Positions 1-64,000 of a DNA stretch of 64,000 nt are shown here, in pieces; positions within the stretch are counted from its first letter, which is position 1, and every line of letters begins with the position of its first letter. The stretch spans positions 128,001 through 192,000 of the IMG/VR virus record IMGVR_UViG_3300044620_001883; one strand, written 5' to 3'. The notes beneath the pieces are model-generated. The model did not search any database, was not told the DNA's origin, and worked only from the letters and a program-made list of their open reading frames with translations. A program made the translations under genes and the position numbers. Origin of the DNA: a virus (Duplodnaviria > Caudoviricetes).

Positions 1-11
1 TGACTACAGCT

Positions 12-350
12 ATGATGAGGGCGAACCAACTGAAGACGACAATGGCAAAGACGAAGAAACCCAAGTTTGAAATCGGCGACAGCGTCTGCTCCTCAGCGGA
101 CAGCAGCGACGTTCGGCATATGCGCAATACCTGGCACGCCGTCGTGGTAGCACGCGCGGCGTGCCCAGGCACGCCGGACGACCACGTGTACATCACAGCA
201 GGTTGGTGGGAGCATGCGGTGGATATGCGCCACGGTTTCAAAGTGTTGGAAAAGTACGTCGATCGTCAGCGGGTGCGTGCCGCACAGCGCCAGCTCTGGT
301 GTGACACACTCCAGAAAGACACATCACGGTTTAGAGTCAGCAACTGTTGA
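12..350 (+). CDS. hypothetical protein (accessory cassette)
   Basis: 112-aa ORF directly upstream of the DUF932 gene, same strand; start uncertain. Confidence 0.55.
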   Translation: MMRANQLKTTMAKTKKPKFEIGDSVCSSADSSDVRHMRNTWHAVVVARAACPGTPDDHVYITAGWWEHAVDMRHGFKVLEKYVDRQRVRAAQRQLWCDTLQKDTSRFRVSNC

Positions 351-353
351 AAT

Positions 354-1124
354 ATGGACACCCTCATTAAAGCACCCGAGCGCAAGCCGCTCCCATTGAT
401 CCTCCACTGCGGGGCCGTCAAGGTTGATGTACAGGAACTTAGGAACGTCAAGACGCCGGAGAACACCAAGACCTGGTACCCGCTGCCGCACCATGAACTG
501 GTCGAGAACACCCGCCGCTGTCTGACCACAGACGGGATCGAGATCGTGGATGAAGTACACGCTCTCACGCGTGATGGGGACCGGTACTTCGGGATCATGG
601 CGGTACGGAACCCGCGCGCGCAGGTCCATCAGGACTACGAGTGGATGGTGGCTCTTCGGAACGCCAATGACCGTGCCTTCTCGGCCGGCCTGGCCTTTGG
701 GTCTCGGGTCTTCACTTGCGACAACCTTGCCTTCTCGGGCGAGATCATGATTGCCCGCAAGCACACCCGGCACGCTGCGCTGGACCTGCCCCGTCTGATT
801 ACCCGTGCTGCTGGCGACCTGAATGCCAGCTGGATCGGTATGGACAATCGTATCCAACAGTACAAGGACCGGGAGATCACAGACACGCTCGCCCATGACA
901 CGATCATCCGGGCTCTGGATGCCAAGGTGATTTGTGGACAGGATGTGAAGCATGTCTTGCAGGAGTGGCGCCATCCCAGCCACGAGGCTTTCGCGCCCCG
1001 TACTGCTTGGAGTCTTTTCAACGCCCACACTGAGGTCCTGAAAGACACGAACATGCAGGATCTGCCGAAACGGACGAGATCTCTGCATGGTGTCATTGAC
1101 GCCCAGATCGGGCTCTCGGCATGA
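354..1124 (+). CDS. DUF932-family protein
   Basis: Motifs WYPLPHHELV, ALRNANDRAFSAGLAFGSRVFTCDNLAF and ARKHTRH are typical of DUF932 proteins of phages and plasmids. Confidence 0.75.
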   Translation: MDTLIKAPERKPLPLILHCGAVKVDVQELRNVKTPENTKTWYPLPHHELVENTRRCLTTDGIEIVDEVHALTRDGDRYFGIMAVRNPRAQVHQDYEWMVALRNANDRAFSAGLAFGSRVFTCDNLAFSGEIMIARKHTRHAALDLPRLITRAAGDLNASWIGMDNRIQQYKDREITDTLAHDTIIRALDAKVICGQDVKHVLQEWRHPSHEAFAPRTAWSLFNAHTEVLKDTNMQDLPKRTRSLHGVIDAQIGLSA

Positions 1125-1378
1125 ACCTTGTCTTCATTGAACTAACCCGGTTGTGTTATGACGACAAAGGTCTTCGCCAACCTGGCAAGAAGTTCGTCGT
1201 CAACACCCGCTATCTGATGTCCTTCAAGGCTGGTGCGGTATCGGCGTCTGGACACAGGCATGAGGGAACGACTGTGGAGTACCGGGGCAACCAAGGCTAC
1301 GGGAACCACACGGTGTTGGTAGAGGAAACATATATGCAGATCCGGACACTACTCGATAAAGCGCAAAATGGACACTGA
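1121..1378 (+). CDS. hypothetical protein
   Basis: 85 aa, ATGA overlap with the previous stop. Confidence 0.6.
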   Translation: MNLVFIELTRLCYDDKGLRQPGKKFVVNTRYLMSFKAGAVSASGHRHEGTTVEYRGNQGYGNHTVLVEETYMQIRTLLDKAQNGH

Positions 1379-1658
1379 AGAGACCTTCAAAAAGATGCCT
1401 AACCTGACCAAACCCAAGCGAGTCCTGACGCAACAGCAGAAGGATATCATCAACGCGAAGGAGCGGATGAAGCAAAAGGCACAGAGTTTAGACACCCTGG
1501 CGGCATCGATCATGCAGGCCCTGTGTCGGAACAGCCAAGACGAGGAGGCAGTACGGTTACAACTACGCGGTCCAGACGAGAAGGATCTGGGTGGGCGTAA
1601 CCGTGAGTCAGTGCAGCGCGAGATCAGGTCACTCCTGAGACGCAACTATGGCTACTGA
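1368..1658 (+). CDS. hypothetical protein
   Basis: 96 aa, overlaps both neighbours in an operon-like chain. Confidence 0.6.
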   Translation: MDTEETFKKMPNLTKPKRVLTQQQKDIINAKERMKQKAQSLDTLAASIMQALCRNSQDEEAVRLQLRGPDEKDLGGRNRESVQREIRSLLRRNYGY

Positions 1659-2019
1659 ATCCAAGTTCACGAAAGAGCAGCTCCTGGAGGGCTTCGGCGC
1701 CTCCGGGTATCCTGACACGGAGACGTTCAGGTGGTTGTATGCTCGGCGGCGCTGGGAGCTCTTGAATGTGGACTTGGTCGAGTTACCCCAGCGGATCAAT
1801 GGTGGAGCTCGAGCCTCCGTGTACGCGCAGGTCATGGACTACCTGAAGGCGCATCCAGAGACATCTGACGATGCGCTGCTAAGTCTGCTTGATGCACAGT
1901 CCCAGCTTGCAGCGGAGGTGCGCTGCTTGCTCGACAATGGTGGAGCGGGTCCGAACCTCGGTATCCTCAAAAGGTGTGATGCTACCCTTCGGCAGATTGC
2001 CGGACTACCCCCGAAATGA
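1648..2019 (+). CDS. hypothetical protein
   Basis: 123 aa, overlaps both neighbours. Confidence 0.6.
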   Translation: MATESKFTKEQLLEGFGASGYPDTETFRWLYARRRWELLNVDLVELPQRINGGARASVYAQVMDYLKAHPETSDDALLSLLDAQSQLAAEVRCLLDNGGAGPNLGILKRCDATLRQIAGLPPK

Positions 2020-2243
2020 TCCAACGCATCTTCGATTCCTGTGTGGACTGGCTCCACTGGCTCGCCGCCCAATTCGGCACGGACTACGTGACCATCAACG
2101 TGGTCCTGTTCTGCGTCATAGTCCCCCTGGTGTTCCTGACCCTGTTGTTGTTTGCCTACTGGCAGTATTTGCGCGCTGAACATTACAAGTTGTGCTGGCA
2201 GTTGAGCCTGAATCACGCACGCGCCGTGGCACGCCTACGGTAA
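2016..2243 (+). CDS. small membrane protein
   Basis: Hydrophobic stretch VTINVVLFCVIVPLVFLTLLLFAYW; ATGA overlap. Confidence 0.6.
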   Translation: MIQRIFDSCVDWLHWLAAQFGTDYVTINVVLFCVIVPLVFLTLLLFAYWQYLRAEHYKLCWQLSLNHARAVARLR

Positions 2244-2253
2244 GTCAGTCTGA

Positions 2254-2288
2254 AACGGATCCAGCCCCTTCGGGGGTTGGATTTCGTT
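2254..2288 (+). terminator. hairpin with C(UUCG)G tetraloop, probable terminator
   Basis: ATCCAGCCCC-TTCG-GGGGTTGGAT stem followed by TTTCGTT, right after the accessory cassette. Confidence 0.7.
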
Positions 2289-2306
2289 AGCTATCACTCG
2301 TCGAGG

Positions 2307-2335
2307 TTGCAGGGGCGGGGGACTGTGGGTAGGTT
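2307..2335 (+). promoter_or_regulatory. sigma70-like promoter (near-leaderless)
   Basis: TTGCAG-N17-TAGGTT, ATG 8 nt downstream. Confidence 0.55.
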
Positions 2336-2343
2336 TTGGGCAT

Positions 2344-5049
2344 ATGTTGTCCCTGCTCGCCCCACCCATCGTCAAGTCCTCGAGTGCCCTCCCGGTTCTC
2401 GAACGGGCGGCAGGCAAGATCCAGGATGCCGTGGACCCTGCTCCGCTCGAGAAGGCCCCCGCGACGGCCCGTCCTGAATCCAAGAGGCACCGGGAGGCTT
2501 TGGTGGATGAAGCAAGGGTGCGGCACTACCAGGACCAACCTTTCAGTACATCTGCCATGCTAGGTGGTGGGCTCGGTTTGAGTGTGCCGTGGGTGCTGGC
2601 TGCCATCATGGCTCCCAAGATGTACCGGAATAATGCCGACATTGGTAGGCTGGCACAGCTCTCGGCAGCCGGTGGGCTAGTCGGGACCGGGACAGGTCTG
2701 GGTGCTGAAGCACTAGGACGCCTCTTGACCCGTGGGTTCGGTCCCAATTTCAAACCTTCGCAGTGGCACCGGGACCAGGATCCTCACCGCTGGAACAGTG
2801 CACTCCGGACTGCCCCCATCGCGGTGGCCACGCTGGGTGGTAAAGCACTGTCGACCATGTTTCGGGAGATGCACAAGGATGCCAGCAACGACCAGGATCT
2901 TCGGAGCCGTATCGCAGCTGCGTACAAGCAGGTCACAATCCCTGACCTGAAGGCCATCGAGCACGGTCAGTACCAGAAGGGTCACTTCTCCTGGAAGGGT
3001 CTCGGTATCACGATCGAGTCTGCCCCTGGTGCAGTGCGGCGTGGGGTCGATAAGGATGGGACGGAGTGGTCCGTGAAGCTCAAGAATGCCTACGGGTACA
3101 TCAAGGGCACCACCAGCGCAGAACCCGGTGACCAGATGGATGTCTTCATGGGTCCACATCCCGAGAGCGAGATCGTGTTTGTGGTGGACCAGAACAAGCA
3201 GAAGACCAAGACCTTCGATGAACACAAGTGCGTCGTAGGCTGCCGTACTGTTGCTGAAGCGAAGGAGCTGTACATCAAGAACTACTCGGAAGGCTGGACC
3301 GGCTTCCGGGACATCACACCCATGACGCTACCCCAGTTCAAGTCATGGCTAAAGAAAGGGGACATGACCAAGCCACTGGCCGGGCAGCAGTTCCAGGATT
3401 TCCACAAGCAGGCCACAAATTCGCTGGTCAACATTCTACCAAGCTCAGATATTTCCATCATGCACACTAGCCTCACACCCGCCCCCTGGACCAAGCAAGC
3501 CATCAATCTCAAGGGGGTCCTTCCTGCTCTCAAGGGCATGTTCAGCCGCACACCAGGTGCGGTCGGTGCGACTGAGGGGGCTACTGCAGCGCCGGCCGCG
3601 GAGAAGCTCCGAAGCTTCCTAGCTGGCGGAGGCAACCTGCGACCAGGGGAGTACGAGCGCGTTGCCCTGCAGCACCCGGAGCTCATGGCTGAGTTCCCTC
3701 GCATCCGTGATGCCGTGAATCTGGCTGACGTTCGGCGGATGATCGGCACTGGTCCTATTCCTGGCGCGTTTCAGGGGGGTGTTGGTAATCAGGTAGCACA
3801 GACGCTGATCGGTGGTGGAGCTGGTGCGGGGCTTGGTCTCGCTGAAAACAGTTTCACGGACATGGGACCGGACATGCAGAAGAACAACCTGATTGCCAAT
3901 ACGGCCTTAGGTCTGTTGGCAGGCAACCCAATCGCGCGGCAACGTATGCTCAAAAAGGTGTTCACGGATCCTGCTACTGGTCTCCGGAACATTGGGTACA
4001 ACCCGAAGGCCTTAATGGGTGCCAGTACAGGCCTCATCGGCAAGACATCCCTGCTGCTTGGTGGTGATAAACTGTTTGGTACTCTTGACAACCTGCGAGC
4101 CGGTACAGGCAAACTCACCAGCACCGCGACCAAGCTCGATTCCAAGATGGACAAGGCTGAGAACAGTATTGCCAAGAACTTCAAGGAGCCGTTCGAGAAG
4201 TTGGAGAATTCTTCCAAGGAGCTGGGCGGCAAGCTGATGGACTCAGGCTCTAAGTTGATTGCTGGAGGCCGCCCGTATGTTGGGGGCATTGGTGGTGCAT
4301 TCCTGGGCAATATGGTAGGCCAGTACTTCGAGGACGAGAAGCGGGTCTCTGCCGAGGAGGCCAAAAGACAGAAGCGCAATCGTATCCTGCTCACACTGCT
4401 CGGCGGCGCTGCAGGTGCAGGACTCGGATCGGCCGACCAGAACACTCTCCCGGATACGCTTCGCCGTCTCCAGGGTGGTTGGCAAACAGCAAAAGGTACG
4501 GCAGCAGATCTGTACAACAAGGTGACCAAGCAGGCCAATCTGGAGACTTCATTACCAGACGCTCTGAAACTGTTCGGCGTAAACTCCGAAGCCGCCACAC
4601 CAGATACTGTGGCGGCTCTCAAGGAACTTGCTGTACTTTCGCAAAGCTCAGATCCTAGAGCGGCTGTGCATGCAGCATGGGCTGTTCCCACAGTCGAACG
4701 TGCCGTTGCGATGCCGCTTGGCGGTGCCGCACTTGGTGGAGCCGCTGGTGGATTGATCCAGATGCTGCGCGGGCACGGTGTGCGCGATAAGAAACGTCGA
4801 CCTTCTGTTGGTGCTGGAGTTGGTTGGGGTGGGGTAGCAGGTGGGTTGCTTGGTGTCCTGGCTGCCGCCGACGCACCACGCCAGGGCTGGAATGCTTCCC
4901 CAATGGGGCGTGCCATTGGCACCGTGCCGCTATCAGATGGTTTGAGGACCTACTGGCGGATGCTGAGCGGTAACGGTGCCGACACCGCCATCGAAGATGC
5001 TTTGAACGCCGCTGCGATCAATAAATGGATACCGAAACTGGCGCCATGA
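2344..5049 (+). CDS. large putative virion internal/ejection protein with an inorganic pyrophosphatase-like (InPase) domain and Gly-zipper helices
   Basis: ITIESAPGAVRRG..W..K..YGYIKGT..GDQMDVFMG..VFVVDQ..FDEHK matches the InPase domain of polyvalent phage proteins; several GGxxGxxxG segments; three KQA motifs. Confidence 0.65.
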   Translation: MLSLLAPPIVKSSSALPVLERAAGKIQDAVDPAPLEKAPATARPESKRHREALVDEARVRHYQDQPFSTSAMLGGGLGLSVPWVLAAIMAPKMYRNNADIGRLAQLSAAGGLVGTGTGLGAEALGRLLTRGFGPNFKPSQWHRDQDPHRWNSALRTAPIAVATLGGKALSTMFREMHKDASNDQDLRSRIAAAYKQVTIPDLKAIEHGQYQKGHFSWKGLGITIESAPGAVRRGVDKDGTEWSVKLKNAYGYIKGTTSAEPGDQMDVFMGPHPESEIVFVVDQNKQKTKTFDEHKCVVGCRTVAEAKELYIKNYSEGWTGFRDITPMTLPQFKSWLKKGDMTKPLAGQQFQDFHKQATNSLVNILPSSDISIMHTSLTPAPWTKQAINLKGVLPALKGMFSRTPGAVGATEGATAAPAAEKLRSFLAGGGNLRPGEYERVALQHPELMAEFPRIRDAVNLADVRRMIGTGPIPGAFQGGVGNQVAQTLIGGGAGAGLGLAENSFTDMGPDMQKNNLIANTALGLLAGNPIARQRMLKKVFTDPATGLRNIGYNPKALMGASTGLIGKTSLLLGGDKLFGTLDNLRAGTGKLTSTATKLDSKMDKAENSIAKNFKEPFEKLENSSKELGGKLMDSGSKLIAGGRPYVGGIGGAFLGNMVGQYFEDEKRVSAEEAKRQKRNRILLTLLGGAAGAGLGSADQNTLPDTLRRLQGGWQTAKGTAADLYNKVTKQANLETSLPDALKLFGVNSEAATPDTVAALKELAVLSQSSDPRAAVHAAWAVPTVERAVAMPLGGAALGGAAGGLIQMLRGHGVRDKKRRPSVGAGVGWGGVAGGLLGVLAAADAPRQGWNASPMGRAIGTVPLSDGLRTYWRMLSGNGADTAIEDALNAAAINKWIPKLAP

Positions 5050-5735
5050 GCAAAGTCTCACACATCAAGGTCTCAACAGCTCTTCTAGGTAAGGCACTAA
5101 ATGGAGTCTCGAAGGTCTTGACCCAAACAGGTAAGACGCTCCAGCAAGGCGCTCGCTTCGGGGCAGGAGTCCCGGCAGGTGAAACCTTCGCACCTTCGAT
5201 CGGTACTGCCGCGCGTCGTGTACTGAAGCTCGGTTTTAACCCGCAAGTCAAGGGTTGGTGGAACGTACCGAAGCGGATAGCACAAGGTGCGGGCGTCTAT
5301 GGTCTGGGTGCTAGTGTTGTGCAGGGTCGTGAAGCTGTCAAGGACTTGGCCCTGAATGCCAACCAATTGCTCCCACCGCATGAGAAACTTCAACCGTTGA
5401 AACAGTACACACAGGACCTGGCCGAGTCCCCAATCTGGACCACACTCAGGACAGCCATCATGGGTCTCCCCGAAACAGTTCCAGCTGGGCAGCGTGCGCT
5501 GCTCGGCAACGCTACTTACATTGCTGGTCGGAACGGGGTGGCTGACTGGTGGAACAATCTTGGTCGCGCTCCAGCGGCAACGGGCCCAGGGACTTGGCTT
5601 CGGCACGCCTATGCACCTGCTGTAGCACCTGCTGTCCAGGGTGTCCGAAGTGTACTGCCTAATATCCCACACGCGCCACCTAGCGCCTACGGGGATCTGT
5701 TCCGCTCTGCCCAGCAAGCTGTACGGGAATGGTAG
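5046..5735 (+). CDS. putative virion internal protein with N-terminal HIKVS tag
   Basis: ATG 5046 overlaps the previous stop; Ala/Gly-rich; SHIKVSTALLGKA. Confidence 0.55.
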   Translation: MSKVSHIKVSTALLGKALNGVSKVLTQTGKTLQQGARFGAGVPAGETFAPSIGTAARRVLKLGFNPQVKGWWNVPKRIAQGAGVYGLGASVVQGREAVKDLALNANQLLPPHEKLQPLKQYTQDLAESPIWTTLRTAIMGLPETVPAGQRALLGNATYIAGRNGVADWWNNLGRAPAATGPGTWLRHAYAPAVAPAVQGVRSVLPNIPHAPPSAYGDLFRSAQQAVREW

Positions 5736-5758
5736 AGTACGATGTTGCACGCCAAACA

Positions 5759-5788
5759 TTGACCCGCTCACCATCTCTGCGTAACAGT
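5759..5788 (+). promoter_or_regulatory. sigma70-like promoter (leaderless)
   Basis: TTGACC-N18-AACAGT, ATG 7 nt downstream. Confidence 0.5.
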
Positions 5789-5795
5789 ACTCATC

Positions 5796-6131
5796 ATGGA
5801 CCTACCCCCTTCTGTTCCTTCTGCTACTGATATTGATGCGCAGCATCTTGGTTACCTGGCCGTCGCAATGACGTTCGGGGCGCTCTCGGCTATGGCGGCT
5901 CTCCTGGGATCTGAGAGCCCTCTGACACCGCGCGTCGTGATGGCCTACCTACTTTCAGGCGGCCTCGCTGCTGGTGGTGTCGTATTGGTGCTTGTGGAAC
6001 AATACGGCTTCAATTATTTTCTGTGTGGGATCGGGATCTTCGCGGGCTACAAGGCCTTCGATCTCCTGGCCATGATCAGCATGGCCGTCTCCAGCTTCGT
6101 TAACAAATTCCTCTCCAAAAAAGGCCAATGA
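5796..6131 (+). CDS. holin-like membrane protein
   Basis: 111 aa, about three hydrophobic segments, basic C-terminus KFLSKKGQ. Confidence 0.55.
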   Translation: MDLPPSVPSATDIDAQHLGYLAVAMTFGALSAMAALLGSESPLTPRVVMAYLLSGGLAAGGVVLVLVEQYGFNYFLCGIGIFAGYKAFDLLAMISMAVSSFVNKFLSKKGQ

Positions 6132-6733
6132 GCATTCTCGATCGCATGTCAAACCGCCGGCACTCCCTTGCGTCACTGCTTCACGCCACTCTGATATTTG
6201 TGGCACTGGGCGCGGCCATTCTGTTCTTCTACGAACAGCAGCGTTCAGAACATCTCGCGGCGCAGTTCAGAACTGCTGTGCGTGGGGCAGGCGCGGGACA
6301 GTGGTATTGGGACATTGAAAAAAACATCCTCAGATGGGATGACCGCATGTTCGAGTTGTTCCATTGCAGCAAGGCAGGCTGGGAGAACGTGGACGGCATT
6401 TGGGAATGGCGCGGATCTGCGACAGACGAGCCGGCCGCCAAGTTTGTCTCGACTCTGTACAAGGAGGATGTGCCGATGGTTATGGCAGCGTTACAGCGGG
6501 CGATCATGACGCGAAGCTCTTACCAGGCGGTGTTCCGGGTGGTGGGCACGGACGGCATCGTGTACTTCCTGAGAGCAGGTGGAGCGGTCTACGGGGGCGG
6601 CAGATACATGACCGGATTGTGTATACGGTTCTCTGCCGCCGACAAGCCCGGTGAGCTGGATATCAGCCACTGCTTTGAAGCGTGGCAGAACCACATGGCG
6701 CACGCGACTGAACTGGCTGGGTCGGCGCCCTGA
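6128..6733 (+). CDS. membrane-anchored stand-alone PAS (PAS_3-like) domain protein
   Basis: N-terminal TM, then GAGQWYWDIEKNILRWDDRMFELF...LYKED...YQAVFRVVGTDGIVYFLRAGG; no kinase or cyclase domain. Confidence 0.7.
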   Translation: MSILDRMSNRRHSLASLLHATLIFVALGAAILFFYEQQRSEHLAAQFRTAVRGAGAGQWYWDIEKNILRWDDRMFELFHCSKAGWENVDGIWEWRGSATDEPAAKFVSTLYKEDVPMVMAALQRAIMTRSSYQAVFRVVGTDGIVYFLRAGGAVYGGGRYMTGLCIRFSAADKPGELDISHCFEAWQNHMAHATELAGSAP

Positions 6734-6740
6734 ATTCTGG

Positions 6741-6769
6741 TTGCGCACACAGGGAGGCATGGTGACCCT
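6741..6769 (+). promoter_or_regulatory. sigma70-like promoter (leaderless)
   Basis: TTGCGC-N17-GACCCT, ATG 6777 7 nt downstream. Confidence 0.45.
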
Positions 6770-6776
6770 ATCCAAC

Positions 6777-7049
6777 ATGGAAGCCAGCCAATCACCCACA
6801 TCTCCTGCGATGCACCGCATACCAGTCGGTGGGGCTGAACCTTTCCACTGGGCCCATGGTGGGTGCTGGTGCTTTCCGCTACAGCATTACTGTGAGGAAG
6901 CGCAGGCCACCTACATGCTCCACAACGCGCAGGATTGTCGGGAGGCATTTGAACGGCAGGGGCTCGATGATCCAACCAGACCCTGGGTTGCTGTCCTGGG
7001 TTATGTGGGAACTCCGGTTGACGTACCCAGCACAGTAATGGCAACGTAG
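6777..7049 (+). CDS. hypothetical protein
   Basis: 3' part of the 6651-7049 frame; start chosen from the promoter position. Confidence 0.5.
   Translation: MEASQSPTSPAMHRIPVGGAEPFHWAHGGCWCFPLQHYCEEAQATYMLHNAQDCREAFERQGLDDPTRPWVAVLGYVGTPVDVPSTVMAT
7018..7047 (+). promoter_or_regulatory. sigma70-like promoter (leaderless)
   Basis: TTGACG-N18-CAACGT, ATG 8 nt downstream. Confidence 0.45.
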
Positions 7050-7055
7050 TCGCAT

Positions 7056-8123
7056 ATGAGTCTAGCCCCCTGGTTCCACAAACAAGCTGGCGTTGGTGAG
7101 AGTGCCTTCAAGGCCCCCACTGCGGCGGCAGCCCCAGCGGCTTCAAATCCAGCGACGGCGCCGACGACACCAGCGGCGACACCGGGTGCAAGTAAACCCC
7201 CAGCAGCGACTCCTTTGGGTTCGGCTCCACCTCCGGCACCACAGGCTCCTTTGGGTGCGTTGCCCCCTTTACCCCCTCCCCCATTAGGTGCTGGTGCTCC
7301 ACTTCCTGACCCGTGGGGCGGTGGAACTCCAACCAGCACACCACCGCCGGCGGCACCTGTGGGTTCACTCCCGCCGTCAACCCTGGGAGCTGGAGACTCT
7401 GGAGGTACACCGTCACCTTCATATCCTGCTGCTTTGGGCGACCCAACCAAGACCACAATGCCGCCACCAGCCCCCGCCTTGGGGGGTGACACCTCATCTG
7501 TCCCGCCTGCCGCATCTCCTCCGGCTCCGGGTGGAACACCTCCACCCTCCCAGGTTCCTTCTGGTCACGAGTTTTCCACGATACCGGGCGCCCCAGGACC
7601 GGACGCCAAAACGGCATTTCCAGCAGACAGCCCGGAAGGGATCGCGGAACGAACTCGGCCTGGTGTCCTGCAGGATCGCGGCCTCGTCGCAGGTCCAACA
7701 GCTCCCCAGCAGATGGACCAACAACAGATGGACAACGCTGTTGGGAATTTGACAGCCGGAACTGGCTTCAACGGCAGTGCTACTTCCATGAAACCCGAGG
7801 ACGTGATGGCGCGCGCTACTGCCATCAATGACAAGTACCGGAAAGACAACCCAACGTTTGCAGCAGCCAACCCACATCCGGACGACCCGCGCAACAAGGT
7901 GGCCCACATCCAGGTCAGCACCCATATTCTCAAACGTGCGGCAGCAGTACCTTCCGTGGCTGCCGTGTCCTCCACCAAGCCTCCCGTGGGGCCGGTGATC
8001 CTGAACCCGAAGTTCCTGAGGGCTCTGCCCAAGCAGGCTCCAGCCAAACCCCCGGCGAAGCCAGCCAAGGATCCTGAACCCAAACCGGTTCCTGGTGCGG
8101 TCAAGAAAGCAGCTTGGTATTGA
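7056..8123 (+). CDS. Pro/Ala-rich disordered putative virion internal protein
   Basis: Low complexity; WFHKQAG, HIQVSTHILKRAAA and VKKAAWY motifs. Confidence 0.6.
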   Translation: MSLAPWFHKQAGVGESAFKAPTAAAAPAASNPATAPTTPAATPGASKPPAATPLGSAPPPAPQAPLGALPPLPPPPLGAGAPLPDPWGGGTPTSTPPPAAPVGSLPPSTLGAGDSGGTPSPSYPAALGDPTKTTMPPPAPALGGDTSSVPPAASPPAPGGTPPPSQVPSGHEFSTIPGAPGPDAKTAFPADSPEGIAERTRPGVLQDRGLVAGPTAPQQMDQQQMDNAVGNLTAGTGFNGSATSMKPEDVMARATAINDKYRKDNPTFAAANPHPDDPRNKVAHIQVSTHILKRAAAVPSVAAVSSTKPPVGPVILNPKFLRALPKQAPAKPPAKPAKDPEPKPVPGAVKKAAWY

Positions 8124-8148
8124 CTAGTACTCGCAGGGCCGGGACATT
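8120..8148 (+). promoter_or_regulatory. sigma70-like promoter (leaderless)
   Basis: TTGACT-N17-GACATT, ATG 5 nt downstream. Confidence 0.55.
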
Positions 8149-8153
8149 CCAGT

Positions 8154-8474
8154 ATGCCTGACGCCTCCAAACCTCCCAGCTGGATTGCCATGATCGGTGG
8201 CACGGTCATGGGGTTGTTAACCGGCAGCCTGACCATGTACACGTGGTTGGAGCACCGTATCGAGAGTAGGGTCGAAGCAAAGGTCATGATCGAAGTCAGG
8301 ATCTCGGCTATTGAGGCTGCCCTGAAGACCAACAAGGATGCAGCCTGGCTCGCGGATGAGAACCTCGTGAAGCGACTCGATATCCAGCAGGAGCGAATTA
8401 CACAACTGGTCAGCAAGATCGATGGACTGCACGTGACCGTCACACCAAGCGCAAGTTCAACTACACCCCCATGA
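8154..8474 (+). CDS. single-TM coiled-coil membrane protein (holin-like candidate)
   Basis: WIAMIGGTVMGLLTGSLTMY TM followed by a heptad-rich helix. Confidence 0.5.
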   Translation: MPDASKPPSWIAMIGGTVMGLLTGSLTMYTWLEHRIESRVEAKVMIEVRISAIEAALKTNKDAAWLADENLVKRLDIQQERITQLVSKIDGLHVTVTPSASSTTPP

Positions 8475-9088
8475 TGTACAAACAGGCAGGACCAGTACAG
8501 TTGCTTGGCAAGTTGCTTGGGCGTGCAGCGCCTGCCGCGAAGGGGTTGGGGTCCTTCGAACGCTACCCTGCCTTGATGGCTGCGCGCCGCAAGACGATCG
8601 TGATCCCCAATGCTCGCGCCAGCTCGTTTCCAGGTCCTGACACTTGGGGCCAGTACCGTCCCAAGGATGACCTACTGCTAGTGCGCGGTGGGCTTTCGCC
8701 GACTGTAGCACGACAATCACTGCGGCACGAGCTTACCCACATGGCCCAAATCAAGGCACCACACACCTGGCTGGACAGAACTGTGCAGGCCGGCATATCT
8801 CAGCCGGGTAATAGCTTCAAGTCAGGCCTACGCAGCATCCTGGCTGAGTTCGGTGCCCGCACTGGAGAGACCAAAGGCCTGATGGCTCCTGTCAGAGGAG
8901 CATTGAAGTTGTGGGAGACCGCACCGTCCTATGCACGAGACTTCAAACGGTTGGGTGCCCGCGCGGCGGCCCTGCCGTACCAACTCCTGACTGCAGCCCC
9001 TATTGTCGGCGGACTGGCAACGGCAGGTGGTTTGGGTCTAAAGCTCAAGAGCCTGACGGACCAGCTCAACCAACCTAAGACACGATGA
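8471..9088 (+). CDS. putative Zn metallopeptidase (HExxH)
   Basis: LLLVRGG...SLRHELTHMAQ; N-terminal MYKQAG. Confidence 0.55.
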   Translation: MMYKQAGPVQLLGKLLGRAAPAAKGLGSFERYPALMAARRKTIVIPNARASSFPGPDTWGQYRPKDDLLLVRGGLSPTVARQSLRHELTHMAQIKAPHTWLDRTVQAGISQPGNSFKSGLRSILAEFGARTGETKGLMAPVRGALKLWETAPSYARDFKRLGARAAALPYQLLTAAPIVGGLATAGGLGLKLKSLTDQLNQPKTR

Positions 9089-9129
9089 AGCCAGAGGCAA
9101 AAACACTTCCGCACGGTTTCTGACAAAAC

Positions 9130-9158
9130 TTGCAGAGTGTCCCGCTTGTTGCGACAGT
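9130..9158 (+). promoter_or_regulatory. sigma70-like promoter (leaderless)
   Basis: TTGCAG-N17-GACAGT, ATG 9164 5 nt downstream. Confidence 0.5.
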
Positions 9159-9163
9159 TGAGG

Positions 9164-9781
9164 ATGGCAACGCCGTTTCAACTTCTCTCTCACGTCAAAC
9201 GCGCAGGCGCGACCCCTCCCCCACCGGAAGGTAAACAGTACGACCTGCCCGTTCCGATCCCTCCAACATCCAAGACGGACAAAACCGTAGCAGCCTTGCC
9301 GCCTGGTAAGCAGTACGCGTTGCCGGTTCCGCCAACCCCGCAAGCCCCTACGCTTGCATCACCCATCCTGACACGCTCAGGACAACCAGCTCCGGCAGGT
9401 TGGGCACCTCCCAAACAGGAACTCCCACCCGTGCCGGTTCCTGCGGAGGTGCGGCAGGGTCTACCATCATTCGGGCAGTGGTTACAGTCGCGCGCGGTCG
9501 ATCTGTCAACAATGTTGGTCCCGTACCAAGCGCAGATCAATCAGGTCTTCGGACACAAGCAAGCTTCCCACATCCGCGTCAGCTCGTACTTGCTCAAGCG
9601 CGCGACCCTCGGAGCAGCAAAGTCCGTAGCTGGACAGCAGCCGGGACTCGGAGGGCATTTGAAGCAAGCGCCTAAGATGTTCCAACCACCCGCTGCACCG
9701 ACCGCTGTGCAGCCGACCCAGCCAACAGCGCCTGACTTCAAGATCAAAGCTCCTGCCGGGATCGCGGCAGCACGAGGCTAA
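9164..9781 (+). CDS. Pro-rich putative virion internal protein
   Basis: Internal duplication GKQYxLPVP; HVKRAG and HKQASHIRVSSYLLKRA motifs. Confidence 0.55.
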   Translation: MATPFQLLSHVKRAGATPPPPEGKQYDLPVPIPPTSKTDKTVAALPPGKQYALPVPPTPQAPTLASPILTRSGQPAPAGWAPPKQELPPVPVPAEVRQGLPSFGQWLQSRAVDLSTMLVPYQAQINQVFGHKQASHIRVSSYLLKRATLGAAKSVAGQQPGLGGHLKQAPKMFQPPAAPTAVQPTQPTAPDFKIKAPAGIAAARG

Positions 9782-9784
9782 TTT

Positions 9785-10792
9785 ATGAAACCGACGCACA
9801 TCCAAGTCAGTTCATACATGGTGAAGCAGGGATTGGCTAGGTGGCGTACTGCAAAGGCGTTGGCGGCTTTCATGCGCCGCCCACCAACACCGGCAATAAC
9901 GTCTAATATACATCCACCCAAGTGGGGAGATCCGACCCGCCTGACTCAGCTGCAAATAGCCAAGTCACATATGAGCTCGAACCCTTACGCACCAGCGCAA
10001 GAGATGTCAGGGCTGCTGAAGCAGGTAAACAAATTGGACGACGTGACACCGCTAGAGACACTCGGCGCAAACATGCTTCAGAATAAGCAAACTCCGGGTT
10101 CACTGTTTCGTGGAATGAGAACCTTAACTCCCAACATTGAAGCAGGTAGCTGGGTCCATGGAACTCCGTCCCCTGCTCTGGCCGCCAAGTACGGACCGAA
10201 TCGTTCAGCTCCCGCGTTGGTTGCTGAATACCAGGCAAGCCCACTTAATCGCTACAGCGCTGACTTTTTACAGGACATGGACGTCACCAAGCAAATGGGG
10301 CGTACTTGGGACAGTGTTGTTTCCGCGCTGCGTCAACCACCGAATTTGCGTGGCGATGCATTCGGCTTAGCCCGCACGAACAAGAATTTATGGGCGCGCC
10401 ACCAACTCAAGCTAGCTGACCCAAGAGAGTTGGTGACCGGCAAGGGACTGGAGCCGGCTGACAGCTGGGTACCTTGGTATGAGACCAAACTACAATCGGG
10501 TATCAACAATTTCCGCAATTGGGCATTTGTACATGACGGTAAACTGCTTCGCGTACCGGCAAATAAACAATGGCAGCACATACTGCGTAATATCACGTCC
10601 CCTGTGTACAAGGGATCGTGGGCCTCACGTATCCCGCAGGGGATGGAGCAGTTTATGGGGCGGCAGGGTTTTGAGTCAAGATTAGGTAGTGAATGGTTTA
10701 GAATTCAGGAGTACTTGCGTGGTGGGGTGGAAAAATTGAAACAGTTGTTACCCGCCCGTACGCCCCATGGCGCTGCTGCTCCCATGAAGTAA
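9785..10792 (+). CDS. putative virion cargo protein, possibly ADP-ribosyltransferase-like
   Basis: N-terminal HIQVSSYMVKQG tag; LFRGMR...HGTPSPALAAKY...VAEY weakly resembles ART core motifs. The ORF is solid; the ART call is tentative. Confidence 0.4.
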   Translation: MKPTHIQVSSYMVKQGLARWRTAKALAAFMRRPPTPAITSNIHPPKWGDPTRLTQLQIAKSHMSSNPYAPAQEMSGLLKQVNKLDDVTPLETLGANMLQNKQTPGSLFRGMRTLTPNIEAGSWVHGTPSPALAAKYGPNRSAPALVAEYQASPLNRYSADFLQDMDVTKQMGRTWDSVVSALRQPPNLRGDAFGLARTNKNLWARHQLKLADPRELVTGKGLEPADSWVPWYETKLQSGINNFRNWAFVHDGKLLRVPANKQWQHILRNITSPVYKGSWASRIPQGMEQFMGRQGFESRLGSEWFRIQEYLRGGVEKLKQLLPARTPHGAAAPMK

Positions 10793-10794
10793 AC

Positions 10795-10823
10795 TTGCTC
10801 CCCGGTCACGTCCATGCCACACT
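10795..10823 (+). promoter_or_regulatory. sigma70-like promoter (leaderless)
   Basis: TTGCTC-N17-CACACT, ATG 5 nt downstream. Confidence 0.5.
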
Positions 10824-10828
10824 AGGGT

Positions 10829-13800
10829 ATGGCCGACAAGACTAGACCAGATGTAATCGCCTTTGACCTTGATGGAACACTGGCCCTACGCCAGGAGCCC
10901 TTCAATCCGTACTCGGTAGGGGAACCCGTGGAGGCAATCTTGGACCTGGCCCTGAAGGCCATCCGGGATGGGAAGCGCACCTTGTGCTTCACGGCCCGCG
11001 CCAGTTCCAAGGATCCCAAGATGCACAGCACGGTGCGGAAGTGGCTCGATGATCACGGGTTAGAGAAGATGAAGATCACGAACATCAAGGATCCAACGAT
11101 AACCCGCTTCTACGATGACCGGGCCATCGGGGTCGTGCCAGACAAGGGCGAGCTTCTGACCAAGGTCGCGGCCGAGATGGTTCGGAAGACCAGGATGGTG
11201 GAAGTTCAGGATGACCACTGCCCACACTGTGACCACAAGTTTACCGAGAAGGGCTACCCGCGTCCTGACTTCGAACAGGCCGAGCGGGAAGGCATTGAGC
11301 CCATGGACGCTGACCAGCTGTGTCCCAACTGCCAAGGGATCGTGGATGACCCGGAGATGTCCGACGAGAGAATTGAGAACTACCAGGGCTTCGGCGGGGA
11401 ATCCATGAAGGAGATCCTGTACCAGCAGCGGGAGAAGAAGCGGGCTATCCTGGCTGCACGGCGGGCCAAGAAGGCCTCCACCTCGCCGGAGAACGTTTCC
11501 GTTCCAGGGCGAGGAGAGGAGAAGCAGGCCGCCGGGGACAAGCTCCGGAACCTGTGGGTACGTCGGGGTCAATGTCCCGAATGCGGTGGCAAGCCCAAGG
11601 ACTTCGAGTTCTTCAAGACCCACTCGAACGCGGAGTGTCGTGACTGCGGTCACAGCTTCGATGTCGATGCTGAACGTAAGAAGCAGGCTTCCTGGGACCA
11701 AGCCCAAGAGAAGTCCGCCTCAGTACAGATCGCAGGCCGTACTGGCCCGCATGGAATCCTGGAAGCCCTCAAGGCCCTGAACCTCGATGACCTCGAGAAG
11801 CAAGCCCGTGCTGACATTGCCTCCGGGAAGATCACCAAGCGTGACCGTGGGGTCAAGATGCTCAATGCCCTCGAAGGACTGCGCCGCAATGAGATCAAGC
11901 CCGAGGAGCTGATGATCAAGCGGGTGCCAGTGCTGCCACCGGCCTTCAGGCCCTTCTCGTTCCTGGGCACCACCTACATTCCCGGTGATGCCAACGAGCT
12001 CTACCAGGACCTCTTCAAGCACCGCGCCATCCATGACGAGACGCTCTCGACCCTGGGGGAAGGCGGCGCAGCCCTGACGCGCATGAATCTCCTGAATGCC
12101 ACGAGGGCCCTGTACGGTTACGGAGACCCCGTGTCCCCGAAGCTCAAGGAGCGTGGACCCTCGGGCTACTTGGACCAGATCCTCAACGAAGGGCCAAAGC
12201 ACTGCTACTCTGCAGACACAGAAATCCTGACGCGGGGTCAAGGGTGGGTGAAGTTCTCTGAACTGGAGCGTGGGGCGCAGGTGGCCACCATAAATCCCAA
12301 GACCCTGGCATTCGAATGGCAGACCCCTACGGAGTACATCGATTCAGAATACAGCGGTACCATGAAGCGGTTCGTAGTTGGTGGGCGTACAGGCAAGCGC
12401 ATGGACCTTTTGGTCACACCCAATCACCGGATGTGGACCAAAAAGCGCGACAAGAAGAATAAGATGACGGACGACAATTTGCGCACTGGTTGGTATGCGA
12501 TGCGGGCCGACGAGTTGGTCGCGCACAAAGTACGTCACTTCGCTATGGTGGGCGCAGGTGGTTGGGAGGGCTCGGTCGAACTGCCAGAGTGTGCACGCCA
12601 CTGGCCCGCTGAACTGTTTGCACGTTTTATCGGTTGGTACATTTCAGAAGGAAGCACACACGAATGTGGTACGATCGCTACAATCTGGCAGACCGAAGCA
12701 AACCCCGATTACTGCTTGGAACTAGACGCTTTGTTCCGAGACATCAGCAATGTACAAGAGGTGTCCAAAGTGAACATGCACCGGGAGGAGCCTCGCTTCA
12801 GCGGTTACGGTTGGAGCATCAAGGGATGTAGACCGTTGGTTGCATGGTTGGAACAGCATTGCGGCAAAGGTTCCAATTTCAAGCGCATACCTGCTCTAGC
12901 ACGTGATTGGAATCAGACCCTGTTGGGGTTGCTGTTCGACACCTACCTGAAGGGGGATGGCGCTAAGCGCGTTCCATGGCAGAAGCGTGCAAACGCGTCC
13001 GACAACTACCGGTTCCGTGATGCTCTTACAGATTCACATCATGCTTTCATTACCACAAGTCCAAAGCTGTTCGATGACCTGATGGAAGTAGGCTTCAAAC
13101 TTGGTATTTGTATCCGCCGTAGAAAAGAGCACCCGCATCTGTATCCAGAGCACCATGCTGAGAAGTACAATGGTGTGCTCATTGGGCGCTGGTTCGTTCA
13201 AACCGAGTCGAACGGGACAGTTCAGGATGTGCAGTACAACGGTCACATTTATTGTGTCGCTGTACCTAACGGGCTGCTTGTGGTGCGCCGCAACGGTGCC
13301 GCCGTCGTCAGTGGTAACTCCTTCGTTCAACGCCGGCTCCTTTCCAAGCCCATCGACAACGTGGGCCGCAGTGTCATCACGGTCGATCCAGACCTGGGCC
13401 TCGATGAAGTCTCGATCCCCCGTGAGATGGCCTGGACGCTCGCCGGTTCCAAGGTACAGCGGCGGCTGGCCATGATGGGCATGAGTCCCGCCCAGACCAT
13501 CAAAGCCGTGAAGGACCGTGACGCCTTTGCCAGCCGCACCCTGGAGCTTGAGCTGAAGGACACACCCTTCATCCTTTCCCGCGCTCCAGCCTGGCACAAG
13601 TTCAACGCCGTCGGGCAGTATGCCCGGATCCACGACGGTCCGCACATTGCCATCAACCCCTATATCACGGCCGGTCAGAACGCCGACTTCGACGGGGACC
13701 AGATCAACGTCTCCCTGCCGGTCCTGCCAGAATCCATCAAGGAGACCAAGGAGAAGTTGATGGCCAGCAAGATGCTGTTCTCCATCAAGAACCAGGACGA

Positions 13801-13960
13801 CGTGGTCCCGGTGCCTAAGCATGAGCAAATTTTAGGCATCTGGAATGCCAACAAACGTCCGCCTACGAAGCTGCACAGCTTCGCTTCAGGACAGGAAGCG
13901 CTTGCGGGTATGCAGAGCGGCGCTGTAAAGTTGGAGGACGACATTGAAATTCCGGACTAG
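10829..13960 (+). CDS. rpoC: RNA polymerase beta' catalytic fragment with N-terminal HAD-like and Zn-ribbon modules and an intein
   Basis: VPVLPPAFRP, LLSKPIDNVGRSVI, SRAPAWH and GQNADFDGDQ motifs; N-terminal FDLDGTLA..FTAR..YDDRA; two CxxC..CxxC ribbons. Confidence 0.92.
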   Translation: MADKTRPDVIAFDLDGTLALRQEPFNPYSVGEPVEAILDLALKAIRDGKRTLCFTARASSKDPKMHSTVRKWLDDHGLEKMKITNIKDPTITRFYDDRAIGVVPDKGELLTKVAAEMVRKTRMVEVQDDHCPHCDHKFTEKGYPRPDFEQAEREGIEPMDADQLCPNCQGIVDDPEMSDERIENYQGFGGESMKEILYQQREKKRAILAARRAKKASTSPENVSVPGRGEEKQAAGDKLRNLWVRRGQCPECGGKPKDFEFFKTHSNAECRDCGHSFDVDAERKKQASWDQAQEKSASVQIAGRTGPHGILEALKALNLDDLEKQARADIASGKITKRDRGVKMLNALEGLRRNEIKPEELMIKRVPVLPPAFRPFSFLGTTYIPGDANELYQDLFKHRAIHDETLSTLGEGGAALTRMNLLNATRALYGYGDPVSPKLKERGPSGYLDQILNEGPKHCYSADTEILTRGQGWVKFSELERGAQVATINPKTLAFEWQTPTEYIDSEYSGTMKRFVVGGRTGKRMDLLVTPNHRMWTKKRDKKNKMTDDNLRTGWYAMRADELVAHKVRHFAMVGAGGWEGSVELPECARHWPAELFARFIGWYISEGSTHECGTIATIWQTEANPDYCLELDALFRDISNVQEVSKVNMHREEPRFSGYGWSIKGCRPLVAWLEQHCGKGSNFKRIPALARDWNQTLLGLLFDTYLKGDGAKRVPWQKRANASDNYRFRDALTDSHHAFITTSPKLFDDLMEVGFKLGICIRRRKEHPHLYPEHHAEKYNGVLIGRWFVQTESNGTVQDVQYNGHIYCVAVPNGLLVVRRNGAAVVSGNSFVQRRLLSKPIDNVGRSVITVDPDLGLDEVSIPREMAWTLAGSKVQRRLAMMGMSPAQTIKAVKDRDAFASRTLELELKDTPFILSRAPAWHKFNAVGQYARIHDGPHIAINPYITAGQNADFDGDQINVSLPVLPESIKETKEKLMASKMLFSIKNQDDVVPVPKHEQILGIWNANKRPPTKLHSFASGQEALAGMQSGAVKLEDDIEIPD
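12203..13318 (+). mobile_element. intein with LAGLIDADG homing endonuclease (372 aa)
   Basis: Starts CYSADTEILT, ends YCVAVPNGLLVVRRNG..VVSGN followed by Ser; FIGWYISEG and YLKGDG blocks. Confidence 0.92.
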
Positions 13961-13969
13961 CCTGACCCC

Positions 13970-15970
13970 ATGACCTTTTTACCACGTACATTACTGAAGC
14001 TTGCCACTGTCGACAACACGGCAAGCTATGATCCGGCTAAGGGAATGCCAAGTCCTGTGGTGACACCAGGCACGGATGATCCCAATGAGATCGTCACAAG
14101 ACTGCCCGCTCCTGCGCCGACGACAACGACAACCACCACGCCAACTACCACCGCAACCACCACGCCAACCACCACGCCAACTACCACCGCACCAAACAAC
14201 GGTGCTCCCACTTCGGCTCCGGTTGGCAACGCCGCTTTTGCAGGTAATGCTGGCACACGTCCCAACGTCTCCACTTGGGAGCCGGGCAACGGAGGTCTGG
14301 CAGTTCCGGTTGGCGACCCTGCGGATTTCAAGGCCATGTCGCGACCAGATCTCGCGAATTTTTACAAAGGCTGGGGTGGGCGGGCCTACACGGACCGTGC
14401 GCCAGGAACAGTGGGCACACCAGTTCAGCAAATGGGCAGTGCGGATCTGTACAGCCCGACACCAGGGAATCCTGGAGGGACACATGTCAGCGCCACTATT
14501 GATCCAGAGAGTTCCCTTCGTAAAGGTGGGGATCCCAACAAGCGTGTCCTGAACTCCCAGTACGGAACTGGGAGTGTGACATTCAACAATCCCTCAAACT
14601 GGGCCACGGCCCCAGACCGCAAGACCGTCATTGATGGTAAGACCTACACAGGCCCCAATGCCTTCCGTGACCATCTGGAACCGATCGTGGCGAAGCAGCA
14701 GGAGGCGGCCAAGACACAAGCTGTCGCGGAGGTCGACAAGGCCAACCCTGGGTACTTGTTCAAAGGACCTGCAATGGCAGACCCACGTGGACCGGCCTAT
14801 CCGGATGTGCCAAACCTGCGTAACCAAACCATGGCGGGTTCCCGTATTGGAGATTCGCCTTATCAGTCCCTCACGGATCCAGATCGCGTGAACCCCGCGA
14901 TCGGCATCTCGGAAGGACGCCAACAGTACATCAATGATCTTGGTTCTTTGAACCTACCCGCGCGTGTGCCTGCTCCACAGCAGTTGTTGGCTGGAGGCAA
15001 ACCTGGAGGCAAACCTGGAGGCCAGCCCGCCGCAGAGCCCTATACGTCAATGCCTGTGAATCCGCAGTTCAAGGTTCCTAGTACCTTTGATCCATCTCGG
15101 AATACATTTATTTCATCAAACAGGCCAGGTAGTTATGATCCAGCATTAGCGGCGATGCGGGAAGGCGACCCGTTTGGTGCGAACGTCCATGGACAGCCTT
15201 CGCATTCAGGGAGAAAGCTGACAGGATTTGAATCAGACGCGGCGGCCACCAAGGACTGGGCAGCGAATCCAGTAGAGCCGAAGCTTCTGAAGAAACAGAG
15301 TAATACTGTTTCTCCTTTGGATGATCCGAATTCCTTGCTTAACCTGGACACGTCGGGACCGCTGATTCGGGAGCTTCCGGCCAAGCCTGCATCACCAGTA
15401 GCTGCGGCCAAGCCTGCATCACCCCCAGCCGTTGTCACTCCAAAGCCTGCTGCTCCAGCAACACCGAAGGTAGATGATTCACTCGGATGGGAAGCCGCTA
15501 CGCCGCCCCCAAATGCTTCAGCTCCCAAGCTAAAACCAAGTGACAGCGGTACACTCGGTTGGGAGTCTGGCCCTATGCCTCCCACACAAGGACAGCAGGA
15601 TGCGGCGAACATATTGAGGAACCAAGGTAACACGGAATTCCGTCTCCTCAACAACTGGCCAGGGAGTGATTGGGATCACCTGAAGAAGCAATTCCCAGAA
15701 GTGAAACCTGAGCAGTACAGGACAACAAATGCGCTCATTGATGCTTATCGAGCAGTCCTGCCGCCAGTCAAATCTGGTGCCCTCCACTTCGCGCTCCAGT
15801 GTTCCAAGTTCGCCAGTGCGATCATGCACACCCCCACCGGCCTTGAACCTCAGGGTGGGCTCGCAAAGCCGAAGATCAAGATGCCAATTGGCCCGGGGCG
15901 TCCGCAGGTCGCATTCGAGCACGCCGCCCCCGCCAAGCCCTCCATAACCCCTCTCACTCCTGCCTCATGA
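13970..15970 (+). CDS. Pro/Thr/Gly-rich putative virion internal protein
   Basis: 666 aa low-complexity protein; LLKLAT near the N-terminus, SKFASA near the C-terminus. Confidence 0.6.
   Translation: MTFLPRTLLKLATVDNTASYDPAKGMPSPVVTPGTDDPNEIVTRLPAPAPTTTTTTTPTTTATTTPTTTPTTTAPNNGAPTSAPVGNAAFAGNAGTRPNVSTWEPGNGGLAVPVGDPADFKAMSRPDLANFYKGWGGRAYTDRAPGTVGTPVQQMGSADLYSPTPGNPGGTHVSATIDPESSLRKGGDPNKRVLNSQYGTGSVTFNNPSNWATAPDRKTVIDGKTYTGPNAFRDHLEPIVAKQQEAAKTQAVAEVDKANPGYLFKGPAMADPRGPAYPDVPNLRNQTMAGSRIGDSPYQSLTDPDRVNPAIGISEGRQQYINDLGSLNLPARVPAPQQLLAGGKPGGKPGGQPAAEPYTSMPVNPQFKVPSTFDPSRNTFISSNRPGSYDPALAAMREGDPFGANVHGQPSHSGRKLTGFESDAAATKDWAANPVEPKLLKKQSNTVSPLDDPNSLLNLDTSGPLIRELPAKPASPVAAAKPASPPAVVTPKPAAPATPKVDDSLGWEAATPPPNASAPKLKPSDSGTLGWESGPMPPTQGQQDAANILRNQGNTEFRLLNNWPGSDWDHLKKQFPEVKPEQYRTTNALIDAYRAVLPPVKSGALHFALQCSKFASAIMHTPTGLEPQGGLAKPKIKMPIGPGRPQVAFEHAAPAKPSITPLTPAS
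14120..14190 (+). repeat. coding Thr-rich tandem repeat (PTTT)n
   Basis: Repeated ACCACCACGCCAAC(T/C) units in frame. Confidence 0.75.
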
Positions 15971-16599
15971 CAACACCCGCTCAACTTGCTGCTGACTTCC
16001 GTCAGCTTTCCCAGAAGCTCGCCTTCATTGGTGGACCACCTCAGCAAGGTGCCGCGCCTCCACCACAAGGGGCACCACCTCCAGGTGATCCGTCTCAGCA
16101 GGGTGCCCCGCCTCCCCAGGGCGCACCACCTCCCCAAGGCGCCCCGCCGCCACCTCAAGGTGATCCGTCCCAGCAGGGCGCCCCGCCTCCCCAGGGTGAT
16201 CCGTCCCAGCAGGGTGTTGATCCCATGCAGTTGCTGCAGCAGCTTCAGCAGCAGGTTGGTGAGATGCTGCAGGGCATCGAGCAGCTGGCGCAGACGGCGC
16301 AGCAACAGCAGCAGATGTTCGAGGCCCTGGCGCAGAAGACGCAGGCCTTCGAGCAGAAATCAATGCAGCAGGAAATGCAGCTCAAGGCGATGCAGAAGGC
16401 CATCGACGACTCGTCGAAGGTCATGCCCGACATGCTGCAGGATATGCAGCAGCAGCTCGCCCAACAGGAGCAGGCCCACCAGAAGGCCCTCATGCAGCAG
16501 CAGCTGTCCCAGCAGGCACTTGAGCAGCAGCTCCAACCGATGCTCCAACAAGCTGACCCAGCCTCGCAGCACATGATGGCGCAGGCAGGCGTGCAATAA
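15967..16599 (+). CDS. Gln/Pro-rich disordered protein with coiled coil
   Basis: QQGAPPPQG(DPS) repeats, then a Q-rich helix; SQKLAF motif. Confidence 0.65.
   Translation: MTTPAQLAADFRQLSQKLAFIGGPPQQGAAPPPQGAPPPGDPSQQGAPPPQGAPPPQGAPPPPQGDPSQQGAPPPQGDPSQQGVDPMQLLQQLQQQVGEMLQGIEQLAQTAQQQQQMFEALAQKTQAFEQKSMQQEMQLKAMQKAIDDSSKVMPDMLQDMQQQLAQQEQAHQKALMQQQLSQQALEQQLQPMLQQADPASQHMMAQAGVQ
16042..16215 (+). repeat. coding tandem repeat QQGAPPPQG(DPS)
   Basis: Recurrent GGTGATCCGTC(C/T)CAGCAGGG and GC(A/C)CC(A/G)CC(T/G)CC units. Confidence 0.8.
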
Positions 16600-16611
16600 A
16601 CCACAGCCCAC

Positions 16612-16881
16612 ATGATTCGCCTTCGCTCTCTCACTGACGGTACAGTGGTACTGGTCCCAACCTCTTGTGCAGTCGAGGTGCTGGACCAGGAAGGCGCTGT
16701 CGCGTTGCTGCTCCTGCCGGATCTTGGCAAGCACTCCCTGAAGCTCGTGACCCTCACGGAAGAGCCGACGGTGGCCCAGAACTATTCGAAGACCTTTGGT
16801 GTGCCGTTCAGCCAGGTGGTGGTGCCCGACCTGTCTGCGTTAAGCGGCGAAGCCCCGCCACCCCAACCCTTTAAGTCCTGA
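16612..16881 (+). CDS. hypothetical protein
   Basis: 89-aa ORF filling the gap between two + strand genes. Confidence 0.55.
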   Translation: MIRLRSLTDGTVVLVPTSCAVEVLDQEGAVALLLLPDLGKHSLKLVTLTEEPTVAQNYSKTFGVPFSQVVVPDLSALSGEAPPPQPFKS

Positions 16882-16884
16882 CCT

Positions 16885-17736
16885 ATGTTCCAATCCGGAG
16901 TCGAAACCATCCCCAATAGCGCCACTGAACTGGAGGTGATCTTCCCGGTCGCGTTCGCGGTGGACCCGGACACAATTATCGCCGTGGTGCGCAACACTTC
17001 GGCGGACTCCCCCAAGTACATCATCCAGGCCAGCATCACTGAGCAAAGCGCCACAGCCTTCACGGTCAGTCTCGACGCCGCAACCAGCTCCGGGAACTAC
17101 GAGCTGGTCTGGTTGGCTGGCAGCGCGGCCTCGATTCTCGACACCATGAGTGTGCTGGCAGGGCGCAAGCTCACCAGCTATGGGGAACTTGCGAGTCTCA
17201 CCAACGCCGAGTTCAAGATGCCGCTCTTGGATGTGTCGGGCATCCCTGCTCTCAAACTGGTGGACGCCGCCACGTTCTGGAGCGCCGTGGCGCAGCGAGC
17301 CTCCGCGGTCCCAGCCAGCCCTCTGGCCAACATCACCACCGCGATGGCCATGACGGTCCATGAAGGTTGGTTGTACATTTCAGCACAAGACCGCTGGGTC
17401 AGGCTGCCCGTGGATGACTCTCTAAATTGGACGACCCAACCTTTTTATGTTCCCTTCCGGGAGCGGGAGATTTCCTTCGTGGAGGCAACTCCAGGTGCGG
17501 ATGAGATCCTGGTCGTCGCTGACCAGTTGGTGTACACGATTGAATTCGACACACCCTTTGAAGCCGGCAACGCCCCCAAGGTGTTGCTGCAGTTGATTGA
17601 TCTGAATGGTGTGGCAGTCTCGCAGTACACCGCGCAGGTTACCCGGCGTGACCTTGAGGGTTTTGATGTCACGTTCTCGGCCCCGATCCAGAACTACACG
17701 CTCCAGCTGTACTACATGGCCCGCCAACTTCCTTGA
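16885..17736 (+). CDS. tail fibre-associated protein with two H-type-lectin-like beta domains
   Basis: Duplicated (V/I)xFxxxF..P.(I/V)....T...F.V.(L/F) domain; GWLYISAQDRWVRLP fibre motif. Confidence 0.5.
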   Translation: MFQSGVETIPNSATELEVIFPVAFAVDPDTIIAVVRNTSADSPKYIIQASITEQSATAFTVSLDAATSSGNYELVWLAGSAASILDTMSVLAGRKLTSYGELASLTNAEFKMPLLDVSGIPALKLVDAATFWSAVAQRASAVPASPLANITTAMAMTVHEGWLYISAQDRWVRLPVDDSLNWTTQPFYVPFREREISFVEATPGADEILVVADQLVYTIEFDTPFEAGNAPKVLLQLIDLNGVAVSQYTAQVTRRDLEGFDVTFSAPIQNYTLQLYYMARQLP

Positions 17737-17741
17737 TTCAC

Positions 17742-20090
17742 ATGAAACACATCCTCACAGCCCTCCTACTCCTGACCGCCACCTTGGCGGCCCAGACCTC
17801 CACGCTCGTGATCAGCAATGGCAAGTTGGCTACAGATCTTGATGCCAACACGAAGTCGATCCTGAATGCAGGTAAGATTGGACTTGGTGGTACTGGCACC
17901 CTGGATTCAGCCCTGCATTTCCTACCTGGTGGTGCACCAACGACCAACGCCTATGGGATCAAGTGGGGCGACACTGGCGCCGTCTTGTACCAGAGTGCTA
18001 CCGGCACTGTGACGCTCACGGGCAACCTGGTGGTCAGCGGCACCATCCAAGCCTCAACTGGGATTGTGGACCTCGCGGGCACCAACAGTTTCACTGGGGC
18101 CAACAGTTTTGCAGCAGCCACGACGGTTGCGGACCTGATCCTCTCGGGAACCTTCTCGGTCGCGAATGACACAGTCCGGGACAACGTCAGAGCTGCAGCA
18201 GAACTTGTCCCCGGCACAGATGTCCAAGAGTACAGCGCAAAGCTTGCGGACATCCACAACCTGACCCCGGCAGACAGTGCATTCCTGGTCGGTAATGGTA
18301 CGACGTGGGTAGCCGAGACAACCTCGACGGCTCGCACCTCTCTAGGTCTTGGTACCGCTGACAGCCCCACCTTCACGAACCAGACCCTCACAGGCAACCT
18401 GTCCGTCACGGGCGTCTCAACCCTGACGGGACGGGTCACCGCCAGTGGTGGGATTCAATTTGCAGCCGGGGGAACCTGGGCGGCTTCTGGATCTGGAACG
18501 ATCACGAATGACCCGTTGGTACTTGGGAGCACGCTGGCTGTCACGGGCGCCACGACCCTCACAGGGGTTGTGACGTTGGGCGCAGGGGGGCTTACCCTGA
18601 CTTCCAGCGGCACCACCGCCACACTGGCAGGAAAGCTGGTTGCCACTTCCCTGGAGTTGAGCACAACTCCCCTGGCCATCGCATACGGGGGACTGGGAAT
18701 TTCCAGTGCTGCCGATGGAACCTTCCCGGTTAGCAACGGTACGAACTACGTAGCCACGACTGTGACCCCGTTTGCGCTCACGATCCTAGACGACACGACG
18801 GATGCTGCAGTACGCGCCACTCTGGGGCTTTCAACCGCTGGAGGCGACCTGACGGGCACGTACCCGAATCCAACCCTGGCGGCCAATTCCGTCGCGCTCG
18901 GGACAGACACGACAGGCAACTATGTACTTTCCTTGGCTGACTCCGGCGCTGGAGCCTTTACGATCACCAATGGAGCAACGGAGGGCGGCGCCGCGACAAT
19001 CGCGCTGGCCAACAACGGTGTCACGCTGAACACGCACACGGCGGGTGACTATGTCGCCACCGTGACGGCGGGGACTGGGGTCACGATCGCAGGCGCAGGC
19101 ACGGAGGGCAGGGCTGCCACGATCAGCATCGGGCAAGATGTCGCAACAAGCGCATCCCCCACTTTCACAGGGCTCACGGTCACAACCCTGACGACTACAA
19201 ACCTGGTGCTGTCTTCCGGACGCGTTATGACGACCGAGTTCGCAACGAACGCCGTCGGGGTCGCGTCTTCAATCTGGGGCGGCAGCGCCGGCAACGCGCT
19301 CGTCTATGAAGGCGCCACGGCGGATTCGGATGAGACATCCTTGACTGCTGTGGACCCAACCGCCGACAATGAGGTGCGTCTTCCGGATGGGAGCGGCACT
19401 TTGATGCTCTCGCTGCTGACCGACAACGCGCCCAACAAGACCGGCGCGGTCTGGACGAATACCGACGCGGTCGTCTACGAGGGCACCACCGCCGACGGCA
19501 TCACGCTATCCTTGGTATCACCCGATCCTGTGACGTCGAGCAAGACCGTCACGTTGCCGAACGCCACCACAACCTTGGTGGGCCGTGACACTACCGACAC
19601 GCTGACGAACAAGACCCTGACGTCCCCTATCTTGACCACGCCCCTTATGGCGGACACGGGTGACACGACAAAGCGGATGACGACAAACCTCTCCGGCGCC
19701 ACGACGGCCAAGACCCGCACCATTGTCAGCAGCCACACAGACAACCGCAGCAATACCATCCCGGACGTGGCTGGAACATTCGAGATAGCCCAGACCACAA
19801 CCACCGTGGCACTCATCGCCGACGATCAAGTTGTGACACCGGGCGCCGTCACACGCATTGCTCTGACGAGCGACGACGCCGTGGCCGCCAATCGTACTTT
19901 CACACTGAGCACCACCGGCGCCGTCACAGGTTCCATTTACTGTCTGCTAGGTCCTCCGACTGACGCTTGCGTTCTTGAGGATACAGGCATTCAAGTGCTG
20001 TCTGCTGACTGGACACCAGGGCCTGATGACACGCTGATGCTTTGGTTTGACGGCACCAACTTCTACGAGGTTGGACGATCCGCCAATTAA
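17742..20090 (+). CDS. long fibre-like protein with an apparent Sec signal peptide
   Basis: Thr/Gly/Ala-rich; fibre motifs DVQEYSAKL, TARTSLGLG, GGDLTGTYPNP and DTLTNKTLTSP; N-terminus MKHILTALLLLTATLAA-Q. Confidence 0.65.
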   Translation: MKHILTALLLLTATLAAQTSTLVISNGKLATDLDANTKSILNAGKIGLGGTGTLDSALHFLPGGAPTTNAYGIKWGDTGAVLYQSATGTVTLTGNLVVSGTIQASTGIVDLAGTNSFTGANSFAAATTVADLILSGTFSVANDTVRDNVRAAAELVPGTDVQEYSAKLADIHNLTPADSAFLVGNGTTWVAETTSTARTSLGLGTADSPTFTNQTLTGNLSVTGVSTLTGRVTASGGIQFAAGGTWAASGSGTITNDPLVLGSTLAVTGATTLTGVVTLGAGGLTLTSSGTTATLAGKLVATSLELSTTPLAIAYGGLGISSAADGTFPVSNGTNYVATTVTPFALTILDDTTDAAVRATLGLSTAGGDLTGTYPNPTLAANSVALGTDTTGNYVLSLADSGAGAFTITNGATEGGAATIALANNGVTLNTHTAGDYVATVTAGTGVTIAGAGTEGRAATISIGQDVATSASPTFTGLTVTTLTTTNLVLSSGRVMTTEFATNAVGVASSIWGGSAGNALVYEGATADSDETSLTAVDPTADNEVRLPDGSGTLMLSLLTDNAPNKTGAVWTNTDAVVYEGTTADGITLSLVSPDPVTSSKTVTLPNATTTLVGRDTTDTLTNKTLTSPILTTPLMADTGDTTKRMTTNLSGATTAKTRTIVSSHTDNRSNTIPDVAGTFEIAQTTTTVALIADDQVVTPGAVTRIALTSDDAVAANRTFTLSTTGAVTGSIYCLLGPPTDACVLEDTGIQVLSADWTPGPDDTLMLWFDGTNFYEVGRSAN

Positions 20091-20191
20091 GCGCAACTGC
20101 GTGGGTATACGCGTTATAGATATTTGGAAGACCGTCCGTTTTGGTGGGTGTCTTCCATCGCCACTGTCATGCAGGCAGGTGTGCTCAATTT

Positions 20192-21142
20192 ATGACGGAA
20201 CAAACAACGAGGTATAGACTGCTGACCTCCGTCAGAACAGCGGTCAGAGAGTACGTGGACACCAACCCGCAGTACGCGGCAGGTGGAACCTTCCACGTGA
20301 TCGGCGTCCTGTCTGTGAAGCAGGACGCTTCAGGAAACTGGAACGTGGTTAATGACAACCACGTCTCGGTTGTGGCACAAGATGGGTTTCCAGACCCAGA
20401 GGCTAGGAAGATACCTGGCCTACCACAGCACGCTGTCGTGGTGGAGTATTTGCTCCGCACGACAGGTAACCCGGTGACCGACCTGGTCGAACTGGTCTGG
20501 GAACCTGATAGCGACGCGTTGGTCAGTGCGCTACAGCGTCTGGCCATGCGGCAGGATGGCCTGCAGCGGATGCAGCTCTTCGAAACCGAAGAGCAGGACA
20601 TCAACCGCCGGTCCTTGGGTCAGGCGCGGCGGCAGCGTGAGGAGGCGCAGCGCGCGGCGGACAGGGCCGCTTGGGCGCAGGCAATGCTGGAGGCCGAGGC
20701 CCAGCGCAACAAGGCCAAGGCAGAAGCCAAGGCCTTGAAGCGCACCAAGGCCTTGGCTAAAGCTAAGGCCAAGAAGGAGGCCAAGAAGGAGGCCAAGAAG
20801 GCCAAGAAGGTCAGGAAGCAGACTGCGGTTCGTCCACCCGTGACGGATGTGTCAGTGGCCCAGGCTAAACGCGCACGCCAGCACTACGAAGCCGAGCATG
20901 GACTCGGTAGCTTCGAGCGCATCCACATCGAGGAGCAGCTCAGGTTGGAACGCGCGGCGTGGTGCCTGCCTGAGGTTCCCCTGGCACCTAGCAACTGCAA
21001 GGTGATGCGGAACTGTTGCGGTAGCATCCCCCATGGGATGTCGCGTTACCAGGTGCCCAAGTACAACCTCGAGTTCTACGAGGGGCGGTCATACCGCGAG
21101 ACCCCCAGCTACTGCTGGAGGCAGGGCCGCACCGCCCGCTAG
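20192..21142 (+). CDS. hypothetical protein with Lys/Ala-rich coiled coil
   Basis: AKAKAKKEAKKEAKKAKK tract; start moved to ATG 20192. Confidence 0.6.
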   Translation: MTEQTTRYRLLTSVRTAVREYVDTNPQYAAGGTFHVIGVLSVKQDASGNWNVVNDNHVSVVAQDGFPDPEARKIPGLPQHAVVVEYLLRTTGNPVTDLVELVWEPDSDALVSALQRLAMRQDGLQRMQLFETEEQDINRRSLGQARRQREEAQRAADRAAWAQAMLEAEAQRNKAKAEAKALKRTKALAKAKAKKEAKKEAKKAKKVRKQTAVRPPVTDVSVAQAKRARQHYEAEHGLGSFERIHIEEQLRLERAAWCLPEVPLAPSNCKVMRNCCGSIPHGMSRYQVPKYNLEFYEGRSYRETPSYCWRQGRTAR

Positions 21143-21247
21143 GCAGAAACACCCGCGACGAAGTGCTTGGCACTCCGTGGGACTATTTCGGGAGAATCCC
21201 TCCCACCGACGCTCTCCCGGTACATCAGGAGGGCAACCCATAAACAC

Positions 21248-21562
21248 ATGTATATGCACAAAACATTGGTCAGCGTAGGGACCCTTACGGCGTCCCTACT
21301 GACACTGGGCTTCCTGATCGGCGCGGTCAGGTTGCTCCTCATCTGGTGGGCCGTTGCCGCCAGCATTGGCCACCGTGCCGCCGCAATCCTGTTGGTCCCT
21401 GTGGGACTGATGGTTCTCGTTGGCGGCGCGATCGCGCAAATCGCGAAGCTCTGTTGGGAAGAGCTTCGCGACATCAACTGCGGCCAGGAGGCCGCGGAGC
21501 AGCGGGAGCTGCAAAACAGCAGGGATGACATTGAGTTGGCCCAAGGGAAGGAGGAGCTATGA
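21248..21562 (+). CDS. small 2-TM membrane protein
   Basis: Two hydrophobic segments. Confidence 0.55.
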   Translation: MYMHKTLVSVGTLTASLLTLGFLIGAVRLLLIWWAVAASIGHRAAAILLVPVGLMVLVGGAIAQIAKLCWEELRDINCGQEAAEQRELQNSRDDIELAQGKEEL

Positions 21563-22125
21563 AGTTCCCCTTTTCGGATACTCCGACGTTCCGGAGTTGG
21601 GCGGGCACCCTCATCGACGGGAACTGCCTTGAGGTGACGGAGGTCTTGTCGATTTGGTCGTTTCGCGAGATCACAGATCAGCGAGAGATCCCCGGTATCG
21701 ACACGACCGGGCAGGTGACCCATGCGGTCTATTACCAAGCTCCTGGGACTTCCAGGATACTGATCGCAGTGTTTGCGATGTTGGAGGACCGTGGTGAGTA
21801 CCGCTACATCATGGGTGCTGGCGTAAACCCATCAACTGGGGAATGGCGCGGGAACCACGATCTCAGCGCTGGTGAGATCGCTAGCCTGATCCGGCAGGGG
21901 CATCTATATGCCTGTGAAAAGGTCACCGCGGAGGCGGCGGCCGAGCGGCGTCAACCCACTGCCCAAGAGCCCAACATCCAGATCCAGTTCCAGGGCTACA
22001 CCTTGGATCTGTTCATGACGGATAACGGTTCCTTGGGGCTGACGATCGAGAGGTCGCCAGCCCATGAAGATAATCCCAGCGTGGATGTTTTCATCACGCA
22101 GGACCTCAAGGTCACGCATGTGTAA
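21559..22125 (+). CDS. hypothetical protein
   Basis: 188 aa, ATGA overlap. Confidence 0.65.
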   Translation: MKFPFSDTPTFRSWAGTLIDGNCLEVTEVLSIWSFREITDQREIPGIDTTGQVTHAVYYQAPGTSRILIAVFAMLEDRGEYRYIMGAGVNPSTGEWRGNHDLSAGEIASLIRQGHLYACEKVTAEAAAERRQPTAQEPNIQIQFQGYTLDLFMTDNGSLGLTIERSPAHEDNPSVDVFITQDLKVTHV

Positions 22126-22130
22126 GGTAA

Positions 22131-22166
22131 CCACCCGTCGTCCTTCGGGGCGGCGGGTGGCTTTTC
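22131..22166 (+). terminator. rho-independent terminator with C(UUCG)G loop
   Basis: CCACCCGTCGTCC-TTCG-GGGCGGCGGGTGG followed by CTTTTC. Confidence 0.85.
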
Positions 22167-22222
22167 GTTAGCTATGACGTCGCTTGACCTGTACAGGCTT
22201 TCGTGGTCAAATGTGTGTTGTC

Positions 22223-22618
22223 ATGAAGTACATCACCACACTTATCGTCCTCATTGTCTCCGCGTTGTTCCTCAACAACTGCACTACCACCCAAAGGGAT
22301 GCGTCCAAAAAGTACGCCTCCCAAATCAGCCGGGAAGTGGCCAGGTCGGCCGGTATCGCCGCCGCCGCGGTCGCAACCAACCTGATTCAACTCAAGCTCA
22401 ATGAGGCAACAGCCAAGCTGAGCGAGCAACGTGCAACTCTTGGCCCCAAGAATCCCGGTAGTGTCGTCACATTGACCAAGCTTGGCTTCCAGGAGATTGC
22501 GGTCGTGGAGGCCGAGAGGCTCCTGCGGCGCGCCGAGGTTGAGCTGGCAAAGCTCAAAGATGTTGATGCCCTGCCTGCACCTGCTGAAGCTCTTGCTCCA
22601 GTCGTGGTTACACCCTGA
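22223..22618 (+). CDS. putative lipoprotein (spanin-like candidate)
   Basis: MKYITTLIVLIVSALFLNNC signal with Cys, followed by helical coiled coil. Confidence 0.55.
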   Translation: MKYITTLIVLIVSALFLNNCTTTQRDASKKYASQISREVARSAGIAAAAVATNLIQLKLNEATAKLSEQRATLGPKNPGSVVTLTKLGFQEIAVVEAERLLRRAEVELAKLKDVDALPAPAEALAPVVVTP

Positions 22619-22649
22619 GTCATTTTAACCCCACCACCCCGCGCACACC

Positions 22650-23075
22650 ATGCCTCCAGATCTCAAAGCCTTCCTGATCAACCTCTTCTCCAAAAACACC
22701 GGCTCGATTGCTCGTGCTGTGGCTGGCATCGTAGCCGCCGGCATTGCTGCTTTGGCTGTCAAGCTGTTCGGTTACACGCTGTCCGGTGAGGAATACCTCA
22801 AGCTCACCGGCATGGTCGCGGGTGGTGCCATGTGGTTCCTGGGCGAAGTCGTCAAGTACATCGAGAACAAGAACATCACAGCGCTGCAGGCAGCCGTGCA
22901 AACTATCGCGCCGGAAGTTCTTACCGACGGTCACATTGGTCCCGTCACTGTGGCGGCCGTGGAGCGCGCAGCTGAAACGCTCAGCGCCTTCAAGGCAGCA
23001 GGTGCCGGGGGCACGGTTGATGAACGAGCCACCGCCGCTACCGTGGTGGTAGCAATGAAACCACCTGCGTTGTGA
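22650..23075 (+). CDS. holin-like 2-TM membrane protein
   Basis: Two hydrophobic helices; next to the lipoprotein gene. Confidence 0.5.
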   Translation: MPPDLKAFLINLFSKNTGSIARAVAGIVAAGIAALAVKLFGYTLSGEEYLKLTGMVAGGAMWFLGEVVKYIENKNITALQAAVQTIAPEVLTDGHIGPVTVAAVERAAETLSAFKAAGAGGTVDERATAATVVVAMKPPAL

Positions 23076-23632
23076 CGTCCAACGACCTCGATTTCCGCAC
23101 CGCACAGTCGCGTGCGAGGCAGATCCTCATGATGGATACTGACGCACGCTTCGCTGTGCTGCGGGGGCTGCGTCTCGATAACCCGAAGCTCGCAGACGTT
23201 GTCGAGGAAGAGATCCGCAAGCTGCAGCTGGTGGTGCGGGGTGGTAGGGATACGCCAGTCAATACTCACGTCACGTTGTGGAAAAAGCACTGGCGGGATA
23301 TCAAGCTGCATGCGTTCGCGCTGCGCTTCTACCAACACCAGACTTGGGAGGTGAAGGCGGGAGACATCTACTGTATTACCCGCCACGGTCCTGCGCTCTA
23401 CCAGGTGGCAGGCTTCACGGACTCGGTGATGATGCGCACACTCTACACCGACCAAGGCCCGGTGAACCCAGAGGACCCACCGAAGGACTGGGAATGGGAA
23501 GCCGAAGAATTCACCCGCGGTGGTTTTGCCGCGAGTCGAATCCACATTCCACACTGGATCTGGGACATGGTCGCGAAGGAGCACGCCATTGAGGTAGATT
23601 GGTCGCTTCTCAATCCTGAGAACAACAATTGA
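23072..23632 (+). CDS. hypothetical protein
   Basis: 186 aa, GTG start overlapping the previous stop. Confidence 0.6.
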   Translation: MTSNDLDFRTAQSRARQILMMDTDARFAVLRGLRLDNPKLADVVEEEIRKLQLVVRGGRDTPVNTHVTLWKKHWRDIKLHAFALRFYQHQTWEVKAGDIYCITRHGPALYQVAGFTDSVMMRTLYTDQGPVNPEDPPKDWEWEAEEFTRGGFAASRIHIPHWIWDMVAKEHAIEVDWSLLNPENNN

Positions 23633-23644
23633 TCGATTTTCTCA

Positions 23645-23672
23645 TTGACGATGCACGAGGGCTGCCCAGGAT
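23645..23672 (+). promoter_or_regulatory. sigma70-like promoter (leaderless)
   Basis: TTGACG-N16-CAGGAT, ATG 6 nt downstream. Confidence 0.4.
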
Positions 23673-23678
23673 GCACGC

Positions 23679-24050
23679 ATGCCCGAAACCGAAGAATCGT
23701 CCAGCTGGCCCGCCGCCGACGGCGCCACCTTCCTGCAAGCGCTCCAGAAAGCGCCATCCGCTGAAGTAAAGCGCGCCCGTGACGGAGCGGCCTGGTTCAC
23801 ACTCCACACGATCTACATCCCGCATACGCGCCTGTATTACGGGCTGACCGCAGTGTTGCGTCGCAAGCACCTGCGCTGGTACTGTCACGCGGGCCGGGTG
23901 AACCCGCGTCGTGCCAAGTATGCGATGCGTACAGCCACGCGGTACTGGAAGGCACTACGCCGTCGGCAAGTCTCCCACCCGCAGGAGACGAAACGCTTCC
24001 TTGATCTCATTCTACCCCCACGCTCCCATGCCCAAACCCCTCGAATCTGA
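23679..24050 (+). CDS. hypothetical basic protein
   Basis: 123 aa, Arg-rich C-terminal half. Confidence 0.55.
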   Translation: MPETEESSSWPAADGATFLQALQKAPSAEVKRARDGAAWFTLHTIYIPHTRLYYGLTAVLRRKHLRWYCHAGRVNPRRAKYAMRTATRYWKALRRRQVSHPQETKRFLDLILPPRSHAQTPRI

Positions 24051-24447
24051 CCACCAACGCTACCAAGTTCAGTGCTGCATCGCAGACGCTTCGGTCCACT
24101 GGGATCCTCGCTGTCAGTTTGGTGCCACAGGGCGTGCGGAGATCCGGCACGTCTTTGCCCAACCTCTGGTGTGGTTTCGCCCCGACGATGCAGGGGTCAA
24201 GCATCCAACCTGCTTCGCGATGCCGTTGGATGCGCTGCACTTCAGCCCGGCTGATGTGGCAGCCATGCCGGTGTTCTACCAGCGGTTACTTGACCCACAA
24301 CACCGGGACTGGTCGGTCTCGAAGCTGGTGGGAAAGAAACCAGACCTGATTGGATCTGTGGGTCCAGCACCGGTACCCCAAGGCAAGAAAGGTGTTGCTC
24401 GCTATGCTGGCACCTACGTGGCACCCACCGAACCTTTCCCAGTATGA
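24028..24447 (+). CDS. hypothetical protein
   Basis: 3' part of the 23911-24447 frame; C-rich start context. Confidence 0.55.
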   Translation: MPKPLESDHQRYQVQCCIADASVHWDPRCQFGATGRAEIRHVFAQPLVWFRPDDAGVKHPTCFAMPLDALHFSPADVAAMPVFYQRLLDPQHRDWSVSKLVGKKPDLIGSVGPAPVPQGKKGVARYAGTYVAPTEPFPV

Positions 24448-24911
24448 CACGCGCACAATTCACCGCACAGGACTGGTCAAAATCGGAACATCCGCTTGTG
24501 CAGGAACTCTACAACCTGGGCTGGGCGTTAGCCATCAAGGTTGAGCGTGGTGACCTGCTGGCATACGCATGGCGGAACACACCGCACCGCAAAGACATCA
24601 CGCCAGAATTTGTGGGCGCCATCGACAGCCCTGGTGCGGCGCTTGACAGAATCCTCATAGCGGTACTCGAATCTGCCAAGTCTGCCGACCGGTCCGACAA
24701 TCTACGTCGCAGCATGAGCTACACCGAGGTACCACTGCACTCCTGCTGTGCATGCCGTCACATGGTGACTGCGCCTTGTCCACCAGATGAGAAGGGAATG
24801 GAAGAGTATTCCTGCCACCACCCCGCTGCTGGCAAACCCTTCCCGGTGTTGCCCGTCGGCCGTTGCCCTCATCACGAAACGAAATCTTCAACCTCTGACC
24901 ATCATGAATGA
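24444..24911 (+). CDS. hypothetical protein with C-terminal Cys/His-rich domain
   Basis: CCACRH...YSCHHPAA...VGRCPHH. Confidence 0.6.
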   Translation: MTRAQFTAQDWSKSEHPLVQELYNLGWALAIKVERGDLLAYAWRNTPHRKDITPEFVGAIDSPGAALDRILIAVLESAKSADRSDNLRRSMSYTEVPLHSCCACRHMVTAPCPPDEKGMEEYSCHHPAAGKPFPVLPVGRCPHHETKSSTSDHHE

Positions 24912-25131
24912 TCCTGAAGCAAGACTCTTCACGTTGTTACTCCAGAAGATGGAGTACACGGCTCTGACGTCGCCGCGTTGTGACACCTGTCAGCACTGTA
25001 CTGTCGAGGATGACCAAGGCGGACTAGATCACTACTACTGTGATCTGAATCCCGCTGCGACCCTGTCAGTAGAACGCCACGGGCGCTGCAAGTACCACAC
25101 AGTCCGCGTCATCAGCATTTCCAAGCCATGA
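24904..25131 (+). CDS. small Cys/His-rich (Zn-binding) protein
   Basis: CDTCQHC...YYCDLNPAA...HGRCKYH. Confidence 0.6.
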   Translation: MNDPEARLFTLLLQKMEYTALTSPRCDTCQHCTVEDDQGGLDHYYCDLNPAATLSVERHGRCKYHTVRVISISKP

Positions 25132-25358
25132 AACGCCGCTCCCTATTCTCCCTTGTCGCCAAGGCCCTCGGCTTTACGGTCGCGGCTCCGTTGCTGCCTG
25201 CTGCTCCGCTGGATAAACTCAAGCTCTACGACATAGACATTCGTACTCTCCTATGGAGGCAAGCCATGAGGGATGAGATCGCAAAATACCGTGCGGATCC
25301 CCTCGCGATCCACGCCATTCCGTTTCCTGTAACCCACGCTGAATCAAAACAACCATGA
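25128..25358 (+). CDS. small protein with Tat-like N-terminus
   Basis: MKRRSLFSLVAKALGFTVAAPLLPAA. Confidence 0.5.
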   Translation: MKRRSLFSLVAKALGFTVAAPLLPAAPLDKLKLYDIDIRTLLWRQAMRDEIAKYRADPLAIHAIPFPVTHAESKQP

Positions 25359-25561
25359 TCAACCACAGTTTCGGAGACATCGTCGAAGCAGATGTGGACT
25401 ACCTTTGGCGTGGTGATCGTGTCGTATGGCGGAAGGGTCAGCAGGGCAGGATCGTCATGGTCTTCTTGCTAACCTTCAAGGTCATTCCCGCAGGCAAGCA
25501 CCGCAGCATCGAAGTCGAGAAGAGTCACCCCCATCACCTAGTCAGAAAAGCCGAATCATGA
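25355..25561 (+). CDS. small SH3/KOW-like protein
   Basis: GDRVVWRKGQQGRIV pattern. Confidence 0.5.
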   Translation: MINHSFGDIVEADVDYLWRGDRVVWRKGQQGRIVMVFLLTFKVIPAGKHRSIEVEKSHPHHLVRKAES

Positions 25562-26100
25562 ACACACCCCCTCGCAGCTTAACACCATACGGGCAGCAGC
25601 TCTGGGCCGCGGCAGATCTTTGCGTCTCCGGTCCAAACCCTCAATCCGAAGATAGCGCTGAAGACTACTACAAAGCACACGCGGCTTTCAAGGATCTCTG
25701 CCGCCCCGCGCGCATGCTGGGCATGCTCAACACCTACGCGGCGCTCAACCCGCACCCTGCCGAACCGGCCATGGCCCCTGAGCAGCAAGCAAACCGCATT
25801 CAGCGCCTGGAGAAGCTGCTGCTCACGGCCTACGGCTTCCTGGATGTTCTGGATGGGCTACATGCCCCAGGCTTGAACCTTGATTTCAAGGATGTATTCA
25901 GCCCTGAAGACCAGCAACGGCTGCGGGCGCTCAAGGCTGAGGTCCACGGCATCAAACTAGCCGGCGCTGCAACGCCCGGCATGTTCGAGCGCATCAAAGC
26001 CTTCGCGGCCTCGAAAGAATACGGCGACACCAAGGTCTGCGGACTATGCGGTCACATTCACGCCCACGACACCGGCTGTGCGGGCAGCTCGAACTGCTAA
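25558..26100 (+). CDS. hypothetical protein
   Basis: ATGA overlap; C-terminal CGLCGH...C. Confidence 0.6.
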   Translation: MNTPPRSLTPYGQQLWAAADLCVSGPNPQSEDSAEDYYKAHAAFKDLCRPARMLGMLNTYAALNPHPAEPAMAPEQQANRIQRLEKLLLTAYGFLDVLDGLHAPGLNLDFKDVFSPEDQQRLRALKAEVHGIKLAGAATPGMFERIKAFAASKEYGDTKVCGLCGHIHAHDTGCAGSSNC

Positions 26101-26110
26101 CCATCCACCC

Positions 26111-26602
26111 ATGAATAAACTCATCTTCCTCGACCTCGACGGCGTGCTCCGGATTCCGGGCCGCTCACCCCAAGACAGTCTGTTCGGTCACGGCTCCCTC
26201 GCACCTGAGTGTGTCGCACGTTTCAACCGCATCCTCGACGAGACAGGCGCCGAGTTTGTTGTGATCAGCACACTGCTGCGCATACACGGTTGGCCAACGC
26301 TGTGGGCCGCCTTGGATGAAGCCGGTGTCTACATGGATGCCGCGTGCGCCGAGCCATTCCCCATCACAGGTGTACGCTCCAAGAATATCGAAGACTGGTT
26401 GCGCGTACATCCGGCCTGCGATTGGTGCGTCATCGACGACGAACTTCGCCACTACGAAGACTGGCTTGCCTCCGATGAGATGCGGCATGTCTTCGTCCCT
26501 TCCACACGCCACGGCCTTCAAGACAGTACAACCACGAACATCATCAATCACCTCAACAACATCACCACCCATGAAAACAGCATCCCCGATGACACCCTCT
26601 GA
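26111..26602 (+). CDS. HAD-superfamily hydrolase (HAD_SAK_2-like)
   Basis: LIFLDLDGVL, VVIST, WCVIDDE and HVFV...GL motifs. Confidence 0.8.
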   Translation: MNKLIFLDLDGVLRIPGRSPQDSLFGHGSLAPECVARFNRILDETGAEFVVISTLLRIHGWPTLWAALDEAGVYMDAACAEPFPITGVRSKNIEDWLRVHPACDWCVIDDELRHYEDWLASDEMRHVFVPSTRHGLQDSTTTNIINHLNNITTHENSIPDDTL

Positions 26603-27860
26603 TCCAACCTGCATGCAGCCAGCACATGCAACCGGTACGGAGGCGGAAGTGTGCGCCGACATTGCGGCCCGCCAGCAAATCGGAATCGCCAAGTACAAGA
26701 CGACTGTTCAAGACAACCCACTGTCGTTGCGTGAGTGGCTCCAGCACGCCTACGAGGAAACGTTGGATCAAGCGATCTACCTCAAGCGAGCAATCTCAGA
26801 GGTGGCAACCACCGAAAGCAAGAGTGCGACACAAACATCGCAGCTCCGAGCAGAGGTACTGTCGCGTCGCATGGATCACTTCCGCAGGACCACAGGACAG
26901 GAACCGACGCATGCGATTCTCACCACCAACGCAAGTCTCTACAGCATGGCAGAGTTCGAACACTACATGCAGCTCGCACCGCATCTGTACTGGTGCAACC
27001 CAAAGACCACATGGTATGACCTGCCAAAAGTTTCAGGGGTAGACATGGGTGGGTTCTACCTGGCCCACCGTCAGGCGAACAACGCCTGGATCGTGGTGCA
27101 GCCCAAGTCCGACGCGCACGCCGAATGGGAACACCTTTGGTTGTGGGCCTGGACGTGCGCCAATGAGGACCCTGAGATTGCACGGCGTATCTGTCGGGAG
27201 GCTGAGGAGCGGGAAGCCCAGCGCCCTGCCCCGCCTCCGCCCTCCTGGTTGTACAGTGCCACGGCTGCCGGGCTGCATCCTATACAGGACAGATACCGTG
27301 AGGGGCAGGTCATGGGTGAGCTTAACGACATTGTGAACAAGTTCGTCCAGACAGTCACGGATTGGTGCACTGTGATCCCAGAGGCGCAGCATCTCAAAAG
27401 ACCTGAGAACAGCGCGCCTCTAATTCGCTGGCTTGCGGCCCGGTTAGCACCGCATGCACAGGTTGAGTACTTGAAGGAGCCGTTCCCGGAACTTGGCAAG
27501 GATGCGCAGCCTCCCCGCGCCAGAACGCAGCTCGGTACTGCCGCTCGTGTGGCAAAGCCCCAGCGAAACATGATTGCCTTCCTCGCGCTATCGGTTGGAG
27601 ACCTGACGCCAGAAAACGTACGCCAGACTCTGGTCAACGCGATCAAGGCTCCGCCGTTACTAGCTGAAAACACGGAGATTCGTATGCCGCACCAGCTCTG
27701 GGAGTGGTTGCGCGTTCAATCATTGAGCAAGCTCCGTGATGTCTTTGGTGGGGACTTCTCTGCCGCTGTCTTTAACGACTACAAACCACAGCTGCTGTTC
27801 GGTTACAAGATCCAAGACTGGAGTGCAGACGGTCGTGTGGAGTTCTACGAAAAAGTTTAA
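26571..27860 (+). CDS. multidomain protein with an N-terminal all-alpha NTP pyrophosphohydrolase (MazG-like) domain
   Basis: RQQIGIAKYKTT...EWLQHAYEETLDQAIYL motif. Confidence 0.55.
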   Translation: MKTASPMTPSDPTCMQPAHATGTEAEVCADIAARQQIGIAKYKTTVQDNPLSLREWLQHAYEETLDQAIYLKRAISEVATTESKSATQTSQLRAEVLSRRMDHFRRTTGQEPTHAILTTNASLYSMAEFEHYMQLAPHLYWCNPKTTWYDLPKVSGVDMGGFYLAHRQANNAWIVVQPKSDAHAEWEHLWLWAWTCANEDPEIARRICREAEEREAQRPAPPPPSWLYSATAAGLHPIQDRYREGQVMGELNDIVNKFVQTVTDWCTVIPEAQHLKRPENSAPLIRWLAARLAPHAQVEYLKEPFPELGKDAQPPRARTQLGTAARVAKPQRNMIAFLALSVGDLTPENVRQTLVNAIKAPPLLAENTEIRMPHQLWEWLRVQSLSKLRDVFGGDFSAAVFNDYKPQLLFGYKIQDWSADGRVEFYEKV

Positions 27861-27877
27861 CCCCTACCCCACACACC

Positions 27878-28063
27878 ATGATCAACCGTGAATTCATTGC
27901 CCGAGAACTCTACACCGCTTACTGCGCTGCAGTAGGTGGCAAAGCCTTCAATGGAGATCCCCTCCCCCGTTGGGAAGACTTCTCCTTCGACCTGACCAAA
28001 ACTAAACAAGTACAGGGTTGGCTCGCTGCTGCGGACCGCGCCTTGGAACTGCTGAACAAATAA
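27878..28063 (+). CDS. small hypothetical protein
   Basis: 61 aa, CACACACC-ATG start context. Confidence 0.6.
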   Translation: MINREFIARELYTAYCAAVGGKAFNGDPLPRWEDFSFDLTKTKQVQGWLAAADRALELLNK

Positions 28064-28073
28064 ACATACAACC

Positions 28074-28934
28074 ATGCCCACTACCTCTACATTCCCAGAC
28101 CTCCTGCCCGGCCAAGCTTCCATGGCAGATCCTACAGCTGTCCGGTACCTCCAGACGGCGCTTAACAGCCAAGGCTATCCGGTGCCCGTCAACGGCAAGT
28201 ACGACAAAGCCACCATCGCCGCTGTCTTCAACTTCCAGGGTGTCCGGCTAGACCGTAAAGGTCGTCACCTCAAAGCTGACGGCTGGGTTGGTCCTGCCAC
28301 TTGGTGGGCCATTCAGAATCCGTCAGGCGCGTCCCAGAAGTCCAACCTCGAGGGCGACACCCGCAAGGGGTTGTCTGCTGAACGCCGCGCAATCATCAAA
28401 GCTTTCCTGAAGGACCACACAGCCGGGGTGCGGGAGATCCCTGATGGTGCCAACTACGGTGACGGTGTGACCCGCTACCTGACTGTCATCGGTCCTGCGT
28501 ACTGGTGCTGCTACGCTGTCAGCACATGGCACAAAGATGCAGTGGGCACCTGGCCCTTCGGGGAACGCTTCGGGTTAGTGGCCGGGATCTGGAATGAAGC
28601 CAAAGAGCGCGGACGCGCGATCCTGAAGGAGGACACCAGCACGGCTGTCCCGGGCGATGCGTTCGTGATGCTGTACCGGAATGCCAAAGGCAGACTCACA
28701 GGCCTGGGTCACATCGGGCTTGTCCTGACTGCCAGCCAAGACGGGGAGTCCTTCAATACCGGCGAAGGTAATGCCGGCAATCGCGTGAAGATCAGCCGGC
28801 GTGAGACTGACCAGGACACGCTGGTCGGTTACATTGACTTCTTCGGGGACCGGGCTGCTGTCCTTCCCAAGTTCGAACGTGGGCTGTTGTCCAAGTCGGA
28901 AGCGGCGGATTCGTCACTAGCTGGCACACGCTGA
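28074..28934 (+). CDS. endolysin: peptidoglycan-binding domain plus CHAP amidase
   Basis: LQTALN..GYP..VNGKYDKATIAAVFNFQ...ADGWVGPATW; YWCCYAV (Cys), GHIGLV (His), TGEGN. Confidence 0.85.
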   Translation: MPTTSTFPDLLPGQASMADPTAVRYLQTALNSQGYPVPVNGKYDKATIAAVFNFQGVRLDRKGRHLKADGWVGPATWWAIQNPSGASQKSNLEGDTRKGLSAERRAIIKAFLKDHTAGVREIPDGANYGDGVTRYLTVIGPAYWCCYAVSTWHKDAVGTWPFGERFGLVAGIWNEAKERGRAILKEDTSTAVPGDAFVMLYRNAKGRLTGLGHIGLVLTASQDGESFNTGEGNAGNRVKISRRETDQDTLVGYIDFFGDRAAVLPKFERGLLSKSEAADSSLAGTR

Positions 28935-29012
28935 AAATTTCCCTGCTGTTTCTAGTCACCTCCTCTGGGGGTGGCGCAGTGGGAACTAAACAAACATCGG
29001 AGCTAGAACCCT

Positions 29013-29180
29013 ATGAATGAAGAAGTAATCGATAAACTGAAAGAGGCCATAAAGGCCTGTGCTGAAGCCGCAGCAAAAACCGGCGTAACCTGTGTTGAGG
29101 CGCTGCAGTTCACACAAGCAGCCTTGAATGCTACAAACGCCATCATTGGCCTCATGAGCGCGGAGCGCCAGCTCAAGTAA
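29013..29180 (+). CDS. small helical hypothetical protein (55 aa, below the ORF-track cutoff)
   Basis: MNEEVIDKLKEAIKACAEAAAK...ALQFTQAALNATNAIIGL, read manually. Confidence 0.55.
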   Translation: MNEEVIDKLKEAIKACAEAAAKTGVTCVEALQFTQAALNATNAIIGLMSAERQLK

Positions 29181-29188
29181 ACCCCTGT

Positions 29189-29262
29189 GCCCGCTGCGCT
29201 GTCGCTCTCCATCGAAGCTTGGCTCATCGAAAGAGGAGCCTCGGGACTTCAGCGCGGTGGGC
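29189..29262 (+). other. structured intergenic RNA element
   Basis: 13-bp outer stem (29189-29201 with 29250-29262) enclosing GGCTC-ATC-GAAA-GAG-GAGCC, then CCTTTTCT. Confidence 0.5.
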
Positions 29263-29278
29263 CAACCTTTTCTAAACT

Positions 29279-29536
29279 ATGCCTGACAAAATAACACCCT
29301 TGAGAATAATCCAACCCACACCTCCAGCTGCCGAGGTCCCGGCAGAAGTCATTGCTACCTCGATCACCCAGATCGCGAAGGCCATGAAGGACCTGACTAG
29401 TACGCGGCTCGGCCGTAATGCGATCGTGACCCTGATCCACGCTGCCAGCAAGGTTCCCAAGCGTGACATCGTGGCCGTCATGGGCAGCCTCGAGAATCTG
29501 GAGCGTGACTGGCTGAAACCCAAACCCAAGGCGTGA
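29279..29536 (+). CDS. hypothetical protein (possible DNA-binding)
   Basis: 85 aa, basic helical protein. Confidence 0.6.
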   Translation: MPDKITPLRIIQPTPPAAEVPAEVIATSITQIAKAMKDLTSTRLGRNAIVTLIHAASKVPKRDIVAVMGSLENLERDWLKPKPKA

Positions 29537-29817
29537 ACGCAGATAACACAGATCGCATCTTGCAAGACCTCAAGCAAACCATCGACAAGTTACCACCGAC
29601 CGCAATTGGCGTTGTGCTGGAAACCTGGCGCGTGCGAATTGACGATATTCGAAAACAACTAAAGTTTACAGGCAGATCACTAACAGACGTAACGTGCCCA
29701 GCTGCGCGTGAGCTGATGACGCTGGAAATGGCCGTACGTCAAATCGAGGCGGCCTGTGCTGTTGAGCGCGGGGATGGACTCGATGCCATCCGTATCCTTT
29801 TGAACCCCACCCCATGA
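29533..29817 (+). CDS. hypothetical protein
   Basis: 94 aa, GTGA overlap. Confidence 0.55.
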   Translation: MNADNTDRILQDLKQTIDKLPPTAIGVVLETWRVRIDDIRKQLKFTGRSLTDVTCPAARELMTLEMAVRQIEAACAVERGDGLDAIRILLNPTP

Positions 29818-30443
29818 GCACCACCCGTCGCGAGAAAGCCCGACGACTCAAGAACGCAGAGGGTGTGATCATCTGCAGCTGTGGCTGTGGTCAGATTCCA
29901 AAGCCACCACGTCAGACTTGGTTCAGCCAGGCCTGCGTGGATGGTTGGCGGGAGAAGAATGATCCGGGGTACATCCGCCAGCAGATGCTGAAGCGCGACA
30001 AGGGGATCTGCGCTCTGTGTGGTGTCGACTGCGTCAAGATCCAGAAGACAGTACAGCGGCTGCAACACCTGCTGCGCTGCAGCCCTCCAGATCACGGTCA
30101 GCGCAAGTTCCGGGAAGGTCACAGTTACAACGGGCAGTTTCTGCGCAGCAAGTACGACAGGTGCCTGGCAATCTGGCAACGGTGGCGGCACAAGCGTATT
30201 ACAGCTGCCAGGAACCGACTGGAGCGTATCAGGGCTCAGGGTTGGAACCTGGACCGGAAGACACAATGGGATGCGGATCACATCCTACCCGTCATCGAGG
30301 GTGGGGGTCTGTGTGGTCTTGTCTCGATGCAGACACTGTGCGTACCTTGTCATAAGGAGAAAACCAAACAGCATGCAAAAGACCGGGCGCAAAGAAGGCG
30401 AGAGAGTAGTGGGTGTTTACCAGATCAAGTGCCTGGTAACTAG
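29814..30443 (+). CDS. HNH endonuclease-family protein
   Basis: RDKGICALCG...WDADHILPVIEGGG...TLCVPCH. Confidence 0.85.
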   Translation: MSTTRREKARRLKNAEGVIICSCGCGQIPKPPRQTWFSQACVDGWREKNDPGYIRQQMLKRDKGICALCGVDCVKIQKTVQRLQHLLRCSPPDHGQRKFREGHSYNGQFLRSKYDRCLAIWQRWRHKRITAARNRLERIRAQGWNLDRKTQWDADHILPVIEGGGLCGLVSMQTLCVPCHKEKTKQHAKDRAQRRRESSGCLPDQVPGN

Positions 30444-31182
30444 CCATGTCTATGTGGGCAGCTCTGTGCACTGCCTGCGGCGGTTTAAGTATCACAAGAC
30501 GCAGCTCCGAGGCGGTACGCACACCAACAGACACCTACAAGCGGCGTGGTGTAAGTACGGCGAAGCGCAGTTTGAGTTCATGATTATTAGACAGCTCACG
30601 GCTCCTTTGGGACCTGAGGTGTTGCTAACCTGTGAACGAGCCCTCTGTGTGAAGCTTAAAGCCCTTGATCCGTGCCACGGTTACAACCAACAGCAACCCG
30701 GTGCGGTGTACTGCCGTAGCACCGCTGAAGAGACCAAGCGCAAAATAGGCGACGCCAACCGAGGTAAGAAGAGAACACCAGAACAGGTTAAGCGCGCGCG
30801 TGATGCATTTTTACTGGCTACCGCGGGCAGGCCAGGTCCGAATAAAGGACGCAAGTTTGGACCCGATGTGCGACAGAAGATACGTCAAGCCCGTCTAGGC
30901 CGTCCGTCCTACACACGCAGTGCGGCGACGCTGCAAAAGCAGTCGTTAGTTTTGAAGAGCTTTTACACAACACCCAAGGGGCAGATTCTACGCGCCGCGC
31001 GCGGGAGGCCAGCGGAGCCGTGCACCAACTGTAGCTGTATCGTTAAGACACGCCGACGCGGTTTATGCGGAGCATGTAACGAGTACAAGAGGCGCACAGG
31101 GAACGCTCGACCTCCTGGAGGTTTTCCACAGGGTGGAGGCAGGCATGGGCGAAAAACCCTGGCAAAGCCGCACGCTTTGTAA
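30373..31182 (+). mobile_element. free-standing GIY-YIG homing endonuclease with NUMOD3-like repeats
   Basis: GVYQIKCLVTSHVYVGSS..RRFKYH..L..GTHTNRHLQAAWCKYG; TKRKIGDANRGKK and NKGRKFGPDVRQKI repeats. Confidence 0.88.
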
Positions 31183-31285
31183 CCCCTGCCACAAAAAGGT
31201 CACCAAGGAACTAGCAGCCCGGCGAGCTGAACACCGCAGGCAGGAGAAAAAGCAGTTGCAAACCCTGACCGTTTCGCCATCATGA
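31145..31285 (+). pseudogene. displaced second copy of the HNH C-terminus
   Basis: Encodes (MGEKPWQS)RTLCNPCHKKVTKELAARRAEHRRQ, 14/25 identical to HNH residues encoded at 30330-30404. Confidence 0.75.
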
Positions 31286-31289
31286 CTGT

Positions 31290-31422
31290 GCCGCGTGTCG
31301 CAACCGGTTTCCCCAGAGAAGAGATTCTGAAATAGCGGATTCGTCCTGCAACATCAGATCTTACCATCAGACCCCTTCTACAGGTCTACAGGTAATCTGG
31401 GAGACCGGCCTCGACACGCGGC
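31290..31422 (+). ncRNA. putative structured non-coding RNA (~133 nt, multi-way junction)
   Basis: 11-bp perfect terminal helix GCCGCGTGTCG/CGACACGCGGC, second helix CCGGTTTCCCCAGA/TCTGGGAGACCGG, two internal hairpins; upstream TTGCAA-N16-CATCAT. Confidence 0.65.
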
Positions 31423-31439
31423 TCTTTGCGTACATGGCG

Positions 31440-31468
31440 TTGACGTCCAGCCAGTGACCTCGTAATGT
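31440..31468 (+). promoter_or_regulatory. sigma70-like promoter (leaderless)
   Basis: TTGACG-N17-TAATGT, ATG 7 nt downstream. Confidence 0.65.
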
Positions 31469-31475
31469 CCAGATC

Positions 31476-31838
31476 ATGGACACATCCAAGTACCGCCCCC
31501 TTGCCTATCTGCTGGGCTCCAAGACAACTTATTCTGCCGCCGACGCTGTAGGCAGTCCGGCGAATCGGAACATGTACCGCCACCACACCTTCCAGCGCAT
31601 TGTGAAGGATGAAGGCGGCGGCAACCCTGCCGTTAAGATCCAGGCGCGGATCATCCCCGTCGAGGACGCTGTGGATGCCGCGGAGTGGTCCACCATTGCC
31701 ACACTCAACAACTCCACACCCATTGCCTTCTTCGGTCACACGCTCTTGCCGGCTGTCCGGGCTGTACGTGATGACGGCAGCACTGTGGAAATCAAGGTCT
31801 TGGTGTTCAGTGGCAATGACCGTGACGATGAAGGCTGA
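31476..31838 (+). CDS. hypothetical beta-rich protein
   Basis: 120 aa, directly upstream of the beta' C-terminal gene. Confidence 0.6.
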   Translation: MDTSKYRPLAYLLGSKTTYSAADAVGSPANRNMYRHHTFQRIVKDEGGGNPAVKIQARIIPVEDAVDAAEWSTIATLNNSTPIAFFGHTLLPAVRAVRDDGSTVEIKVLVFSGNDRDDEG

Positions 31839-31843
31839 TCCCT

Positions 31844-34834
31844 ATGCGCGTCAAAGCCATCCAGTATGCGGTCAATTCGGTGCTACCTCCAGAGCTGCGC
31901 GACTATCAACGCCCTCTGGACGGTAAAGGGATCGAGCGTCTGATGCACCAGGTGGCGGTAAGCTACCCGGACAAATATGCGGAGGTGCTCCGTCACATCG
32001 GTGACCTGGGACGCAACGCCGCGTACTGGCAAGGTGAGACCATGGGACTCGATGATCTGCGCGACGTCATCGACACGCCCGGCTATTTGCGCCAGATGGA
32101 CACGGAGGTCGACGCAGCCACACGAGGCCTCAAGGATCCGCAGGCGATCCGGGAAGCCCGGGAGGGTGTCTGGCATAAATGGGCGTCCAAGCTGGAGCGC
32201 GACACCATGACGGCCGCGCTGGTGAAGAACAACGCGATCGGTGAATCTGTGGCATCCGGAGCACGCGGCAAGCCTGTGCAGGCCCGCGCTATGCTTTCCA
32301 CGCCGGCGATCTTCGAAGACAGCCAGGGTCGCACCATCCCGCTCTTCGCCCGCAGTTCTTACTCCCAGGGTGTGTCTCCTGGTGCCTGGCTTGCTGGGAC
32401 CTACGGCGCCCGCAAGGCAGTCGTGAGTACAAAGGTCTCGACTGCCAAAGGTGGGTTCTTGGCGAAAATGCTCACACAGGTTGCTGCTCCTCTGATCGTG
32501 ACTGAGCCAGACTGCGGAACCACCAACGGCATCGATCTTTCCAAAGACGCGCCCGACCTGCGCAACCGCTTCCTGGCCGCCCCTGCCGGTGGGCTTGACG
32601 GTGGGTCTCTTCTGGACCGCAAGGGCATCGCGCAGATCAAAAACAAGTTCAAGGGCGACACCATCCTGGTGCGATCTGCTCTGACCTGCCAGGCCCCTCG
32701 TGGTGTTTGCGCCAAGTGTATCGGGGCAGACCCGCGCGGACAGCTCCACCGTGTTGGCTACGCCGCAGGGATCACAGCCTCGAACGCGCTCGGAGAACCT
32801 GCTTGTTTGCATGGTAGCACCCTGGTGCGCATGGCAGATGGAAGTGTCAGACCGATCACCGCTATCCGAGTTGGTGACATGGTGCTAGGCGCGGATATAC
32901 AAGGGGTGCTGCGTCCAACAAGGGTCATGAATACGTTCGTGAACGGTATGCGTCACTGCTTTAGAACGGTTGTGCGTAAGGGCTTCGGTGCCAAGTCTGA
33001 TCGTATCGAGTTAATTTCCACAGCAGAACATAAAGTTCTAAGCTTCAAAGGCAAACGTCACAAGAAGGCGTATCCAACTATCGCAAGCATAGAAATGCCA
33101 GCAGAAGTAAACCCCCAACACAGCGTGTACATGGCAGCGGGTTGCCCTGATTTCGTAGGCGTTGTCGAGCCGTGGGCCATGCTGCTCGGGGCACTTACAG
33201 GTGACGGTTGTTACACCGGAGGAAAAGGCTCTGATGGCAAAGGCATCGGTTTTTCCTGCTACGATCAGCTTCTCACTGAAGACATGCAGAGAGCGCTACA
33301 TGCACACGGATTGAAGCTGAGCGGCAGCGAAGCAAGCGAGTTTCGTGTAAACATGCAAGACCAATATAGCGCGTTCGAATACATCGATGGTAAATTAGTA
33401 CGTAACAAGCTGCGTGCGGTGCTTATCAAAGAAGGTATGTGGGGGCAGTACAGTGGTGAAAAAACACCTCCAAGAAACATTCAGAGGTGGGACAACGCAT
33501 CCGTAGCAGCTTACATCGGTGGGTTGCTGGCCACAGATGGGTGGATCACCACAACCGGAAGTGTTGCTGGGTTTAGCAGCAACTCCCAGCTGCTGCTGCA
33601 GACTGTCAAGGACCTGTGTGAGCTGCGTTTTGGTATCTACGGATCGCGCATAATCCCGAAGTACAAAAGAAAGAAAGGGACCCAACAGTTTTACGCACCA
33701 ACGTTTGAGTTCACGATCTGCGGCGCAGAGAACATGCGAAAGTTGTTCGCGCATATACCTGTGCCAGGTTGCAAACAAGCAAGGCTGCAAAAGAAAGCAC
33801 AGGAACCAACTAAAACACGCATGTGCGCGGGGCGTTTCACCGTGCTTGAGCAAGTGTACTACGGGTTTGAGATGACTTACGACATTGAGGTGGACAACGA
33901 CACCCACCTCTTTGCGCTCGCCAATGGTCTGGTTGTTTCAAACACACAGGCGGCCCTGCGGGAAAAGCACACATCAGGCGCAGCGTCTAAGAAGGCCTCG
34001 TACTCGGGGTTGGATTGGCTGCAGCGGTTCGTGCAGGTGCCAGACAGTTTCCCAGATCGCGCCCCCGTGGCTGAGCAAGATGGGACCGTGACGGTCATGG
34101 AGGCCCCGCAAGGTGGTCACTATGTACACATCGGAGATCAGGAGCATTACGTACCGGCCAACCTGGAAGTAACCGTCAAGACAGGCGAGCGTGTTGAAGC
34201 CGGGCAACCTCTGTCGGAAGGGGTCGTGCGCCCTGATGACGTGGTGCGGTTGCGTGGCGTTGGGGAAGGTCGCCGATACTACAGCGACCGCCTTGGGCAG
34301 ATGTTTGCCGACTCAGGCTTCCGCGCGGACCCGCGCAACGTCGAGCTGATTGCGCGTGCGGCGGTCGATCATGTGCAGATCGACGATCCTGAGGATCTGC
34401 CAGACGGTGTGCTCCCTGACGACACAGTACAGTTCGGGGAGTTCATGCGCAATTACGAGCCCGCCGAGGGATCCCAAATACGGGATATCAAGGAGGCCGC
34501 CGGCCAGTACCTACAGCAGCCCGCCCTCCACTACACACCCGGCACCAAACTCACAGGCAGCATGGTCGAGCGTCTAGGCAAGGCTGGCATCTCGAAGATC
34601 ATGACCAACGAGAAAGCGCCGCCTTTCCACCCCGCAATGGTGCGCCTTCAAACGTCCTCGTTTTCAAATCCGGATTGGCTGGCCAGCTTGTCGACCTCTT
34701 ACCTCGGCAAACAGCTCGCCACGGGAGCGGCGCGCGGGCAGGACACCAACATCGAACACAACATCCACTTTGCACCCCGGCTTGCTGTGGGTGTAGACTT
34801 TGGCAAGAACATCGAAACCACCGGAGAATTTTGA
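31844..34834 (+). CDS. rpoC: RNA polymerase beta' C-terminal fragment with intein
   Basis: SGARG, bridge helix YGARKAVVSTKVSTAKGGFL, DCGT, VRSALTC..GVCAKC, trigger loop ALGEPA/TQAALREKH, jaw domain. Confidence 0.92.
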   Translation: MRVKAIQYAVNSVLPPELRDYQRPLDGKGIERLMHQVAVSYPDKYAEVLRHIGDLGRNAAYWQGETMGLDDLRDVIDTPGYLRQMDTEVDAATRGLKDPQAIREAREGVWHKWASKLERDTMTAALVKNNAIGESVASGARGKPVQARAMLSTPAIFEDSQGRTIPLFARSSYSQGVSPGAWLAGTYGARKAVVSTKVSTAKGGFLAKMLTQVAAPLIVTEPDCGTTNGIDLSKDAPDLRNRFLAAPAGGLDGGSLLDRKGIAQIKNKFKGDTILVRSALTCQAPRGVCAKCIGADPRGQLHRVGYAAGITASNALGEPACLHGSTLVRMADGSVRPITAIRVGDMVLGADIQGVLRPTRVMNTFVNGMRHCFRTVVRKGFGAKSDRIELISTAEHKVLSFKGKRHKKAYPTIASIEMPAEVNPQHSVYMAAGCPDFVGVVEPWAMLLGALTGDGCYTGGKGSDGKGIGFSCYDQLLTEDMQRALHAHGLKLSGSEASEFRVNMQDQYSAFEYIDGKLVRNKLRAVLIKEGMWGQYSGEKTPPRNIQRWDNASVAAYIGGLLATDGWITTTGSVAGFSSNSQLLLQTVKDLCELRFGIYGSRIIPKYKRKKGTQQFYAPTFEFTICGAENMRKLFAHIPVPGCKQARLQKKAQEPTKTRMCAGRFTVLEQVYYGFEMTYDIEVDNDTHLFALANGLVVSNTQAALREKHTSGAASKKASYSGLDWLQRFVQVPDSFPDRAPVAEQDGTVTVMEAPQGGHYVHIGDQEHYVPANLEVTVKTGERVEAGQPLSEGVVRPDDVVRLRGVGEGRRYYSDRLGQMFADSGFRADPRNVELIARAAVDHVQIDDPEDLPDGVLPDDTVQFGEFMRNYEPAEGSQIRDIKEAAGQYLQQPALHYTPGTKLTGSMVERLGKAGISKIMTNEKAPPFHPAMVRLQTSSFSNPDWLASLSTSYLGKQLATGAARGQDTNIEHNIHFAPRLAVGVDFGKNIETTGEF
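32804..33943 (+). mobile_element. intein with LAGLIDADG homing endonuclease (380 aa)
   Basis: Starts CLHGSTLV, ends TYDIEVDNDTHLFALANGLVVSN followed by Thr; LGALTGDG and GLLATDGW blocks. Confidence 0.92.
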
Positions 34835-34842
34835 TCCCCCAT

Positions 34843-35619
34843 ATGCTCACCCCATCCAGAACCGCCAAAGAGTACGAGGAGATGCTGGACTTCGCGGAGC
34901 GGACCCAACAGGTCAAGCAGGCGCTGAACCCCCTTGCTCCCTTGAAGGCGCTCGGTAACGCTGTCTCACGTGGGGTTCAAAAGATCCCATTTATCGGGAA
35001 GCCTGCGGTCGCCTCCACTCCCTATCAGTTTGGTTACGGCGTGCCTGGTGCGGAAGTCGCCAGCGCCGCAGGCCAAGCCGCCACAGGACTCTTCAAGTGG
35101 GCACCCGCCGCGGGACGGCTCGCCACTGCTCCCATGCGCTGGGCGGCCAACAATCCACTGACGACCGTTATAGGAGGCGGAGCGTTGGCTCAAATCAACA
35201 GTACAGCTGACGACCTTCGGAACCGCATCGGTTCCTTTGCGGACGGTGTCTCGCACGGTGCCGCCGGTACGCTCCATGGTTTCGCCAACGCCCCGTTCGC
35301 TCAACGCTTGTCCGGCGCGTTGTTCCCGCAGGCGGCAATGAACAGCGAGAGCATGGGAGAGGCCATCAAGGCCCACACGGCCAAGCAGATGCAACAACAG
35401 TCCGCACCGGTGCGCATGATGCTCGGGGACACAATGGCACCGAGCATCATGGACAAGCTGCGGTTGATGCAGGCCGGGCAGAGTCCTGATTTGTCCCCGC
35501 GTGTCCGCGAACTTCTCCCGTTGGCAGGGGAGGCCCGCTTGCGAGGCATGCAGGACCTGTGGAAGAAGATCGAGGACTACACGACGCAGGGCACCAATGC
35601 CACTACCGCTGGTACTTGA
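34843..35619 (+). CDS. Ala/Gly-rich putative virion protein
   Basis: Start at ATG 34843 after the rpoC stop; QVKQAL motif. Confidence 0.6.
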   Translation: MLTPSRTAKEYEEMLDFAERTQQVKQALNPLAPLKALGNAVSRGVQKIPFIGKPAVASTPYQFGYGVPGAEVASAAGQAATGLFKWAPAAGRLATAPMRWAANNPLTTVIGGGALAQINSTADDLRNRIGSFADGVSHGAAGTLHGFANAPFAQRLSGALFPQAAMNSESMGEAIKAHTAKQMQQQSAPVRMMLGDTMAPSIMDKLRLMQAGQSPDLSPRVRELLPLAGEARLRGMQDLWKKIEDYTTQGTNATTAGT

Positions 35620-35632
35620 GCAGTACAGGCGC

Positions 35633-35661
35633 TTGCACGAATCGAAAGTCGCCCGCATGTT
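35633..35661 (+). promoter_or_regulatory. sigma70-like promoter
   Basis: TTGCAC-N17-CATGTT, ATG 35675 13 nt downstream. Confidence 0.45.
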
Positions 35662-35674
35662 TAACGTCAACAGC

Positions 35675-37999
35675 ATGCACCCCTCCATTTTATCCACGCT
35701 TTCCAAAGTTGCAGCCACGCAAACACCCGACGACAAGCAGGTCGAGCAGGCGTTCGCCGAACAGGCCTACATGATGTGTTCCAACAAGGCGGGGGTGCTC
35801 ATGAAAGACCCCTACCGGATCGGGTTTGAGATCATCACCAAGAATGATGACAACACCAAGCTGCTTGGTACATGGGGCTACCGCCTCGGTCGCAACTCCG
35901 CCGACCAGCTTCTGCATGCGCCATGCGCGTTCATCAACGGGCGCATTCTCATGACGGATCTTCTCTACCGCGCAGGCCCGAAGAAGTTCGTGGTCCATTG
36001 CCCGGACTGGGGCCAATACCTGGTGGACATGGAAGCCCAGGAGTACGGAAGGGCCCAAGACAAGTCCGACACAGCCAAGCTGCACAACAACTTCCGGGCC
36101 GAGCGCTTCCTTCGCACACCGGCAGCTTTCGGGAAAATTGCTTCTGAAGACCTTCCTGCAGACTGGCAGACGCTGGTCAGCGACTGGTGTCGTCAGGTCA
36201 AAGTGGGTGGAGTGCTGCGTGACTTCATGGTCCACGTGGGACGTGACACCGCGCTCGACACCCTGATGAGCTGGATGGACAAGTCCGCCAAATTTGAGCG
36301 CGCCGTGGGACTGCACCTGCCGACAGACACCTGGATGCCGGCCGAAATGTTGCATGACACCAAAGAGGCTGCTGCAAAAGACAACGTGGTGCTGCGCTAC
36401 TTCAGCGGCGCGCCGACAGAGGAGATGCTCAAGCAGGCGAGCCATCCGGAAAAGGTCGCGGCCGAGCTGTACCAACGTGGCTGGTCCATGGACGCCCCGG
36501 AGAACATCGACCCACCTGAACACTTCACCGTCGTGTATGATGGCGGACCGCCTGTACTGCGCAACCCCACCGGGCCTGGCGTCTGCATGCTCATCACCGC
36601 TGGTGGTGAAAAGGTCGAAGTCGTGGTCGGTACTGCCCTGTCGGGGTGGGACCTGACTTCAGATTCGTCCTCGAATGTCGGCGGTTACAACCCACCATCT
36701 CTCACTGCTTATGGGGACGACCGTCCCGCCCGCCCGCGCATGACGGTTCTGAACATCAGCAATTCGCAGGATGTCGGGACACTCTACGAAGGCAACGCGT
36801 CGCTCTGGAGCGAACCTCAGGACACCGGCACGCTGGACGAAGCCGGCACACCGGTGGAGGACATCACTGCTGACAACCTGTATTGTCTTCTGGATCCGGT
36901 GAACGGGGAGCTGACCGAGCCTGTGTACGTCATGGACAAACGCAAAGTCGGCGCAGTCTGGCACGTCACGGTGGCCCGCCATTCCGGCGGAACCGGCGGG
37001 TTGTTGGTCATCAATCCGGATGCCGCCAAACCACGGCTTCGCAATGTCATCAACAGCAAGTGGCGCGCCTTCAAGGTCCCTCACGAAAACTACACACGTG
37101 CCAGACCAGCAGGCGGTCTTACGTCGGACACCAACAAGTACGCCCCAGAGTGGAATGTGAAACCGTTGGTGCCCGCGAGTGAGCAAGACGTCACAGCCAG
37201 CATGCTGGAGATGCCGGGCGTCAAGGAAGCTTCACTCTCACACGAGACAGAGGCCGGACAGGATCTGTACACATTGCGGGTCGGACACCGCTCGACACTG
37301 CTGCTGCGCGAACGCCCTATGGCGCTGAAGCTGGCGTGCGAGCTGTGTGTCCACCCTGACGCGATTCAGGCGATGCTCAAGCAGGCACGCACGCAGGGCA
37401 CTGCCCGATTCCGCCTGGAACTGCCTACCAAGCTGGCCGGGGCTATGTTGCGCATCGTCGACTCTCCGCGTTTTGAGCAGTCCTTCGACAATGTGCACCA
37501 GGTGCCGGTTGAGCGTGACCAGGCAGCAGTGCTTCGCACCGAACGCACACCGATCTTTGTCCCCAATGCGCGCATCGGTGACAAACAGGACTCCACACGA
37601 GGCGTGCGAAACCAGGAGGACAACTCCATGGAATCCAAGCATCGTGTCCCGCCTGAAATGATCATGACGGCCAGCCCGGATGAACTGGCACAGTTTGCGG
37701 AATCGCACAATCTTCCACACGTGTTCGACCACGGCGTGATGGCCAGCCTGGCCAAGACCTACGACTCACAGCTGTTCCTGGACCAGTATCTGGTGAAGCT
37801 CGAGGACGGACTCGACGCGATGGCGCGCTGTCTGTTCTTGTACTACTGGAAGCCGCAGGACTGGAAACAGCTCTACGGGGCCGACGACCTGCAGGAACTG
37901 GAGGACCAGATGCTCAGCTCCTTCAAGAGTCTTGGTGATTTGCTGCTTGCATTGCTCAAGAAATCGCGGACCAGCAACAACGCACCGCGTTTGTCGTGA
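35675..37999 (+). CDS. large head-associated protein rich in KxA motifs
   Basis: SKVAA, GKIAS, TKEAA, LKQAS, EKVAA, VKEAS, TKLAG; lies upstream of the protease-scaffold-capsid module. Confidence 0.55.
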   Translation: MHPSILSTLSKVAATQTPDDKQVEQAFAEQAYMMCSNKAGVLMKDPYRIGFEIITKNDDNTKLLGTWGYRLGRNSADQLLHAPCAFINGRILMTDLLYRAGPKKFVVHCPDWGQYLVDMEAQEYGRAQDKSDTAKLHNNFRAERFLRTPAAFGKIASEDLPADWQTLVSDWCRQVKVGGVLRDFMVHVGRDTALDTLMSWMDKSAKFERAVGLHLPTDTWMPAEMLHDTKEAAAKDNVVLRYFSGAPTEEMLKQASHPEKVAAELYQRGWSMDAPENIDPPEHFTVVYDGGPPVLRNPTGPGVCMLITAGGEKVEVVVGTALSGWDLTSDSSSNVGGYNPPSLTAYGDDRPARPRMTVLNISNSQDVGTLYEGNASLWSEPQDTGTLDEAGTPVEDITADNLYCLLDPVNGELTEPVYVMDKRKVGAVWHVTVARHSGGTGGLLVINPDAAKPRLRNVINSKWRAFKVPHENYTRARPAGGLTSDTNKYAPEWNVKPLVPASEQDVTASMLEMPGVKEASLSHETEAGQDLYTLRVGHRSTLLLRERPMALKLACELCVHPDAIQAMLKQARTQGTARFRLELPTKLAGAMLRIVDSPRFEQSFDNVHQVPVERDQAAVLRTERTPIFVPNARIGDKQDSTRGVRNQEDNSMESKHRVPPEMIMTASPDELAQFAESHNLPHVFDHGVMASLAKTYDSQLFLDQYLVKLEDGLDAMARCLFLYYWKPQDWKQLYGADDLQELEDQMLSSFKSLGDLLLALLKKSRTSNNAPRLS

Positions 38000-38886
38000 C
38001 CGCTGAAACCATTGCCATCCTTGCAGGCTCTCTCCCGGACCATGTGATCCGGGACAGCGGCTTTGGGGGTCGTGTGGAGTTTGAGCCGACCTGGGGCTAT
38101 AACGCCGACGTGCAGCGTTTCATCTCTGCCTACCGGGATATGGATTTCGGGTGGCGGTATGTGCGGGCGCTGGTGTCCAACAAACTGCCGTTCCTGGGCG
38201 CACCACTACACGGAGACGACGAGGTTCTGTTTCGTGCTTACCTGTTCTGCCGGGATCCGAAGCGGTACAAGTCTCCGGACATCGAGCTCGCGCTGGCGCT
38301 GGCCATGGGGCAGATGACGTCAAGCCGCGCCACTGTGGAAGGTTTACTGCTCTCGGCTGATTCGAGCTTGAAGGTTGTGGCCAAAACCACTGGCATGCCG
38401 GTGGAGGCCATTCAGGCCTTCGAGCGCCTGTTCTTCAACGTGGTGGACCGACGGGAGGACACCATGTACTTGCAGTCCATCGTGTACCCACACGGGCGCA
38501 TGGTCGAGCTGGTGGAAGGTTACCTGGAGAACACCAGCTTGTGCGATTTGATCCGAAGGGCTGGGTACAACAATGGCGCAGCGGATGTCCTGTACTTGAT
38601 GGGAGCCTCCAGCAGCGCGCTGGACGCCATAGCGCAGGCGTCGTCACCCAAGCAATTGGAAAGTCTCATGATGGCCTATGGGTACATGCTGGCACGAAAC
38701 GGCGGCATGAACCAGGCACGCGGCGCGGGTCTCAACAACGCCAAGGCGCTCCTGACTGCGGGCAAGCTTGGCGGCGAAACTATTGATGACACGCCTATGG
38801 AGGCGAACATGAGTACCGTGCTGAAGAACGAGATGATGCGCTGGGCGCAACCAGCTGTGCGGTTGGTCGAGGGCGAAAGCAACTGA
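37996..38886 (+). CDS. hypothetical helical protein
   Basis: 296 aa, GTGA overlap. Confidence 0.65.
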   Translation: MTAETIAILAGSLPDHVIRDSGFGGRVEFEPTWGYNADVQRFISAYRDMDFGWRYVRALVSNKLPFLGAPLHGDDEVLFRAYLFCRDPKRYKSPDIELALALAMGQMTSSRATVEGLLLSADSSLKVVAKTTGMPVEAIQAFERLFFNVVDRREDTMYLQSIVYPHGRMVELVEGYLENTSLCDLIRRAGYNNGAADVLYLMGASSSALDAIAQASSPKQLESLMMAYGYMLARNGGMNQARGAGLNNAKALLTAGKLGGETIDDTPMEANMSTVLKNEMMRWAQPAVRLVEGESN

Positions 38887-38905
38887 GGAGCCGGAGCAAA
38901 AACGG

Positions 38906-38934
38906 TTGCGTGTGTGTCGTCACGACAGCATCGT
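38906..38934 (+). promoter_or_regulatory. sigma70-like promoter (leaderless)
   Basis: TTGCGT-N17-CATCGT, ATG 38942 7 nt downstream. Confidence 0.5.
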
Positions 38935-38941
38935 TTGCAGC

Positions 38942-40477
38942 ATGCACGCTAGGCAGATCGAATCCGCACTCAAAACTGTCATCGCACGTCTCAAATCCAA
39001 AGAGGCGGCGCGGTCACAAACAACCATGGAGAACGTACTGATCGAGTACGGCGATGAAAACAACCTGGCACCTGCGCAGTTGGAGAAGCTGGCGCAAACG
39101 CTCAATCTGACGCTTACCCTGTCCCACGCCAAGCAGGCCAATCCGGATGGGCGCGGGGACACGTTCGACATTGTCTCCACCCCGCAGCTGCTCTCCCGGT
39201 TCATGGATCCTGAGCGCAAACCTGAGAAGTCCGCAGCCGACAAAGGCCTGCCGGAGGACGGCTGGACCGCCAAGCTCCACAAAGCGCGGGCGAAGGATTT
39301 CAAGGCACCGGCCAATGGTCTGGTGGATATCCCAGACAAGGGAAAGCTCCCAACGATGAAAGTGGCTTCGGCACAGTGTGAGGAGCTGCCAAGCTGGCAG
39401 GGATTCACAGTGGGAGATCACTTCAAGGACACTCCCCGCAGCGCTCCGCGTTGGGCGACCATCGACAAAGTCATGGACAACCCCCAACAGACCAGTGGTT
39501 GGCACAAGGAGGCCTCCGCTGCTTTACGCGCACCGACAGTCAATGCGGCTGTCCTGAGTGAGATGGCCGACACGGCCTGGGTGAACATGCGCAACGGCTT
39601 GAACAAGCTGGCTGCGTTGATGCGGCACAATGTCGGCATCTACCCTGAAATCATCCAGGATATCCGGGCCTGCAACGTGAAGGGCGCGGCCGTGGTGTCG
39701 CTGTTCGACCGGCATCTGGATGCGCTCGTGCTCCCACGCAGCCCGGTGCCACCTGACACTCGTGACTTCTACCGTGACAGGCACAAGGTGGCCGCAATCG
39801 TTGACGCTATCCTTGACGCCCATGAGGAGCGCCAGGCGTGCCTCGCCGTGCGGGAGGACATCTTGCGCGCCAAGGAAGCGGGCACTGCGACAGAGACACG
39901 CCCTGACACTTCTGTAAAAAAAAAGGAGCGACGTGCTGATATCCCAGACCCCAACAGTTACTTTCCAGACCGCGTCGTAGCTGAAAACACCACCCCGCAG
40001 GCCCTGCGGGATGCTCTGTTTAGCGCCAGTTCCCTTGGACAAGGCGTGGCGGGAGCGGGTGCCTCAGCGGCCCAAGGGCTAGCATCTCAGACGTCCAACG
40101 TACTGCCCACCGCGACAGATCAAGCCCAGCGCATGTCCGACGGCTACGCGACATTGTTCGGAGACTCGCACTCGAAACAGTACAACCGGCTGGCCACCAA
40201 GATGGAAGCCTGGCAGCAAGGTGCGGTTTTGCAGCGCCTTCTTATGACTGACGAGGTGCTGTCCAAAATGGACCCGTCGCAGGTTATCGGCGCCTTTCAA
40301 ACGCTGCGTGCCAACAGCCCGCGCGTGGCGCGCGACATCAACGTGAGCCGCACGCTTTTGCGCGAGGCTCTTCAACACCAGGGTGTTCCGCTGCAGCAGA
40401 TCAAGACGCTTCGGGACGTCGAGGGTAAAACCCGACCAGACCCAACCGTCGAGTCCAATTCCAAAGAACGTTCATGA
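38942..40477 (+). CDS. putative head internal protein rich in KxA motifs
   Basis: SKEAA, AKQAN, EKSAA, MKVAS, HKEAS, NKLAA, AKEAG. Confidence 0.55.
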   Translation: MHARQIESALKTVIARLKSKEAARSQTTMENVLIEYGDENNLAPAQLEKLAQTLNLTLTLSHAKQANPDGRGDTFDIVSTPQLLSRFMDPERKPEKSAADKGLPEDGWTAKLHKARAKDFKAPANGLVDIPDKGKLPTMKVASAQCEELPSWQGFTVGDHFKDTPRSAPRWATIDKVMDNPQQTSGWHKEASAALRAPTVNAAVLSEMADTAWVNMRNGLNKLAALMRHNVGIYPEIIQDIRACNVKGAAVVSLFDRHLDALVLPRSPVPPDTRDFYRDRHKVAAIVDAILDAHEERQACLAVREDILRAKEAGTATETRPDTSVKKKERRADIPDPNSYFPDRVVAENTTPQALRDALFSASSLGQGVAGAGASAAQGLASQTSNVLPTATDQAQRMSDGYATLFGDSHSKQYNRLATKMEAWQQGAVLQRLLMTDEVLSKMDPSQVIGAFQTLRANSPRVARDINVSRTLLREALQHQGVPLQQIKTLRDVEGKTRPDPTVESNSKERS

Positions 40478-40854
40478 TCATCATCCGCCACACCATTGAA
40501 TTGCTAGGTCGTAACTGGATCTGTACGTTCCAGTTAGATCCGGCCGCCGCCAATCCCATCTCCCCACTCCAGCAGGAAAAACTGCGGCAGTTCGGACAGA
40601 TGCAAGTCGCCCGCGGTGGTACAGTGACACCCGCAACAGGCGACCCTGTCGTTCTGGCCGAGGCTGACGTTTACCTTCCCGGGGACTTTCCATTCAAGCA
40701 GGTCTTCAGCCTGGATGATTATGACAACGCGGCGAGTCTGGTTACAGCCTGGAAGACCTTGATGTTGTCTCGTATCCAGGCGGCAAATCTGACCTTCATG
40801 GCAAACACGGCAGCACCTGTCGAGGGCTCCACCACCATCACTGACGATGCATAA
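40474..40854 (+). CDS. hypothetical protein
   Basis: 126 aa, ATGA overlap. Confidence 0.6.
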   Translation: MIIIRHTIELLGRNWICTFQLDPAAANPISPLQQEKLRQFGQMQVARGGTVTPATGDPVVLAEADVYLPGDFPFKQVFSLDDYDNAASLVTAWKTLMLSRIQAANLTFMANTAAPVEGSTTITDDA

Positions 40855-41983
40855 CAAAACAGCCAATTGGTTGGACGATATTAAGGCACAGCTTGAAAGC
40901 GTCAAACGGCACGCCGCCGCCAGCCCGTACGCGAAAGGTTCTCTCATCGGCGGCGCCGCCGGTGCTGCGCTTGCTGGTGGTGCCAGCTGGCAGAACAGCG
41001 AAGATGGTGACACTCCGGCGTTGCGTCGTCGGCGTATCCTGCGGGATGCCTTGATGGGTGGTGTGCTCGGCGCTGGTGCAGGCGCGGCTCTGCCGGCCTT
41101 TGGTGACATAGCAAAGCAGCTCGCACCCCCACCAACAGCCGAACAGTCCACCGCGGCCCGTATTGCCAACATTTTCGCAGATGACAAACCTCTAGGTGGG
41201 CTGACAGGCACAACCTTGGGTGGGGTGGGAGGCTTCACAGCCGAACGTTATTTCCGACGGGGCAATGTGCTGGACAAAGTACACTCCCATTTGAATGGTG
41301 TTCTTAACGGTGCGCATGGTGTGTACAAGGACATCACCAAAGCGGTTGCCGATGAGATGAATCATTTGAAGGGTACAGCCATTGGCGGACAACCGCATTG
41401 GAACAATGCCTTCGATGAACTCATTCACAAGAGAATGGAAGCCCTGAATCTCGACAAAAGCGTGTTGGCGCCGAACGTCTGGAGTCAAAGATGGAAAGAA
41501 CAAGTCAAGGATTGGGAAACGGAGGCGCGTAAGACGCATTTGAAGCGTTACGACCCCACGCTTGCCACGTTCACGGAAGACTTCGGGCGGACGCCTGTGG
41601 CAAATGGAATATCAAAACATCAAGGCGCGTTGTTTGGTGGATTTGGTCCTCAAGGTTTCTTGGGGCGCTGGTTTTCACGGGCTACCAGCCCAGGAGGAGC
41701 GTCAGCAGATCAATTGGGGCTAAGGTTGCTTCGCGAAAAAAACTTCACAGCAGCCCAGGCAGCGGCAGAGCTCGAAAAAATCATGCACGACCCTGCCAAG
41801 CATCCCGACTTCACCCGTAACATGGCCAAAACGTACAGCGGACGCGGAATCCACACGGGTATCACAGGCCGGTCGATCGGCGCAACGGCGCTTGGCGCGG
41901 CGCTACCCTCCATCATCCCGTACGCCATCCCAGCTGTCGCGGCGGCCAAGGGCCTCCTTAAAAGCACGGTCAGCGACCAATAA
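40847..41983 (+). CDS. Gly-zipper putative ejection/internal protein
   Basis: GSLIGGAAGAALAGG, LMGGVLGAGAG and LTGTTLGGVGG segments; N-terminal HNKTAN. Confidence 0.55.
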   Translation: MHNKTANWLDDIKAQLESVKRHAAASPYAKGSLIGGAAGAALAGGASWQNSEDGDTPALRRRRILRDALMGGVLGAGAGAALPAFGDIAKQLAPPPTAEQSTAARIANIFADDKPLGGLTGTTLGGVGGFTAERYFRRGNVLDKVHSHLNGVLNGAHGVYKDITKAVADEMNHLKGTAIGGQPHWNNAFDELIHKRMEALNLDKSVLAPNVWSQRWKEQVKDWETEARKTHLKRYDPTLATFTEDFGRTPVANGISKHQGALFGGFGPQGFLGRWFSRATSPGGASADQLGLRLLREKNFTAAQAAAELEKIMHDPAKHPDFTRNMAKTYSGRGIHTGITGRSIGATALGAALPSIIPYAIPAVAAAKGLLKSTVSDQ

Positions 41984-41993
41984 CACACCAACC

Positions 41994-43490
41994 ATGCAAC
42001 CCTCTCTTCTGCAGCGTGAATCTGGCATATCCAAGACCTTCATGGCCCATGACTGGCCAGGACTCGTGGAAGACATGTCAGGGCATCTGACGACATTATT
42101 CGAACGCGGACATATCAAGACTGCCGCGTCGGATCTGTTCAGTCGCAAGGACCTCGACGACCATGCCCCGCCGCCTGGGTACTTTATGATCCATCAGACC
42201 GTGATGGGATCCGAGGAAGGTTACGGATTCAACAACAACGGCGACAGCTACCCGGACGAGACGTTGAAGCGCGACCACCCGACATTCGTCACACACGGCC
42301 GCGTGTACCGGGAGCACCGCAACCGCGACCCCGAGAAAGCCATTGGGGTCATCAAGGCCGCGCGTTACTCGCAGAAGATGCAGCGCGTTGAACTCCTCAA
42401 GCACCTGGAGATCAGCAAAGCCGAGAAGGAGTATGAGATGGCCAAGGCAGGCAAAGAACTGCATGCCAGCATGGCCTGCCGTGTCCCGTTTGACGTGTGC
42501 TCTTGCTGTGAGCAAAAGGCCAAGTACGCAAGCCTGTACTGCAGCCACCTCAAGGAACGCATGATGCAATGGATACCATCATTCAAGAAGTATGCGCATG
42601 CCCGCAATACGATCTGCACCTTCTTCGACTCCAGTGTCGTCGAGAACCCGGCAGCGCGCGAGGCCAAGCACATCGAGTATCGATTCGGCCCGGAACTCCT
42701 GAAGGCAGCCAGCACACGTCCGTCCTTCTCCGGCGCGCAGTGGGCCGAGTTTGAAGGTGTGGATCTTTCCCAACACCTCACCATGAACCAAACCGAGACG
42801 TCTATCCTGCAGAAGCTGGCCAGCATTGAAGCATCGAACGCCCCCGACAGGTATCGGGACAACGTGTCCATGCATGGCTTCGCGAACACACACAACCTGC
42901 GGGATGAAGAGTGGGCGGCAGTGCAAAAGCTGCTGCCGGGTACATTGTTCAATAAACTGGCACGGCGGCGTGTGCTGCTGCCCTTTGATCTGTTTGCCGC
43001 GTACGCGACAGGACGCAATCCGTCCGAGATCCGGAGCGACGCGGACTTCACCAAAGCAGCCAGCATGCTTCCGGGGATTTTCCGGGCGCTGGCCAGCGCG
43101 CTTGAAGGCGGCTCCAGCGGTGGGGGTTGTGGCTGCAATCAAGAGGACATGGACATGTTCAGGGCTTCCTCCAATTCAGCCGCCGCCTTCGATCCCGGCA
43201 GCAGTGATGAGGTGGACAAGGTCATGGACAAAGCGACGGAACAGTTCAGCGCGGAGGCGGAACCGATTCGTCGTCGCGCCATTGTGATGATCACAATCAA
43301 GAAGGCGCAAGCCCGTGGTCCTGTACTTCCAGCACCGGCACCATTGGATCTTCCACCTTTGCTGTCGTTGTACGGGTTGTACAAAATAGCGGCTGTGCGC
43401 GACATGCTGCACCTCGCGCAGGACAACAAACAGGACGTCGAACACGAGCTGCTGCGATGCAGCGTTGACCAGAACTCCTTTGCACTTTAA
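41994..43490 (+). CDS. prohead (capsid maturation) serine protease with Zn-finger insert
   Basis: NNNGDSYP..TF...VYREHRN.D...IG; SMACRVPFDVCSCC...YCSH; FFDSSVVENPA; located upstream of scaffold and MCP genes. Confidence 0.8.
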   Translation: MQPSLLQRESGISKTFMAHDWPGLVEDMSGHLTTLFERGHIKTAASDLFSRKDLDDHAPPPGYFMIHQTVMGSEEGYGFNNNGDSYPDETLKRDHPTFVTHGRVYREHRNRDPEKAIGVIKAARYSQKMQRVELLKHLEISKAEKEYEMAKAGKELHASMACRVPFDVCSCCEQKAKYASLYCSHLKERMMQWIPSFKKYAHARNTICTFFDSSVVENPAAREAKHIEYRFGPELLKAASTRPSFSGAQWAEFEGVDLSQHLTMNQTETSILQKLASIEASNAPDRYRDNVSMHGFANTHNLRDEEWAAVQKLLPGTLFNKLARRRVLLPFDLFAAYATGRNPSEIRSDADFTKAASMLPGIFRALASALEGGSSGGGCGCNQEDMDMFRASSNSAAAFDPGSSDEVDKVMDKATEQFSAEAEPIRRRAIVMITIKKAQARGPVLPAPAPLDLPPLLSLYGLYKIAAVRDMLHLAQDNKQDVEHELLRCSVDQNSFAL

Positions 43491-43492
43491 GT

Positions 43493-43521
43493 TTGACACA
43501 CTAGTACAGCGCTTCGATCAT
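43493..43521 (+). promoter_or_regulatory. sigma70-like promoter of the scaffold-capsid operon
   Basis: TTGACA-N17-GATCAT. Confidence 0.5.
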
Positions 43522-43544
43522 TTATCACCAGCACACGCACTCTC

Positions 43545-44714
43545 ATGAACCAGACCCCTATTCTATCTTCACAAGACCTTCGCAACCGCGTCGCCGAGTT
43601 TCGCGCACAGCGCAAACAGGCAGCGGACAGCGGTGCACCCCAGGATCCTACCCTTGCTGGTGTGACCACCATTCCGGTACAGCCTGACGCTGAAAATCCC
43701 AACAAGCTGCAGACACCGGGTGCCAACGGTACAAACAAAAAGGACGCTCAGCCCTCCGACAGTCTGCTGACCACCGACACCAATCCTTCTCCTTCCGGTT
43801 CGGGTGCCGTTCCTTCGCTCACAAACGGTACAGCCGCAGACACTGCCGCCACCGGGGTGATCGCCACCGCAACTTCGAAGTCGGCTGGGTTCCTTGCGAA
43901 CCTCAAGTCACTCTCGGCCAAGTCCACGGAACTGCATGCGCAGCTGCACGGCAAGCAAGCCTCCGCTCCGGCTCCGGCCGTTACTCCCACTCCCGCCGTG
44001 GAGGCAGTTCCTGCTGGTTCCCTGGAAGATGCGCTGAAACAGGCTTCGGAAGTTTTTGCCAGTGTGGGTGAGCTGGTCTGCGGTGACGCCGACGGCAAGC
44101 GCCTGGTGGAACAACTTCTCATCAAGCAGGCCGGTCAAGTCCAGGCCCTGCAGATGCTCAAGGAAGCCGAAATCGCTGCTGACGTGTACGCCCGTGCTGG
44201 TGCGATCCACGAAGAGCAGCGCGCCAAACAGGCCGCCGAAGACGCTGCTTTCCAGCAGTACTTTGGAAACCTCACACCGCTGGAACAGCATCGCATCACC
44301 AAGCTCGCTGCCATCCAGGAGCAGGACGCGCAGTTCCTTGCGTCGGAAGACGACGCCTTCTGGTACACCAAAGGCGCCGCTGCGGCGCAGGCCGCCATGG
44401 ATCAGGCGGAGGCCGCCGGTGCGGAGCCCGACCCGTCCCAGATGGCTATGCCTGGCGGTGACGGTGGTATGCCTCCTCCCGAGGAGATCCTCCAGATTCT
44501 GGAGATGCTCGTTCAGTCCGGCAAAATCTCTCCTGAAGAGGCCCAACAGCTCATGCAGGAAATCATGGGTGCTGAAGGCGGTGCCCCTCCTGAAGGCGCT
44601 CCTCCTGAAGGTGCCGTGCCTGAAGGTGGCGACATCCCACCAAGCGAGGAAGAGAAGGCTGCCGCAGCCCGCCTCGCGCTCTGCGGTACGCACATCGTGC
44701 AGGTCCCGGCTTAA
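43545..44714 (+). CDS. scaffold-like protein
   Basis: Helical and disordered; nine K-x-A motifs; located between the protease and capsid genes. Confidence 0.6.
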   Translation: MNQTPILSSQDLRNRVAEFRAQRKQAADSGAPQDPTLAGVTTIPVQPDAENPNKLQTPGANGTNKKDAQPSDSLLTTDTNPSPSGSGAVPSLTNGTAADTAATGVIATATSKSAGFLANLKSLSAKSTELHAQLHGKQASAPAPAVTPTPAVEAVPAGSLEDALKQASEVFASVGELVCGDADGKRLVEQLLIKQAGQVQALQMLKEAEIAADVYARAGAIHEEQRAKQAAEDAAFQQYFGNLTPLEQHRITKLAAIQEQDAQFLASEDDAFWYTKGAAAAQAAMDQAEAAGAEPDPSQMAMPGGDGGMPPPEEILQILEMLVQSGKISPEEAQQLMQEIMGAEGGAPPEGAPPEGAVPEGGDIPPSEEEKAAAARLALCGTHIVQVPA

Positions 44715-44755
44715 TTCACCGCTTCACACGCTCAACCTGTCTCACACGCTCTCCT

Positions 44756-45187
44756 ATGTTACCTGAAACCGCTCAACTTGCTGCTGAAGCTGCTGAAGTC
44801 GTCGCCAGTAACATGGAGGCGATCGAGATGCTCAAGCAAGCCGCACACGACGCGGAAAAGCAGGCGGCCGAAACAATTCGAGGCCTGCGCGCACGTGTGG
44901 GCGATCTCGAGGTTCAGGTCAAAGCCGCAACAGGGTTTGTGCCCAGCGACGAAGAGGTTGGCCTTGTCGCCGACCACATGGTGCGGCTGGGCTTCATTCT
45001 TGCCAACGAAAAGCAGGCAGCAGGCGCGTCGCTTCGAGCGAACCCTGCGAAACTGATCAACGTGGTGGACCGCATGGCCTCCCACATCTCATCCCCTTTG
45101 ATGGCTGCCGAGGGTTCACCCATTAAGCAGACCAACACCAAATTTGCCGGTCAGTCGGGCACCAAGGTCGCAAGCCCCTGGTACTGA
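44756..45187 (+). CDS. small scaffold-like protein
   Basis: Coiled coil; six K-x-A motifs in 143 aa. Confidence 0.55.
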   Translation: MLPETAQLAAEAAEVVASNMEAIEMLKQAAHDAEKQAAETIRGLRARVGDLEVQVKAATGFVPSDEEVGLVADHMVRLGFILANEKQAAGASLRANPAKLINVVDRMASHISSPLMAAEGSPIKQTNTKFAGQSGTKVASPWY

Positions 45188-45217
45188 CCCCGGTAATACA
45201 CCCCAACAAACACGACT

Positions 45218-45826
45218 ATGCCTACCCATTATGGTATTCAGAAGCGCTCCAAGCCGAGACTCCGTTTCGTCAAGGGCTTCGACGGCCAGAACTCGCTGAA
45301 ACTGCAGGAAAATCTCTTCATCTACAATGATGCGGCGATTATGTCCGGCATGATCGTCAGCAAGTTCTGGAACACCGCGACGTCCCGATACGAATGGAAG
45401 ATCGGTCTTGTTGCCGGCGCGACCCCGTACATTGCCGACCAGGACTACGATGACAGCGATGTCATCGCCGCAGGTGGCATCCTCACTGCTTATCCTCTCA
45501 GCAGCGAGATCGAAGTCCAAACTCCGTACGTGGTGGATGCCGATGGCTCCGCTTTTGGTGCTGATGCTGCTGACCTTCTGGATGATGCGGCCCTGGCCTG
45601 CATCGCCGCTGGTTCGACCGGCGCAGGCAGCCTCTGCCTCGCTGAAGCACTCGACACTGCGCTCTCTGCACGTGTTCAGATCGTTGGTTACGCCTCCGGG
45701 GGTCATCACACTGGTCTCATCGACGTTGCCGCTGAAAACACCAACGTCACCCGCGACGCTGATGGCAAAGTGCTGGTTCTCCAGCTCACTGCCAACTTCT
45801 CCAAGGGCAACCTGACTGCGGCATAA
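45218..45826 (+). CDS. capsid decoration/cement-like protein
   Basis: Beta-rich 202-aa protein immediately upstream of the MCP gene. Confidence 0.55.
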   Translation: MPTHYGIQKRSKPRLRFVKGFDGQNSLKLQENLFIYNDAAIMSGMIVSKFWNTATSRYEWKIGLVAGATPYIADQDYDDSDVIAAGGILTAYPLSSEIEVQTPYVVDADGSAFGADAADLLDDAALACIAAGSTGAGSLCLAEALDTALSARVQIVGYASGGHHTGLIDVAAENTNVTRDADGKVLVLQLTANFSKGNLTAA

Positions 45827-45856
45827 CCCCAACCTCCCACACAGAGACCTGTTCCT

Positions 45857-46831
45857 ATGAGACCTCTAGTTATGCACACCCCAGGTGAGTGGACCGACGC
45901 TGATAACGCCGGACTGCTCCAATCCCTCACCGAAGCCCCCGATGGACCAGTCAAGCTGGCCTCCACAGGTGCTACGGACTACACCCGTGTGATTCTCCGT
46001 GAATCCTCGGTCCTCCCAGCCATCCAGGCTCCACAGACCATCACGATCGACCGCCTCAAACGCCGCACCTCCAGTGCCGGTGGTGATGTGCCTGAAATCG
46101 GCTTGGTTGAATGCGAGCGTGAACCCGGCTCCCCCGGCTCCCGCACTGTCCCGTTCTCTGCTGGTCCTGTCCAGCAGACCTACCGCGGGGAAGTGTACTA
46201 CATTCGTATCAGCACGGACGAAACTCCGGAGCTGTACAAGAACGTCGACCAGCTCGGCCTTTACCAGATGGACCTCCGTCAGGTGATCACCGACAACCTC
46301 CTCAAAGACCTCGACAACCTCGTGGACTTCCGGTACTTCCAGACCGTGAAGGACATCACCGGTTCCGATGTCGACGCTGACGGTGCCGGCGGTTATCGCC
46401 AGTATCGTGAAGTCGTGGGCGGCATCACCCGCAACACCTACCGCGAGACGCTTCGTCCGCTGCAGGATGCAACCCTCAACAACGGCGTGTTCGTCATGGG
46501 TCGTCAGACCGCAAACGACTTCCTCGGTTGGGATCGCAACGCCATCGGTGGTGACCTCGCTGAACGCCTCATGCAAGAAGGCCTGAATGCTCTGGACCGT
46601 TTCCAGATCTTCGGCGTCGCGCACGTGGCATCCATCAAGAAGACGCTGTTCCCGAAAGGTCACGTCTTCCACTTCGCTCCCCCGAACTTCCTGGGTCGTT
46701 ACTACGAATACCAGGCACCTACGGTGTACGTGAAGAAGGAACGCGACATCATCTATGTCTACGCCAAACGCAAGTATGGCTACGGCATCGGCAATGAAGC
46801 GGCAGTGGCCCGCACGGTGTTCCAGGACTAA
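45857..46831 (+). CDS. major capsid protein (HK97 fold)
   Basis: 324 aa, strongly biased codon usage, follows protease-scaffold-decoration genes and precedes a strong terminator; PVKLAS near the N-terminus. Confidence 0.8.
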   Translation: MRPLVMHTPGEWTDADNAGLLQSLTEAPDGPVKLASTGATDYTRVILRESSVLPAIQAPQTITIDRLKRRTSSAGGDVPEIGLVECEREPGSPGSRTVPFSAGPVQQTYRGEVYYIRISTDETPELYKNVDQLGLYQMDLRQVITDNLLKDLDNLVDFRYFQTVKDITGSDVDADGAGGYRQYREVVGGITRNTYRETLRPLQDATLNNGVFVMGRQTANDFLGWDRNAIGGDLAERLMQEGLNALDRFQIFGVAHVASIKKTLFPKGHVFHFAPPNFLGRYYEYQAPTVYVKKERDIIYVYAKRKYGYGIGNEAAVARTVFQD

Positions 46832-46854
46832 CCCTCCTCTCGGTAATACTTCCC

Positions 46855-46890
46855 AAAGCGCAGGTTCTTCGGAGCCTGCGCTTTTTGTTT
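46855..46890 (+). terminator. rho-independent terminator with C(UUCG)G loop
   Basis: AAAGCGCAGGTTC-TTCG-GAGCCTGCGCTTT-TTGTTT. Confidence 0.92.
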
Positions 46891-46917
46891 GGCGGGATGC
46901 TGCACATGAGGCACATT
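46889..46917 (+). promoter_or_regulatory. sigma70-like promoter (leaderless)
   Basis: TTGGCG-N17-CACATT, ATG 46923 5 nt downstream. Confidence 0.5.
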
Positions 46918-46922
46918 CAAGC

Positions 46923-47222
46923 ATGTCCGACAAACTCGACCCCTACTCCGAAGGTTTCTTGCGTACCTGCTACGACAACGGCGTCCCTGAAGAGCTGGCC
47001 TGCAGGATGCTCATCAAGGCGGCCTCCATGAACGCCAGACAACCCGGCAATCTCCCGATCGGGGATGTGGGGCGCCTGGCTCTCTTTGGTGCGGGGCAGC
47101 ATGTGGTCAGCTTGGTGAAATCTGCGGCGGACACTCAAACCGGAAATGTACGTGCAGCACCAACACTGACGCCTTCGATCCTGCCTCTTCAGCAAGGTCC
47201 TTCACCCTCCCCACGCTTGTGA
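46923..47222 (+). CDS. small KxA-motif protein
   Basis: YSEGFLRTCYDNGV...LIKAAS; LVKSAA. Confidence 0.55.
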   Translation: MSDKLDPYSEGFLRTCYDNGVPEELACRMLIKAASMNARQPGNLPIGDVGRLALFGAGQHVVSLVKSAADTQTGNVRAAPTLTPSILPLQQGPSPSPRL

Positions 47223-47647
47223 GCTCCCCCTACGTCACCATCGAGATGTTACGGGAACACCTGGGTGACCGGGCCGTGGATCTGTCGTCCAAGCGTGAAG
47301 GGGACCTGACCTGGGGCGACGACGAGATCAAGCAGGCGATGGAGGCCGCGGCGCGCAGCTTCAACTCACTCCCGCCTTTCGTCGGCAAAGCCCACTGGTC
47401 GCAACTCAGCGCTGACTCTGACATCTTCCTCGACGCCGCCGCGGCCACCGCGATGGAGCGCCGCGCACGCAAGCTGATGCAGGAGCGCACCAATTTCCAA
47501 GCCGGCGGGATCGCGACAGATCCTGACGGTGCCATCATCGACGGGTTGCTGGCGCTCGCCAAAGGCCTGCGTGACAAGTTCAACCGGGAAGCCACTGCCT
47601 TTAAGGCCAACCTGAACTGGCGGGGCGCCTTCGGGCGTGTGGGATAA
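47219..47647 (+). CDS. head-tail adaptor/neck protein
   Basis: Helical 142-aa protein (LREHLGD...DDEIKQAMEAA) positioned after the MCP gene. Confidence 0.55.
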   Translation: MSSPYVTIEMLREHLGDRAVDLSSKREGDLTWGDDEIKQAMEAAARSFNSLPPFVGKAHWSQLSADSDIFLDAAAATAMERRARKLMQERTNFQAGGIATDPDGAIIDGLLALAKGLRDKFNREATAFKANLNWRGAFGRVG

Positions 47648-47656
47648 ACGAACATC

Positions 47657-48493
47657 GTGAACAACGCACTCCCATTCGTAAGCGTCTCAGTACAGCCTTC
47701 CTATCAGCATGGTAGTTGTGTTGTAGCCTGGAAACGTTCTTTGGAGTTTGAGCAGCATGGGGTTCTCGTTTACCGCTCTCTGGATGGGATCAGCAACTGG
47801 CAGCTGCTCAACCAGCACGACGAGCCGCTGGTGCTGCAGGAGCAGTTCCTCGATGAGACACTGCCCGTGAACACCAAGCTGGATCGCGTACATTACCGGC
47901 TGGTGCTTGAGGACATGACCACAGGCGCGCTGACCACAGGAGAGACCCTGGCCTTTTTTGAGCGCATGAGCCTGCAAGACTACCGAACAGCCCGCAGGTT
48001 CATGGTGGCGGAACTGCAACGGCTGCGCACCGGGGCTGGTGTTCCTGCTTTCTTGGTCATGCCCCGCCGCCAGGGTGTTGGGGCAGGGGTCGACGCCGTG
48101 ACATCACAGGTTATTGATAGCTGCACCTACAACGCATCCGGCGGAGATGCGGCAGGTTTCGGCACACCGCTGCAGACATGGGTGCAACTGCTTGGCAGCA
48201 CTCAAGTACAGCAGAGCGCCCAGGATGGCACTGGCACGATTGAACTGGTGGAGACGCCCGCCAGACTACCCGGATTCCCTCAGCCAATTCGCGGAACGCT
48301 GGTGGTCCTACCCTTGACGGACGACCGGTATGTTGTCGGTGACACCGTTACCCCATACGCGTTCCGTGGTCTGGTGCCCATCGCCTATCAGGTCACCCTG
48401 GCACGCTTGGGTCGACAGGATCCCCGGTACCGCGTGCGCATTCCCCGACTGGATGCACGTCTCGCCCAACCCGCGTACACCCGCAGCTCATGA
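47657..48493 (+). CDS. neck/head closure protein
   Basis: Position between adaptor and sheath genes; beta-rich. Confidence 0.45.
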   Translation: MNNALPFVSVSVQPSYQHGSCVVAWKRSLEFEQHGVLVYRSLDGISNWQLLNQHDEPLVLQEQFLDETLPVNTKLDRVHYRLVLEDMTTGALTTGETLAFFERMSLQDYRTARRFMVAELQRLRTGAGVPAFLVMPRRQGVGAGVDAVTSQVIDSCTYNASGGDAAGFGTPLQTWVQLLGSTQVQQSAQDGTGTIELVETPARLPGFPQPIRGTLVVLPLTDDRYVVGDTVTPYAFRGLVPIAYQVTLARLGRQDPRYRVRIPRLDARLAQPAYTRSS

Positions 48494-49188
48494 GCGCCCT
48501 TCCACTCCAATCCAGGACGAAACCTACAGTACAAGAACTGGCAACTGCCGCAGCGGCGCAACGCGCTGCTGACGCGGCTGAATGCTCCTACTCCAACCGT
48601 CCGTTTTACTTCGCGCGCTTTCGCTCCGCCTTGCTGCGGTTGACCAAGGAGTACTTTGCCACCCCGGGCAACCTGCCTGTGGAGGAGGATATACCGACCA
48701 TGCCATGTTTGGCGGGAGACGCTGTTGACCCCACCAAAACAGGCATCCATGTCCGGAGCACTTTCGACGTGGATCCACCAAGTACAGAGGAGACATGCAT
48801 TTTCATCCGCATGCCGGAACTCAAATTTGAAAAGCTGTTTCTGGGTGACTACGGCGGCAGTTCCGCCAACCTGTCCAGCACCTACCGGGAGAAATCGTTC
48901 AAAGGCACGCTCGTGTTTTTGGCCGACAATCCAGTACATGATGTAGCCGTGACACTCCTGGAAGGTTTGCTGGTGTACCTGGAAGGAACCAAGCACAACT
49001 GGATGACGACGCTCGGTCTGACATCCTTCGATGTTGTCTCTCTTGGAGAGGGTGTCGAGACGCGCAAAGCCCCGCAGCGCATGTTGCGCGCGACACTGAC
49101 CGTCGAGTTTACAGGCCGTCAAAACATCGACGCTTACCAGGAAGCGCTGCCGCTCAAACGCATCGTGCTCACAACAAACCCGGCGTGA
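48490..49188 (+). CDS. tail completion/terminator protein
   Basis: Position immediately before the sheath gene. Confidence 0.45.
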   Translation: MSALPLQSRTKPTVQELATAAAAQRAADAAECSYSNRPFYFARFRSALLRLTKEYFATPGNLPVEEDIPTMPCLAGDAVDPTKTGIHVRSTFDVDPPSTEETCIFIRMPELKFEKLFLGDYGGSSANLSSTYREKSFKGTLVFLADNPVHDVAVTLLEGLLVYLEGTKHNWMTTLGLTSFDVVSLGEGVETRKAPQRMLRATLTVEFTGRQNIDAYQEALPLKRIVLTTNPA

Positions 49189-49205
49189 AAATAGTGCGAG
49201 CGAGG

Positions 49206-49235
49206 TTGACGCATCCCCTGCCTGCCCGCTAAATT
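49206..49235 (+). promoter_or_regulatory. sigma70-like promoter of the sheath-tube operon
   Basis: TTGACG-N18-TAAATT. Confidence 0.55.
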
Positions 49236-49259
49236 ACAACATCTCGCATCCCCTCAAGT

Positions 49260-52091
49260 ATGATCACCAACTATTCCCAACACCGCCCTGGTATCTCGAT
49301 CAAGCAGCAGCTTGCCGCGGACACGACGAGCTCCGCGCCCGACATGGCCGCTTGCATCATCGGTCCCAAATGCCTACTCAATCGGTACGGGCGTGAGACT
49401 ATTCCGGGTGTCGAGTTCAACGCAGCTGGTCAGGCTTTGACCTTTCAGCGTCTCGTGGATGAAATCGCCACGACACTGGACTTGGATCTCTTCACGGTGG
49501 ACCAGGACACGCTCAAACTTTACGGTGTGGGTCTTGAGGCTTCGCTGGCCACCTACACGGCAGCCGGCACACCAAGCTTCAAACTGGCTGATCTGTCCGA
49601 ACCCAATGTGATCGCTCTGGTCGGCGGCGCGACCGTCAAGGGCGCCGGACTGGAAACCTCCTTCCGCGGACGCCCCGTGCAAATCGGTGATGTGGTGTAC
49701 TGCGAAGGCATTGACGGTGGCACGGTATTCCGTCGCACCGTCACCGGCTTCCGTGGTGTTGTGGCAGCCGGTTCCTTCGGTGCCAACCTCGACGGGGATG
49801 ACTCGCTTGTGGGCAACGTGGCGGCAAACCCTGTCACCACCGTCGCGGACGCCTCGGTGTCCTCGGCACCGGCCACTTGGGCCATCAGCTGTGCCGCGCC
49901 GGAAGATTTCAACGGACTCGCACGCGGGGCCAAGAACCTGACGAAGTACGGTGAAGAGTTTGTGATCACCGTGCACACTGCTGGCGATCCGGCTACTGCC
50001 ACTGTCAACATCGCGTCCACCTCTGGTCTCTACAACGCCACCAACGTCGCAACCGTGAACGCTGCTGGTAACTTCAGCATCACAGACGCGAATGCCGGTG
50101 GTGAGCTCGGCGGTGTGGACCTGGTCATCACACCCCCGGCTCCCGGTACAGACCTCACGGTGGGTATGTCCTTCCGCATCACTGTGTTGGGTAACTACTC
50201 ACGCCTCGGTGCCACGCAGGTTATCGCGGCTGGCACCTACACGGGTGTCAAGGACACTGTGTACATGATCCGGGTCACCCAGCCCAACACAGACTTCGAC
50301 ACCGATTTTGACGGTGCCAAGGTGACCATCACGGACACCGCCGGCATCGACACTCCGCAGGAGAACGTCACGATCACAGACGGCACTGCGCGTGACCTGG
50401 GCAACTTTGGTCTGACCATTGAATTCGACGGCGCCATGCCGGACCACGGCGGGCTCCGCGTCGGTGACGTGTATTTCGTCCGCGCCGTCGCCGGTGCCGT
50501 GAGCACAACCAATTTTGACCGTGTGGTGCTCAGCGGTCCCGCCGTTGACACGCTCGTCTTCGATGACGTGGACGTGGAATTTTTCAGCGTCGAATTCCGT
50601 GCGCCCTTCACTGGTGAAATCGCCACTGACGCGCACTCGGGTGGGCTGGCTTGGACCGGCTCAGCCAGCGCGCTGACCGTTGAGGCCAACCTGGATTACT
50701 ATGTCGCTGACCGTGACAACGGTTATGAGTGGCGCCCATTCGTCACTGGCGTGGGCGAGCTGCAGTCTTCCTACCGCGCCTTCTATGCTGTCGACGACAC
50801 CAACGGCATGGTGGAAATCGCCGCAGCCTCCGACCTTGTGGCGGCTGCCGGAGTTGTCGATCTCGACAACCCGCTTGGCTACGCGGCCCAGCAGGCCCTG
50901 CTCGGAGCGGACGGCAAGGCCATCTGGGTTTTGAATACCGGTGGCACAACCCTGGCCGCGTTCGAGACAGCGCTCGCCACGATTGAGAACACACGCATCC
51001 CTTACGACCTGTGCATCTTGTCGACTTCGCAGTCTGTCGGGCTGGCTGCACTCGTGCACGCTGTTGCGGCCTCGGCCGAAGAAAACCTCAGCTTCCGTCG
51101 TGTGCGAATCGGCCTCGACTCCCCGGGTGAGTACGTGGTCCTTGAGGCACAGGCTGACACGACCAACTTCACCTGCACGGTCTCCCCACACGGTGGAGGC
51201 AACAAGCTCGTGACCATCAGCGCGGGTGCAGACGAAGCGCTTCTGACTACACGCGGACTCACCGCCGGTGACCTGCTCAAACTGACAGCCACGACGGAAT
51301 CGTACGCGATTGCTGAAGTGCTGTCTGACACTGAACTCCTGCTGTCCACCGGCCCCGCTTCTGAAGTCGATCCGGCTGTGGCTTGTCAGATCTGGAAGGC
51401 CGACACGGTGGCGAACCAAAAGGCCTGGCTCATCGCGCAGGCTGCCGCCTATGCCGAACGCCGTGCCTCTTTGGTGTGGGTGGAACGCGGTGTGAACCTG
51501 GTCAACGGTGCGACCACCGTCATCCCCACCATGTTCGGCGCCGCTTACCTGTCCGGACTCCGCAGCAACCTCAAGCCGCAGATCGGCATGACCCGTCAGA
51601 CGGTGGCCACCTTCACGGCGGCCTCCCGCATGTACAGTCGCTACAGCCGTGCTGACCTGGACGATATTGCTGCCGCCGGGATTCAGATCCTCGAGCAAAC
51701 CCACGCGTCTGCTCCGGTGCGTGTGCGCCATCAGGCCACCACGGACACCAGCAACGGTATCCTGAACTACGAGGAGAGCACAACCGTCCGGTTCGACTAC
51801 CTGAGCTTCCTGATCAACAACACGCTGGACTCGTCCATCGGCCGCGTGAACACCACGGAGCAGGCCGTCGAGGAAACGCGCGCAGCCTTGCTGGGTGTGC
51901 TCAACGCCGCACGGCTTGTACCTGTCGGCGCCAACTACGGCCCGCTCCTGGACGACTTTACGAATCTGGTGGTGCAGCGCAGCACCAGCTTCCTGGATCG
52001 CATTGAAGCGTCCGTGGATGTTGAATTCGGACCACCTACCAACCGGCAGGCCATCACGATCACTGCTTACGGGCAGCTGCCTGCGGCATAA
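49260..52091 (+). CDS. tail sheath protein (943 aa, with large inserted beta domains)
   Basis: N-terminal RPGISIKQQ; C-terminal LDDIAAAGIQILEQ..VRHQATTD..EESTTVRFDY; followed by the tube gene. Confidence 0.85.
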   Translation: MITNYSQHRPGISIKQQLAADTTSSAPDMAACIIGPKCLLNRYGRETIPGVEFNAAGQALTFQRLVDEIATTLDLDLFTVDQDTLKLYGVGLEASLATYTAAGTPSFKLADLSEPNVIALVGGATVKGAGLETSFRGRPVQIGDVVYCEGIDGGTVFRRTVTGFRGVVAAGSFGANLDGDDSLVGNVAANPVTTVADASVSSAPATWAISCAAPEDFNGLARGAKNLTKYGEEFVITVHTAGDPATATVNIASTSGLYNATNVATVNAAGNFSITDANAGGELGGVDLVITPPAPGTDLTVGMSFRITVLGNYSRLGATQVIAAGTYTGVKDTVYMIRVTQPNTDFDTDFDGAKVTITDTAGIDTPQENVTITDGTARDLGNFGLTIEFDGAMPDHGGLRVGDVYFVRAVAGAVSTTNFDRVVLSGPAVDTLVFDDVDVEFFSVEFRAPFTGEIATDAHSGGLAWTGSASALTVEANLDYYVADRDNGYEWRPFVTGVGELQSSYRAFYAVDDTNGMVEIAAASDLVAAAGVVDLDNPLGYAAQQALLGADGKAIWVLNTGGTTLAAFETALATIENTRIPYDLCILSTSQSVGLAALVHAVAASAEENLSFRRVRIGLDSPGEYVVLEAQADTTNFTCTVSPHGGGNKLVTISAGADEALLTTRGLTAGDLLKLTATTESYAIAEVLSDTELLLSTGPASEVDPAVACQIWKADTVANQKAWLIAQAAAYAERRASLVWVERGVNLVNGATTVIPTMFGAAYLSGLRSNLKPQIGMTRQTVATFTAASRMYSRYSRADLDDIAAAGIQILEQTHASAPVRVRHQATTDTSNGILNYEESTTVRFDYLSFLINNTLDSSIGRVNTTEQAVEETRAALLGVLNAARLVPVGANYGPLLDDFTNLVVQRSTSFLDRIEASVDVEFGPPTNRQAITITAYGQLPAA

Positions 52092-52123
52092 CCCTCTCGC
52101 AAACCCTCCTCTCCTCTACCCCT

Positions 52124-52564
52124 ATGGAAGTCTTCGGCGCATCCAGAACAGTCAATCCAATCGGCCAGATCCGCGGCTCTGAGTACGCGAAGGTGTACAT
52201 GGGCAGCATCGTGGCTCTTGCTCAGTCCTTCCAAGCTCAATATGGGCGGCAGTCCAAGCCGATCATGAGCATCGGAGACCCCAACATCTACTTCGTTCCC
52301 GGTCAAGCACAGGGCGTTGTGTCCCTGGGCCGTCTTCTCGGTGCTGATGGTATGCTGGGACTCCTCAATGCGGGGATCGCCAACTGCGGCACCATCCAGA
52401 ACTTGCAGCTGACTGTCGGCGGCGGGCGCTGCTTGGTTGCACCATCCCAGACTCTGAACTTCGGTGGTGGTATCCTCGAATCCGTCTCGGTCGGCTTGAA
52501 CTCGGGCAGCCCGGAAATCATGGAAAACTACTCCATGAAGATTTCGAGCATGGAGAAGGTCTGA
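52124..52564 (+). CDS. tail tube protein
   Basis: 146 aa directly after the sheath gene; QAQYGRQSKPIMSIG pattern. Confidence 0.7.
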   Translation: MEVFGASRTVNPIGQIRGSEYAKVYMGSIVALAQSFQAQYGRQSKPIMSIGDPNIYFVPGQAQGVVSLGRLLGADGMLGLLNAGIANCGTIQNLQLTVGGGRCLVAPSQTLNFGGGILESVSVGLNSGSPEIMENYSMKISSMEKV

Positions 52565-52570
52565 CCGGGC

Positions 52571-52599
52571 TTGCCTATTTGAGGGGACGGCTGCATGCT
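52571..52599 (+). promoter_or_regulatory. sigma70-like promoter (leaderless)
   Basis: TTGCCT-N17-CATGCT, ATG 5 nt downstream. Confidence 0.5.
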
Positions 52600-52604
52600 G
52601 AAGC

Positions 52605-54956
52605 ATGCCCCCCTTCGACTTGCCCACCACTCTCATAGACACTGGCTTCGTTGTTCAAGCGTTTCCGGATCAAGAAACGTACACGGTGCAGTCCACCACA
52701 ACCACGCAGTACCTGCAAGGTTGTGCGTCCATTGTTGGTGGGTTGTTTGCGCCCTTCTTCGGCTTCAAGTCGCACATGCGCCTGCCTGTTGGCACCAAGG
52801 TGCTGCTTCTCAACACTTCTCCCGCGCTGATCTTGTCGTGTATCCCAACGGAACCCGCGAACGAGAAGTCAGGCAACCTTCATCGTACCACAACAGGCAC
52901 GGCGGACATTGAGGATCTGGGTTCCGACGAGAACAGCGCCGACAACATCCATCACAGTGTGCCCAAGGATCTCCTTGAAGGGGAGTTCAGTATCAGCAAC
53001 GCCCTGCAGGTGGGTATCCGGTTCCTGACCCACCTGGTGAAAATGCAGGCGGGGGAGCGTGCCAAGGTCGAGTGCTTCCTCCTCGATGATCTGGTGCGCA
53101 TTGTCAGCGGCTCCTTCAAGCATATGTCCGCATTCGGGGATCACGAGATCATCAACGACGGTGGACGGTTGAATGTGCGCTACACAGGCACCTCCTACGA
53201 GCACGAGGCGGCCGGCGTTTTGAAGCCCAAGGACCCCCGCACACCGTCCGGCGCATCCGGTGTGCTTCCCAACGAGCCACTGGCAGAGACCGGCAGATGG
53301 CGCTTCAGCCAGTTCATCGGGTACATGGGTGACTTCATTCACATGTTCGTCACAGATCCCGGCACGGCTCTCGGTGAGCTGGCACAATCCCGGGCGGGCA
53401 AATTTCACGCGCATGTAAACCAGGATGGCAGCCTCGTGGTGCAGAGTCTGGCTGACATCGTCTTCGAACGCGTCACACGCATTGTCGTCCCTGAAGAGCA
53501 ACACAGACCCGCAGATCCTGAAGGGGACAAGCTCGATGGTTTCTCGGTGTCTGACACCAAGTTCCTGGACACCTGGCAGGTCAACCCGCAAAAGCCCTGG
53601 GAGCTGGCATACCACATCCGCGACTACGCGCGCTGGCTCAATAGCTACCATGCCTACGCCCGGTTTGCCCAGATGAACAAGGACTGGAAGATACCCACGG
53701 AGGCAGGCTCACCGCAACCCAGCTACGGCTGCGGGGAGGACGACAAAGACGCGGCAATTCCAGACCGCCAGCGCACGCCGCGCATCACGTACTCCTGCAT
53801 CCGCATCTTCCGGGATGGGTCGCAACTTCTGCTGGACGGGTACGGGGGTTGTATTCTGCAGGCTGGAGGCAGCACAGTCATCTCCGCCCCCATCGACGTG
53901 CGGATCGAGGCGGGACGCAATGTGAGCATCATCGCGGGACGCAACGTCTTCATGAAAGCCCACCGCAACGTCGAGCTGGTTGCAGTGACGGGTGCGCTCC
54001 TAGCCAAGGCACGCACGCGCCTGTCTCTCTTCTGTGAGCAGGGTATCGTTCTGCTCAAGACACTCATGAAAGCCGGACCTCCGCCTGACGGCAGACCCAA
54101 GGCCGAGCGCTTCGCGCAGGACCGCATGGGGATCGTGATTGAGGCGCCGCACGCCAACGTGATGCTGGCGAGCGGTAACATGCTGACCCTGGAAGGCAAC
54201 GGCAATGACATCCAGAAGGACAAGCTCGAGTGTGGTGTGCGCGTTCAATCAGGCAAAGCATCCATCGAGTTGTGCACAGGCCAGGAGGGGGCGGTGCGGG
54301 TCCGGGCCAAAGCCTTCTCGACGCAGGTATCGACGCTGGTGCTCAGCTGCACCAAAGCGATAAGCATGCTGGCACCCTTCATTGACTTTGGTCGGTTGTT
54401 GTACAAAACCGGAGGCGGGTTGGTCTGCGGCACGCTGACAGCCCGAAAGCTGCTTGGCGAGAGTATCGTCAACGGCACGCAAATCAAACGCGGACGCAGC
54501 CCGCACGTCAACCACGTGGCGCATGCGAGCGTCAAAGCGACTCCACCTGACATCCCGGAAGAAATCACAGAGGAGCTCAAGAACAAGGCAGCACCTGCTG
54601 TTTCAGACGGACTTGCCAAAACCATCAGAACACGTGGGGAGTACTTGTCCCCTGAAGAGTATCCGATAGAACCGTCACCACAATCCCCAGCCCAACAGCT
54701 GGCCACGGACGGTGGCATACACCCGGCGGCGGTGTCGTTTGAAGCCTGGCCTTTTGACCAGGACGGAGAACAGGGAGATCCCAACGCGGCGTTCAAGCTC
54801 CCGTATCCCGGGCCCCGTGGGAAGATGGCGGCCTACATGAGCGACAGCATTCTACATCAACCTTCGGCCAAGGAGGTTCAGGAATTCAAGCCGACCGCCA
54901 AAGCGGCCGAGTCAGTACCTGTCGTGTTCCAACGCTGGACACCACCCGCTTCCTGA
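52605..54956 (+). CDS. baseplate central spike (gp5/VgrG-like)
   Basis: N-terminal OB-fold-like LPVGTKVLLL; beta-helix-like IEAGRNVSIIAGRNVFMKAHRNVELVA. Confidence 0.55.
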   Translation: MPPFDLPTTLIDTGFVVQAFPDQETYTVQSTTTTQYLQGCASIVGGLFAPFFGFKSHMRLPVGTKVLLLNTSPALILSCIPTEPANEKSGNLHRTTTGTADIEDLGSDENSADNIHHSVPKDLLEGEFSISNALQVGIRFLTHLVKMQAGERAKVECFLLDDLVRIVSGSFKHMSAFGDHEIINDGGRLNVRYTGTSYEHEAAGVLKPKDPRTPSGASGVLPNEPLAETGRWRFSQFIGYMGDFIHMFVTDPGTALGELAQSRAGKFHAHVNQDGSLVVQSLADIVFERVTRIVVPEEQHRPADPEGDKLDGFSVSDTKFLDTWQVNPQKPWELAYHIRDYARWLNSYHAYARFAQMNKDWKIPTEAGSPQPSYGCGEDDKDAAIPDRQRTPRITYSCIRIFRDGSQLLLDGYGGCILQAGGSTVISAPIDVRIEAGRNVSIIAGRNVFMKAHRNVELVAVTGALLAKARTRLSLFCEQGIVLLKTLMKAGPPPDGRPKAERFAQDRMGIVIEAPHANVMLASGNMLTLEGNGNDIQKDKLECGVRVQSGKASIELCTGQEGAVRVRAKAFSTQVSTLVLSCTKAISMLAPFIDFGRLLYKTGGGLVCGTLTARKLLGESIVNGTQIKRGRSPHVNHVAHASVKATPPDIPEEITEELKNKAAPAVSDGLAKTIRTRGEYLSPEEYPIEPSPQSPAQQLATDGGIHPAAVSFEAWPFDQDGEQGDPNAAFKLPYPGPRGKMAAYMSDSILHQPSAKEVQEFKPTAKAAESVPVVFQRWTPPAS

Positions 54957-54973
54957 GTACTCTCCCCGACCAT

Positions 54974-55771
54974 ATGGCTACCTCTACTCCGCTTGGGCGT
55001 CCCAAAAAACCAGCAACAACTGAACCTTCCCTCGATGCCGTGAAGGCGTTCGTGGCCGCCGCTTCAACCCCCCAGGCTTCGGAGCCGCCCAAGATCACGA
55101 CCCCTTCCAAAGAGGCTGCTGTCCTGGAAGTCTCCGAGGAAGTACAAGCTGCCTTAAACAAGCAGGCCGAGGGACCGAAGCTGCCGGAACCTGACATTCC
55201 GCTGGAAGCGGTGGCACTCCCCGAGTTCGCCACACAGGACAAGATGCGCAGCGACGCGCTGGCTGGCGACGTCCTGAACGTGCTGGTGTCGGACAACGAG
55301 AAGGACATTTACTGCAAGGCGGTGCTTTTTGATGCGCCGGTTGTCTGGGATATTCCCGTGCTGGGCGGCAAGGCCAGCGTACTGGTGCGCAGTTTGAAGA
55401 TCACCCACGAGGATGCGATCCTGCGCTGGTTGGATCAGCTGGAGAAGCAAGGCACCGTCACCACGCAGTCCTTGTGGCTCACTTACTACAAGCGCGCGAG
55501 TACATTGCTGCGCGTGCTCAAGATGACTGTCGACGGCCGGGATGTTCTGGTCTTCAACCATGCAACCGTAGACAGCTTGCTGGACACCTCAGGCACTACC
55601 AAGAAGGCCTTGGATCAGCTCACCACCGTCTTCGACAAAGTCTTTGAGAACCTGACACCAGCCCGGTACGCGGTGCTCATGGAGGCCGTGACGGTGCACG
55701 AGCGCAAGATGAACAAGTGCAACCGCTCGGCGGCATCTGGAAATTTTTGGCTACCCGCCGGTACCGACTAA
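54974..55771 (+). CDS. tail assembly chaperone (G-like)
   Basis: Upstream of the tape measure gene; ends just after a slippery heptamer. Confidence 0.65.
   Translation: MATSTPLGRPKKPATTEPSLDAVKAFVAAASTPQASEPPKITTPSKEAAVLEVSEEVQAALNKQAEGPKLPEPDIPLEAVALPEFATQDKMRSDALAGDVLNVLVSDNEKDIYCKAVLFDAPVVWDIPVLGGKASVLVRSLKITHEDAILRWLDQLEKQGTVTTQSLWLTYYKRASTLLRVLKMTVDGRDVLVFNHATVDSLLDTSGTTKKALDQLTTVFDKVFENLTPARYAVLMEAVTVHERKMNKCNRSAASGNFWLPAGTD
55741..55747 (+). other. -1 programmed ribosomal frameshift site A AAT TTT
   Basis: X XXY YYZ heptamer in frame; the -1 frame is open to 56112. Confidence 0.7.
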
Positions 55772-56112
55772 TGCTGCAGGCATACCGTGCGGGGTTATTG
55801 GAACCTGCCTACGAGTCGAAATGGTTGTCCCGCATCCGGGAGAACTGGATGTTGGATGCGATCGAGCGGGAGAATGACGCGACCCAGGCGCTCCTGACGA
55901 TCCAGGTTCGCGCGGCCTTTGCAAACCTGTTCGAGAAACCCGGCGATATTTTACCCGAGATGCTCAAGCAGATTGAGCGCCTGTCGGGGTACAAGGAAAA
56001 TAACCCAGCAGCGTTGCTGGATGCGATGGGAGGGCAAGGCACGCAAATGCTGCAACAACTGTGGCGCGCCATGAAGCAGCAGGGTATGCTTGAACCACTC
56101 CCCCCAAAGTAA
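55741..56112 (+). CDS. tail assembly chaperone T-like segment (G-T fusion, about 379 aa)
   Basis: -1 frame relative to the upstream gene; ends 1 nt before the tape measure ATG. Confidence 0.6.
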   Translation, partial: KFLATRRYRLMLQAYRAGLLEPAYESKWLSRIRENWMLDAIERENDATQALLTIQVRAAFANLFEKPGDILPEMLKQIERLSGYKENNPAALLDAMGGQGTQMLQQLWRAMKQQGMLEPLPPK

Positions 56113-58491
56113 ATGGCGCTTCCTACACAGCCTCGATCTACCCTCGATCTCCTTAACGAGCACATCCGCTGGTCGGATGCAGCGCGTCAGGCCGAGCAGG
56201 CGCAGATGATGGCGGCGCAGAATCAGACGATCAAGACGCTGTCCGACCTGGCTTCGATGTCTCTGTTCGGGAACACGACCGAACAGCTCCAACGATCACG
56301 CAGCCTGGGCGATCAGATCATGGGCCACGCCATGCCGGCGTTGGCGACTTTCGGGGCTGACATGCTGGGGTGGTCTCCCATGAGTATGATCACCGCGTCC
56401 CAGCAGGCGGCGCGTCAGGGCGGGTTCACGCTGCGCAGCATGGACGGATCCGAAACCGTGCCCGTCTACGGGGGCATGGCCGCTCACAGCGTGGGAGCGG
56501 GAATCAACTCAGCCATGAACCGCTTCTTCCAACCCGGCGGGGCTTTGAACCTTGGAACCACCTACGGGGCCAGTCGGGAGGACATCGCGGCCGTCACGCA
56601 GGACTTGCAACAGCGTGGCGCGTTCGCCGGACACGCCGGAACCTTCGAGACCCTGACGTCGGAGCGAATGGCGCAGCTGAAATCTCAAGCACAAGGCAAC
56701 CCCGCGCTGGCCAAGGAGATGGAGGGACTGGCCGTGGGTGACCAGATCATCCACCAGGATCCCGGCTTGTCCGGACGTGTGGGGGACACCATCCAAAGCG
56801 CCCTGCGTGCCACGCGCGAATTGCGGGAGCTCCTGGGCAATTTCAAACCTCAGGAACTGTTCTCCGAAATGGAGAGGCTGACTGGTATGAACTTCGACCC
56901 TTCCAAAGCGGGATCGATGTCACAGGCGGTGACGCAGCTGCAGACCCGCGTAGCGCACGGCGCCAGTGTGGGGCTGGATTCTCGCACCACCTTGGAACTC
57001 GGAGCAGCAACAGCGTCCACGATGGACGCGGTCATGGCGGCCCGCACAGGGTTGTCACCAGGAAGCTTTTACGGAGCCGCAGCGCAGCTGACCGGCGCGG
57101 CCAATCAACACGCCCTGGTTGCCTGGCGGGAACAACAACAAGGCGGCGGGTATCGCAATTTATCCGAGGTCATGGCAACCACAGCCGGGGACATGGCACG
57201 CATTGTCACGGAGACGCCGGAGATGATCGAAGCCGCGCTGGGTGCGGCGCGTACCAATCCTGGTGAAGGTCGAGACGCGCTGCTGGCTTCCATCAAGGCC
57301 TTCGGGAACGCGGGGACTGTCGACGCTCGCATGGAGGCCAGACGTAACATGGCGCGTGTCTACAGCGACGTCACCGGGCTTCGACCTGGCGCCATGATCG
57401 GAGCTTACGGGCCGGATGCGCTCTTGGAGCATCTGCGACAACAGTCCCCGGAAATGCTTAGCAGCATCGCGGACGCCAGCATGAACTCCAACCGGAACTC
57501 CATGATTGGGGACTTCCAGCGCATCACCTCCATGGAGGGTTCCAATTCTCCGTACAACCGCGCACTGGGTGGCGCTAACCGTTCCGCGCAGTTTGCCATG
57601 GAGATGTTCCAGACGGTGGGCGGTACGGACATGCGCAACCTTCAATCTGCACTGCAGGCGGGGAACATGACCGAGGCCACCCGTATCGCCTCTGGGTTTA
57701 ATCTTCCGACATTCGGCAACGCCGGTACAGCGCTCGGCTATGCCGACCAGCGCATCACCGACGCATCGGGTGGCAGGCAAAGCGTCCGGGACTACATGGC
57801 TTCGATGCAGCAATCCGTACAGCTGAGTGAACGCTTGGCGCCTCTGCACACGCAGGGTGCGCTGGGTAACAGTTCTACGGTCGCGGCCAGTTACCTGCGG
57901 CAAATGAACGCCGCAGAGGGTGGACCATTGTCGCTCTGGACACAAGTCGAACAGGGGCTGTTGAGTGACTCGGCAGCTCCGCTGGGTTCCCAGCAGCTTC
58001 TCAATTACGCTCAGAACAACGGAGATGAGGACAGGGATGACCTGGTAAGCATCGGCTTCGACAAGAAGACGCACGGGATGGAATTCGCTGACAAGAAAGC
58101 CGTGCAGGATTTTGAAGCCGTCATGCGCTCCACCAAAATAGGAGGGCTGCAGGGAATAAATCTGTTCAGCAAATTCAGTCTCAAAGACGGTGATTTCGAC
58201 GGCCTGGAGAAGGCCCTCAAGGACCCCGCCAATGTCGCCCAGGTCCACGCGTGGGCCAAACAAGGCGGACTCGTCATGGGACCGAACGACAAGGGCGGAG
58301 TGGACATCTTGAAGGACCCTGCCAAAACGCAGGATGCGTACAATGCGGCCATCACCAAATTGAACGGCTCCAGTACGTCCACCGCCAATGCTTCGTCTGG
58401 CACCAAGGGTGACATGACAGTAAACCTGCACATGCCCAACGGCGGTATCTGGGGACTGATAGGAGACTTCATGATGAATTTAATCAAATGA
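56113..58491 (+). CDS. tape measure protein
   Basis: 792 aa, Ala/Gln/Gly-rich and helical; follows the chaperone pair. Confidence 0.7.
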   Translation: MALPTQPRSTLDLLNEHIRWSDAARQAEQAQMMAAQNQTIKTLSDLASMSLFGNTTEQLQRSRSLGDQIMGHAMPALATFGADMLGWSPMSMITASQQAARQGGFTLRSMDGSETVPVYGGMAAHSVGAGINSAMNRFFQPGGALNLGTTYGASREDIAAVTQDLQQRGAFAGHAGTFETLTSERMAQLKSQAQGNPALAKEMEGLAVGDQIIHQDPGLSGRVGDTIQSALRATRELRELLGNFKPQELFSEMERLTGMNFDPSKAGSMSQAVTQLQTRVAHGASVGLDSRTTLELGAATASTMDAVMAARTGLSPGSFYGAAAQLTGAANQHALVAWREQQQGGGYRNLSEVMATTAGDMARIVTETPEMIEAALGAARTNPGEGRDALLASIKAFGNAGTVDARMEARRNMARVYSDVTGLRPGAMIGAYGPDALLEHLRQQSPEMLSSIADASMNSNRNSMIGDFQRITSMEGSNSPYNRALGGANRSAQFAMEMFQTVGGTDMRNLQSALQAGNMTEATRIASGFNLPTFGNAGTALGYADQRITDASGGRQSVRDYMASMQQSVQLSERLAPLHTQGALGNSSTVAASYLRQMNAAEGGPLSLWTQVEQGLLSDSAAPLGSQQLLNYAQNNGDEDRDDLVSIGFDKKTHGMEFADKKAVQDFEAVMRSTKIGGLQGINLFSKFSLKDGDFDGLEKALKDPANVAQVHAWAKQGGLVMGPNDKGGVDILKDPAKTQDAYNAAITKLNGSSTSTANASSGTKGDMTVNLHMPNGGIWGLIGDFMMNLIK

Positions 58492-58901
58492 CTATTTTCG
58501 GATCCAGCAACTGTGTCTACGCGGTGTCGCAAAGAGCGACCAGCAGCGGCTATGCTCTAGCCGGCCTGCGCTCCGCCCCGCCTCTGATCATCCAAGGCGC
58601 GACATTCTCAGACCATGACATCGTGCTGCCGGTCAATTGTCTGAATCGTAAACGGTTCCTGTACAGCTTCGGAAAACAGTTCGGAGATGGCGCCCTGCAA
58701 GGCGTGGCCATGCTTGGCATGGGCAACTTGAACCTTGTCCGCATGGTCGACAATCTCCGCACATCCTCCGGCAACGGCCAGGCAACCTTGTCCACCCCGC
58801 TGGGTGGGTTTCGCGTCTTCGTCACCGGGTTTGGTATGGCACCACCAGACCCTGAGTTCAATCTGCAACCCTTCACGGTATTGTTCAAAATTGCCTCCTG
58901 A
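58488..58901 (+). CDS. baseplate/tube initiator-like protein
   Basis: 137 aa, tube-like; follows the tape measure gene. Confidence 0.45.
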   Translation: MTIFGSSNCVYAVSQRATSSGYALAGLRSAPPLIIQGATFSDHDIVLPVNCLNRKRFLYSFGKQFGDGALQGVAMLGMGNLNLVRMVDNLRTSSGNGQATLSTPLGGFRVFVTGFGMAPPDPEFNLQPFTVLFKIAS

Positions 58902-58903
58902 TT

Positions 58904-59605
58904 ATGGACGAACTACTCAATGCCATCACGAACCGGAGCGGGGGTTTCTGTTCGGTGGAATTCCCGCAAAAGTCCACCTTTACACCACGTCCGCAAAACA
59001 CCTATCAGGTGGAAATGCGCGACCTGCTTGGGTTGTCACGCGCGGACACGGACTACTTTGTACATGCCTGCCTGACCATCATGACAACACAACCGGACCT
59101 GGCTGCGTTATTCGGGGAGCAGGAGCGCAGTTACGACTTGCGGCTGTACCGCGCGGCGCAACCACAAGTTCAAGACGGGGCGCTGGAGCACGACAGCGGC
59201 ATACCTGGTGGTGTGTTACGTCGTGCGGCTGAATGGCCTGTACAGTTCGAACTCACCCTGCTGCGGCTAAGCCCTACCACGGCACTCCTCTCACTTCCCG
59301 GAGAGCGGGAAGAGCTGGTGGGTATCGTCGCACTAGATGACCGGCTTCGTGTGGCCTGGCCGGCGTGGCCCGGTGTGACCGGGCTGCTGGTTCCTCGCAG
59401 TCCTTGGACCCCAGGCAGCACAATACGAATCCAGCATGTACCGGTGCGCTTTCCCTTCCAGCAACTGCGCGACAAACTGCTGGCGTCGGACGCCGCCGTG
59501 TATTTGCTAACCACGACGCAGCTCCTCGATGCGTTCTTGAACACGCAGAGCCCGCAGCGCGCCGTTGCCTTGGCGATCACGGCGTTGGGGTTGTCCAATC
59601 TCTAA
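58904..59605 (+). CDS. baseplate-region protein
   Basis: Assigned by position only. Confidence 0.4.
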   Translation: MDELLNAITNRSGGFCSVEFPQKSTFTPRPQNTYQVEMRDLLGLSRADTDYFVHACLTIMTTQPDLAALFGEQERSYDLRLYRAAQPQVQDGALEHDSGIPGGVLRRAAEWPVQFELTLLRLSPTTALLSLPGEREELVGIVALDDRLRVAWPAWPGVTGLLVPRSPWTPGSTIRIQHVPVRFPFQQLRDKLLASDAAVYLLTTTQLLDAFLNTQSPQRAVALAITALGLSNL

Positions 59606-59617
59606 AGCTCTTTCCCC

Positions 59618-61042
59618 ATGGCCTTTTCCAATCCTCCAGCAAAGCAGCGCGAGGCTACCGCGACATTCAAGACATCCAGCGGCAGCGCCGGAGACGCCGG
59701 GGTCATCAGCGCCCAGGTGAACGATTTTACGCGGGCCTACGCGCAGGTGTACCCAGGCAAGACAAGCGGCACGGCTGAAATCCCGTACGGGGACATTGCA
59801 ATGCTGCTGGGTCAGATGCAGGCGAACAGTATCAAGCAGGCAAACAGCAAGTTCAGCGCCACCATCGAGGTCGACAGCGGGTCTGTGTCTTTCGCGGGGT
59901 TTGAGATCGAACCAAACCTGCAGATCAGTCCGGGGAGCTTCGCCCCGCAGGTCCACGCCGTGCATAACACGGCCTCGTTGCAGCGTCTGAACATGGCAAT
60001 GTACAGCACCGGTTCTGATGCCCTGAAGAATATCAAAGGCGCGGATATCATTCAACGCATCACCGACATCTTGAAGCTCATCGTTGAAAAATGGCGGACG
60101 GAGGTGTGGCCCTACCTGACCAAGGAGGACCAGGCGTACACGATGCGCATCCATGAAATGAATCTGGAACCGCTCAAGATCCTGTACAACATCCTGCAGG
60201 CCAGTGGTGAATTCGAGATTACCGGCCTGGCTCAGCTGGCGGAGAAGCTGGAGTCCGTCAACACCGACGTGAACAACTGGATTCTGAGCTCGCTGACATC
60301 GGACACGGACAATTTCTGGACAGCCTTCCTGAGTCTGTTGGGTAAAATTGGTCTCATGTATGCGCCAGGTTTTGGCGGGGCATCTGATAACGGGCGGCTG
60401 TTCAGCCCTCGTGTGGCTTTCGCAGAAGAGCGCAGCAAAGAGAACATCGACGGGCTGACGTTTCAACCGTCGCTGCAACTGTCGGAAACACCGATCACGT
60501 ACGTGATCATGCCGAAGCTGCCGTTCACCAGTCTCAACCGCTCCTACACGGCGAACGCCACGTTGCTCCCTGGGCAGGTCCCTTTGTCCGCGTTGAAGTA
60601 CCCGGAAGGTCAGATATCCGGGAGGGCTGAGGTGGTGGCGCAGCCTCCCTTCCTGAATCTCGCAGGTGCCAACTACAACCGCAAACCTCAGTGGGGTGAC
60701 AGCACCAGCATTAACCGGGGAACCAAAGATGCGGAGGATCTGGCCGAAGGGCACACGACGCAAATGGATGCCTTGCGGAAGTTCCTGATGGGTTATCTGC
60801 GCAACTCGCTGCACGGCCTGCAGCTGCGCGGCTCCTCGGTGAGCGTGTCGACAGCTCTATCTGACATGGACTGGGAGCTGGGACGGGCCTACGCGATCAA
60901 GCAGGGAGGGCAGCCGTTATTCCGCGGGATCTTGTCGTCCTGCGCACATTCGGTGAGTAGTAGTCCCGACCGCCCCACTGCTAGCACCAGCTTGGGATTT
61001 TCGTACGTGCAATGGGGAGGCTTCCGGCTATCCTTCGCTTAA
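59618..61042 (+). CDS. baseplate hub-like protein
   Basis: Position; C-terminal ...ILSSCAHSVS...STSLGFSYV typical of hub folds. Confidence 0.45.
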   Translation: MAFSNPPAKQREATATFKTSSGSAGDAGVISAQVNDFTRAYAQVYPGKTSGTAEIPYGDIAMLLGQMQANSIKQANSKFSATIEVDSGSVSFAGFEIEPNLQISPGSFAPQVHAVHNTASLQRLNMAMYSTGSDALKNIKGADIIQRITDILKLIVEKWRTEVWPYLTKEDQAYTMRIHEMNLEPLKILYNILQASGEFEITGLAQLAEKLESVNTDVNNWILSSLTSDTDNFWTAFLSLLGKIGLMYAPGFGGASDNGRLFSPRVAFAEERSKENIDGLTFQPSLQLSETPITYVIMPKLPFTSLNRSYTANATLLPGQVPLSALKYPEGQISGRAEVVAQPPFLNLAGANYNRKPQWGDSTSINRGTKDAEDLAEGHTTQMDALRKFLMGYLRNSLHGLQLRGSSVSVSTALSDMDWELGRAYAIKQGGQPLFRGILSSCAHSVSSSPDRPTASTSLGFSYVQWGGFRLSFA

Positions 61043-61045
61043 TTT

Positions 61046-64000
61046 ATGCTCCCTCGTCGCATTGACCGTCTGCGTACTGCCTGTCCCCTGACTGCTCAGC
61101 CTGTGGGTAGCTGGTTGATACCCACGCGCTCACCTCTGCCCTGTTCGCCTGACGAGGAGGTACCTGCGCCAACATTCCGCGAGGCGGAGCAGCTGCCAGT
61201 GTCCCAACCCGCGCTGCGCATTCCTGACGCGGTGGCCATCTCCAACGCCTACTTTCGACTGCAGTGTGCCGACTTGGATGGTGGTCCGCACGGTGACCCC
61301 GCTGTCGTGGAAGCCGGGGAGATCACACGCTATCTGTACTGGATCGACGTGCCGGACATCACCGACATGCAGCTCAATTATCTGGCAGGTCTGACGCCTG
61401 AGCAATTGCAGCCTCTGCTCGTATCCGATGTCACGGTGGACACGATCCAGAACATCACGAAGCTACACTCGACGCAGCTGGGGTTCGTGCATGGTCTGCT
61501 GATGGGTGTGCTGGCCAACGTGCAGGATGCTGTCTTTTCTGCCGCCGTCTCTCGGATTCGTTGTGTCTGGAAAAACTCCATCCAAACCGCCACATGCCCG
61601 GATCCGGCTGCCGCACGCACCAACCAAAGCGAGGCGGCCGTGCGCGCGGGTGTACTGAATCCCGTCACGATACTTGCTGGAGCCTTTGAAAGCGCGGACA
61701 GCCAGTCAGCCGCTGACGGTCTTGCCCGCCTCGAAGCCGCACGCAGGCTGACATGCCTGTTTGGCAACGACGCCTTCGAACTGCGCTGCACTGACGTGGG
61801 ATACCAAGAGGACGTGCCGACGGATCCGGAGGACGCACCTGCGGCGCCGGATGGTCGGCGTCGTGTCGGTGCCGTGTTTGTTGAGGCCGACACGGTGTTC
61901 GCATCCTCCAAAGCGGAAGCGGCAACGCTGGCCCGGGGGCAGGCCCGCCAGCAGCTCGACTGTTTTTACATCAACCAGGCCCTGAGTGTGAACTGTGCGG
62001 ATTTGGACCCCACCCATGCGGGTGTCTTTGTGCTGCCGGTCGACTATGACGCGCAGGTGGCGGGTAATCCGGTTCAGGTGCCGGCGGGTCGGTTCATCGT
62101 TTCCAACACCACTGACAATCAGGCCACCGCTGACGCGCTGGCACGCACCACAGCGGCGCTCTTGCTGGACTGCCAGTTCCGCAATGTCCGACAGGTTGTG
62201 CGTTGCGAGGCCGTCACGATTGGTGGTGTGGTGTTGCCTCCGGCGGATGCCTTGAAAGAGGTCATCGTCGAGGAAGGAGAGGTGGCGGCAGGAACCCAGG
62301 AGGAGGCAGACGCGCTGGCGGTCGAGCTTGGACGGCTTCAGCTCAACTGCCAGTACTGCAACGCTTACATCCCACCCTCCTGCTACCCGCCCAACTACGC
62401 ACCGCCGGAAGGTCAGGCCATCCCGCTGTCAGATGTCACGGCGGACTGGAGTGTGGACGTGGTGCTGGGGCTGACAGCTGGCACGCTCTGCATGGATGAC
62501 CCCGCGCAAGTACCGGCGGTGGCGCAAACTATCGCGATCCAGCGTGTCGAGCCACCGGAGGCCGGCTGTGTGTACGTCAATGACGAGATGTGGTTCGGTT
62601 GTCTGGACGTTCTTCCCGGCGGCGGCACGCTACCCCGTGGAGGGTACCACGCTCCGTCTTACCCAGGCAACACGCCGGTGGCGGGTTACGAAAGCGTGCC
62701 GCTGGCCGATCAGCTGTCGCCGTTCTGCATACCCGACGTCGCGCTTGGCTCCAAGTCCTACATCGTACTGCCCGCGGGACAGTACCCGATCAACTCCAAA
62801 GACGTTCCACCAGGCATGTCCCCGAAACTGTACGCGAACGAGCAGGCGCGCCTCTACGGGATGTCGCTTCTGCGTTGTACGTTCGCAAACCCGGAGATGG
62901 AGCTTGATTGTGCGTCTGCCTACAACCCACCGTTCGTTCAGGCACAGGTGGCGCAGGGGAACGGTGAGACTATTTCTGTTCAAGTGCCACGGGCACGCCA
63001 CGAATCCGCCTTCAGCTTCAGAGACGCTATCCGGGGTGCCCAGCTTGAGGCGCAGACTCAGCTGGTGTGTCGTTATGAGAACCCCGAGTTGATTGTACGC
63101 TGCTGGCCGCTCTACGGGCAAGCCGGTCAGAGCCCTGCGTTGGTTTCCGGTCTGTCCTCCGCCACTCTGTTGGTCTACGGGGATGGCACCGCGACCCGCA
63201 ACTGGGTCGCGGGAACGATCCCTTACTCAGAGGTGGTCACTTTGCAGGACTGGCAACCCGGCAGCGTCGCGACACCGGTGGTGGTGCCGCGCGGTACCTT
63301 CACATCCTTGCTGTCCAAAGAGGCGGCGATTGCGCAGGCGCTCAATTACGCGATCTCCAACATGGATTGTACCGGACAGGCGCGTGACACCAACGTCTGC
63401 AATGACCCGCTGCTGATCTTCTGTGGTGGTGTGGTGGAGCCCAATCCGGCTTCCCCGTACCAACCGGGGACAAATTCCGTCATCACGGCAAACCAATCCG
63501 TGGCTCCCGGTGGACGTATCCGCATGGGCAACGGTCACAATTATGTCATGAGCCGCAACCAGGCCACAGGGGTCTGGAGCATGCTGGATCTAGGCTGCTC
63601 AAACGATCCGCTGGGAGGCTGCTCTGGGAGTGGACTTATCGTACCGCCGTGTATTGCCACGGCCCAGACTCGGGATGAGGCCAATGCCCTGGCCTACCAG
63701 ATCATGCGGTCACAATTGAACTGTGCCGGTTCCGCGGATGTGCCCGACTTGTCGGGGTTGGGTGGCGGCGGTGGGGGCGACGACGGGGGTGGTGGGGGCG
63801 GCGGTGGAAGCGACAATGACGGCGCACCTGAATACTGCCCGCTGACCGTTTACCAAAAGAAGGACAGAGACGGTAAAATCATAAAGGGCAGGTTCGGCAT
63901 CACAGGAGGTTTCGTCAACCGCAAGGCGGTCAGGTACGGCTCCCGCAACGGTTCGGTCATTTCCAAGCTGGCCCCACCCACGATCAGCCTCACCAATGGT
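61046..64000 (+). CDS. large Cys-repeat virion protein (partial, runs off the window)
   Basis: Translated manually: open from ATG 61046 to the window end; about 10 repeats ending L-x-C-x-[FYW]-x-N. Confidence 0.75.
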   Translation, partial: MLPRRIDRLRTACPLTAQPVGSWLIPTRSPLPCSPDEEVPAPTFREAEQLPVSQPALRIPDAVAISNAYFRLQCADLDGGPHGDPAVVEAGEITRYLYWIDVPDITDMQLNYLAGLTPEQLQPLLVSDVTVDTIQNITKLHSTQLGFVHGLLMGVLANVQDAVFSAAVSRIRCVWKNSIQTATCPDPAAARTNQSEAAVRAGVLNPVTILAGAFESADSQSAADGLARLEAARRLTCLFGNDAFELRCTDVGYQEDVPTDPEDAPAAPDGRRRVGAVFVEADTVFASSKAEAATLARGQARQQLDCFYINQALSVNCADLDPTHAGVFVLPVDYDAQVAGNPVQVPAGRFIVSNTTDNQATADALARTTAALLLDCQFRNVRQVVRCEAVTIGGVVLPPADALKEVIVEEGEVAAGTQEEADALAVELGRLQLNCQYCNAYIPPSCYPPNYAPPEGQAIPLSDVTADWSVDVVLGLTAGTLCMDDPAQVPAVAQTIAIQRVEPPEAGCVYVNDEMWFGCLDVLPGGGTLPRGGYHAPSYPGNTPVAGYESVPLADQLSPFCIPDVALGSKSYIVLPAGQYPINSKDVPPGMSPKLYANEQARLYGMSLLRCTFANPEMELDCASAYNPPFVQAQVAQGNGETISVQVPRARHESAFSFRDAIRGAQLEAQTQLVCRYENPELIVRCWPLYGQAGQSPALVSGLSSATLLVYGDGTATRNWVAGTIPYSEVVTLQDWQPGSVATPVVVPRGTFTSLLSKEAAIAQALNYAISNMDCTGQARDTNVCNDPLLIFCGGVVEPNPASPYQPGTNSVITANQSVAPGGRIRMGNGHNYVMSRNQATGVWSMLDLGCSNDPLGGCSGSGLIVPPCIATAQTRDEANALAYQIMRSQLNCAGSADVPDLSGLGGGGGGDDGGGGGGGGSDNDGAPEYCPLTVYQKKDRDGKIIKGRFGITGGFVNRKAVRYGSRNGSVISKLAPPTISLTNG

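Follow-up and report, generated by a model that had tools for sequence, protein, structure and literature searches.

A short peptide with the core HI-x-VS recurs in four proteins encoded within 4.8 kb of a 200-kb phage genome, in frame in all four, and is a real and specific motif. Our best explanation, held at about even confidence, is that it would serve as a loading and processing tag like the capsid targeting sequence (CTS) of phage T4, a reading in which we infer packaging, cleavage and a receptor. Judged by its sequence, the tag is most likely lineage-specific, with letters of its own and a clade-wide cutting rule, K-x-A, unlike that of T4.

The window, a 64,000-nucleotide stretch of this genome analyzed as a whole, carries the four copies exactly where the original prediction had them; all translate as described and lie in plus-strand ORFs (5025/5046-5735, 7056-8123, 9137-9781 and 9785-10792). 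In the lines below a slash marks a candidate cut.

5061..5096, + strand: tag copy 1, HIKVSTALLGKA, type A, without a K-x-A end
7896..7940, + strand: tag copy 2 with a site on each side, K-V-A / HIQVSTHIL-K-R-A /, the letters at 7905-7940 translating to HIQVSTHILKRA
9557..9604, + strand: tag copy 3 with a site on each side, K-Q-A / S-HIRVSSYLL-K-R-A /, the letters at 9569-9604 translating to HIRVSSYLLKRA
9797..9832, + strand: tag copy 4, HIQVSSYMVKQG, type H

A six-frame search for HI.VS gives no further copy, either in the 64-kb window or in all 200,255 bp of the genome, and the chance expectation for HI[QKR]VS from residue shuffles is a mean of 0.32 per genome. A profile HMM built from ten tag copies recovered the four in a genome search at E values of 3e-10 to 1e-9, the next match having E 0.1. 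The full pattern reads HI-x-[VMI]-S-[ST]-x-h-h-[K]-x-[A]; H, I and S are unvarying in all ten copies, with flanks only 20-44% identical. As predicted, the tag is N-terminal in two proteins (hosts 1 and 4) and internal in two (hosts 2 and 3), and three of the four copies end in K-x-A or K-x-G (KRA, KRA and KQG); tag 1 ends in G-K-A, not K-x-A.

The genes of the tag hosts lie together, with that of an InPase polyvalent protein on one side and an RNA polymerase gene on the other; we term this the cargo cluster:

2344..5049, + strand: InPase-domain protein of polyvalent type, 901 aa; the cargo cluster begins with its gene (Pfam PF18823, E 3e-46)
5046..5735, + strand: tag host 1, ~229 aa, no known family, type A tag N-terminal (MSKVS-HIKVSTALL-GKA)
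7056..8123, + strand: tag host 2, 355 aa, Pro/Ala-rich, beginning MSLAPWFHKQA/G, internal type P tag at residues 284-295
8471..9088, + strand: HExxH protein (putative metallopeptidase), 205 aa, beginning MMYKQA/G
9137..9781, + strand: tag host 3, 214 aa, Pro-rich, internal type P tag at residues 145-156
9785..10792, + strand: tag host 4, 335 aa, type H tag N-terminal, with conserved ARWRT, FRG, HG[ST]P and YET blocks
10829..13960, + strand: N part of RNA polymerase beta', bordering the cargo cluster downstream

The InPase protein, which has a 71% identical orthologue in the relative L012, matches PHROGs of minor head protein, DarB-like and virion structural protein; its N-terminus is MLSLLAPPIVKSS, and the orthologue N-terminus is MFSALAKIRPSKQA/TS. 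Host 1 most likely starts at ATG 5046 (MSKVSHIKVS), given the ATGA overlap with the upstream stop and the orthologues that begin MTSHIKVS. Host 2 contains 8 K-x-A against 3.4 expected, and the HExxH protein has a weak Pfam match to DUF6782 (E 0.027, below the cutoff). Small conserved membrane proteins are encoded within the cluster at 5796-6131, 6128-6733 and 8154-8474. The polymerase part, homologous to part of gp206 of Salmonella phage Arash, displays a HAD-like N-terminal domain, Zn ribbons, an intein and NADFDGD, and has three KQA sites in its N-terminal extension. The description of the hosts as four unrelated, otherwise dissimilar proteins agrees with all-against-all BLASTP except for hosts 2 and 3, which resemble each other (E about 0.03). 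Since these two have low-complexity N parts and a tag-plus-'L.KQAP' C part in common, they are probably paralogues, and the tag is spread over three families rather than four.

Selection on the tag acts on the peptide and not on DNA or RNA, because synonymous differences are abundant, Ser is encoded by TCN in one tag type and by AGY in the others, and the RNA fold signal sought in the tag regions is no better than in shuffles (z -0.6 to 0.4). Among amino-acid-identical positions of the ten copies, 160 codon pairs are synonymous but different and 166 identical, which bears out the codon differences noticed originally. The folding and synonymous-difference results already contradict an element read at the nucleotide level, be it a promoter, an RNA structure or a translation signal, and translated only by chance. 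Two copies do stand at gene starts, and CACATC and GTC are common to all four window copies; however, the other two lie deep within genes, and CAC, ATC and GTC are merely preferred codons at 59% GC, which leaves such an element barely conceivable. A functionless scar of recombination, or a vestige of an ancestral N-terminal domain, would agree with the rearrangement of the cluster among relatives (gene insertions, a relocated segment of a Pro-rich protein, a tag swapped between genes), with the paralogous look of hosts 2 and 3, and with weak similarity beyond the tag in two families. A DNA-level site, however, would not keep its amino acids while codons drift and the Ser codon class switches, nor does a scar account for three invariant residues amid diverged flanks or for a tag conserved more than the body of host 1; we regard this origin as quite improbable.

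The original prediction named lack of conservation in homologous loci as a ground for refutation; the tag is conserved there, with three tags in the same positions in each of the syntenic metagenomic relatives L012, L013 and L014. The host 1 homologues P0008-P0012 (43-70% identity) keep MTS-HIKVSTALL, and in orthologues at 55-70% identity HIKVSTALL is without change, better conserved than the protein body. HExxH orthologues in L012 and L013 (77% identical) begin MKAS-HIQVSSYMVKQA, and the L014 orthologue (76% identical) has an in-frame (V)KVT-HIHISTYMVKQA. A 218-aa protein of L012 begins MKASHIQVSSYMVKQA, and its residues 12-218 are 77% identical to the product of 8471-9088 in the window, which begins MMYKQA and, unlike this orthologue, bears no tag. 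By these alignments, the window HExxH copy has lost the HI-x-VS part that its orthologues keep, and the tag is therefore dispensable for this protein.

The host 4 gene (9785-10792) is not present in the syntenic loci of L012-L014. What its product has in common with the 218-aa protein of L012 is the tag-bearing N-terminal module only, MKPTHIQVSSYMVKQG plus a weaker T-x-K-x-L-x-x-F-x-R-x-P stretch, with no body similarity; at the DNA level tag copy 4 and the L012 tag on its different gene are ~80% identical, across the tag only. The proposed modularity thus holds in these comparisons: the tag moves between non-homologous proteins, heading HExxH in the relatives and the 335-aa host 4 in the window, and by sequence is portable between unrelated bodies. 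Because weak similarity of the host 4 and HExxH families runs ~25 residues beyond the tag (T-x-K-x-L...R-x-P), the shared unit may exceed a 12-mer and form a longer N-terminal module. The more distant relative L008 has a different common tag, F-x-LG-x-NLQ-K-x-A, in the same layout: FFQLGYNLQKSA/V is N-terminal on the host 4 homologue and FFHLGRNLQKEA/S internal in a neighbor. This pair scores 35, the next pair 17, and the locus adjoins split RNA polymerase genes. All host 4 homologues have a 15-18-aa leader that ends in K-x-A directly before the ARWRT block.

K-x-A is probably the head-protease cut site of the clade. With repeats and low-complexity words left out, KQA is the most over-represented tripeptide (40 observed versus 11.9 expected, z 8.1), and its copies are enriched for W/F at -2 and for S/A following the A. 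The tag end proposed as a cleavage site thus behaves like a head-maturation motif, which is also found in Arash and is conserved across the clade in the capsid protein, scaffold and protease candidate:

41994..43490, + strand: prohead protease candidate with a C-terminal extension (Atlas, Arash gp222 similarity)
43545..44714, + strand: acidic scaffold-like protein; 11 K-x-A sites, of which 5 are KQA and 7 do not vary among relatives
44756..45187, + strand: scaffold-like protein, 143 aa, 6 K-x-A sites
45857..46831, + strand: major capsid protein (MCP; Atlas 0.98 to phage MCP clusters)

Three relatives have 11-12 K-x-A each in the scaffold at 41-44% identity, and seven of its eight invariant K are followed by an invariant A at +2, while x varies. 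The capsid protein has a conserved V-K33-L-A35 / S36 (45953-45964) as candidate maturation site; residues 31-36 follow h-K-x-A-[SA], K33 being at least 90% conserved, and h-K-x-A-S is kept in the alignment, down to 30% identity. The product of 41994..43490 is tentatively a prohead protease: Atlas leads are S78, S77 and S80 at 0.84-0.86, identity to Arash gp222 is 36%, and the alignment displays a conserved K-x-A-A-S close to its own N-terminus, but Pfam returned no S77 or S78 match.

The tag could instead be a processing cassette without a loading role. The prohead protease, or else the HExxH protein of the cluster, would use it as an extended recognition or exosite element that sets where and when proteins are cut, as in activation or small-peptide release. 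Tags of types P and H have K-x-A/G at their end, internal copies also have K-x-A ahead of the tag, a putative metallopeptidase is encoded within the cluster, and in distant homologues the leaders have retained the K-x-A position but not the tag sequence. Yet the best-conserved part, HIKVSTALL, persists in orthologues with no K-x-A behind it, and an element of this kind is missing upstream of most of the ~300 K-x-A sites in the proteome; when 484 K-x-[AG] sites are compared, the three best-scoring pairs are those of the tag trio. Twelve residues are also long for a protease subsite, and the HExxH protein, tagged in relatives, fits cargo better than a processing enzyme; we find this reading doubtful, though deserving of some weight.

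An interaction motif unconnected with head loading is unlikely. It would be a short strand or helix binding other cluster proteins, RNA polymerase or a membrane complex formed after ejection, or an N-terminal signal for a host chaperone or protease. Such a motif would suit the conserved small membrane proteins of the cluster, the small number of tagged proteins and the amphipathic, basic character of the tag, whose polar-h-h-basic-h pattern we take to resemble ClpX N-motif 1. Nevertheless, it names no partner and leaves without explanation both the tie to K-x-A on one or both sides and the same layout with different sequence in L008.

For the loading and processing tag that we favor, the closest model is the T4 capsid targeting sequence, reportedly treated by Mullaney and Black in 1996. 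The T4 CTS is a 10-19-aa N-terminal propeptide on diverged cargo, the internal proteins IPI, IPII, IPIII and Alt; its front part determines targeting and its end determines processing, and it is removed by the prohead protease gp21 (PMC9026906). Alike are the short peptide common to otherwise diverged, non-essential cargo, the front half conserved for a non-cleavage function with an end that coincides with the head protease motif, and cargo loci that vary among related phages with a tag exchangeable between bodies. By contrast, the two have no sequence similarity, T4 cuts at [LI]-x-E versus the K-x-A predicted here, and the window phage is not T4-like (no S77 protease match; a multisubunit RNA polymerase among virion genes). 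Of the four copies here, two lie inside their proteins with a site on either side; one tag type is without the cleavage motif, and only three cargo families bear the tag.

Encapsulin cargo-loading peptides have, in our estimation, a physicochemical flavor similar to that of the tag, h-x-h-small-S-...-L-basic. Short and N- or C-terminal, they suffice to load unrelated cargo into an HK97-fold shell (PMC7355545), but bind the shell protein directly and uncleaved, whereas the tag would dock to a core and is a candidate for cleavage. In phiKZ, 201phi2-1 and SPN3US, head and ejection propeptides are processed by gp175/gp245, with [S/A/G]-x-E or A-x-E as the cut site (PMC10052503). These are likewise jumbo phages with a packaged RNA polymerase and many internal proteins; there as here, extensive proteolysis is deduced from many copies of a three-residue motif in scaffold-like and propeptide regions, and their long N-terminal regions cut at several sites would fit the Pro-rich hosts. 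They differ in having Glu at P1, against Lys at P3 and Ala at P1 here, and in the lack of reports of one short conserved tag among their unrelated proteins; PHROGs and Pfam detected no sequence relationship to their head proteins. In P1, an N-terminal signal loads the anti-restriction 'polyvalent' protein DarB into the head; no N-terminal consensus was found among Dar proteins, and protease removal of the signal is not described (PMC9024508). The cluster here likewise begins with an InPase protein matching a DarB-like PHROG, but its tag has a clear consensus, with a putative function.

The phage itself is uncultured and comes from a lake, with a genome of 200 kb; the nearest cultured relative found is Arash (OQ632216). 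Its MCP is 25% and its protease candidate 36% identical to those of the window phage, and RNA polymerase and helicase genes lie among its head genes. Preparations of Arash particles are richest in RNA polymerase subunits, with gp206 having the most spectra in virion MS (PMC10585845). K-x-A-[SA] is dense in its scaffold-like proteins (10 K-x-A in the 307 aa of gp220, 8 in the 255 of gp223) and also occurs near the MCP N-terminus, as GLVKEA/G. Although the K-x-A pattern is present, no HI-x-VS tag was found in Arash, and an equivalent cargo cluster upstream of the polymerase gene is lacking.

The original prediction has the tag cut off after loading, but type A has no trailing K-x-A (G-K-A in the window; KRL, RRL and ARA in orthologues); therefore removal is not general, or the protease accepts more than K-x-A. 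Peptide-level selection, conservation and portability favor the modular address label originally proposed, but not as the general loading route of the phage, because few proteins carry the tag, and the presumably packaged RNA polymerase subunits and InPase protein are untagged. The virion context comprises that neighbor with its minor-head and DarB-like matches and the abundant polymerase subunits of Arash particles. Packaging of tagged proteins, K-x-A cleavage, a docking partner and ejection are what we infer. The tagged proteins, few in number, would be internal or ejected proteins of the head, encoded in a cargo cluster that changes rapidly. While the prohead assembles, the front half of the tag, with its invariant H, I, S and hydrophobic residues, would dock each protein on some part of the assembly core; the model for this is T4, whose internal proteins co-purify with scaffold gp22. 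Once the shell is closed, the prohead protease would cut at K-x-A, freeing the cargo from the core and degrading the scaffold; in the Pro-rich hosts, where K-x-A brackets the tag on both sides, it would be excised as a peptide of 12 (host 2) or 13 residues (host 3). At infection the cargo would exit together with the DNA.

The four peptides of the original prediction are present exactly at the positions claimed for them, each in frame within an open reading frame of the + strand. Their translations and hosts are as follows:

5046-5735, + strand: host 1, with tag 1, HIKVSTALLGKA (type A)
7056-8123, + strand: host 2, Pro-rich, with internal tag 2, HIQVSTHILKRA (type P)
9137-9781, + strand: host 3, Pro-rich, with internal tag 3, HIRVSSYLLKRA (type P)
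9785-10792, + strand: host 4, with tag 4, HIQVSSYMVKQG (type H, carried in relatives by an HExxH protein)

The true start of host 1 is probably the ATG at 5046, which overlaps the upstream stop as ATGA. The window covers bases 128,001-192,000 of an IMG/VR virus record that spans 200,255 bp, is 98% complete and has a GC content of ~59%. In a six-frame search, HI.VS occurs only these four times, in the window and in the whole genome alike, and residue shuffling leads to an expectation of 0.32 occurrences of HI[QKR]VS per genome. A profile of ten tag copies recovers the four from the genome at E-values of 3e-10 to 1e-9, with the next best piece at E 0.1. The HI-x-VS motif is therefore real, specific and limited to 4.8 kb.

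The signal resides in the peptide. At amino-acid-identical positions of the ten copies, the codon pairs comprise 160 synonymous differences and 166 identities; serine is encoded by TCN in one tag type and by AGY in the others. Folding of the RNA surrounding the copies does not surpass that of shuffled sequence (z -0.6 to 0.4). That the tags represent a nucleotide element is extremely improbable.

In the alignment of the ten copies, H, I and S are invariant and K is nearly so. The tag is N-terminal in two of the four window copies and in two of the three copies of the syntenic metagenomic relatives (loci L012-L014), and internal in the Pro-rich hosts, where a K-x-A site immediately precedes it. 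Types P and H end in K-R-A or K-Q-A/G; type A has another ending. In type H, a weak similarity (T-x-K-x-L-x-x-F-x-R-x-P) extends ~25 residues past the tag, so the shared unit may be longer than 12 residues.

Two further tag-like sequences were considered. A 216-aa Gly-rich protein located 46.8 kb upstream of the window (G000:C1:81200-81850, whole-genome coordinates) starts with MKHLLIPMNLPF-RINLTTFIIKRA-AGEP. This start resembles tag 2 (HIQVSTHILKRA-A), yet falls short of the noise threshold by profile and by pair score alike, and may be a degenerate fifth copy. The sole match of a degenerate DNA pattern in IMG/VR, PHINVSSLVLKKG, was judged a chance occurrence because it has no preceding K-x-A and no second copy.

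The tag hosts form one co-directional cluster, in the order: InPase protein, host 1, two small membrane proteins, host 2, membrane/coiled-coil protein, HExxH protein, host 3, host 4 and the N part of RNA polymerase beta'. The 901-aa protein with the InPase domain matches PHROGs of minor head protein, virion structural protein and DarB-like proteins. The polymerase part bears a HAD-like domain and an intein. None of the tag hosts, nor the scaffold or the protease candidate, gave a sequence match above threshold in Pfam, PHROGs or PDB. The hosts were originally described as unrelated, which stands for three families. Outside the tag they display no significant similarity to each other, with the exception of hosts 2 and 3, which have in common Pro/Ala-rich N parts and a similar tag-linker-'L.KQAP' tail and are thus probable paralogues.

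Several genes deserve mention in their own right. The 205-aa HExxH protein (8471-9088) has a HELTH motif and a weak match, below cutoff (E 0.027), to the putative metallopeptidase DUF6782; it is likely a packaged metallopeptidase. In the polymerase gene (10829-13960), a HAD-like phosphatase-type N-terminal domain and Zn ribbons are fused to the polymerase part, and an intein interrupts it. Three KQA sites separate the N-terminal extension from the polymerase part and suggest that the extension is cut off. The polymerase gene of L012 is longer (1183 aa) and has a LAGLIDADG-type intein. A GIY-YIG homing-endonuclease gene is found at 30019-31182 (PHROG homing endonuclease, E 4e-16), adjoined by an HNH-like ORF.

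Relatives were found through protein collections and then the contigs encoding the matched proteins. Among 50,697 INPHARED phages, neither BLASTN (distant mode) of 4001-12000 nor TBLASTN of host 4 produced a match. Searches of viral and metagenome contig collections with host 4, 13970-15970 and alignment A1 found no related loci. Homologues of host 1 are 43-70% identical, and those at 55-70% identity start with MTS-HIKVSTALL or MTEPN-HIKVSTALL; in the latter the tag core is unchanged, compared with a mean column identity of 62% in the body. L012, L013 and L014 maintain the gene order of the window from the InPase protein through the intein-bearing polymerase, and each has three tags: MTS-HIKVSTALLKRL on the host 1 orthologue, GAKVA-HIHMSTYLLKRA-ATAP inside the Pro-rich protein, and MKAS-HIQVSSYMVKQA (in L014, (V)KVT-HIHISTYMVKQA) heading a 209-218-aa HExxH protein. 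The motif is thus kept in homologous loci, where its absence would have spoken against the original prediction.

The tagged HExxH protein of the relatives is a 77%-identical orthologue of window protein 8471-9088, which starts with MMYKQA and is devoid of the HI-x-VS part. Host 4, a gene missing from L012-L014, resembles the tagged protein of the relatives only in the N-terminal module with the tag, MKPT-HIQVSSYMVKQG, and in a weaker stretch. Since the two type H tags are ~80% identical in DNA and their flanks are unrelated, the same tag version sits on different bodies in related phages, and one orthologous body occurs both with and without the tag. The proposed modularity of the tag gains real support from these comparisons. 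It is very unlikely that the tags are mere remnants of recombination.

Traces of rearrangement are also seen around the tags. A repetitive stretch, translated as LNQSYLNHLH..., lies between the Pro-rich and membrane-protein genes in L012:9212-9945 and L013:9370-9650 and is absent in the window, which marks the cluster as a rearrangement hotspot. A 35-residue segment follows the tag in relatives (SWSDRIRNGAADLADMLLP...HKRSS in L014:2441-2743), while its window counterpart, FGQWLQSRAVDLSTMLVP...HKQAS, precedes tag 3 in the Pro-rich genes (7056-8123, 9137-9781), indicating that these genes were reshuffled around the tag.

The head module lies further downstream:

41994-43490: candidate protease
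43545-44714: scaffold-like protein
44756-45187: 143-aa scaffold-like protein
45857-46831: major capsid protein (MCP; Atlas score 0.98 to phage MCP clusters)

Proteome-wide, KQA is observed 40 times against 11.9 expected (z 8.1), ranking second among over-represented tripeptides and first once repeat and low-complexity words are excluded. The K-x-A sites are enriched in Q at x, W/F at -2 and S/A after the alanine, and are concentrated in a few proteins, most densely in 43545-45187, 35501-40477 and 41892-43490. The scaffold-like protein has 11 sites, as against 11 and 12 in the orthologues of two relatives (41-44% identity). In their alignment, seven of the eight invariant lysines have an invariant alanine at +2 and x is variable, a pattern with a calculated chance probability of ~3e-8 given 24 invariant alanines in 389 positions. 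The MCP displays V-K33-L-A-S, and 19 homologues with identities as low as 30% keep h-K-x-A-[SA]; the protease candidate has a conserved K-x-A-A-S close to its N-terminus. K-x-A is thus a well-supported candidate for the maturation cleavage site and for a clade-wide prohead-protease cleavage rule. Our literature search found no description of the motif. Identification of the protease itself (41994-43490) is weak: PF03420 and PF04586 (S77/S78) have no match in the genome, and an AlphaFold2 model from a 3-sequence alignment was unusable (pLDDT 35).

The ends of type P and H tags match the presumed protease motif that the MCP, the scaffold and the protease candidate keep. The internal tags are bracketed by it (a solidus marks the proposed cut): K-V-A / HIQVSTHIL-K-R-A / and K-Q-A / S-HIRVSSYLL-K-R-A / in the window, and K-V-A / HIHMSTYLL-K-R-A / in a further case. 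Such bracketing would also suit a cassette serving processing only, a rather unlikely reading; the conserved front of the tag and the other ending of type A have to be set beside it. The motif does not define a universal leader. K-x-A occurs in the first 28 residues of 21 of 254 proteins, compared with ~10% expected and with no genome-wide enrichment, so the idea that every virion protein has a K-x-A leader was dropped. Nor do all K-x-A sites carry upstream tags, as only two weak pairs exceed noise besides the HI-x-VS trio.

Among 1.84 billion representatives, a full HMMER search recovers only three homologues of host 4, all distant, which makes the family a very rare one. Each has a leader of 15-18 residues ending in K-x-A directly before the conserved ARWRT block (MTKSA/IARWRT, LQKSA/VARWRT and FHKEA/SAKWRT, compared with MVKQG/LARWRT in host 4), and none has HI-x-VS. 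Invariant ARWRT, F-R-G, H-G-[ST]-P and Y-E-T blocks (9785-10792 and P0002-P0004, the homologues) make the family look enzyme-like; modeling host 4 with AlphaFold2 from four aligned sequences gave an unusable result (mean pLDDT 34). In the contig of one distant relative, L008, where split polymerase genes adjoin the locus, the leader FFQLGYNLQKSA recurs as FFHLGRNLQKEA inside a neighboring 660-aa protein, after a Pro-rich stretch. This pair scores 35, compared with 17 for the next pair. The two tagged proteins (L008:722-2701 and L008:2724-3674) share the leader F-[FQH]-x-LG-x-NLQ-K-x-A. The architecture is thus found again in another lineage with a different sequence: its own ~11-residue peptide followed by K-x-A, at the N-terminus of one protein and internal in its neighbor.

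Of cultured phages, Salmonella phage Arash is the closest relative found; its MCP is 25% and its protease candidate 36% identical to those of the window. The K-x-A pattern is seen there too: the motif occurs 10 times in the 307 aa of its gp220, 8 times in the 255 aa of gp223 and 7 times in the 200 aa of gp225, and its MCP has GLVKEA/G. The MCP coverage of 86.6% in the virion mass spectrometry table is compatible with the loss of ~29 N-terminal residues, but is not diagnostic. In particle preparations of Arash, the subunits of RNA polymerase rank with the adjacent helicase among the most abundant proteins (PMC10585845).

The functionally closest known system is the capsid-targeting sequence (CTS) of T4, a propeptide of 10-19 residues whose front holds the determinants for targeting and whose end holds those for processing; the cargo that bears it is diverged, and other proteins of related phages have CTS-like leaders (PMC9026906). 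As in T4, one short peptide is common to otherwise unrelated proteins in the window. By contrast, the T4 gp21 system (Peptidase_S77 protease, [LIV]-x-E) is not matched, as the window motif is K-x-A and not h-x-E. The biologically closest system is that of the giant phages phiKZ/SPN3US, with heavily processed ejection proteins and an A-x-E rule (PMC10052503). Their head propeptides ([S/A/G]-x-E, on homologous head proteins) likewise differ in the cut motif, and neither PHROGs nor Pfam revealed a connection to phiKZ-like head proteins. Since S77/S78 matches and head-protein similarity are lacking and the motif differs, the window system is by homology a member of neither.

The most economical reading, in which we have about even confidence, is that HI-x-VS belongs to a T4-CTS-like loading and processing system. 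The conserved front of the tag would dock cargo onto the assembly core, and the protease would then cleave at K-x-A, freeing the cargo and dismantling the scaffold. Several observations argue against a simple transfer of the T4 model: type A tags without K-x-A, loss of the tag from the window HExxH protein, a polymerase and an InPase protein without tags, two internal copies and the weak protease identification. Some other interaction function of the peptide is unlikely. A complex prediction of the MCP with the tag peptides scored 0.01, which gives no verdict and is evidence neither way.

A joint reading, tentative and somewhat doubtful as a whole, extends the loading system to an uncultured jumbo-phage clade together with Arash. 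These phages would package their RNA polymerase and use an undescribed K-x-A head-maturation code with address tags of each lineage's own (HI-x-VS here, F-x-LG-x-NLQ elsewhere), swapped between cargo genes by recombination and freed as a 12- or 13-residue peptide when internal. New here are the presumed K-x-A code in common with a cultured phage, the lineage-specific tags, the bracketed internal copies, and a clean case of a tag moving between cargo genes. The K-x-A rule is open to immediate test in Arash, whose virion LC-MS/MS data already exist. If the loading system is real, capsid-loading address tags for arbitrary proteins would not be confined to T4-like phages. A jumbo-phage clade unrelated to these, whose members inject an RNA polymerase of their own, would have evolved such tags with another sequence and another protease rule, providing a second natural design of protein-loading tags for phage capsids. 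Tag and cut site would then permit a sequence-only listing of candidate injected proteins in uncultured relatives, here including a putative metallopeptidase and an unknown enzyme-like protein. Should the joint reading hold as well, the tag-plus-K-x-A grammar would make the injected proteome readable from sequence.

Follow-up and report, generated by a model that had tools for sequence, protein, structure and literature searches.

The moment at which a holin triggers determines the burst size of a phage and its fitness. Only a handful of holin regulators are known to us (lambda S107, P1 LydB, T4 RI/RIII, ICP1 ArrA and phiKZ gp143), and to our knowledge only lysis inhibition of the T4 type has been tied to an external cue. 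The placing of a regulator gene beside its own holin has precedent, as seen in phages P2, phiKZ and P1. In the annotation of P2, the gene lysA 'affects timing of lysis' and is located two genes downstream of Y, after the endolysin gene K. In phiKZ, gp143 is encoded immediately downstream of the holin gp142; it is soluble, is located in the cytoplasm and has a class III holin as its target, advances triggering by ~10 min and can block a truncated form of the holin, and the same source cites LydB of P1 as the essential antiholin of LydA (PMC12894885). Partners that are tethered to the membrane and have a predicted extracytoplasmic soluble domain occur in T4, where RI binds the large periplasmic domain of the holin T (PMC11413866), and in ICP1, where the partner of TeaA is ArrA (PMC7182436). 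The nearest phage-encoded PAS sensor in the literature is VqmA of vibriophage VP882, a DNA-binding PAS-domain quorum-sensing receptor (PMC8284805).

The DNA considered here (the window) is a stretch of 64,000 nucleotides, bases 128001-192000 of a 200,255-bp IMG/VR virus record that is estimated to be 98% complete. Most of its large ORFs lie on the + strand, and among its genes there are several with matches to beta-type subunits of phage RNA polymerase, to a GIY-YIG homing endonuclease and to endolysin families. Because of these matches and the length of the record, the source is read as an uncultured jumbo phage. The GIY-YIG homing endonuclease (phrog_314, E 4e-16) and a Cys-rich HNH-like ORF are found together at 29814-31182 and are closely followed by an RNA-polymerase beta-type gene (31844-34834).

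Two adjoining genes on the + strand form the pair under study. The first (5796..6131) encodes a holin-family protein of 111 aa with three TM helices, an acidic N-tail and a basic C-tail, and the second (6128..6733) a protein of 201 aa that consists of a short, basic N-tail, a TM helix, a linker helix, a PAS core and a variable C-terminal tail (TM-PAS protein). As described in an earlier, sequence-only reading of this DNA, the TGA stop codon of the first gene overlaps the ATG of the second within an ATGA (6128..6131), an arrangement that suggests translational coupling of both genes. By sequence comparison both ORFs are real beyond chance, since they have homologue clusters in metagenomes (12 and 8 for the two ORFs) and recur as a pair in six other loci. 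The same reading had given the pair its own promoter, and this was not borne out: a scan of positions 4800-7400 for the sigma-70 consensus found no promoter, although the phage encodes its own RNA polymerase subunits, whose promoters such a scan cannot judge. The 60-nt spacer before the pair contains only TTGACC-17 nt-TAACAG, a weak sigma-70 match. None of the GenBank phages resembled the pair region at the DNA or protein level; DNA and tblastn searches of these phages gave no match to either protein of the pair, to two distant relatives of the holin or to the PAS protein of another contig with the pair (L041), and no cultured-phage example of the pair was found among them.

The 111-aa protein has three hydrophobic segments by hydropathy, and the AlphaFold2 model obtained with a 25-sequence alignment (mean pLDDT 76.6) places helices at residues 15-37, 45-70 and 74-110. 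The net charges of its tails (-3 at the N-terminus, +3 at the C-terminus) suggest an N-out/C-in orientation, the pattern of class I holins. Motifs conserved in its family are PLTPR in loop 1, YGF(N/S)YF in loop 2 and AGYKAxD in TM3, and the family is present in a single copy in the 200-kb genome. General features of holins are found in its length of 111 aa, its three helices and its C-tail charge of +3; an adjacent endolysin gene is found in three other contigs with the pair (L039-L041) but not in the window. When scored against PF04550 (Phage_holin_3_2), the protein reached 19.2 bits (E 1.7e-3; 19.1 bits in the genome search), below the Pfam gathering cut-off of 25 bits. No family member shown attained the cut-off, the best score among the individually listed members being 22.9 bits (P0069), and a weak match to PF04550 was seen in nine of ten close homologues.

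A search of 1.84 billion representative proteins with an HMM of the close family returned 65 proteins, all but one of them 84-185 aa long. Six of the 65 matched PF04550, and three PHROG families annotated 'holin' were matched by 33, 10 and 10 representatives; two members of the holin family also weakly matched the Pfam family of LydA. The PHROG family with 33 matches, phrog_6384, had no match in the phage's own genome and at loose thresholds matched 12 of 14 control genomes, and was therefore left out as a membership test. A metagenomic protein of 2093 aa (P0075) showed matches to the holin-family profile in five separate stretches, the best at 976-1048. No holin-PAS fusion was found in the unrestricted HMM search or in a search of proteins of 325-2000 aa, which is weak evidence.

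The archetype of PF04550 is gpY of phage P2 (143.6 bits), which is annotated as the essential holin of that phage. An hhalign comparison of the 65-sequence family profile (A3) with gpY gave a probability of 86.8% (E 4.3e-6) over 68 columns, including the P-[LI]-T-P-R of loop 1 and the A-G-Y of helix 3, and a further alignment (A4) gave 59%. This signal does not reflect mere membrane-protein composition, since the controls run with A3, the three-helix holin S of lambda and the multi-TM LysA of P2, gave 0.9% and 0.7%. Profile comparison, then, relates the 111-aa protein distantly to the gpY holin lineage, of which it is not a member by the Pfam criterion. The earlier description of the upstream gene as holin-like is supported by this specific profile similarity, which makes its product a holin-family protein. 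The likeness to the Y/K/lysA system of P2 comprises the PLTPR loop, the AGY motif and the three TM helices of the holin, and also lysA, a non-enzymatic membrane protein in the cassette that is annotated for lysis timing. The partner, in contrast, is a TM-PAS protein (an hhalign comparison of a TM-PAS alignment, A5, with LysA gave a probability of 0.7%, no similarity), and the genes are ordered endolysin-holin-partner in the relatives and are unlinked in the window.

The 201-aa protein has one strongly hydrophobic segment near its N-terminus (about residues 14-35, by hydropathy). In the AlphaFold2 model (mean pLDDT 83.6) a continuous helix extends from residue 3 to 54, the TM segment running on as a linker helix, and is followed by a five-stranded PAS core (residues 55-167) and a poorly predicted tail with a weakly predicted helix at 180-198. 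In the PDB, Foldseek found 120 chains at E<=1e-3, of which those ranked highest are all PAS, LOV and FixL-type domains with probability 1.0; the modelled structure can be assigned to the PAS fold with confidence. The score against PAS_3 (PF08447) was 20.7 bits, under the cut-off of 25.6, and homologues that align with it over the full length (L040, L041 and L047) scored 45.2, 46.6 and 47.2 bits, above it; a precomputed PF08447 match is also recorded for three close homologues. No further domain was found beside the PAS domain by AlphaFold2, Pfam or Foldseek, so the protein corresponds to what had been claimed for it, a membrane-anchored PAS protein without an output domain: one N-terminal TM helix, a PAS domain at 55-167 and nothing further. 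A protein of this kind was not described in any paper returned by full-text literature searches that combined PAS domain with holin, antiholin, lysis timing or lysis cassette. With VqmA it would share the role of a phage-encoded PAS domain that decides when to kill the host, and it differs in being anchored in the membrane, in having no output domain and in being encoded beside a holin.

In the ESM Atlas, the structural neighbours of residues 1-175 are the last TM helix and PAS_3 domain of MASE1 and DUF4118 sensor kinases. The likeness to sensor kinases (MASE1, DUF4118 and PAS_3 histidine kinases) lies in the continuous TM helix, the linker helix and the PAS_3 core; the differences are the single TM helix, the lack of a kinase, GGDEF or other output, and the phage context. 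Cellular PAS_3 domains are 24-33% identical to the TM-PAS protein. Its own family comprises twelve homologue clusters in metagenomes (49-78% identity), and the TM-PAS proteins of L039-L041 are 27-28% identical to it over the full length. Three residues around or within the TM helix (R11, L22 and E36) are invariant across both clades of TM-PAS proteins, and a Trp-rich hairpin at about residues 86-104 is an addition of the jumbo-phage clade. The proteins matched no PHROG family. Alignments inspected by eye showed neither the LOV Cys motif nor, in the helices that align with the FixL region, a FixL-type His, and the second clade does not keep Cys165, so no cofactor can be named for the protein; nor was a conserved cofactor-binding residue seen in the family alignments.

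Scans of IMG/VR with PAS alignments returned only the three contigs already found. Metagenome PAS matches at 23-33% identity (L004-L034) were rejected as family members, the 26 loci examined being large cellular sensor proteins or frameshifted fragments. Small stand-alone PAS proteins from uncultured Caudovirales and Cellulophaga phages are present in BFVD, and for this reason the theme of stand-alone PAS proteins in phages may be wider.

Seven loci with the pair were read, one of them in the window. Two are metagenome contigs (L002 and L003) that are syntenic with the window, including the giant protein that carries an InPase; three (L039, L040 and L041) are IMG/VR contigs that belong to another phage lineage, of roughly 87 kb; and one (L047) is a contig in the bin of an 'uncultured proteobacterium' MAG. 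The two genes overlap by 4 nt in the window, L002, L003, L039 and L040 and by 8 nt in L041, and are separated by a 6-nt gap in L047. Five further co-occurrences of the pair can be inferred, as the longest contigs given for homologues of the one gene and of the other are identical in length. The pair recurs in a second phage lineage, since neither of two compared markers is shared: the RNA-polymerase subunit of the window phage had no match in the L039-L041 contigs (43-75 kb, at 50-86% estimated completeness), and the AAA ATPase of that lineage is absent from the window phage. In L047 the pair is directly followed by a gene (904-1983) for a secreted zinc metalloprotease of the astacin/matrixin type (HExxHxxGxxH), which scores just below the Pfam cut-offs.

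A survey of gene neighbourhoods had been proposed as a check of the sequence-only reading, and among the loci read the decisive ones are L039-L041. Directly upstream of the holin-like gene is an Amidase_2 gene in L039 and L040 (36.4 and 33.8 bits, cut-off 26) and a Peptidase_M15_4/VanY gene in L041 (54.5 bits, cut-off 25). Judged by these domain matches, the pair is placed directly downstream of two unrelated types of endolysin, and in the L039-L041 lineage it stands where a classic lysis cassette has its holin and accessory gene. Upstream of the M15 endolysin of L041 (4602-5380) are genes for a 154-aa protein with a TM helix and a Gln-rich coiled coil and for a 72-aa secreted, Cys-rich peptide. 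These may be spanin-type genes, which would give a five-gene lysis cassette ending in the holin and the TM-PAS protein.

The best explanation, with a probability of about 0.58, is that the pair is a lysis-control module made up of a holin of the gpY lineage and a holin-associated PAS regulator of lysis. The product of 5796-6131 would be a three-helix holin of class I type from the lineage of P2 gpY. Late in infection it would build up in the inner membrane and then open holes, allowing a soluble endolysin (probably the product of 28074-28934) to reach the cell wall. The product of 6128-6733 would be translated together with it, in a fixed proportion maintained by translational coupling, and from its membrane tether would associate with the holin and shift the time of triggering. 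Contact might be made through the conserved TM helix (R11, L22, E36), through the conserved holin loops, or through both. Whether the holin is restrained or set free would depend on the PAS domain, through its ligand, redox or dimerisation state. The analysis shows the two genes with their overlap, the folds, the remote relationship to holins and, in other phages, a conserved linkage to endolysin genes; we infer the interaction of the two proteins, the direction of the effect, the sensing of a signal and the topology.

For the topology, the charges flanking the TM segment were compared in 19 members of the TM-PAS family. Charges range from +1 to +3 on the N-flank and from -2 to +2 over the 15 residues that follow the TM segment, and 16 of the 19 members have the more positive value on the N-flank. 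On account of these charges, the protein is probably oriented N-in/C-out, with a periplasmic PAS domain. The case for a cytoplasmic PAS domain is that PAS_3 domains are usually cytoplasmic, and that the ESM Atlas matches correspond to a last TM helix followed by a cytoplasmic PAS domain. The holin-like protein has short loops, so that a PAS domain in the periplasm would find hardly any surface of it there to bind.

Such a topology bears comparison with T/RI of T4 (PMC11413866) and TeaA/ArrA of ICP1 (PMC7182436), with which the pair would share a membrane-tethered partner with a predicted extracytoplasmic soluble domain, as well as the idea of a lysis time that responds to a signal. The pair differs from T/RI in the short loops of the holin and in the PAS domain of the partner. 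The partner does not qualify as an RI-type antiholin, having a PAS fold (by Foldseek) and a holin without a periplasmic domain; only the N-terminal tether is analogous. The parallel with T4 lysis inhibition that had been drawn for this locus can be retained as a functional one only, the holin not being of the T type with a periplasmic domain and the PAS partner not being RI-like. With gp142/gp143 of phiKZ and LydA/LydB of P1 the pair shares a holin-specific regulator that is encoded beside the holin. It differs from phiKZ, where gp143 is soluble, cytoplasmic and directed at a class III holin, and the source consulted (PMC12894885) does not speak of a PAS domain for either gp143 or LydB.

In the direction of the effect we lean towards inhibition, though acceleration is possible. 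A fuller version of the lysis-control reading, which is tentative and should be regarded as doubtful in its entirety, is that of a PAS-domain antiholin: a tethered sensor of a small molecule, of redox or energy state or of a periplasmic cue, which by direct contact with a P2-Y-like holin makes lysis conditional, and which forms with it a two-gene cassette mobile between unrelated phage lineages. The earlier proposal of a ligand-sensing, antiholin-like lysis switch fares accordingly in part: the holin-family gene and the endolysin-linked cassettes elsewhere speak for it, and the antiholin action and the ligand are offered here only as conjecture.

It is unlikely that the TM-PAS protein is instead a positive partner, a co-holin or accelerator that brings about timely hole formation. 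Strict co-occurrence and translational coupling would suit an obligate partner, and the phiKZ regulator encoded just downstream of its holin does advance triggering, by ~10 min (PMC12894885). However, the sequence gives no indication of the direction of the effect, and distant members of the holin family occur without a known PAS partner (the neighbourhoods read being those of the seven pair loci).

The lysis-control reading also has to account for the position of the pair in the window, where it is not adjacent to an endolysin gene. The probable endolysin (28074..28934, + strand) is unlinked to the pair, 22 kb downstream; it matches PG_binding_1 at 33.5 bits, above the cut-off, and CHAP at 24.2 bits, just below it, has endolysin PHROG matches, and shows no TM segment or export signal. 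The pair itself lies between genes for probable virion-packaged or ejected proteins and is preceded by the gene of the giant InPase polyvalent protein. Its gene content gives this region the look of a block of late genes for virion proteins, the pair being embedded among probable capsid-targeted proteins. Just downstream of the PAS gene is a small Trp/Cys/His-rich ORF (6759-7049) that is without a family (weak phrog_2864 match, E 0.009); it is kept in L002 (1657-1971) and is missing at that place in L003. The products of the flanking genes 5025-5735, 7056-8123 and 9137-9781 share a HI[QKR]VS..L.K[RQ]A tag, as seen in their translations.

This setting, together with the resemblance of the TM-PAS protein to the TM-PAS parts of bacterial sensor kinases, would fit a non-lytic role of the pair in the jumbo phage, whether in superinfection exclusion, membrane depolarisation or host signalling, or as a moron-like sensor taken from a host sensor kinase. 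Also counted against a lytic role are the scores of the window proteins, which fall below the Pfam cut-offs for PF04550 and PAS_3. A non-lytic role is nevertheless improbable, as the two-gene unit is embedded in endolysin cassettes of another lineage and the holin homology is specific (gpY compared with the controls). Holin genes that are unlinked to the endolysin gene are, moreover, known, as with lydAB relative to lyz in P1.

Going by predicted TM segments, other small multi-TM proteins of the window, such as those of 21167-21562 and 22650-23075, could be the main holin instead. A cluster of small membrane-protein genes occupies 21167-23075 (+ strand) and may represent further lysis or envelope genes of the window phage. 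The product of 21167-21562 (131 aa) is multi-TM by eye, with about three hydrophobic stretches; a 144-aa ORF contains a coiled coil and, from an internal start, a signal like that of a lipoprotein (MKYITT...FLNNC); and a protein of 141 aa with two TM segments shows a weak match to PG_binding_3.

It is very improbable that the TM-PAS protein is an i-spanin-like component of envelope disruption, with an N-in anchor and a periplasmic domain that acts on the outer membrane and not on timing, for although its position after the holin (compare the lambda order S-R-Rz), its type-II-like charge pattern and the length of 155-205 aa resemble Rz-type i-spanins, its soluble part is a globular PAS domain and not a coiled coil, no lipobox ORF is embedded in or adjacent to its gene, and separate genes for a TM helix plus coiled coil are present upstream of the endolysin in L041 and, with an i-spanin-like product, at 8154-8474 in the window; as an Rz-type i-spanin proper it is ruled out by the PAS fold and the lack of a lipobox partner. 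The product of 8154-8474 has 106 aa, with an N-terminal TM helix and then a predicted coiled coil. The stop codon of this gene overlaps (ATGA) the start of a 205-aa gene (8471-9088), and no lipobox partner was found near it.

If the pair is a lysis-control module in which a PAS domain is hard-wired to a holin, then some phages would couple their lysis clock to a chemical or physiological signal. The two genes would form a compact system for ligand-gated lysis that is testable in E. coli. Should the PAS protein prove to be an antiholin, it would represent lysis inhibition built on the most common sensor fold of bacteria.

Follow-up and report, generated by a model that had tools for sequence, protein, structure and literature searches.

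An uncultured lake phage with a genome of 200 kb carries one continuous open reading frame, at 10829-13960 on the + strand, that encodes a protein of 1043 aa (P0001). Coordinates refer to the window, the whole stretch of 64,000 nucleotides of this genome that was analysed. P0001 comprises, in order, a HAD phosphatase (residues 1-111), a first Zn-ribbon module (Zn-1, residues 112-217), a second Zn-ribbon module (residues 232-298) and an RNA polymerase beta' core from ~G305. A sequence-only reading had described a HAD domain, two Zn ribbons and K-x-A linkers ahead of a beta' core, and this fusion is confirmed within one open reading frame. Every motif quoted in that reading was found where it had been placed: DLDGT (13), FTAR (54) and YDDRA (95) in the HAD domain, then TKVAA (111); CPHC (131) and CPNC (165) in the first ribbon, then KKAS (214) and EKQAA (231); CPEC (249) and CRDC (270) in the second ribbon, then KKQAS (284) and EKSAS (294); and GPHGILEALKAL (306), where the beta' homology starts. 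The end coordinate that it gave, 11730, corresponds to residue ~301. The features are as follows.

10829..13960, +, whole gene, N-terminal extension and N-terminal half of beta' (P0001, 1043 aa); its DFDGD segment is found nowhere else in the 200-kb genome
10829..11161, +, predicted capless PNKP-type HAD phosphatase module, residues 1-111 (motifs, PDB profile, AF2, Foldseek, VIA)
11162..11173, +, K112-V-A-A at the border of the HAD domain and Zn module 1, candidate cleavage site (K112 and A114 conservation, pLDDT dip, swap breakpoint)
11162..11479, +, Zn-ribbon module 1, residues 112-217 (conserved ~105-aa cassette in 41 protein clusters)
11468..11479, +, K214-K-A-S at the end of module 1, candidate cleavage site (disordered stretch after it, swap breakpoint)
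11522..11722, +, Zn-ribbon module 2, residues 232-298 (13 relatives; phrog_23069 at 4e-5)
11711..11722, +, K295-S-A-S, junction motif and candidate maturation site ~10 aa ahead of the beta' core (K-x-A-[SA] column in 14/14 orthologues)
11723..12202, +, beta' core part 1, residues 299-458, comprising the clamp coiled-coil and the PVLPPAFRP region (matches Arash gp206 from residue ~1142)
12203..13318, +, intein with LAGLIDADG endonuclease, residues 459-830, between GPKH and SFVQRRLL (gap in intein-less orthologues, Hint_2 match, intein-type tblastn matches)
13319..13960, +, beta' core part 2, including the catalytic loop NADFDGDQ at 13679-13702 (PF00623, 62 bits; phrog_25354)
31844..34834, +, C-terminal half of beta', a separate gene with its own intein
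41994..43490, +, predicted prohead protease P0155, gp21-fold domain at residues ~43-237 flanked by its own K-x-A sites (fold match, conserved His and Ser)
45857..46831, +, major capsid protein, K-L-A-S conserved close to the N-terminus (Atlas features, K-x-A column)

A misassembly or frameshift artefact was rejected, since the continuous architecture is common to 14 orthologues. An internal translation start yielding beta' free of the extension was also rejected, since no in-frame ATG, GTG or TTG lies near the junction. A search found no near-identical DNA in cultured phages. Head and cargo genes surround the gene, and its neighbours include genes with short leaders ending in K-x-A; the genes at 7056-10792 and 13970-15970, and most head genes, have no match in Pfam or PHROGs.

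The core is identified as beta' by Pfam Rpb1 domain 2 (PF00623, 62.3 bits against a cut-off of 25.3), with NADFDGDQ at residue 951, and it is the single beta' encoded in the genome. The closest cultured polymerase is that of Salmonella phage Arash, gp206 (a fused beta::beta'N) and gp216, whose genes adjoin the portal and head genes (PMC10585845); the last ~383 aa of gp206 share 31-34% identity with the P0001 core. The first ~270 canonical beta' residues, including the Zn-binding domain, are missing from P0001; positions 1-186 of Rpb1 domain 1 are unmatched and only positions 187-238 match, and the beta C-terminal gene has, at its end, a weak match to positions 6-51. A 372-aa intein (residues 459-830) splits the core and corresponds to a clean gap in intein-less orthologues. 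The sequence-only reading does not mention this intein.

The phosphatase and zinc-ribbon cassettes

The HAD-like domain proposed for the N-terminus is borne out by conserved catalytic residues, the AF2 model and structural matches. HAD motif I (DxDxT), with the nucleophile and acid/base Asp, is present (D13, D15 and T17), as are the Ser/Thr of motif II (T55), the Lys of motif III (K87) and the acidic pair of motif IV (D96 and D97). Across 56 relatives D13, D15 and K87 are invariant, and T17, T55, D96 and D97 occur in at least 90%; polymerase-fused copies likewise have invariant or nearly invariant catalytic residues. Residues 11-110 are modelled as a Rossmann-like HAD core fold with a pLDDT of 93-98. 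A PDB profile search with the module recovered 1xpj (4e-6) and T4 Pnkp, Foldseek recovered 2obb (7e-4) and T4 Pnkp, and VIA gave Z 10.8 for the T4 Pnkp 3'-phosphatase (rmsd 2.5 over 101 aa), 10.7 for Pnkp1 and 10.3 for a third Pnkp phosphatase. Judged by motifs and model, residues 1-111 are a capless HAD phosphatase with intact catalytic motifs, closest to polynucleotide 3'-phosphatases and predicted to be active. The same capless core and catalytic motifs are found in the 3'-phosphatase domain of T4 Pnkp and in Pnkp1 of the Pnkp1/Rnl/Hen1 RNA repair complex. Unlike these, the P0001 module has no kinase domain, and a search of the phage genome for two RNA ligase families gave no match: PF09414 has none, and PF09511 has none either, but its control matched nowhere, making the latter search uninformative.

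The Zn-1 cassette is ~105 aa long, occurs in 41 protein clusters and reads K-x-A-A-E-M-V-R, HCPHCDH, CPxC, a basic helix and K-x-A-[AS]. Four Cys, one His, one Phe and one Glu are invariant, and the AF2 pLDDT is 91-96. Searches of NCBIfam, PHROGs, PDB profiles and the Atlas linked Zn-1 to no known family and returned generic zinc-ribbon noise only. Structural searches gave no identity for Zn-1; their matches were filled by the HAD domain, and they barely probed Zn-1. Module 2 starts at K232-Q-A-A, ends at K285-Q-A-S and K295-S-A-S, and is modelled at a pLDDT of 74-86; it has 13 relatives and a PHROGs match (phrog_23069 at 4e-5).

An N-terminal extension of ~180-1100 aa is present in each of the 14 orthologues. 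Comparing orthologues for variable N-terminal modules, as the sequence-only reading had suggested, revealed that the extension is modular and that its cassettes (HAD, 2H [PF13563], InPase [PF18823] and Zn ribbons) differ in almost every orthologue. Fused beta::beta' relatives have no cassettes. The HAD and Zn-1 cassettes are also found in non-polymerase multi-module proteins, and both are absent from G001, G003 and G005. In L041 an InPase/Zn-1 protein is encoded two genes before the 2H::beta' gene. P0001 and its relative P0003 are 92-95% identical on both sides of an exchanged cassette whose borders fall precisely at K112 and K214. The cassettes are independent units that can be swapped, and K-x-A-[A/S/G] motifs stand exactly at their borders. 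No in-cis peptidase domain is detected by Pfam or PHROGs in P0001 or in the orthologue extensions.

K-x-A motifs and the prohead protease

A K-x-A-[SA] motif lies ~10 aa before the core in 14/14 orthologues, behind upstream sequences that are unrelated, and is also present in L002 and L041. Residues 1-310 of P0001 contain five K-x-A-[ASG] sites, where 0.44 are expected from composition, and none of 20,000 shuffles reached five. Over the orthologues, extensions hold 59 sites (13.2 expected) and cores hold one (9.3 expected; binomial p = 6e-17), in proteins that are mutually related, such that the counts are not independent events. Only one K-x-A-type site occurs within 136 HAD cores, against 15 expected, and the motif is present at 38% of HAD C-boundaries against a background of 8%. 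In the remaining polymerase subunits the motif is not depleted. An unbiased scan of head-cluster proteins ranked K.A first among gapped residue pairs in each of three genomes (z = 8.0, 6.8 and 4.5); proteome-wide it is outside the top gapped pairs, the signal being confined to head-cluster proteins.

Conservation of K112 and A114 within the family reaches 90% or more. AF2 places K112 and K214 at a pLDDT dip and a helix end, with pLDDT falling to 77 at the K112 border and below 50 in residues 221-229, a disordered stretch between K214 and K232. K285 and K295, at pLDDT 75-81, are placed within a predicted helix rather than an evidently open loop. High local pLDDT combined with a pTM of 0.49 indicates that the domains are not packed together. 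The Zn-1 cassette has K-x-A-A as its conserved first turn, and the conservation of this motif could therefore be partly structural.

A candidate for the enzyme that recognises the motif is P0155. Sequence searches of P0155 against PDB and Pfam gave no match, and it was identified by fold search: its AF2 model (pLDDT 82) has T4 gp21 (5jbl; E 1.5e-4, prob 1.00) as its only significant PDB matches. Across 47 sequences H67 and S159 do not vary, K-x-A is conserved at residues 42, 237 and 274, on both sides of the catalytic domain, and PHROGs gives phrog_18299 at 0.006. On this model P0155 is a prohead protease of the T4-gp21 fold. The capsid protein, which scores 0.98 to capsid families by Atlas features, has K-x-A in one N-terminal column across five related genomes. 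Its enrichment and conservation led us to take K-x-A as the putative recognition motif of the protease; it bounds the pieces of the extension and is probably cut by the head-maturation protease. This cleavage rule is an inference from sequence statistics, as the phage is uncultured.

A beta' precursor as a possible carrier of early enzymes

The sequence-only reading proposed a virion-packaged polyprotein whose extra enzymes are released by the prohead protease. The modular extension, the conserved junction motif, the head-cluster enrichment and the gp21-fold protease favour this proposal, as does phage Arash, in which the homologous polymerase is the most-detected protein in virion mass spectrometry, with gp206 and gp216 abundant among 116 proteins that include many enzymes and possibly some carry-over (PMC10585845). 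From these we infer cleavage and packaging in the lake phage. The precursor would be a string of beads, namely a PNKP-type HAD phosphatase, Zn-1, Zn-2 and the N-terminal half of a bacterial-type beta', and would enter the prohead alongside the other polymerase subunits. The gp21-fold protease would cut at K-x-A, probably after Ala, freeing the phosphatase and the Zn modules and leaving a mature beta' that starts just before the clamp coiled-coil. Polymerase and freed enzymes would then pass into the host together with the DNA. Enzymes of the kinds found as orthologue cassettes (HAD 3'-phosphatase, 2H phosphoesterase and InPase) may act early on nucleotides or the ends of nucleic acids, for instance by healing RNA ends, removing defence signals or clearing pyrophosphate. 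We give this reading as a whole, in which a packaged precursor is cut at K-x-A and its enzymes are injected with the polymerase, a probability of roughly 0.55. A more specific and tentative proposal is that in this uncultured clade the beta' half may act as a chassis for exchangeable counter-defence or RNA-end-processing cassettes, released by a gp21-fold protease with a specificity (K-x-A followed by A, S or G) of which no report was found, and that the ~105-aa HCPHCDH...CPxC cassette may be a new adaptor or cargo domain.

The genome encodes a single beta', which counts against the carrier reading: if the polymerase also transcribes later, the uncut precursor must function in the cytoplasm. 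Further points against it are the helical setting of K285 and K295, the structural share that K-x-A-A conservation may have in Zn-1, the lack of motif depletion in the other polymerase subunits, the possible carry-over among Arash virion proteins and the failure of the two RNA ligase families to match, one of them in an uninformative search.

A less probable explanation is that the extension is retained and serves the polymerase as an accessory. Transcripts, templates or PPi near the active enzyme would then be the targets of the phosphatase, the Zn ribbons would replace the missing Zn-binding N-terminus of beta', and K-x-A would be a linker or helix-cap motif. The loss of the first ~270 canonical residues fits such a role, as does the presence of only one RNA polymerase in the genome. 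Fusions of phage polymerases to phosphohydrolases are known, such as that of an HD phosphohydrolase to a beta fragment in Bacillus jumbo phages (PMC7824862); the SPN3US virion RNA polymerase beta functions with a long N-terminal region uncut; and InPase near polymerases has been proposed elsewhere to clear PPi. Against this explanation, cassette content varies in almost every orthologue, the fused beta::beta' relatives lack cassettes altogether, and the cassettes recur in non-polymerase proteins. K-x-A is also common to capsid, scaffold-like and protease proteins, and the pTM of 0.49 with high local pLDDT argues against domains that pack together.

It is rather improbable that the extension serves as a long propeptide only, one that targets or silences beta', is chopped at several K-x-A sites and is expelled, with the phosphatase idle after cleavage. 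The propeptides of giant phages (111-275 aa, with several internal sites) are indeed cut up and mostly leave the head, and the extension directly precedes the clamp coiled-coil. In bacterial RNA polymerase this coiled-coil is the main docking site of sigma. Against an idle propeptide, the HAD catalytic residues are conserved even in fused copies and the cassettes of the orthologues are likewise recognisable enzymes (2H and InPase), which points to selection for activity rather than bulk. Least probable is a reading of K-x-A as a scar left by recombination or gene fusion between mobile cassettes, without function in the protein: the P0003 swap breakpoints do fall exactly at the motifs, but a four-residue protein motif offers too little DNA homology for recombination, and K-x-A is found, too, at the N-termini of head proteins with a single domain and on either side of the protease domain, and is depleted inside folded cores.

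The claim that no such fusion is known holds in that no report of a HAD/Zn-ribbon extension on beta' was found in the literature; it needs qualification by related precedents, namely the Bacillus jumbo phage fusion and giant phage 201phi2-1. In the latter, as PMC5694885 describes, a 275-aa N-terminal propeptide is removed from the virion RNA polymerase beta (gp274/3) by the prohead protease (Thomas et al. 2010). Both phages would have a packaged multisubunit polymerase subunit with a long N-terminal region removed by a head-maturation protease, a removal that is proposed for the lake phage; processing varies between relatives. The 201phi2-1 case differs in that the subunit is beta and not beta', the polymerase is of the phiKZ type, the motif ends in Glu and the propeptide has no reported enzyme domain, whereas the lake phage has swappable enzyme and Zn cassettes, a K-x-A motif and an Arash-type polymerase. 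In Arash itself beta' follows directly after beta, with no extension and no K-x-A before the core. The lack of an extension on the Arash polymerase counts against the carrier reading.

P0001 also resembles the polyvalent proteins, which are predicted to be co-injected with DNA and cut into units and whose listed components include InPase, 2H and an N4-type virion polymerase (Iyer et al. 2017, PMC5512222). Like them, P0001 combines several unrelated domains in one polypeptide encoded among virion genes. Unlike them, its carrier is half of a multisubunit RNA polymerase beta', no in-cis metallopeptidase was found in it, the prohead protease being proposed to cut in trans at a linear motif, and its HAD and Zn-1 cassettes are not among the domains in the available text of PMC5512222.

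The protease fold of P0155 is shared with T4 gp21, which acts on internal proteins and Alt with their capsid-targeting sequences, and with herpesvirus assemblin. Within the T4 prohead, cargo proteins are shortened at a brief linear motif, as is proposed for the lake phage. In T4, however, the motif is L/I-x-E and leaders of ~10-20 aa are removed, whereas the lake phage would release whole folded domains and would have Lys at P3. Herpesvirus assemblin also cuts after Ala before Ser.

If the carrier reading is correct, it joins two ideas that are usually separate, packaged multisubunit phage RNA polymerases and injected polyvalent cargo proteins. New early enzymes would gain entry to the virion by fusion ahead of an already-packaged protein, with no new packaging signal. 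K-x-A would provide a simple sequence rule by which mature virion proteomes could be predicted throughout a large uncultured phage clade, in which the protease family comprises 104 protein clusters. The Zn-1 cassette and the PNKP-like phosphatase would, on the same condition, be singled out as probable early infection factors, the latter from a small family with ~1,700 representative hits.

A beta' half behind a modular extension

The source record is an IMG/VR phage genome (G000) of 200,255 bp, estimated to be 98% complete, of which the window covers bases 128001-192000. The relevant features are as follows.

10829-13960 (+): P0001, a single ORF of 1043 aa
12203-13318: intein in the P0001 core (residues 459-830, 372 aa) with a LAGLIDADG endonuclease domain
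13970-15970: downstream gene for a 666-aa orphan protein
31844-34834: beta' C-terminal half, a separate gene 18 kb downstream of the P0001 gene, with its own intein
41994-43490: P0155, candidate prohead protease, 498 aa, conserved with gp222, a virion protein of Salmonella phage Arash
45857-46831: capsid protein (Atlas features 0.98)

The stretch flagged earlier, 10829-11730, encodes residues 1 to ~301 of P0001, and every extension motif quoted in the sequence-only reading is present in P0001 where it was reported. Judged by sequence, the core that follows is the N-terminal half of a bacterial-type beta' subunit. It matches Pfam Rpb1 domain 2 (62 bits versus a cut-off of 25.3) and, partially, Rpb1 domain 1, and contains NADFDGDQ at residue 951; the DFDGD segment has only one copy in the genome. 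The beta' N-terminal region of this lineage seems to have been drastically shortened. A weak match to Rpb1 domain 1 positions 6-51 (E = 0.007) lies at G000:C1:80937-81074, where the beta C-terminal gene ends 47 kb upstream of the window, so the ancestral beta::beta' split apparently occurred inside beta'. The P0001 intein site is a clean gap between GPKH and SF[VI] in intein-less orthologues. This intein interrupts the beta' motif GPKH/SFVQRRLL, has G-N at its end in place of the usual H-N, and is absent from the close orthologues P0002, P0003 and P0004; the relatives P0007, P0011 and P0021 have an intein at another site, 3' of the DFDGD loop. The intein of the C-terminal-half gene (Hint/LAGLIDADG) spans residues ~313-700.

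An AF2 model of P0001 residues 1-310, built on a 42-row alignment, has a mean pLDDT of 86 with a pTM of 0.49, indicating that the extension domains are individually confident but are not packed on one another.

Table. Elements of the modelled P0001 extension (residues; element; pLDDT)
11-110; HAD fold; 93-98
111-120; K112-V-A-A stretch; falls to 77
121-220; Zn module 1, its long basic terminal helix reaching K214-K-A-S; 91-96
221-229; disordered stretch; <50
232-278; helix from K232-Q-A-A, then second Zn ribbon; 74-86
279-302; helix bearing K285-Q-A-S and K295-S-A-S; 75-81

The HAD module is predicted from its residues to be catalytically intact: among 56 relatives D13, D15 and K87 never vary, while T55, D96 and D97 are each retained in at least 90%. 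Structure comparison places it nearest to polynucleotide 3'-phosphatase domains, with which other searches concur (Z 10.8 to T4 Pnkp, 10.7 to Pnkp1 of the Pnkp1/Rnl/Hen1 RNA-repair complex and 10.3 to T4 PNK; the following match has Z 8.7). The Zn-1 family, named for the first Zn module, is tightly conserved, with four Cys, a His, a Phe and a Glu invariant and the signature HCPHCDH...CPxC. NCBIfam, PHROGs, PDB profile and Atlas searches recognised no known family for Zn-1. Throughout G000, C..C is the most over-represented spacing-2 pair (79 versus 31.7, z = 8.4), indicating a proteome unusually rich in Zn-ribbon-like motifs.

Exchange of cassettes among orthologues

The sequence-only reading had proposed comparing orthologues for variable N-terminal modules. 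Such variation is seen in the 14 beta' core orthologues recovered: all 14 have an extension, of ~180 to ~1100 aa, and the contents differ, including HAD, 2H phosphoesterase, InPase and assorted Zn ribbons. The 2H domain is found in P0015, P0020 and the beta' gene of locus L041, and InPase in P0015. The most telling comparison for cassette exchange is with P0003. It shares 92-95% identity with P0001 as far as K112, and the match resumes at the same level from K214; between these positions an unrelated Gly/Ala/Pro-rich segment of ~175 aa replaces the Zn-1 cassette. The database entry for P0004 is a hypothetical protein from an 11-kb contig assigned to a Fluviibacter sp. MAG. This assignment may be a binning artefact, or it could point to a freshwater betaproteobacterium as host.

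The cassettes also occur apart from the polymerase. The HAD domain matches ~1,700 representative proteins, either stand-alone (105-150 aa) or as one bead within proteins of up to 2087 aa, and the Zn-1 cassette is present in 41 clusters, many of them not polymerases. Locus L041 has three genes in a row, for an InPase/Zn-1 protein, a GIY-YIG enzyme and a 2H::beta' protein, an order which suggests that polymerase-cassette fusions arise from adjoining cargo genes. The GIY-YIG homing endonuclease gene (L041:11982-12695), between the multi-module gene (P0018) and 2H::beta', may have split a longer fusion. In distant relatives, including the cultured phage Arash, beta and beta' are fused; these lack an extension, and the beta' core directly follows the beta C-terminus.

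The K-x-A motif and the prohead protease

All 14 orthologues have a K-x-A-[SA] 8-12 residues ahead of the conserved T-G-P start of the core, even though their sequences farther upstream are unrelated. The junction motif is also present in L002 and L041; L003 has K-K-S-S there. The 14 extensions contain 59 K-x-A-[ASG] sites versus 13.2 expected by composition, and the cores 1 versus 9.3 (binomial p = 6e-17, a value that overstates independence as the proteins are related). Similarly, 136 HAD cores contain 1 internal site versus 15 expected, and the motif falls within a 21-aa window at 38% of HAD C-termini versus 8% background. Three caveats apply to reading the motif as a cut site: the other polymerase subunits show no depletion of it, two of the junction sites fall in a predicted helix, and K-x-A-A also forms the first, conserved turn of Zn-1.

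Genome-wide there are 133 sites of the motif versus 63 expected, the excess being centred on about a dozen proteins, mostly of the head and cargo clusters. In an unbiased scan of every residue pair at spacings 0-2, K.A was far ahead in head-cluster proteins (49 versus 16.6, z = 8.0; runner-up z = 4.4), and it was again the top gapped pair in the head clusters of two related complete genomes (z = 6.8 and 4.5). Of the K.A pairs in head and cargo proteins, 66% are followed by A, S or G, versus 35% elsewhere. In the whole proteome of G003, a relative with a fused polymerase, L.E (z = 5.7) and I.E (z = 4.6) rank with the most over-represented gapped pairs, while K.A is still the top pair of the head cluster.

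The products of genes next to that for beta' open with a short leader that has K-x-A at its end (MSLAPWFHKQA-G, MMYKQA-G, ...LLSHVKRA-G and MTFLPRTLLKLA-T). The last belongs to the 666-aa orphan, which has a run of K-P-A-S, K-P-A-S and K-P-A-A at residues 472-495 and no family matches. P0012, P0013 and P0027 are large non-polymerase proteins with the same cassettes and K-x-A-[ASG] sites mostly 60-220 residues apart (P0013, of 1436 aa, has 11); their layout resembles that of polyproteins under the same rule.

The N-terminal 300 residues of P0155 have a predicted fold (pLDDT 82) that significantly matches a single PDB protein, the T4 gp21 capsid-assembly protease, in each of its three chains (E 1.5e-4, probability 1.00), and H67 and S159 are invariant in 47 sequences. 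Conserved K-x-A-[AS] sites at ~42 and ~237 bracket the folded domain, with more downstream, a pattern expected for a putative self-trimming prohead protease. In the capsid protein, K-x-A occupies a single conserved column near the N-terminus across five related genomes at 28-34% identity. About a dozen prohead-protease homologues of ~860-930 aa (P0158, P0162, P0171, P0193, P0197 and others) were also observed, ~9 with Pfam domains of the Hint and/or LAGLIDADG type. Inteins within a head-maturation protease, as these would be, seem uncommon.

Proposed processing and known systems

Packaging of P0001 in the virion is suggested indirectly. Its gene is set among K-x-A-tagged genes, upstream of the head module, and the homologous Arash polymerase protein gp206 is the most-detected protein in virion mass spectrometry (3516 spectra) and gp216 is also abundant (PMC10585845); 116 proteins were listed in all, and the authors themselves mention possible carry-over (PMC10585845). 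The best reading is that P0001 would be made as a precursor and cut at K-x-A inside the prohead, in trans, by the gp21-fold protease. Cutting would free the phosphatase and Zn modules and leave a beta' starting just ahead of the clamp coiled-coil. An internal translation start as the source of a short beta' is ruled out, as no in-frame start codon lies near the junction. A caveat to the precursor reading is that G000 has a single polymerase; the uncut form would have to carry out any cytoplasmic role.

The orthologue enzymes (PNKP-like 3'-phosphatase, 2H and InPase) are all predicted to act on phosphoester ends or nucleotides, and the set would fit RNA end-healing, removal of signalling nucleotides or PPi clearance. 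The RNA ligase families PF09414 and PF09511 had no match in the genome; the PF09511 control matched nowhere either, which leaves that negative without weight.

Propeptide removal from a packaged RNAP subunit is already known. In 201phi2-1 the prohead protease removes a long N-terminal propeptide from the packaged beta by a cut at TFE-275 (PMC5694885); the SPN3US homologue stays uncut (PMC5694885). Among giant phages, propeptides 111-254 aa long that contain multiple internal sites have been described, and a beta fragment with a fused HD phosphohydrolase occurs in Bacillus jumbo phages (PMC7824862). Polyvalent proteins join InPase, 2H and N4-type virion polymerase with other domains, and both injection and processing are predicted for them; PPi clearance has been argued in their case (PMC5512222). 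Whereas the carrier in 201phi2-1 is beta, here it is the beta' half of an Arash-type polymerase, and unlike the giant-phage propeptides the presumptive one of P0001 is built from enzyme and Zn cassettes that can be recognised and exchanged. The known giant-phage site is x-x-E, whereas K-x-A is proposed here, and the proposed cutting in trans by a gp21-fold protease also differs from these precedents.

Follow-up and report, generated by a model that had tools for sequence, protein, structure and literature searches.

By the usual view, a homing endonuclease must reside in an intron, in an intein or between genes if its host gene is to survive. For fungal mitochondria, mobile endonuclease ORFs (mORFs) have been described that produce 'gene hybrids', with a foreign in-frame C-terminus and a native C-terminus that lies downstream and is closer to the relatives (PMC3630166; see also PMC6279837). 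Among the cases presented are atp6 of Allomyces macrogynus, atp6, atp9 (with a GIY-YIG endonuclease), cox2 and nad3 of Glomus sp., atp9 of Rhizopus, and cox2 of Mortierella (PMC3630166). The phage genes reported as split by endonucleases include nrdA of Aeh1 (by mobE), gene 39/60 of T4 (by mobA), and gene 43 of Aeromonas phage 25 (by a seg gene) (PMC2988022, PMC3045599), and 'fractured genes' with split inteins have also been described (PMC2677866). Our search of the literature, incomplete in its coverage, turned up no phage in which an endonuclease is described together with a duplicated or replacement end of a gene.

The locus described here belongs to an uncultured lake jumbo phage of about 200 kb with a split multisubunit RNA polymerase. 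The stretch of DNA that was analyzed (64,000 nucleotides, hereafter the window) covers positions 128001-192000 of a virus record that is 200,255 bp long and has an estimated completeness of 98%, and blastn and tblastn searches against INPHARED returned no match among cultured phages. The locus comprises three plus-strand ORFs, each in a different frame: an HNH gene, a GIY-YIG gene, and a small ORF (Table 1). Our reading is that a free-standing GIY-YIG gene most probably entered a resident HNH gene while carrying a foreign 3' end, and that the HNH gene stays whole. The layout appears to work like that of a mitochondrial mORF gene hybrid, here in a phage and with an endonuclease that is I-TevI/Seg-like by its catalytic domain. 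The analogy with fungal mitochondria had been drawn in an earlier note on this DNA, and every structural feature of the mORF gene hybrids that was tested was indeed found at the locus.

Table 1. Features of the HNH/GIY-YIG locus, with positions counted from the first base of the window (L004 and L025 are related contigs, see text).
Feature	Position	Strand	Remarks
HNH ORF	29814-30443	+	209 aa; extends 39 nt beyond the homologous tail
Native HNH core, residues 1-169	29814..30320	+	N-terminal Cys cluster, CxxC, Asp-His, GGG loop of the beta-beta-alpha-metal motif
Whole inserted segment (foreign tail and endonuclease gene)	30321..31168	+	~848 bp; junctions known within ~10 nt
Foreign 3' end that replaces the native one and continues the HNH reading frame	30321..30443	+	Low identity to L004, closer to L025
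Predicted GIY-YIG homing endonuclease, I-TevI/Seg-like	30373..31182	+	269 aa from ATG 30373 (257 aa from GTG 30409)
Stranded native HNH 3' end	31169..31285	+	38 codons and TGA; third frame, still open

The first ORF has a weak HNH match in Pfam and is named HNH endonuclease by PHROGs. Its protein has 147 database relatives, the closest of which (P0002, 84% over the aligned part) is carried by L004, a 65-kb contig collinear with the window (endolysin, two small ORFs, HNH, 120-aa gene, RNA polymerase beta'). At the HNH core, the identity to L004 reaches 84.6% in nucleotides by blastn and 149 of the 169 residues (88%), to be compared with 82-89% in the adjacent genes. The HNH gene is a vertically inherited resident gene and not itself a selfish element, and the image of one nuclease parasitizing another, proposed in the earlier note, holds in a descriptive sense only.

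The closest solved relative of the HNH family is the HNH domain of ZRANB3 (PDB 5MKW), matched by profile with an E-value of 1.5e-19 and with the tail helix covered, and also the top fold match of the phage protein in Foldseek (probability 1.00). A series of CxxC ... DH ... GGG ... TLCxxCHK...R helix is common to both. However, the phage protein stands alone, carries an additional Cys cluster at the N-terminus as well as ~70 residues of helical insert, and belongs to a clade without the canonical Asn. The invariant positions of the 35-sequence HNH alignment include C66, C69, H156, C176, C179, and H180, in keeping with the general-base His and the two CxxC pairs with a His that mark ZRANB3-like HNH domains, and the family consensus around the tail motif is N-Y-R/Q-T-L-C. 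The Asn of the H-N-H motif, whose absence before xxTLC had been remarked on from the start, is missing from both copies of the tail, with a Ser in the upstream (chimeric) copy and a Gln in the stranded one. Since the closest relatives, P0002-P0007, also lack it (Gly, Leu, or Ala), this absence is a property of the clade.

Comparison with L004 delimits the insertion. By blastn, window positions 29813-30317 correspond to L004 6000-6504 and positions 31187-32500 to L004 6535-7847 (81.4%), and about 850 bp of the window replace about 10-30 bp of L004. A base-by-base register places the junctions at positions ~6507 and ~6517 of L004. The insertion lies at codon ~170 of the HNH gene, between the GGG loop and the Cys-x-x-Cys-His helix, and the insert has a GC content of 0.558 versus 0.590 in its surroundings. 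No flanking direct repeat, target-site duplication, or terminal repeat was found at the junctions, and the insert is devoid of a Hint domain. A cmscan search of positions 29500-31900 on both strands, with permissive filters, gave no Rfam match at E-values up to 1, including group I and group II introns. In all of the syntenic relatives (L004/5/6, L007/8, L025, and L026), the HNH gene is present with one tail only, and the GIY-YIG gene is absent. The site just 3' of the HNH gene is variable in these relatives, with an unrelated 92-aa ORF in L007 and L026.

Past the insert, the sequence resembles L004 again. When followed in 15-nt steps, the identity of the upstream part to L004 collapses past ~30320, with a fall from ~0.8 to ~0.5 in windows beginning at 30294 or later, and that of the downstream part starts at ~31169. 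The downstream tail is 76% identical to L004 in amino acids over 34 residues and ~80-85% in nucleotides, with a run of 27 consecutive identical bases (codons R-R-Q-E-K-K-Q-L-Q). Because the DNA of L004, our closest relative, resembles the downstream copy and the upstream homology stops at ~30320, it is the downstream copy that represents the displaced native end, and the upstream copy, in frame with the core, is the replacement that came with the endonuclease. The similarity of 76% that the stranded tail retains to L004 is no more than inheritance explains. The insertion of a GIY-YIG gene in an HNH gene with a replacement 3' end, as the earlier note had it, is thereby supported by an empty site in L004. 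The comparison with uninterrupted alleles, a test set in advance, gave single-tailed syntenic relatives of which L004 matches the downstream copy, and among all the relatives listed above none combined both tails with the absence of a GIY-YIG gene.

The stranded tail is enclosed in a small ORF that runs from GTG 31133 or ATG 31145 to 31285, with a GGAGG at 31135-31139, 5 nt ahead of the ATG, as a good Shine-Dalgarno sequence. Comparison of the HNH protein with this downstream frame by BLASTP gave an E-value of 2e-6 over 24 residues, so that the likeness is not due to chance. The downstream piece duplicates HNH residues 173-207. The upstream ORF already holds a complete HNH domain, and the stranded native 3' end now seems redundant. 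A longer remnant, which would include the catalytic His, was suggested by an alignment of HNH residues 119-199 with frame 2 of 31001-31249, and rejected: BLASTP backs the last 24 residues only, and similarity to L004 in the DNA begins no earlier than ~31169. When small called ORFs were screened for further orphan HNH tails, just the 46-aa ORF of the window itself was returned.

The in-frame tail has a different affinity. Its homologous part covers 28 codons (30321-30404) with the motif TLC-x-x-CH-K...RA..RRR, and the following positions (30405-30443) are a read-through to TAG over the region that encodes the N-terminus of the GIY-YIG protein in another frame. This upstream tail is 52% identical to L004 in amino acids and about 50-54% in nucleotides. 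Over its first 48 nt, it is 75% identical to the L025 lineage versus 54% to L004, and a blastn segment that spans the left junction (30267-30367) matches L025 at 77%. These values indicate that the tail was acquired from the HNH homologue of a different phage within the same broad group, and the sampled lineage nearest to it is L025, a relative more distant than L004. The best family match of the upstream tail outside itself is P0065 (72% over 25 residues); it was discarded as the source of the foreign tail, as its contig has neither the endonuclease nor any likeness at the DNA level.

Direct comparison of the two tails reproduced the features described in the earlier note, including the ATG 31145 after GGAGG. 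The peptides encoded by 30330-30404 and 31169-31243 are identical at 14 of 25 residues, with 37 identical nucleotides out of 75 (49%), and 12 of the 14 common residues are encoded by different codons. The replacement end had been described as 'recoded'. The replacement is borne out, but the recoding is not: two identical codons were seen among the 14 common residues versus 5.2 expected from phage codon usage (P = 0.053), and a purposeful recoding was discarded, as these differences are not significantly beyond the saturated divergence of distant homologues. The codon differences appear to need nothing beyond old divergence, the upstream tail being in all appearance that of a foreign homologue.

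The replacement tail retains the invariant residues C176, C179, and H180 and the near-invariant L175, K181, T184, and A192. Since truncation at the junction would cost the protein the last catalytic His and two zinc ligands, it is through the replacement end that the gene stays whole, and a full-length chimeric HNH protein appears to be still encoded without an intron or an intein. The AlphaFold model of this chimeric protein has a mean pLDDT of 85.5. Residues 171-200 adopt the expected strand and long helix with pLDDT values of 88-95, and the confidence drops to 60 for the last nine residues, which correspond to the read-through. In the foreign tail, the near-invariant Leu187 is replaced by a His, whose CAT codon supplies the A and the T of the endonuclease ATG at 30373. 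This replacement fits a dual-coding pressure, and hints that the start codon at 30373 is real and that the two frames may have co-evolved.

The GIY-YIG gene overlaps the HNH ORF by 71 nt from the ATG start or by 35 nt from the GTG start. Its stop codon (TAA, 31180-31182) lies within the stranded native tail, which the ORF enters by 14 nt, so that the last few endonuclease codons are host-derived. The GIY-YIG domain is recognized by Pfam PF01541 (E 1.6e-6; 28.7 bits for a cut-off of 22.6). NUMOD3 scores 16.3 bits, under the Pfam cut-off of 20.4, and homologues of the protein carry PF07460. The translation also has a CxxC-x14-CxxC motif, and its last 80 residues have no Pfam match. Matches to PHROG homing endonuclease families (E 2e-16) and to the catalytic domain of I-TevI (1MK0, E 5e-6) place the protein in the I-TevI/Seg-like family by its catalytic domain. 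The residues that are invariant in a 13-sequence alignment (Y16, Y27, R37, H41/H50, E88, and N105) are all present. Family membership and position are the basis on which its activity, target site, and part in the insertion are predicted.

The base composition of the endonuclease gene differs from that of its neighbours, with a GC3 of 0.58 versus 0.69-0.71. In a search of 5.8 billion proteins, the nearest GIY-YIG homologues are 27-41% identical, with none above 41%, and the genomic contexts of the three best matches contain no HNH gene. Scans of IMG/VR and of JGI metagenomes found no closer copy of the GIY-YIG gene, and no donor or second copy of the cassette was found in the protein search, the IMG/VR and metagenome scans, or the small-ORF search. 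Within the gene, a direct repeat of 25 nt (80%) links the N-terminal extension (30377-30401) with the NUMOD3-coding stretch (30728-30752), and is probably due to chance.

As the virus record is a metagenome assembly, the locus might be a chimera of two phage populations made by the assembly. However, both flanks come from one phage and are collinear with the relatives, and contigs from two other samples (JGI 3300042308 and SRR27422561) are 100% identical to the window over 8,630 bp, with both junctions spanned. Because these independent contigs are identical across both junctions, misassembly is excluded, and the probability of an artificial chimera is negligible. The two homologous tails, in direct orientation and ~850 bp apart, could also result from a duplication in place of the HNH 3' end, with insertion of the endonuclease between the copies and fast divergence of the retained one. 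This is very unlikely: it would leave the functional copy at 52% amino acid and ~50% nucleotide identity to L004 while the core is at 85% and the unused copy at ~80-85%; the upstream copy is closer to L025 than to the phage's own relatives, and no relative has two tails.

A further possibility is that the insert is bypassed at the level of RNA or translation, by a group I or II intron, a bypass, or a frameshift, with the native tail still in use. Joining position 30320 to ~31160-31169 would indeed give an in-frame native protein, and the frame of the native tail is still open. Nevertheless, no Rfam intron family was detected under the permissive search described above, an intron-free layout has precedent in the gene hybrids described for mitochondria (PMC3630166), and an in-frame homologous tail with all the invariant residues and a stop codon sits at the junction, where an intron would need none; we therefore regard a bypass as extremely improbable. 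Gain of the HNH tail and GIY-YIG gene as one block by mosaic recombination without homing, illegitimately or through short homology, with the endonuclease as a passive or inactive passenger, is less improbable than these but still unlikely. It is compatible with the lack of a donor or of a second cassette in the searches made, with the variability of the spot just past the HNH gene (the 92-aa ORF of L007 and L026), and with the predicted status of the endonuclease activity. On the other hand, the host gene is interrupted in its most conserved, catalytic portion, where homing endonucleases typically reside, and the catalytic residues of the endonuclease are all intact. Moreover, the start codon of the endonuclease is embedded in the foreign tail with a tight overlap, which argues that the two have travelled together for some time.

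The likeliest route for the entry of the GIY-YIG gene with a carried 3' end is the following. During a co-infection, the endonuclease would have cut an endonuclease-free HNH allele, and the break would have been repaired from a donor whose endonuclease gene abutted the end of its own HNH gene. Repair on the left side would involve homologous pairing in the conserved HNH core, whereas the right side would have been closed by an illegitimate join or by pairing somewhere in the tail. In the process, the 3' end native to the phage was displaced by ~850 bp and now lies downstream in another frame. For T4, the literature on phage homing endonucleases documents homing that is one-sided and completed by illegitimate repair (PMC2988022). 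With 49% nucleotide identity, the divergence of the two tails would plausibly protect the element from loss by recombination between repeats, and probably also from self-cleavage. The insertion may also have destroyed the target site of the endonuclease itself, as the earlier note proposed. The endonuclease is predicted to target the uninterrupted allele of the relative, with both the stranded tail and the chimeric junction expected to be immune.

As a tentative extension, which we consider possible but rather doubtful, the foreign HNH tail and the GIY-YIG gene might form a self-contained homing cassette that moves among the ZRANB3-like HNH genes of related jumbo phages. The arms of this cassette would be the HNH core and the displaced tail, and the divergence of the carried tail would be kept by selection since it blocks self-cleavage and repeat-mediated loss. 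If true, homing endonucleases of phages would have, next to introns and inteins, a third means of residing inside coding sequence. Together with its empty-site relative, the locus presents a phage endonuclease that occupies the catalytic core of a resident gene, for which it would pay with a portable replacement end. It also illustrates how homing could give rise, in the genomes of phages, to genes of chimeric make-up and to small orphan ORFs, and carries a warning for annotators, as the public records call the 46-aa remnant as a gene and miss the endonuclease.

Taken together, these features link the 'intronless homing' of phages to the mORF gene hybrids of mitochondria. As in the hybrids described in PMC3630166, an intron-less endonuclease ORF whose donor is not identifiable lies in the 3' part of a host gene, a foreign, diverged in-frame C-terminus appears to restore the gene, and, of the two ends, it is the stranded native one that lies closer to the relatives. 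The tails are far more divergent here, with 56% amino acid identity versus 91-100% in the Glomus mORFs presented in that work. In contrast to some of the mitochondrial mORFs reported, which are fused in phase, the phage endonuclease ORF is in another frame and overlaps the new tail. The host also differs, being a dsDNA jumbo phage instead of an organelle, and the host gene itself encodes a nuclease.

The locus also has much in common with the T4-like Seg proteins and I-TevI as described in PMC2988022, namely an I-TevI-like catalytic domain, a sporadic occurrence among relatives at a conserved coding sequence, and an expected spread through the repair of double-strand breaks, in which flanking donor sequence is co-converted; the NUMOD3-type repeats are matched below the cut-off here. 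However, the seg genes of that account are intergenic and have no duplicated gene end, whereas the phage insert interrupts a coding sequence and has left a redundant native end behind, which points to one-sided or tail-anchored repair. In the splits reported for the Aeh1 nrdA/mobE type, as here, a free-standing endonuclease gene occupies a functionally critical region of a phage gene. In those splits and in the split-intein cases, as far as they have been described, the two resulting polypeptides reassemble or are ligated by the split inteins, whereas the HNH protein of the present locus would be whole by virtue of its replacement end, with a redundant downstream piece.

About 1.5 kb from the insertion of the GIY-YIG homing endonuclease gene, a second selfish element, an intein, interrupts the gene for the C-terminal half of RNA polymerase beta' at NALGEPA/C...VVSN/T (slashes mark the junctions; see the table). 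The intein is independently sporadic: it is carried by the window and by the distant relative L025 (gene product of 996 aa), and the contigs of three other relatives (L004, L007 and L026) encode the same polymerase segment without it (616 aa), the uninterrupted junction of L004 reading NALGEPA/TQAAL.

Features in and around the HNH-RNA polymerase region of the window and its relatives
Feature	Location	Context	Basis
Intein, 380 aa, with LAGLIDADG endonuclease domain	window 32804-33943	within RNA polymerase beta' C-terminal-half gene, 31844-34834	Hint and LAGLIDADG_3 matches
Unrelated 92-aa ORF	L007:6606-6884 and L026:4177-4455	exactly between HNH gene and 119-aa gene	
Gap with strong fold	window 31290-31422	between stranded tail and 120-aa gene	folding energy and three-phage alignment

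With the 92-aa ORF at the same site in two relatives, the 3' boundary of the HNH gene is a place where insertions recur among phages of this group. Downstream of the stranded tail, the displaced native 3' end of that gene, the gap folds with an energy of -72.8 kcal/mol (z -4.9; 190 nt folded), and the pairing of its 11-bp closing stem is maintained through four double changes in L025. Since the gap is also found in L004, which has no endonuclease, it is native. A conserved promoter-like block (TTGACG-N17-TAATGT) follows the folded gap, directly upstream of the ATG at 31476.

The public annotation of the window's phage has calls for the HNH gene and for the 46-aa remnant, and none for the GIY-YIG endonuclease in the stretch L027:4631-5331 (corresponding to window 30444-31144), presumably because the endonuclease gene overlaps the HNH gene by 71 nt on the same strand; the protein collection searched therefore lacks the endonuclease. 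A 25-nt direct repeat, 80% identical, lies at window positions 30377-30401 and 30728-30752, and the N-terminal extension of the endonuclease (QKTGRKEGE) accordingly resembles a NUMOD3-coding stretch (EETKRKIGD); the repeat and this likeness are probably due to chance or composition.

Every sampled relative of this jumbo phage carries the resident HNH gene at the syntenic position, and the HNH protein had no match among cultured phages (tblastn, 50,697 records). At the position of the canonical H-N-H Asn, proteins of the jumbo-phage clade carry Gly, Leu, Ala or Ser instead. The resident protein (window 29814-30443) and its database relatives (P0002-P0035) are stand-alone homologues of the human ZRANB3 HNH domain (5MKW, E 1.5e-19); the resident protein differs from that domain by an additional Cys cluster at the N terminus and by a helical insertion some 70 residues long.
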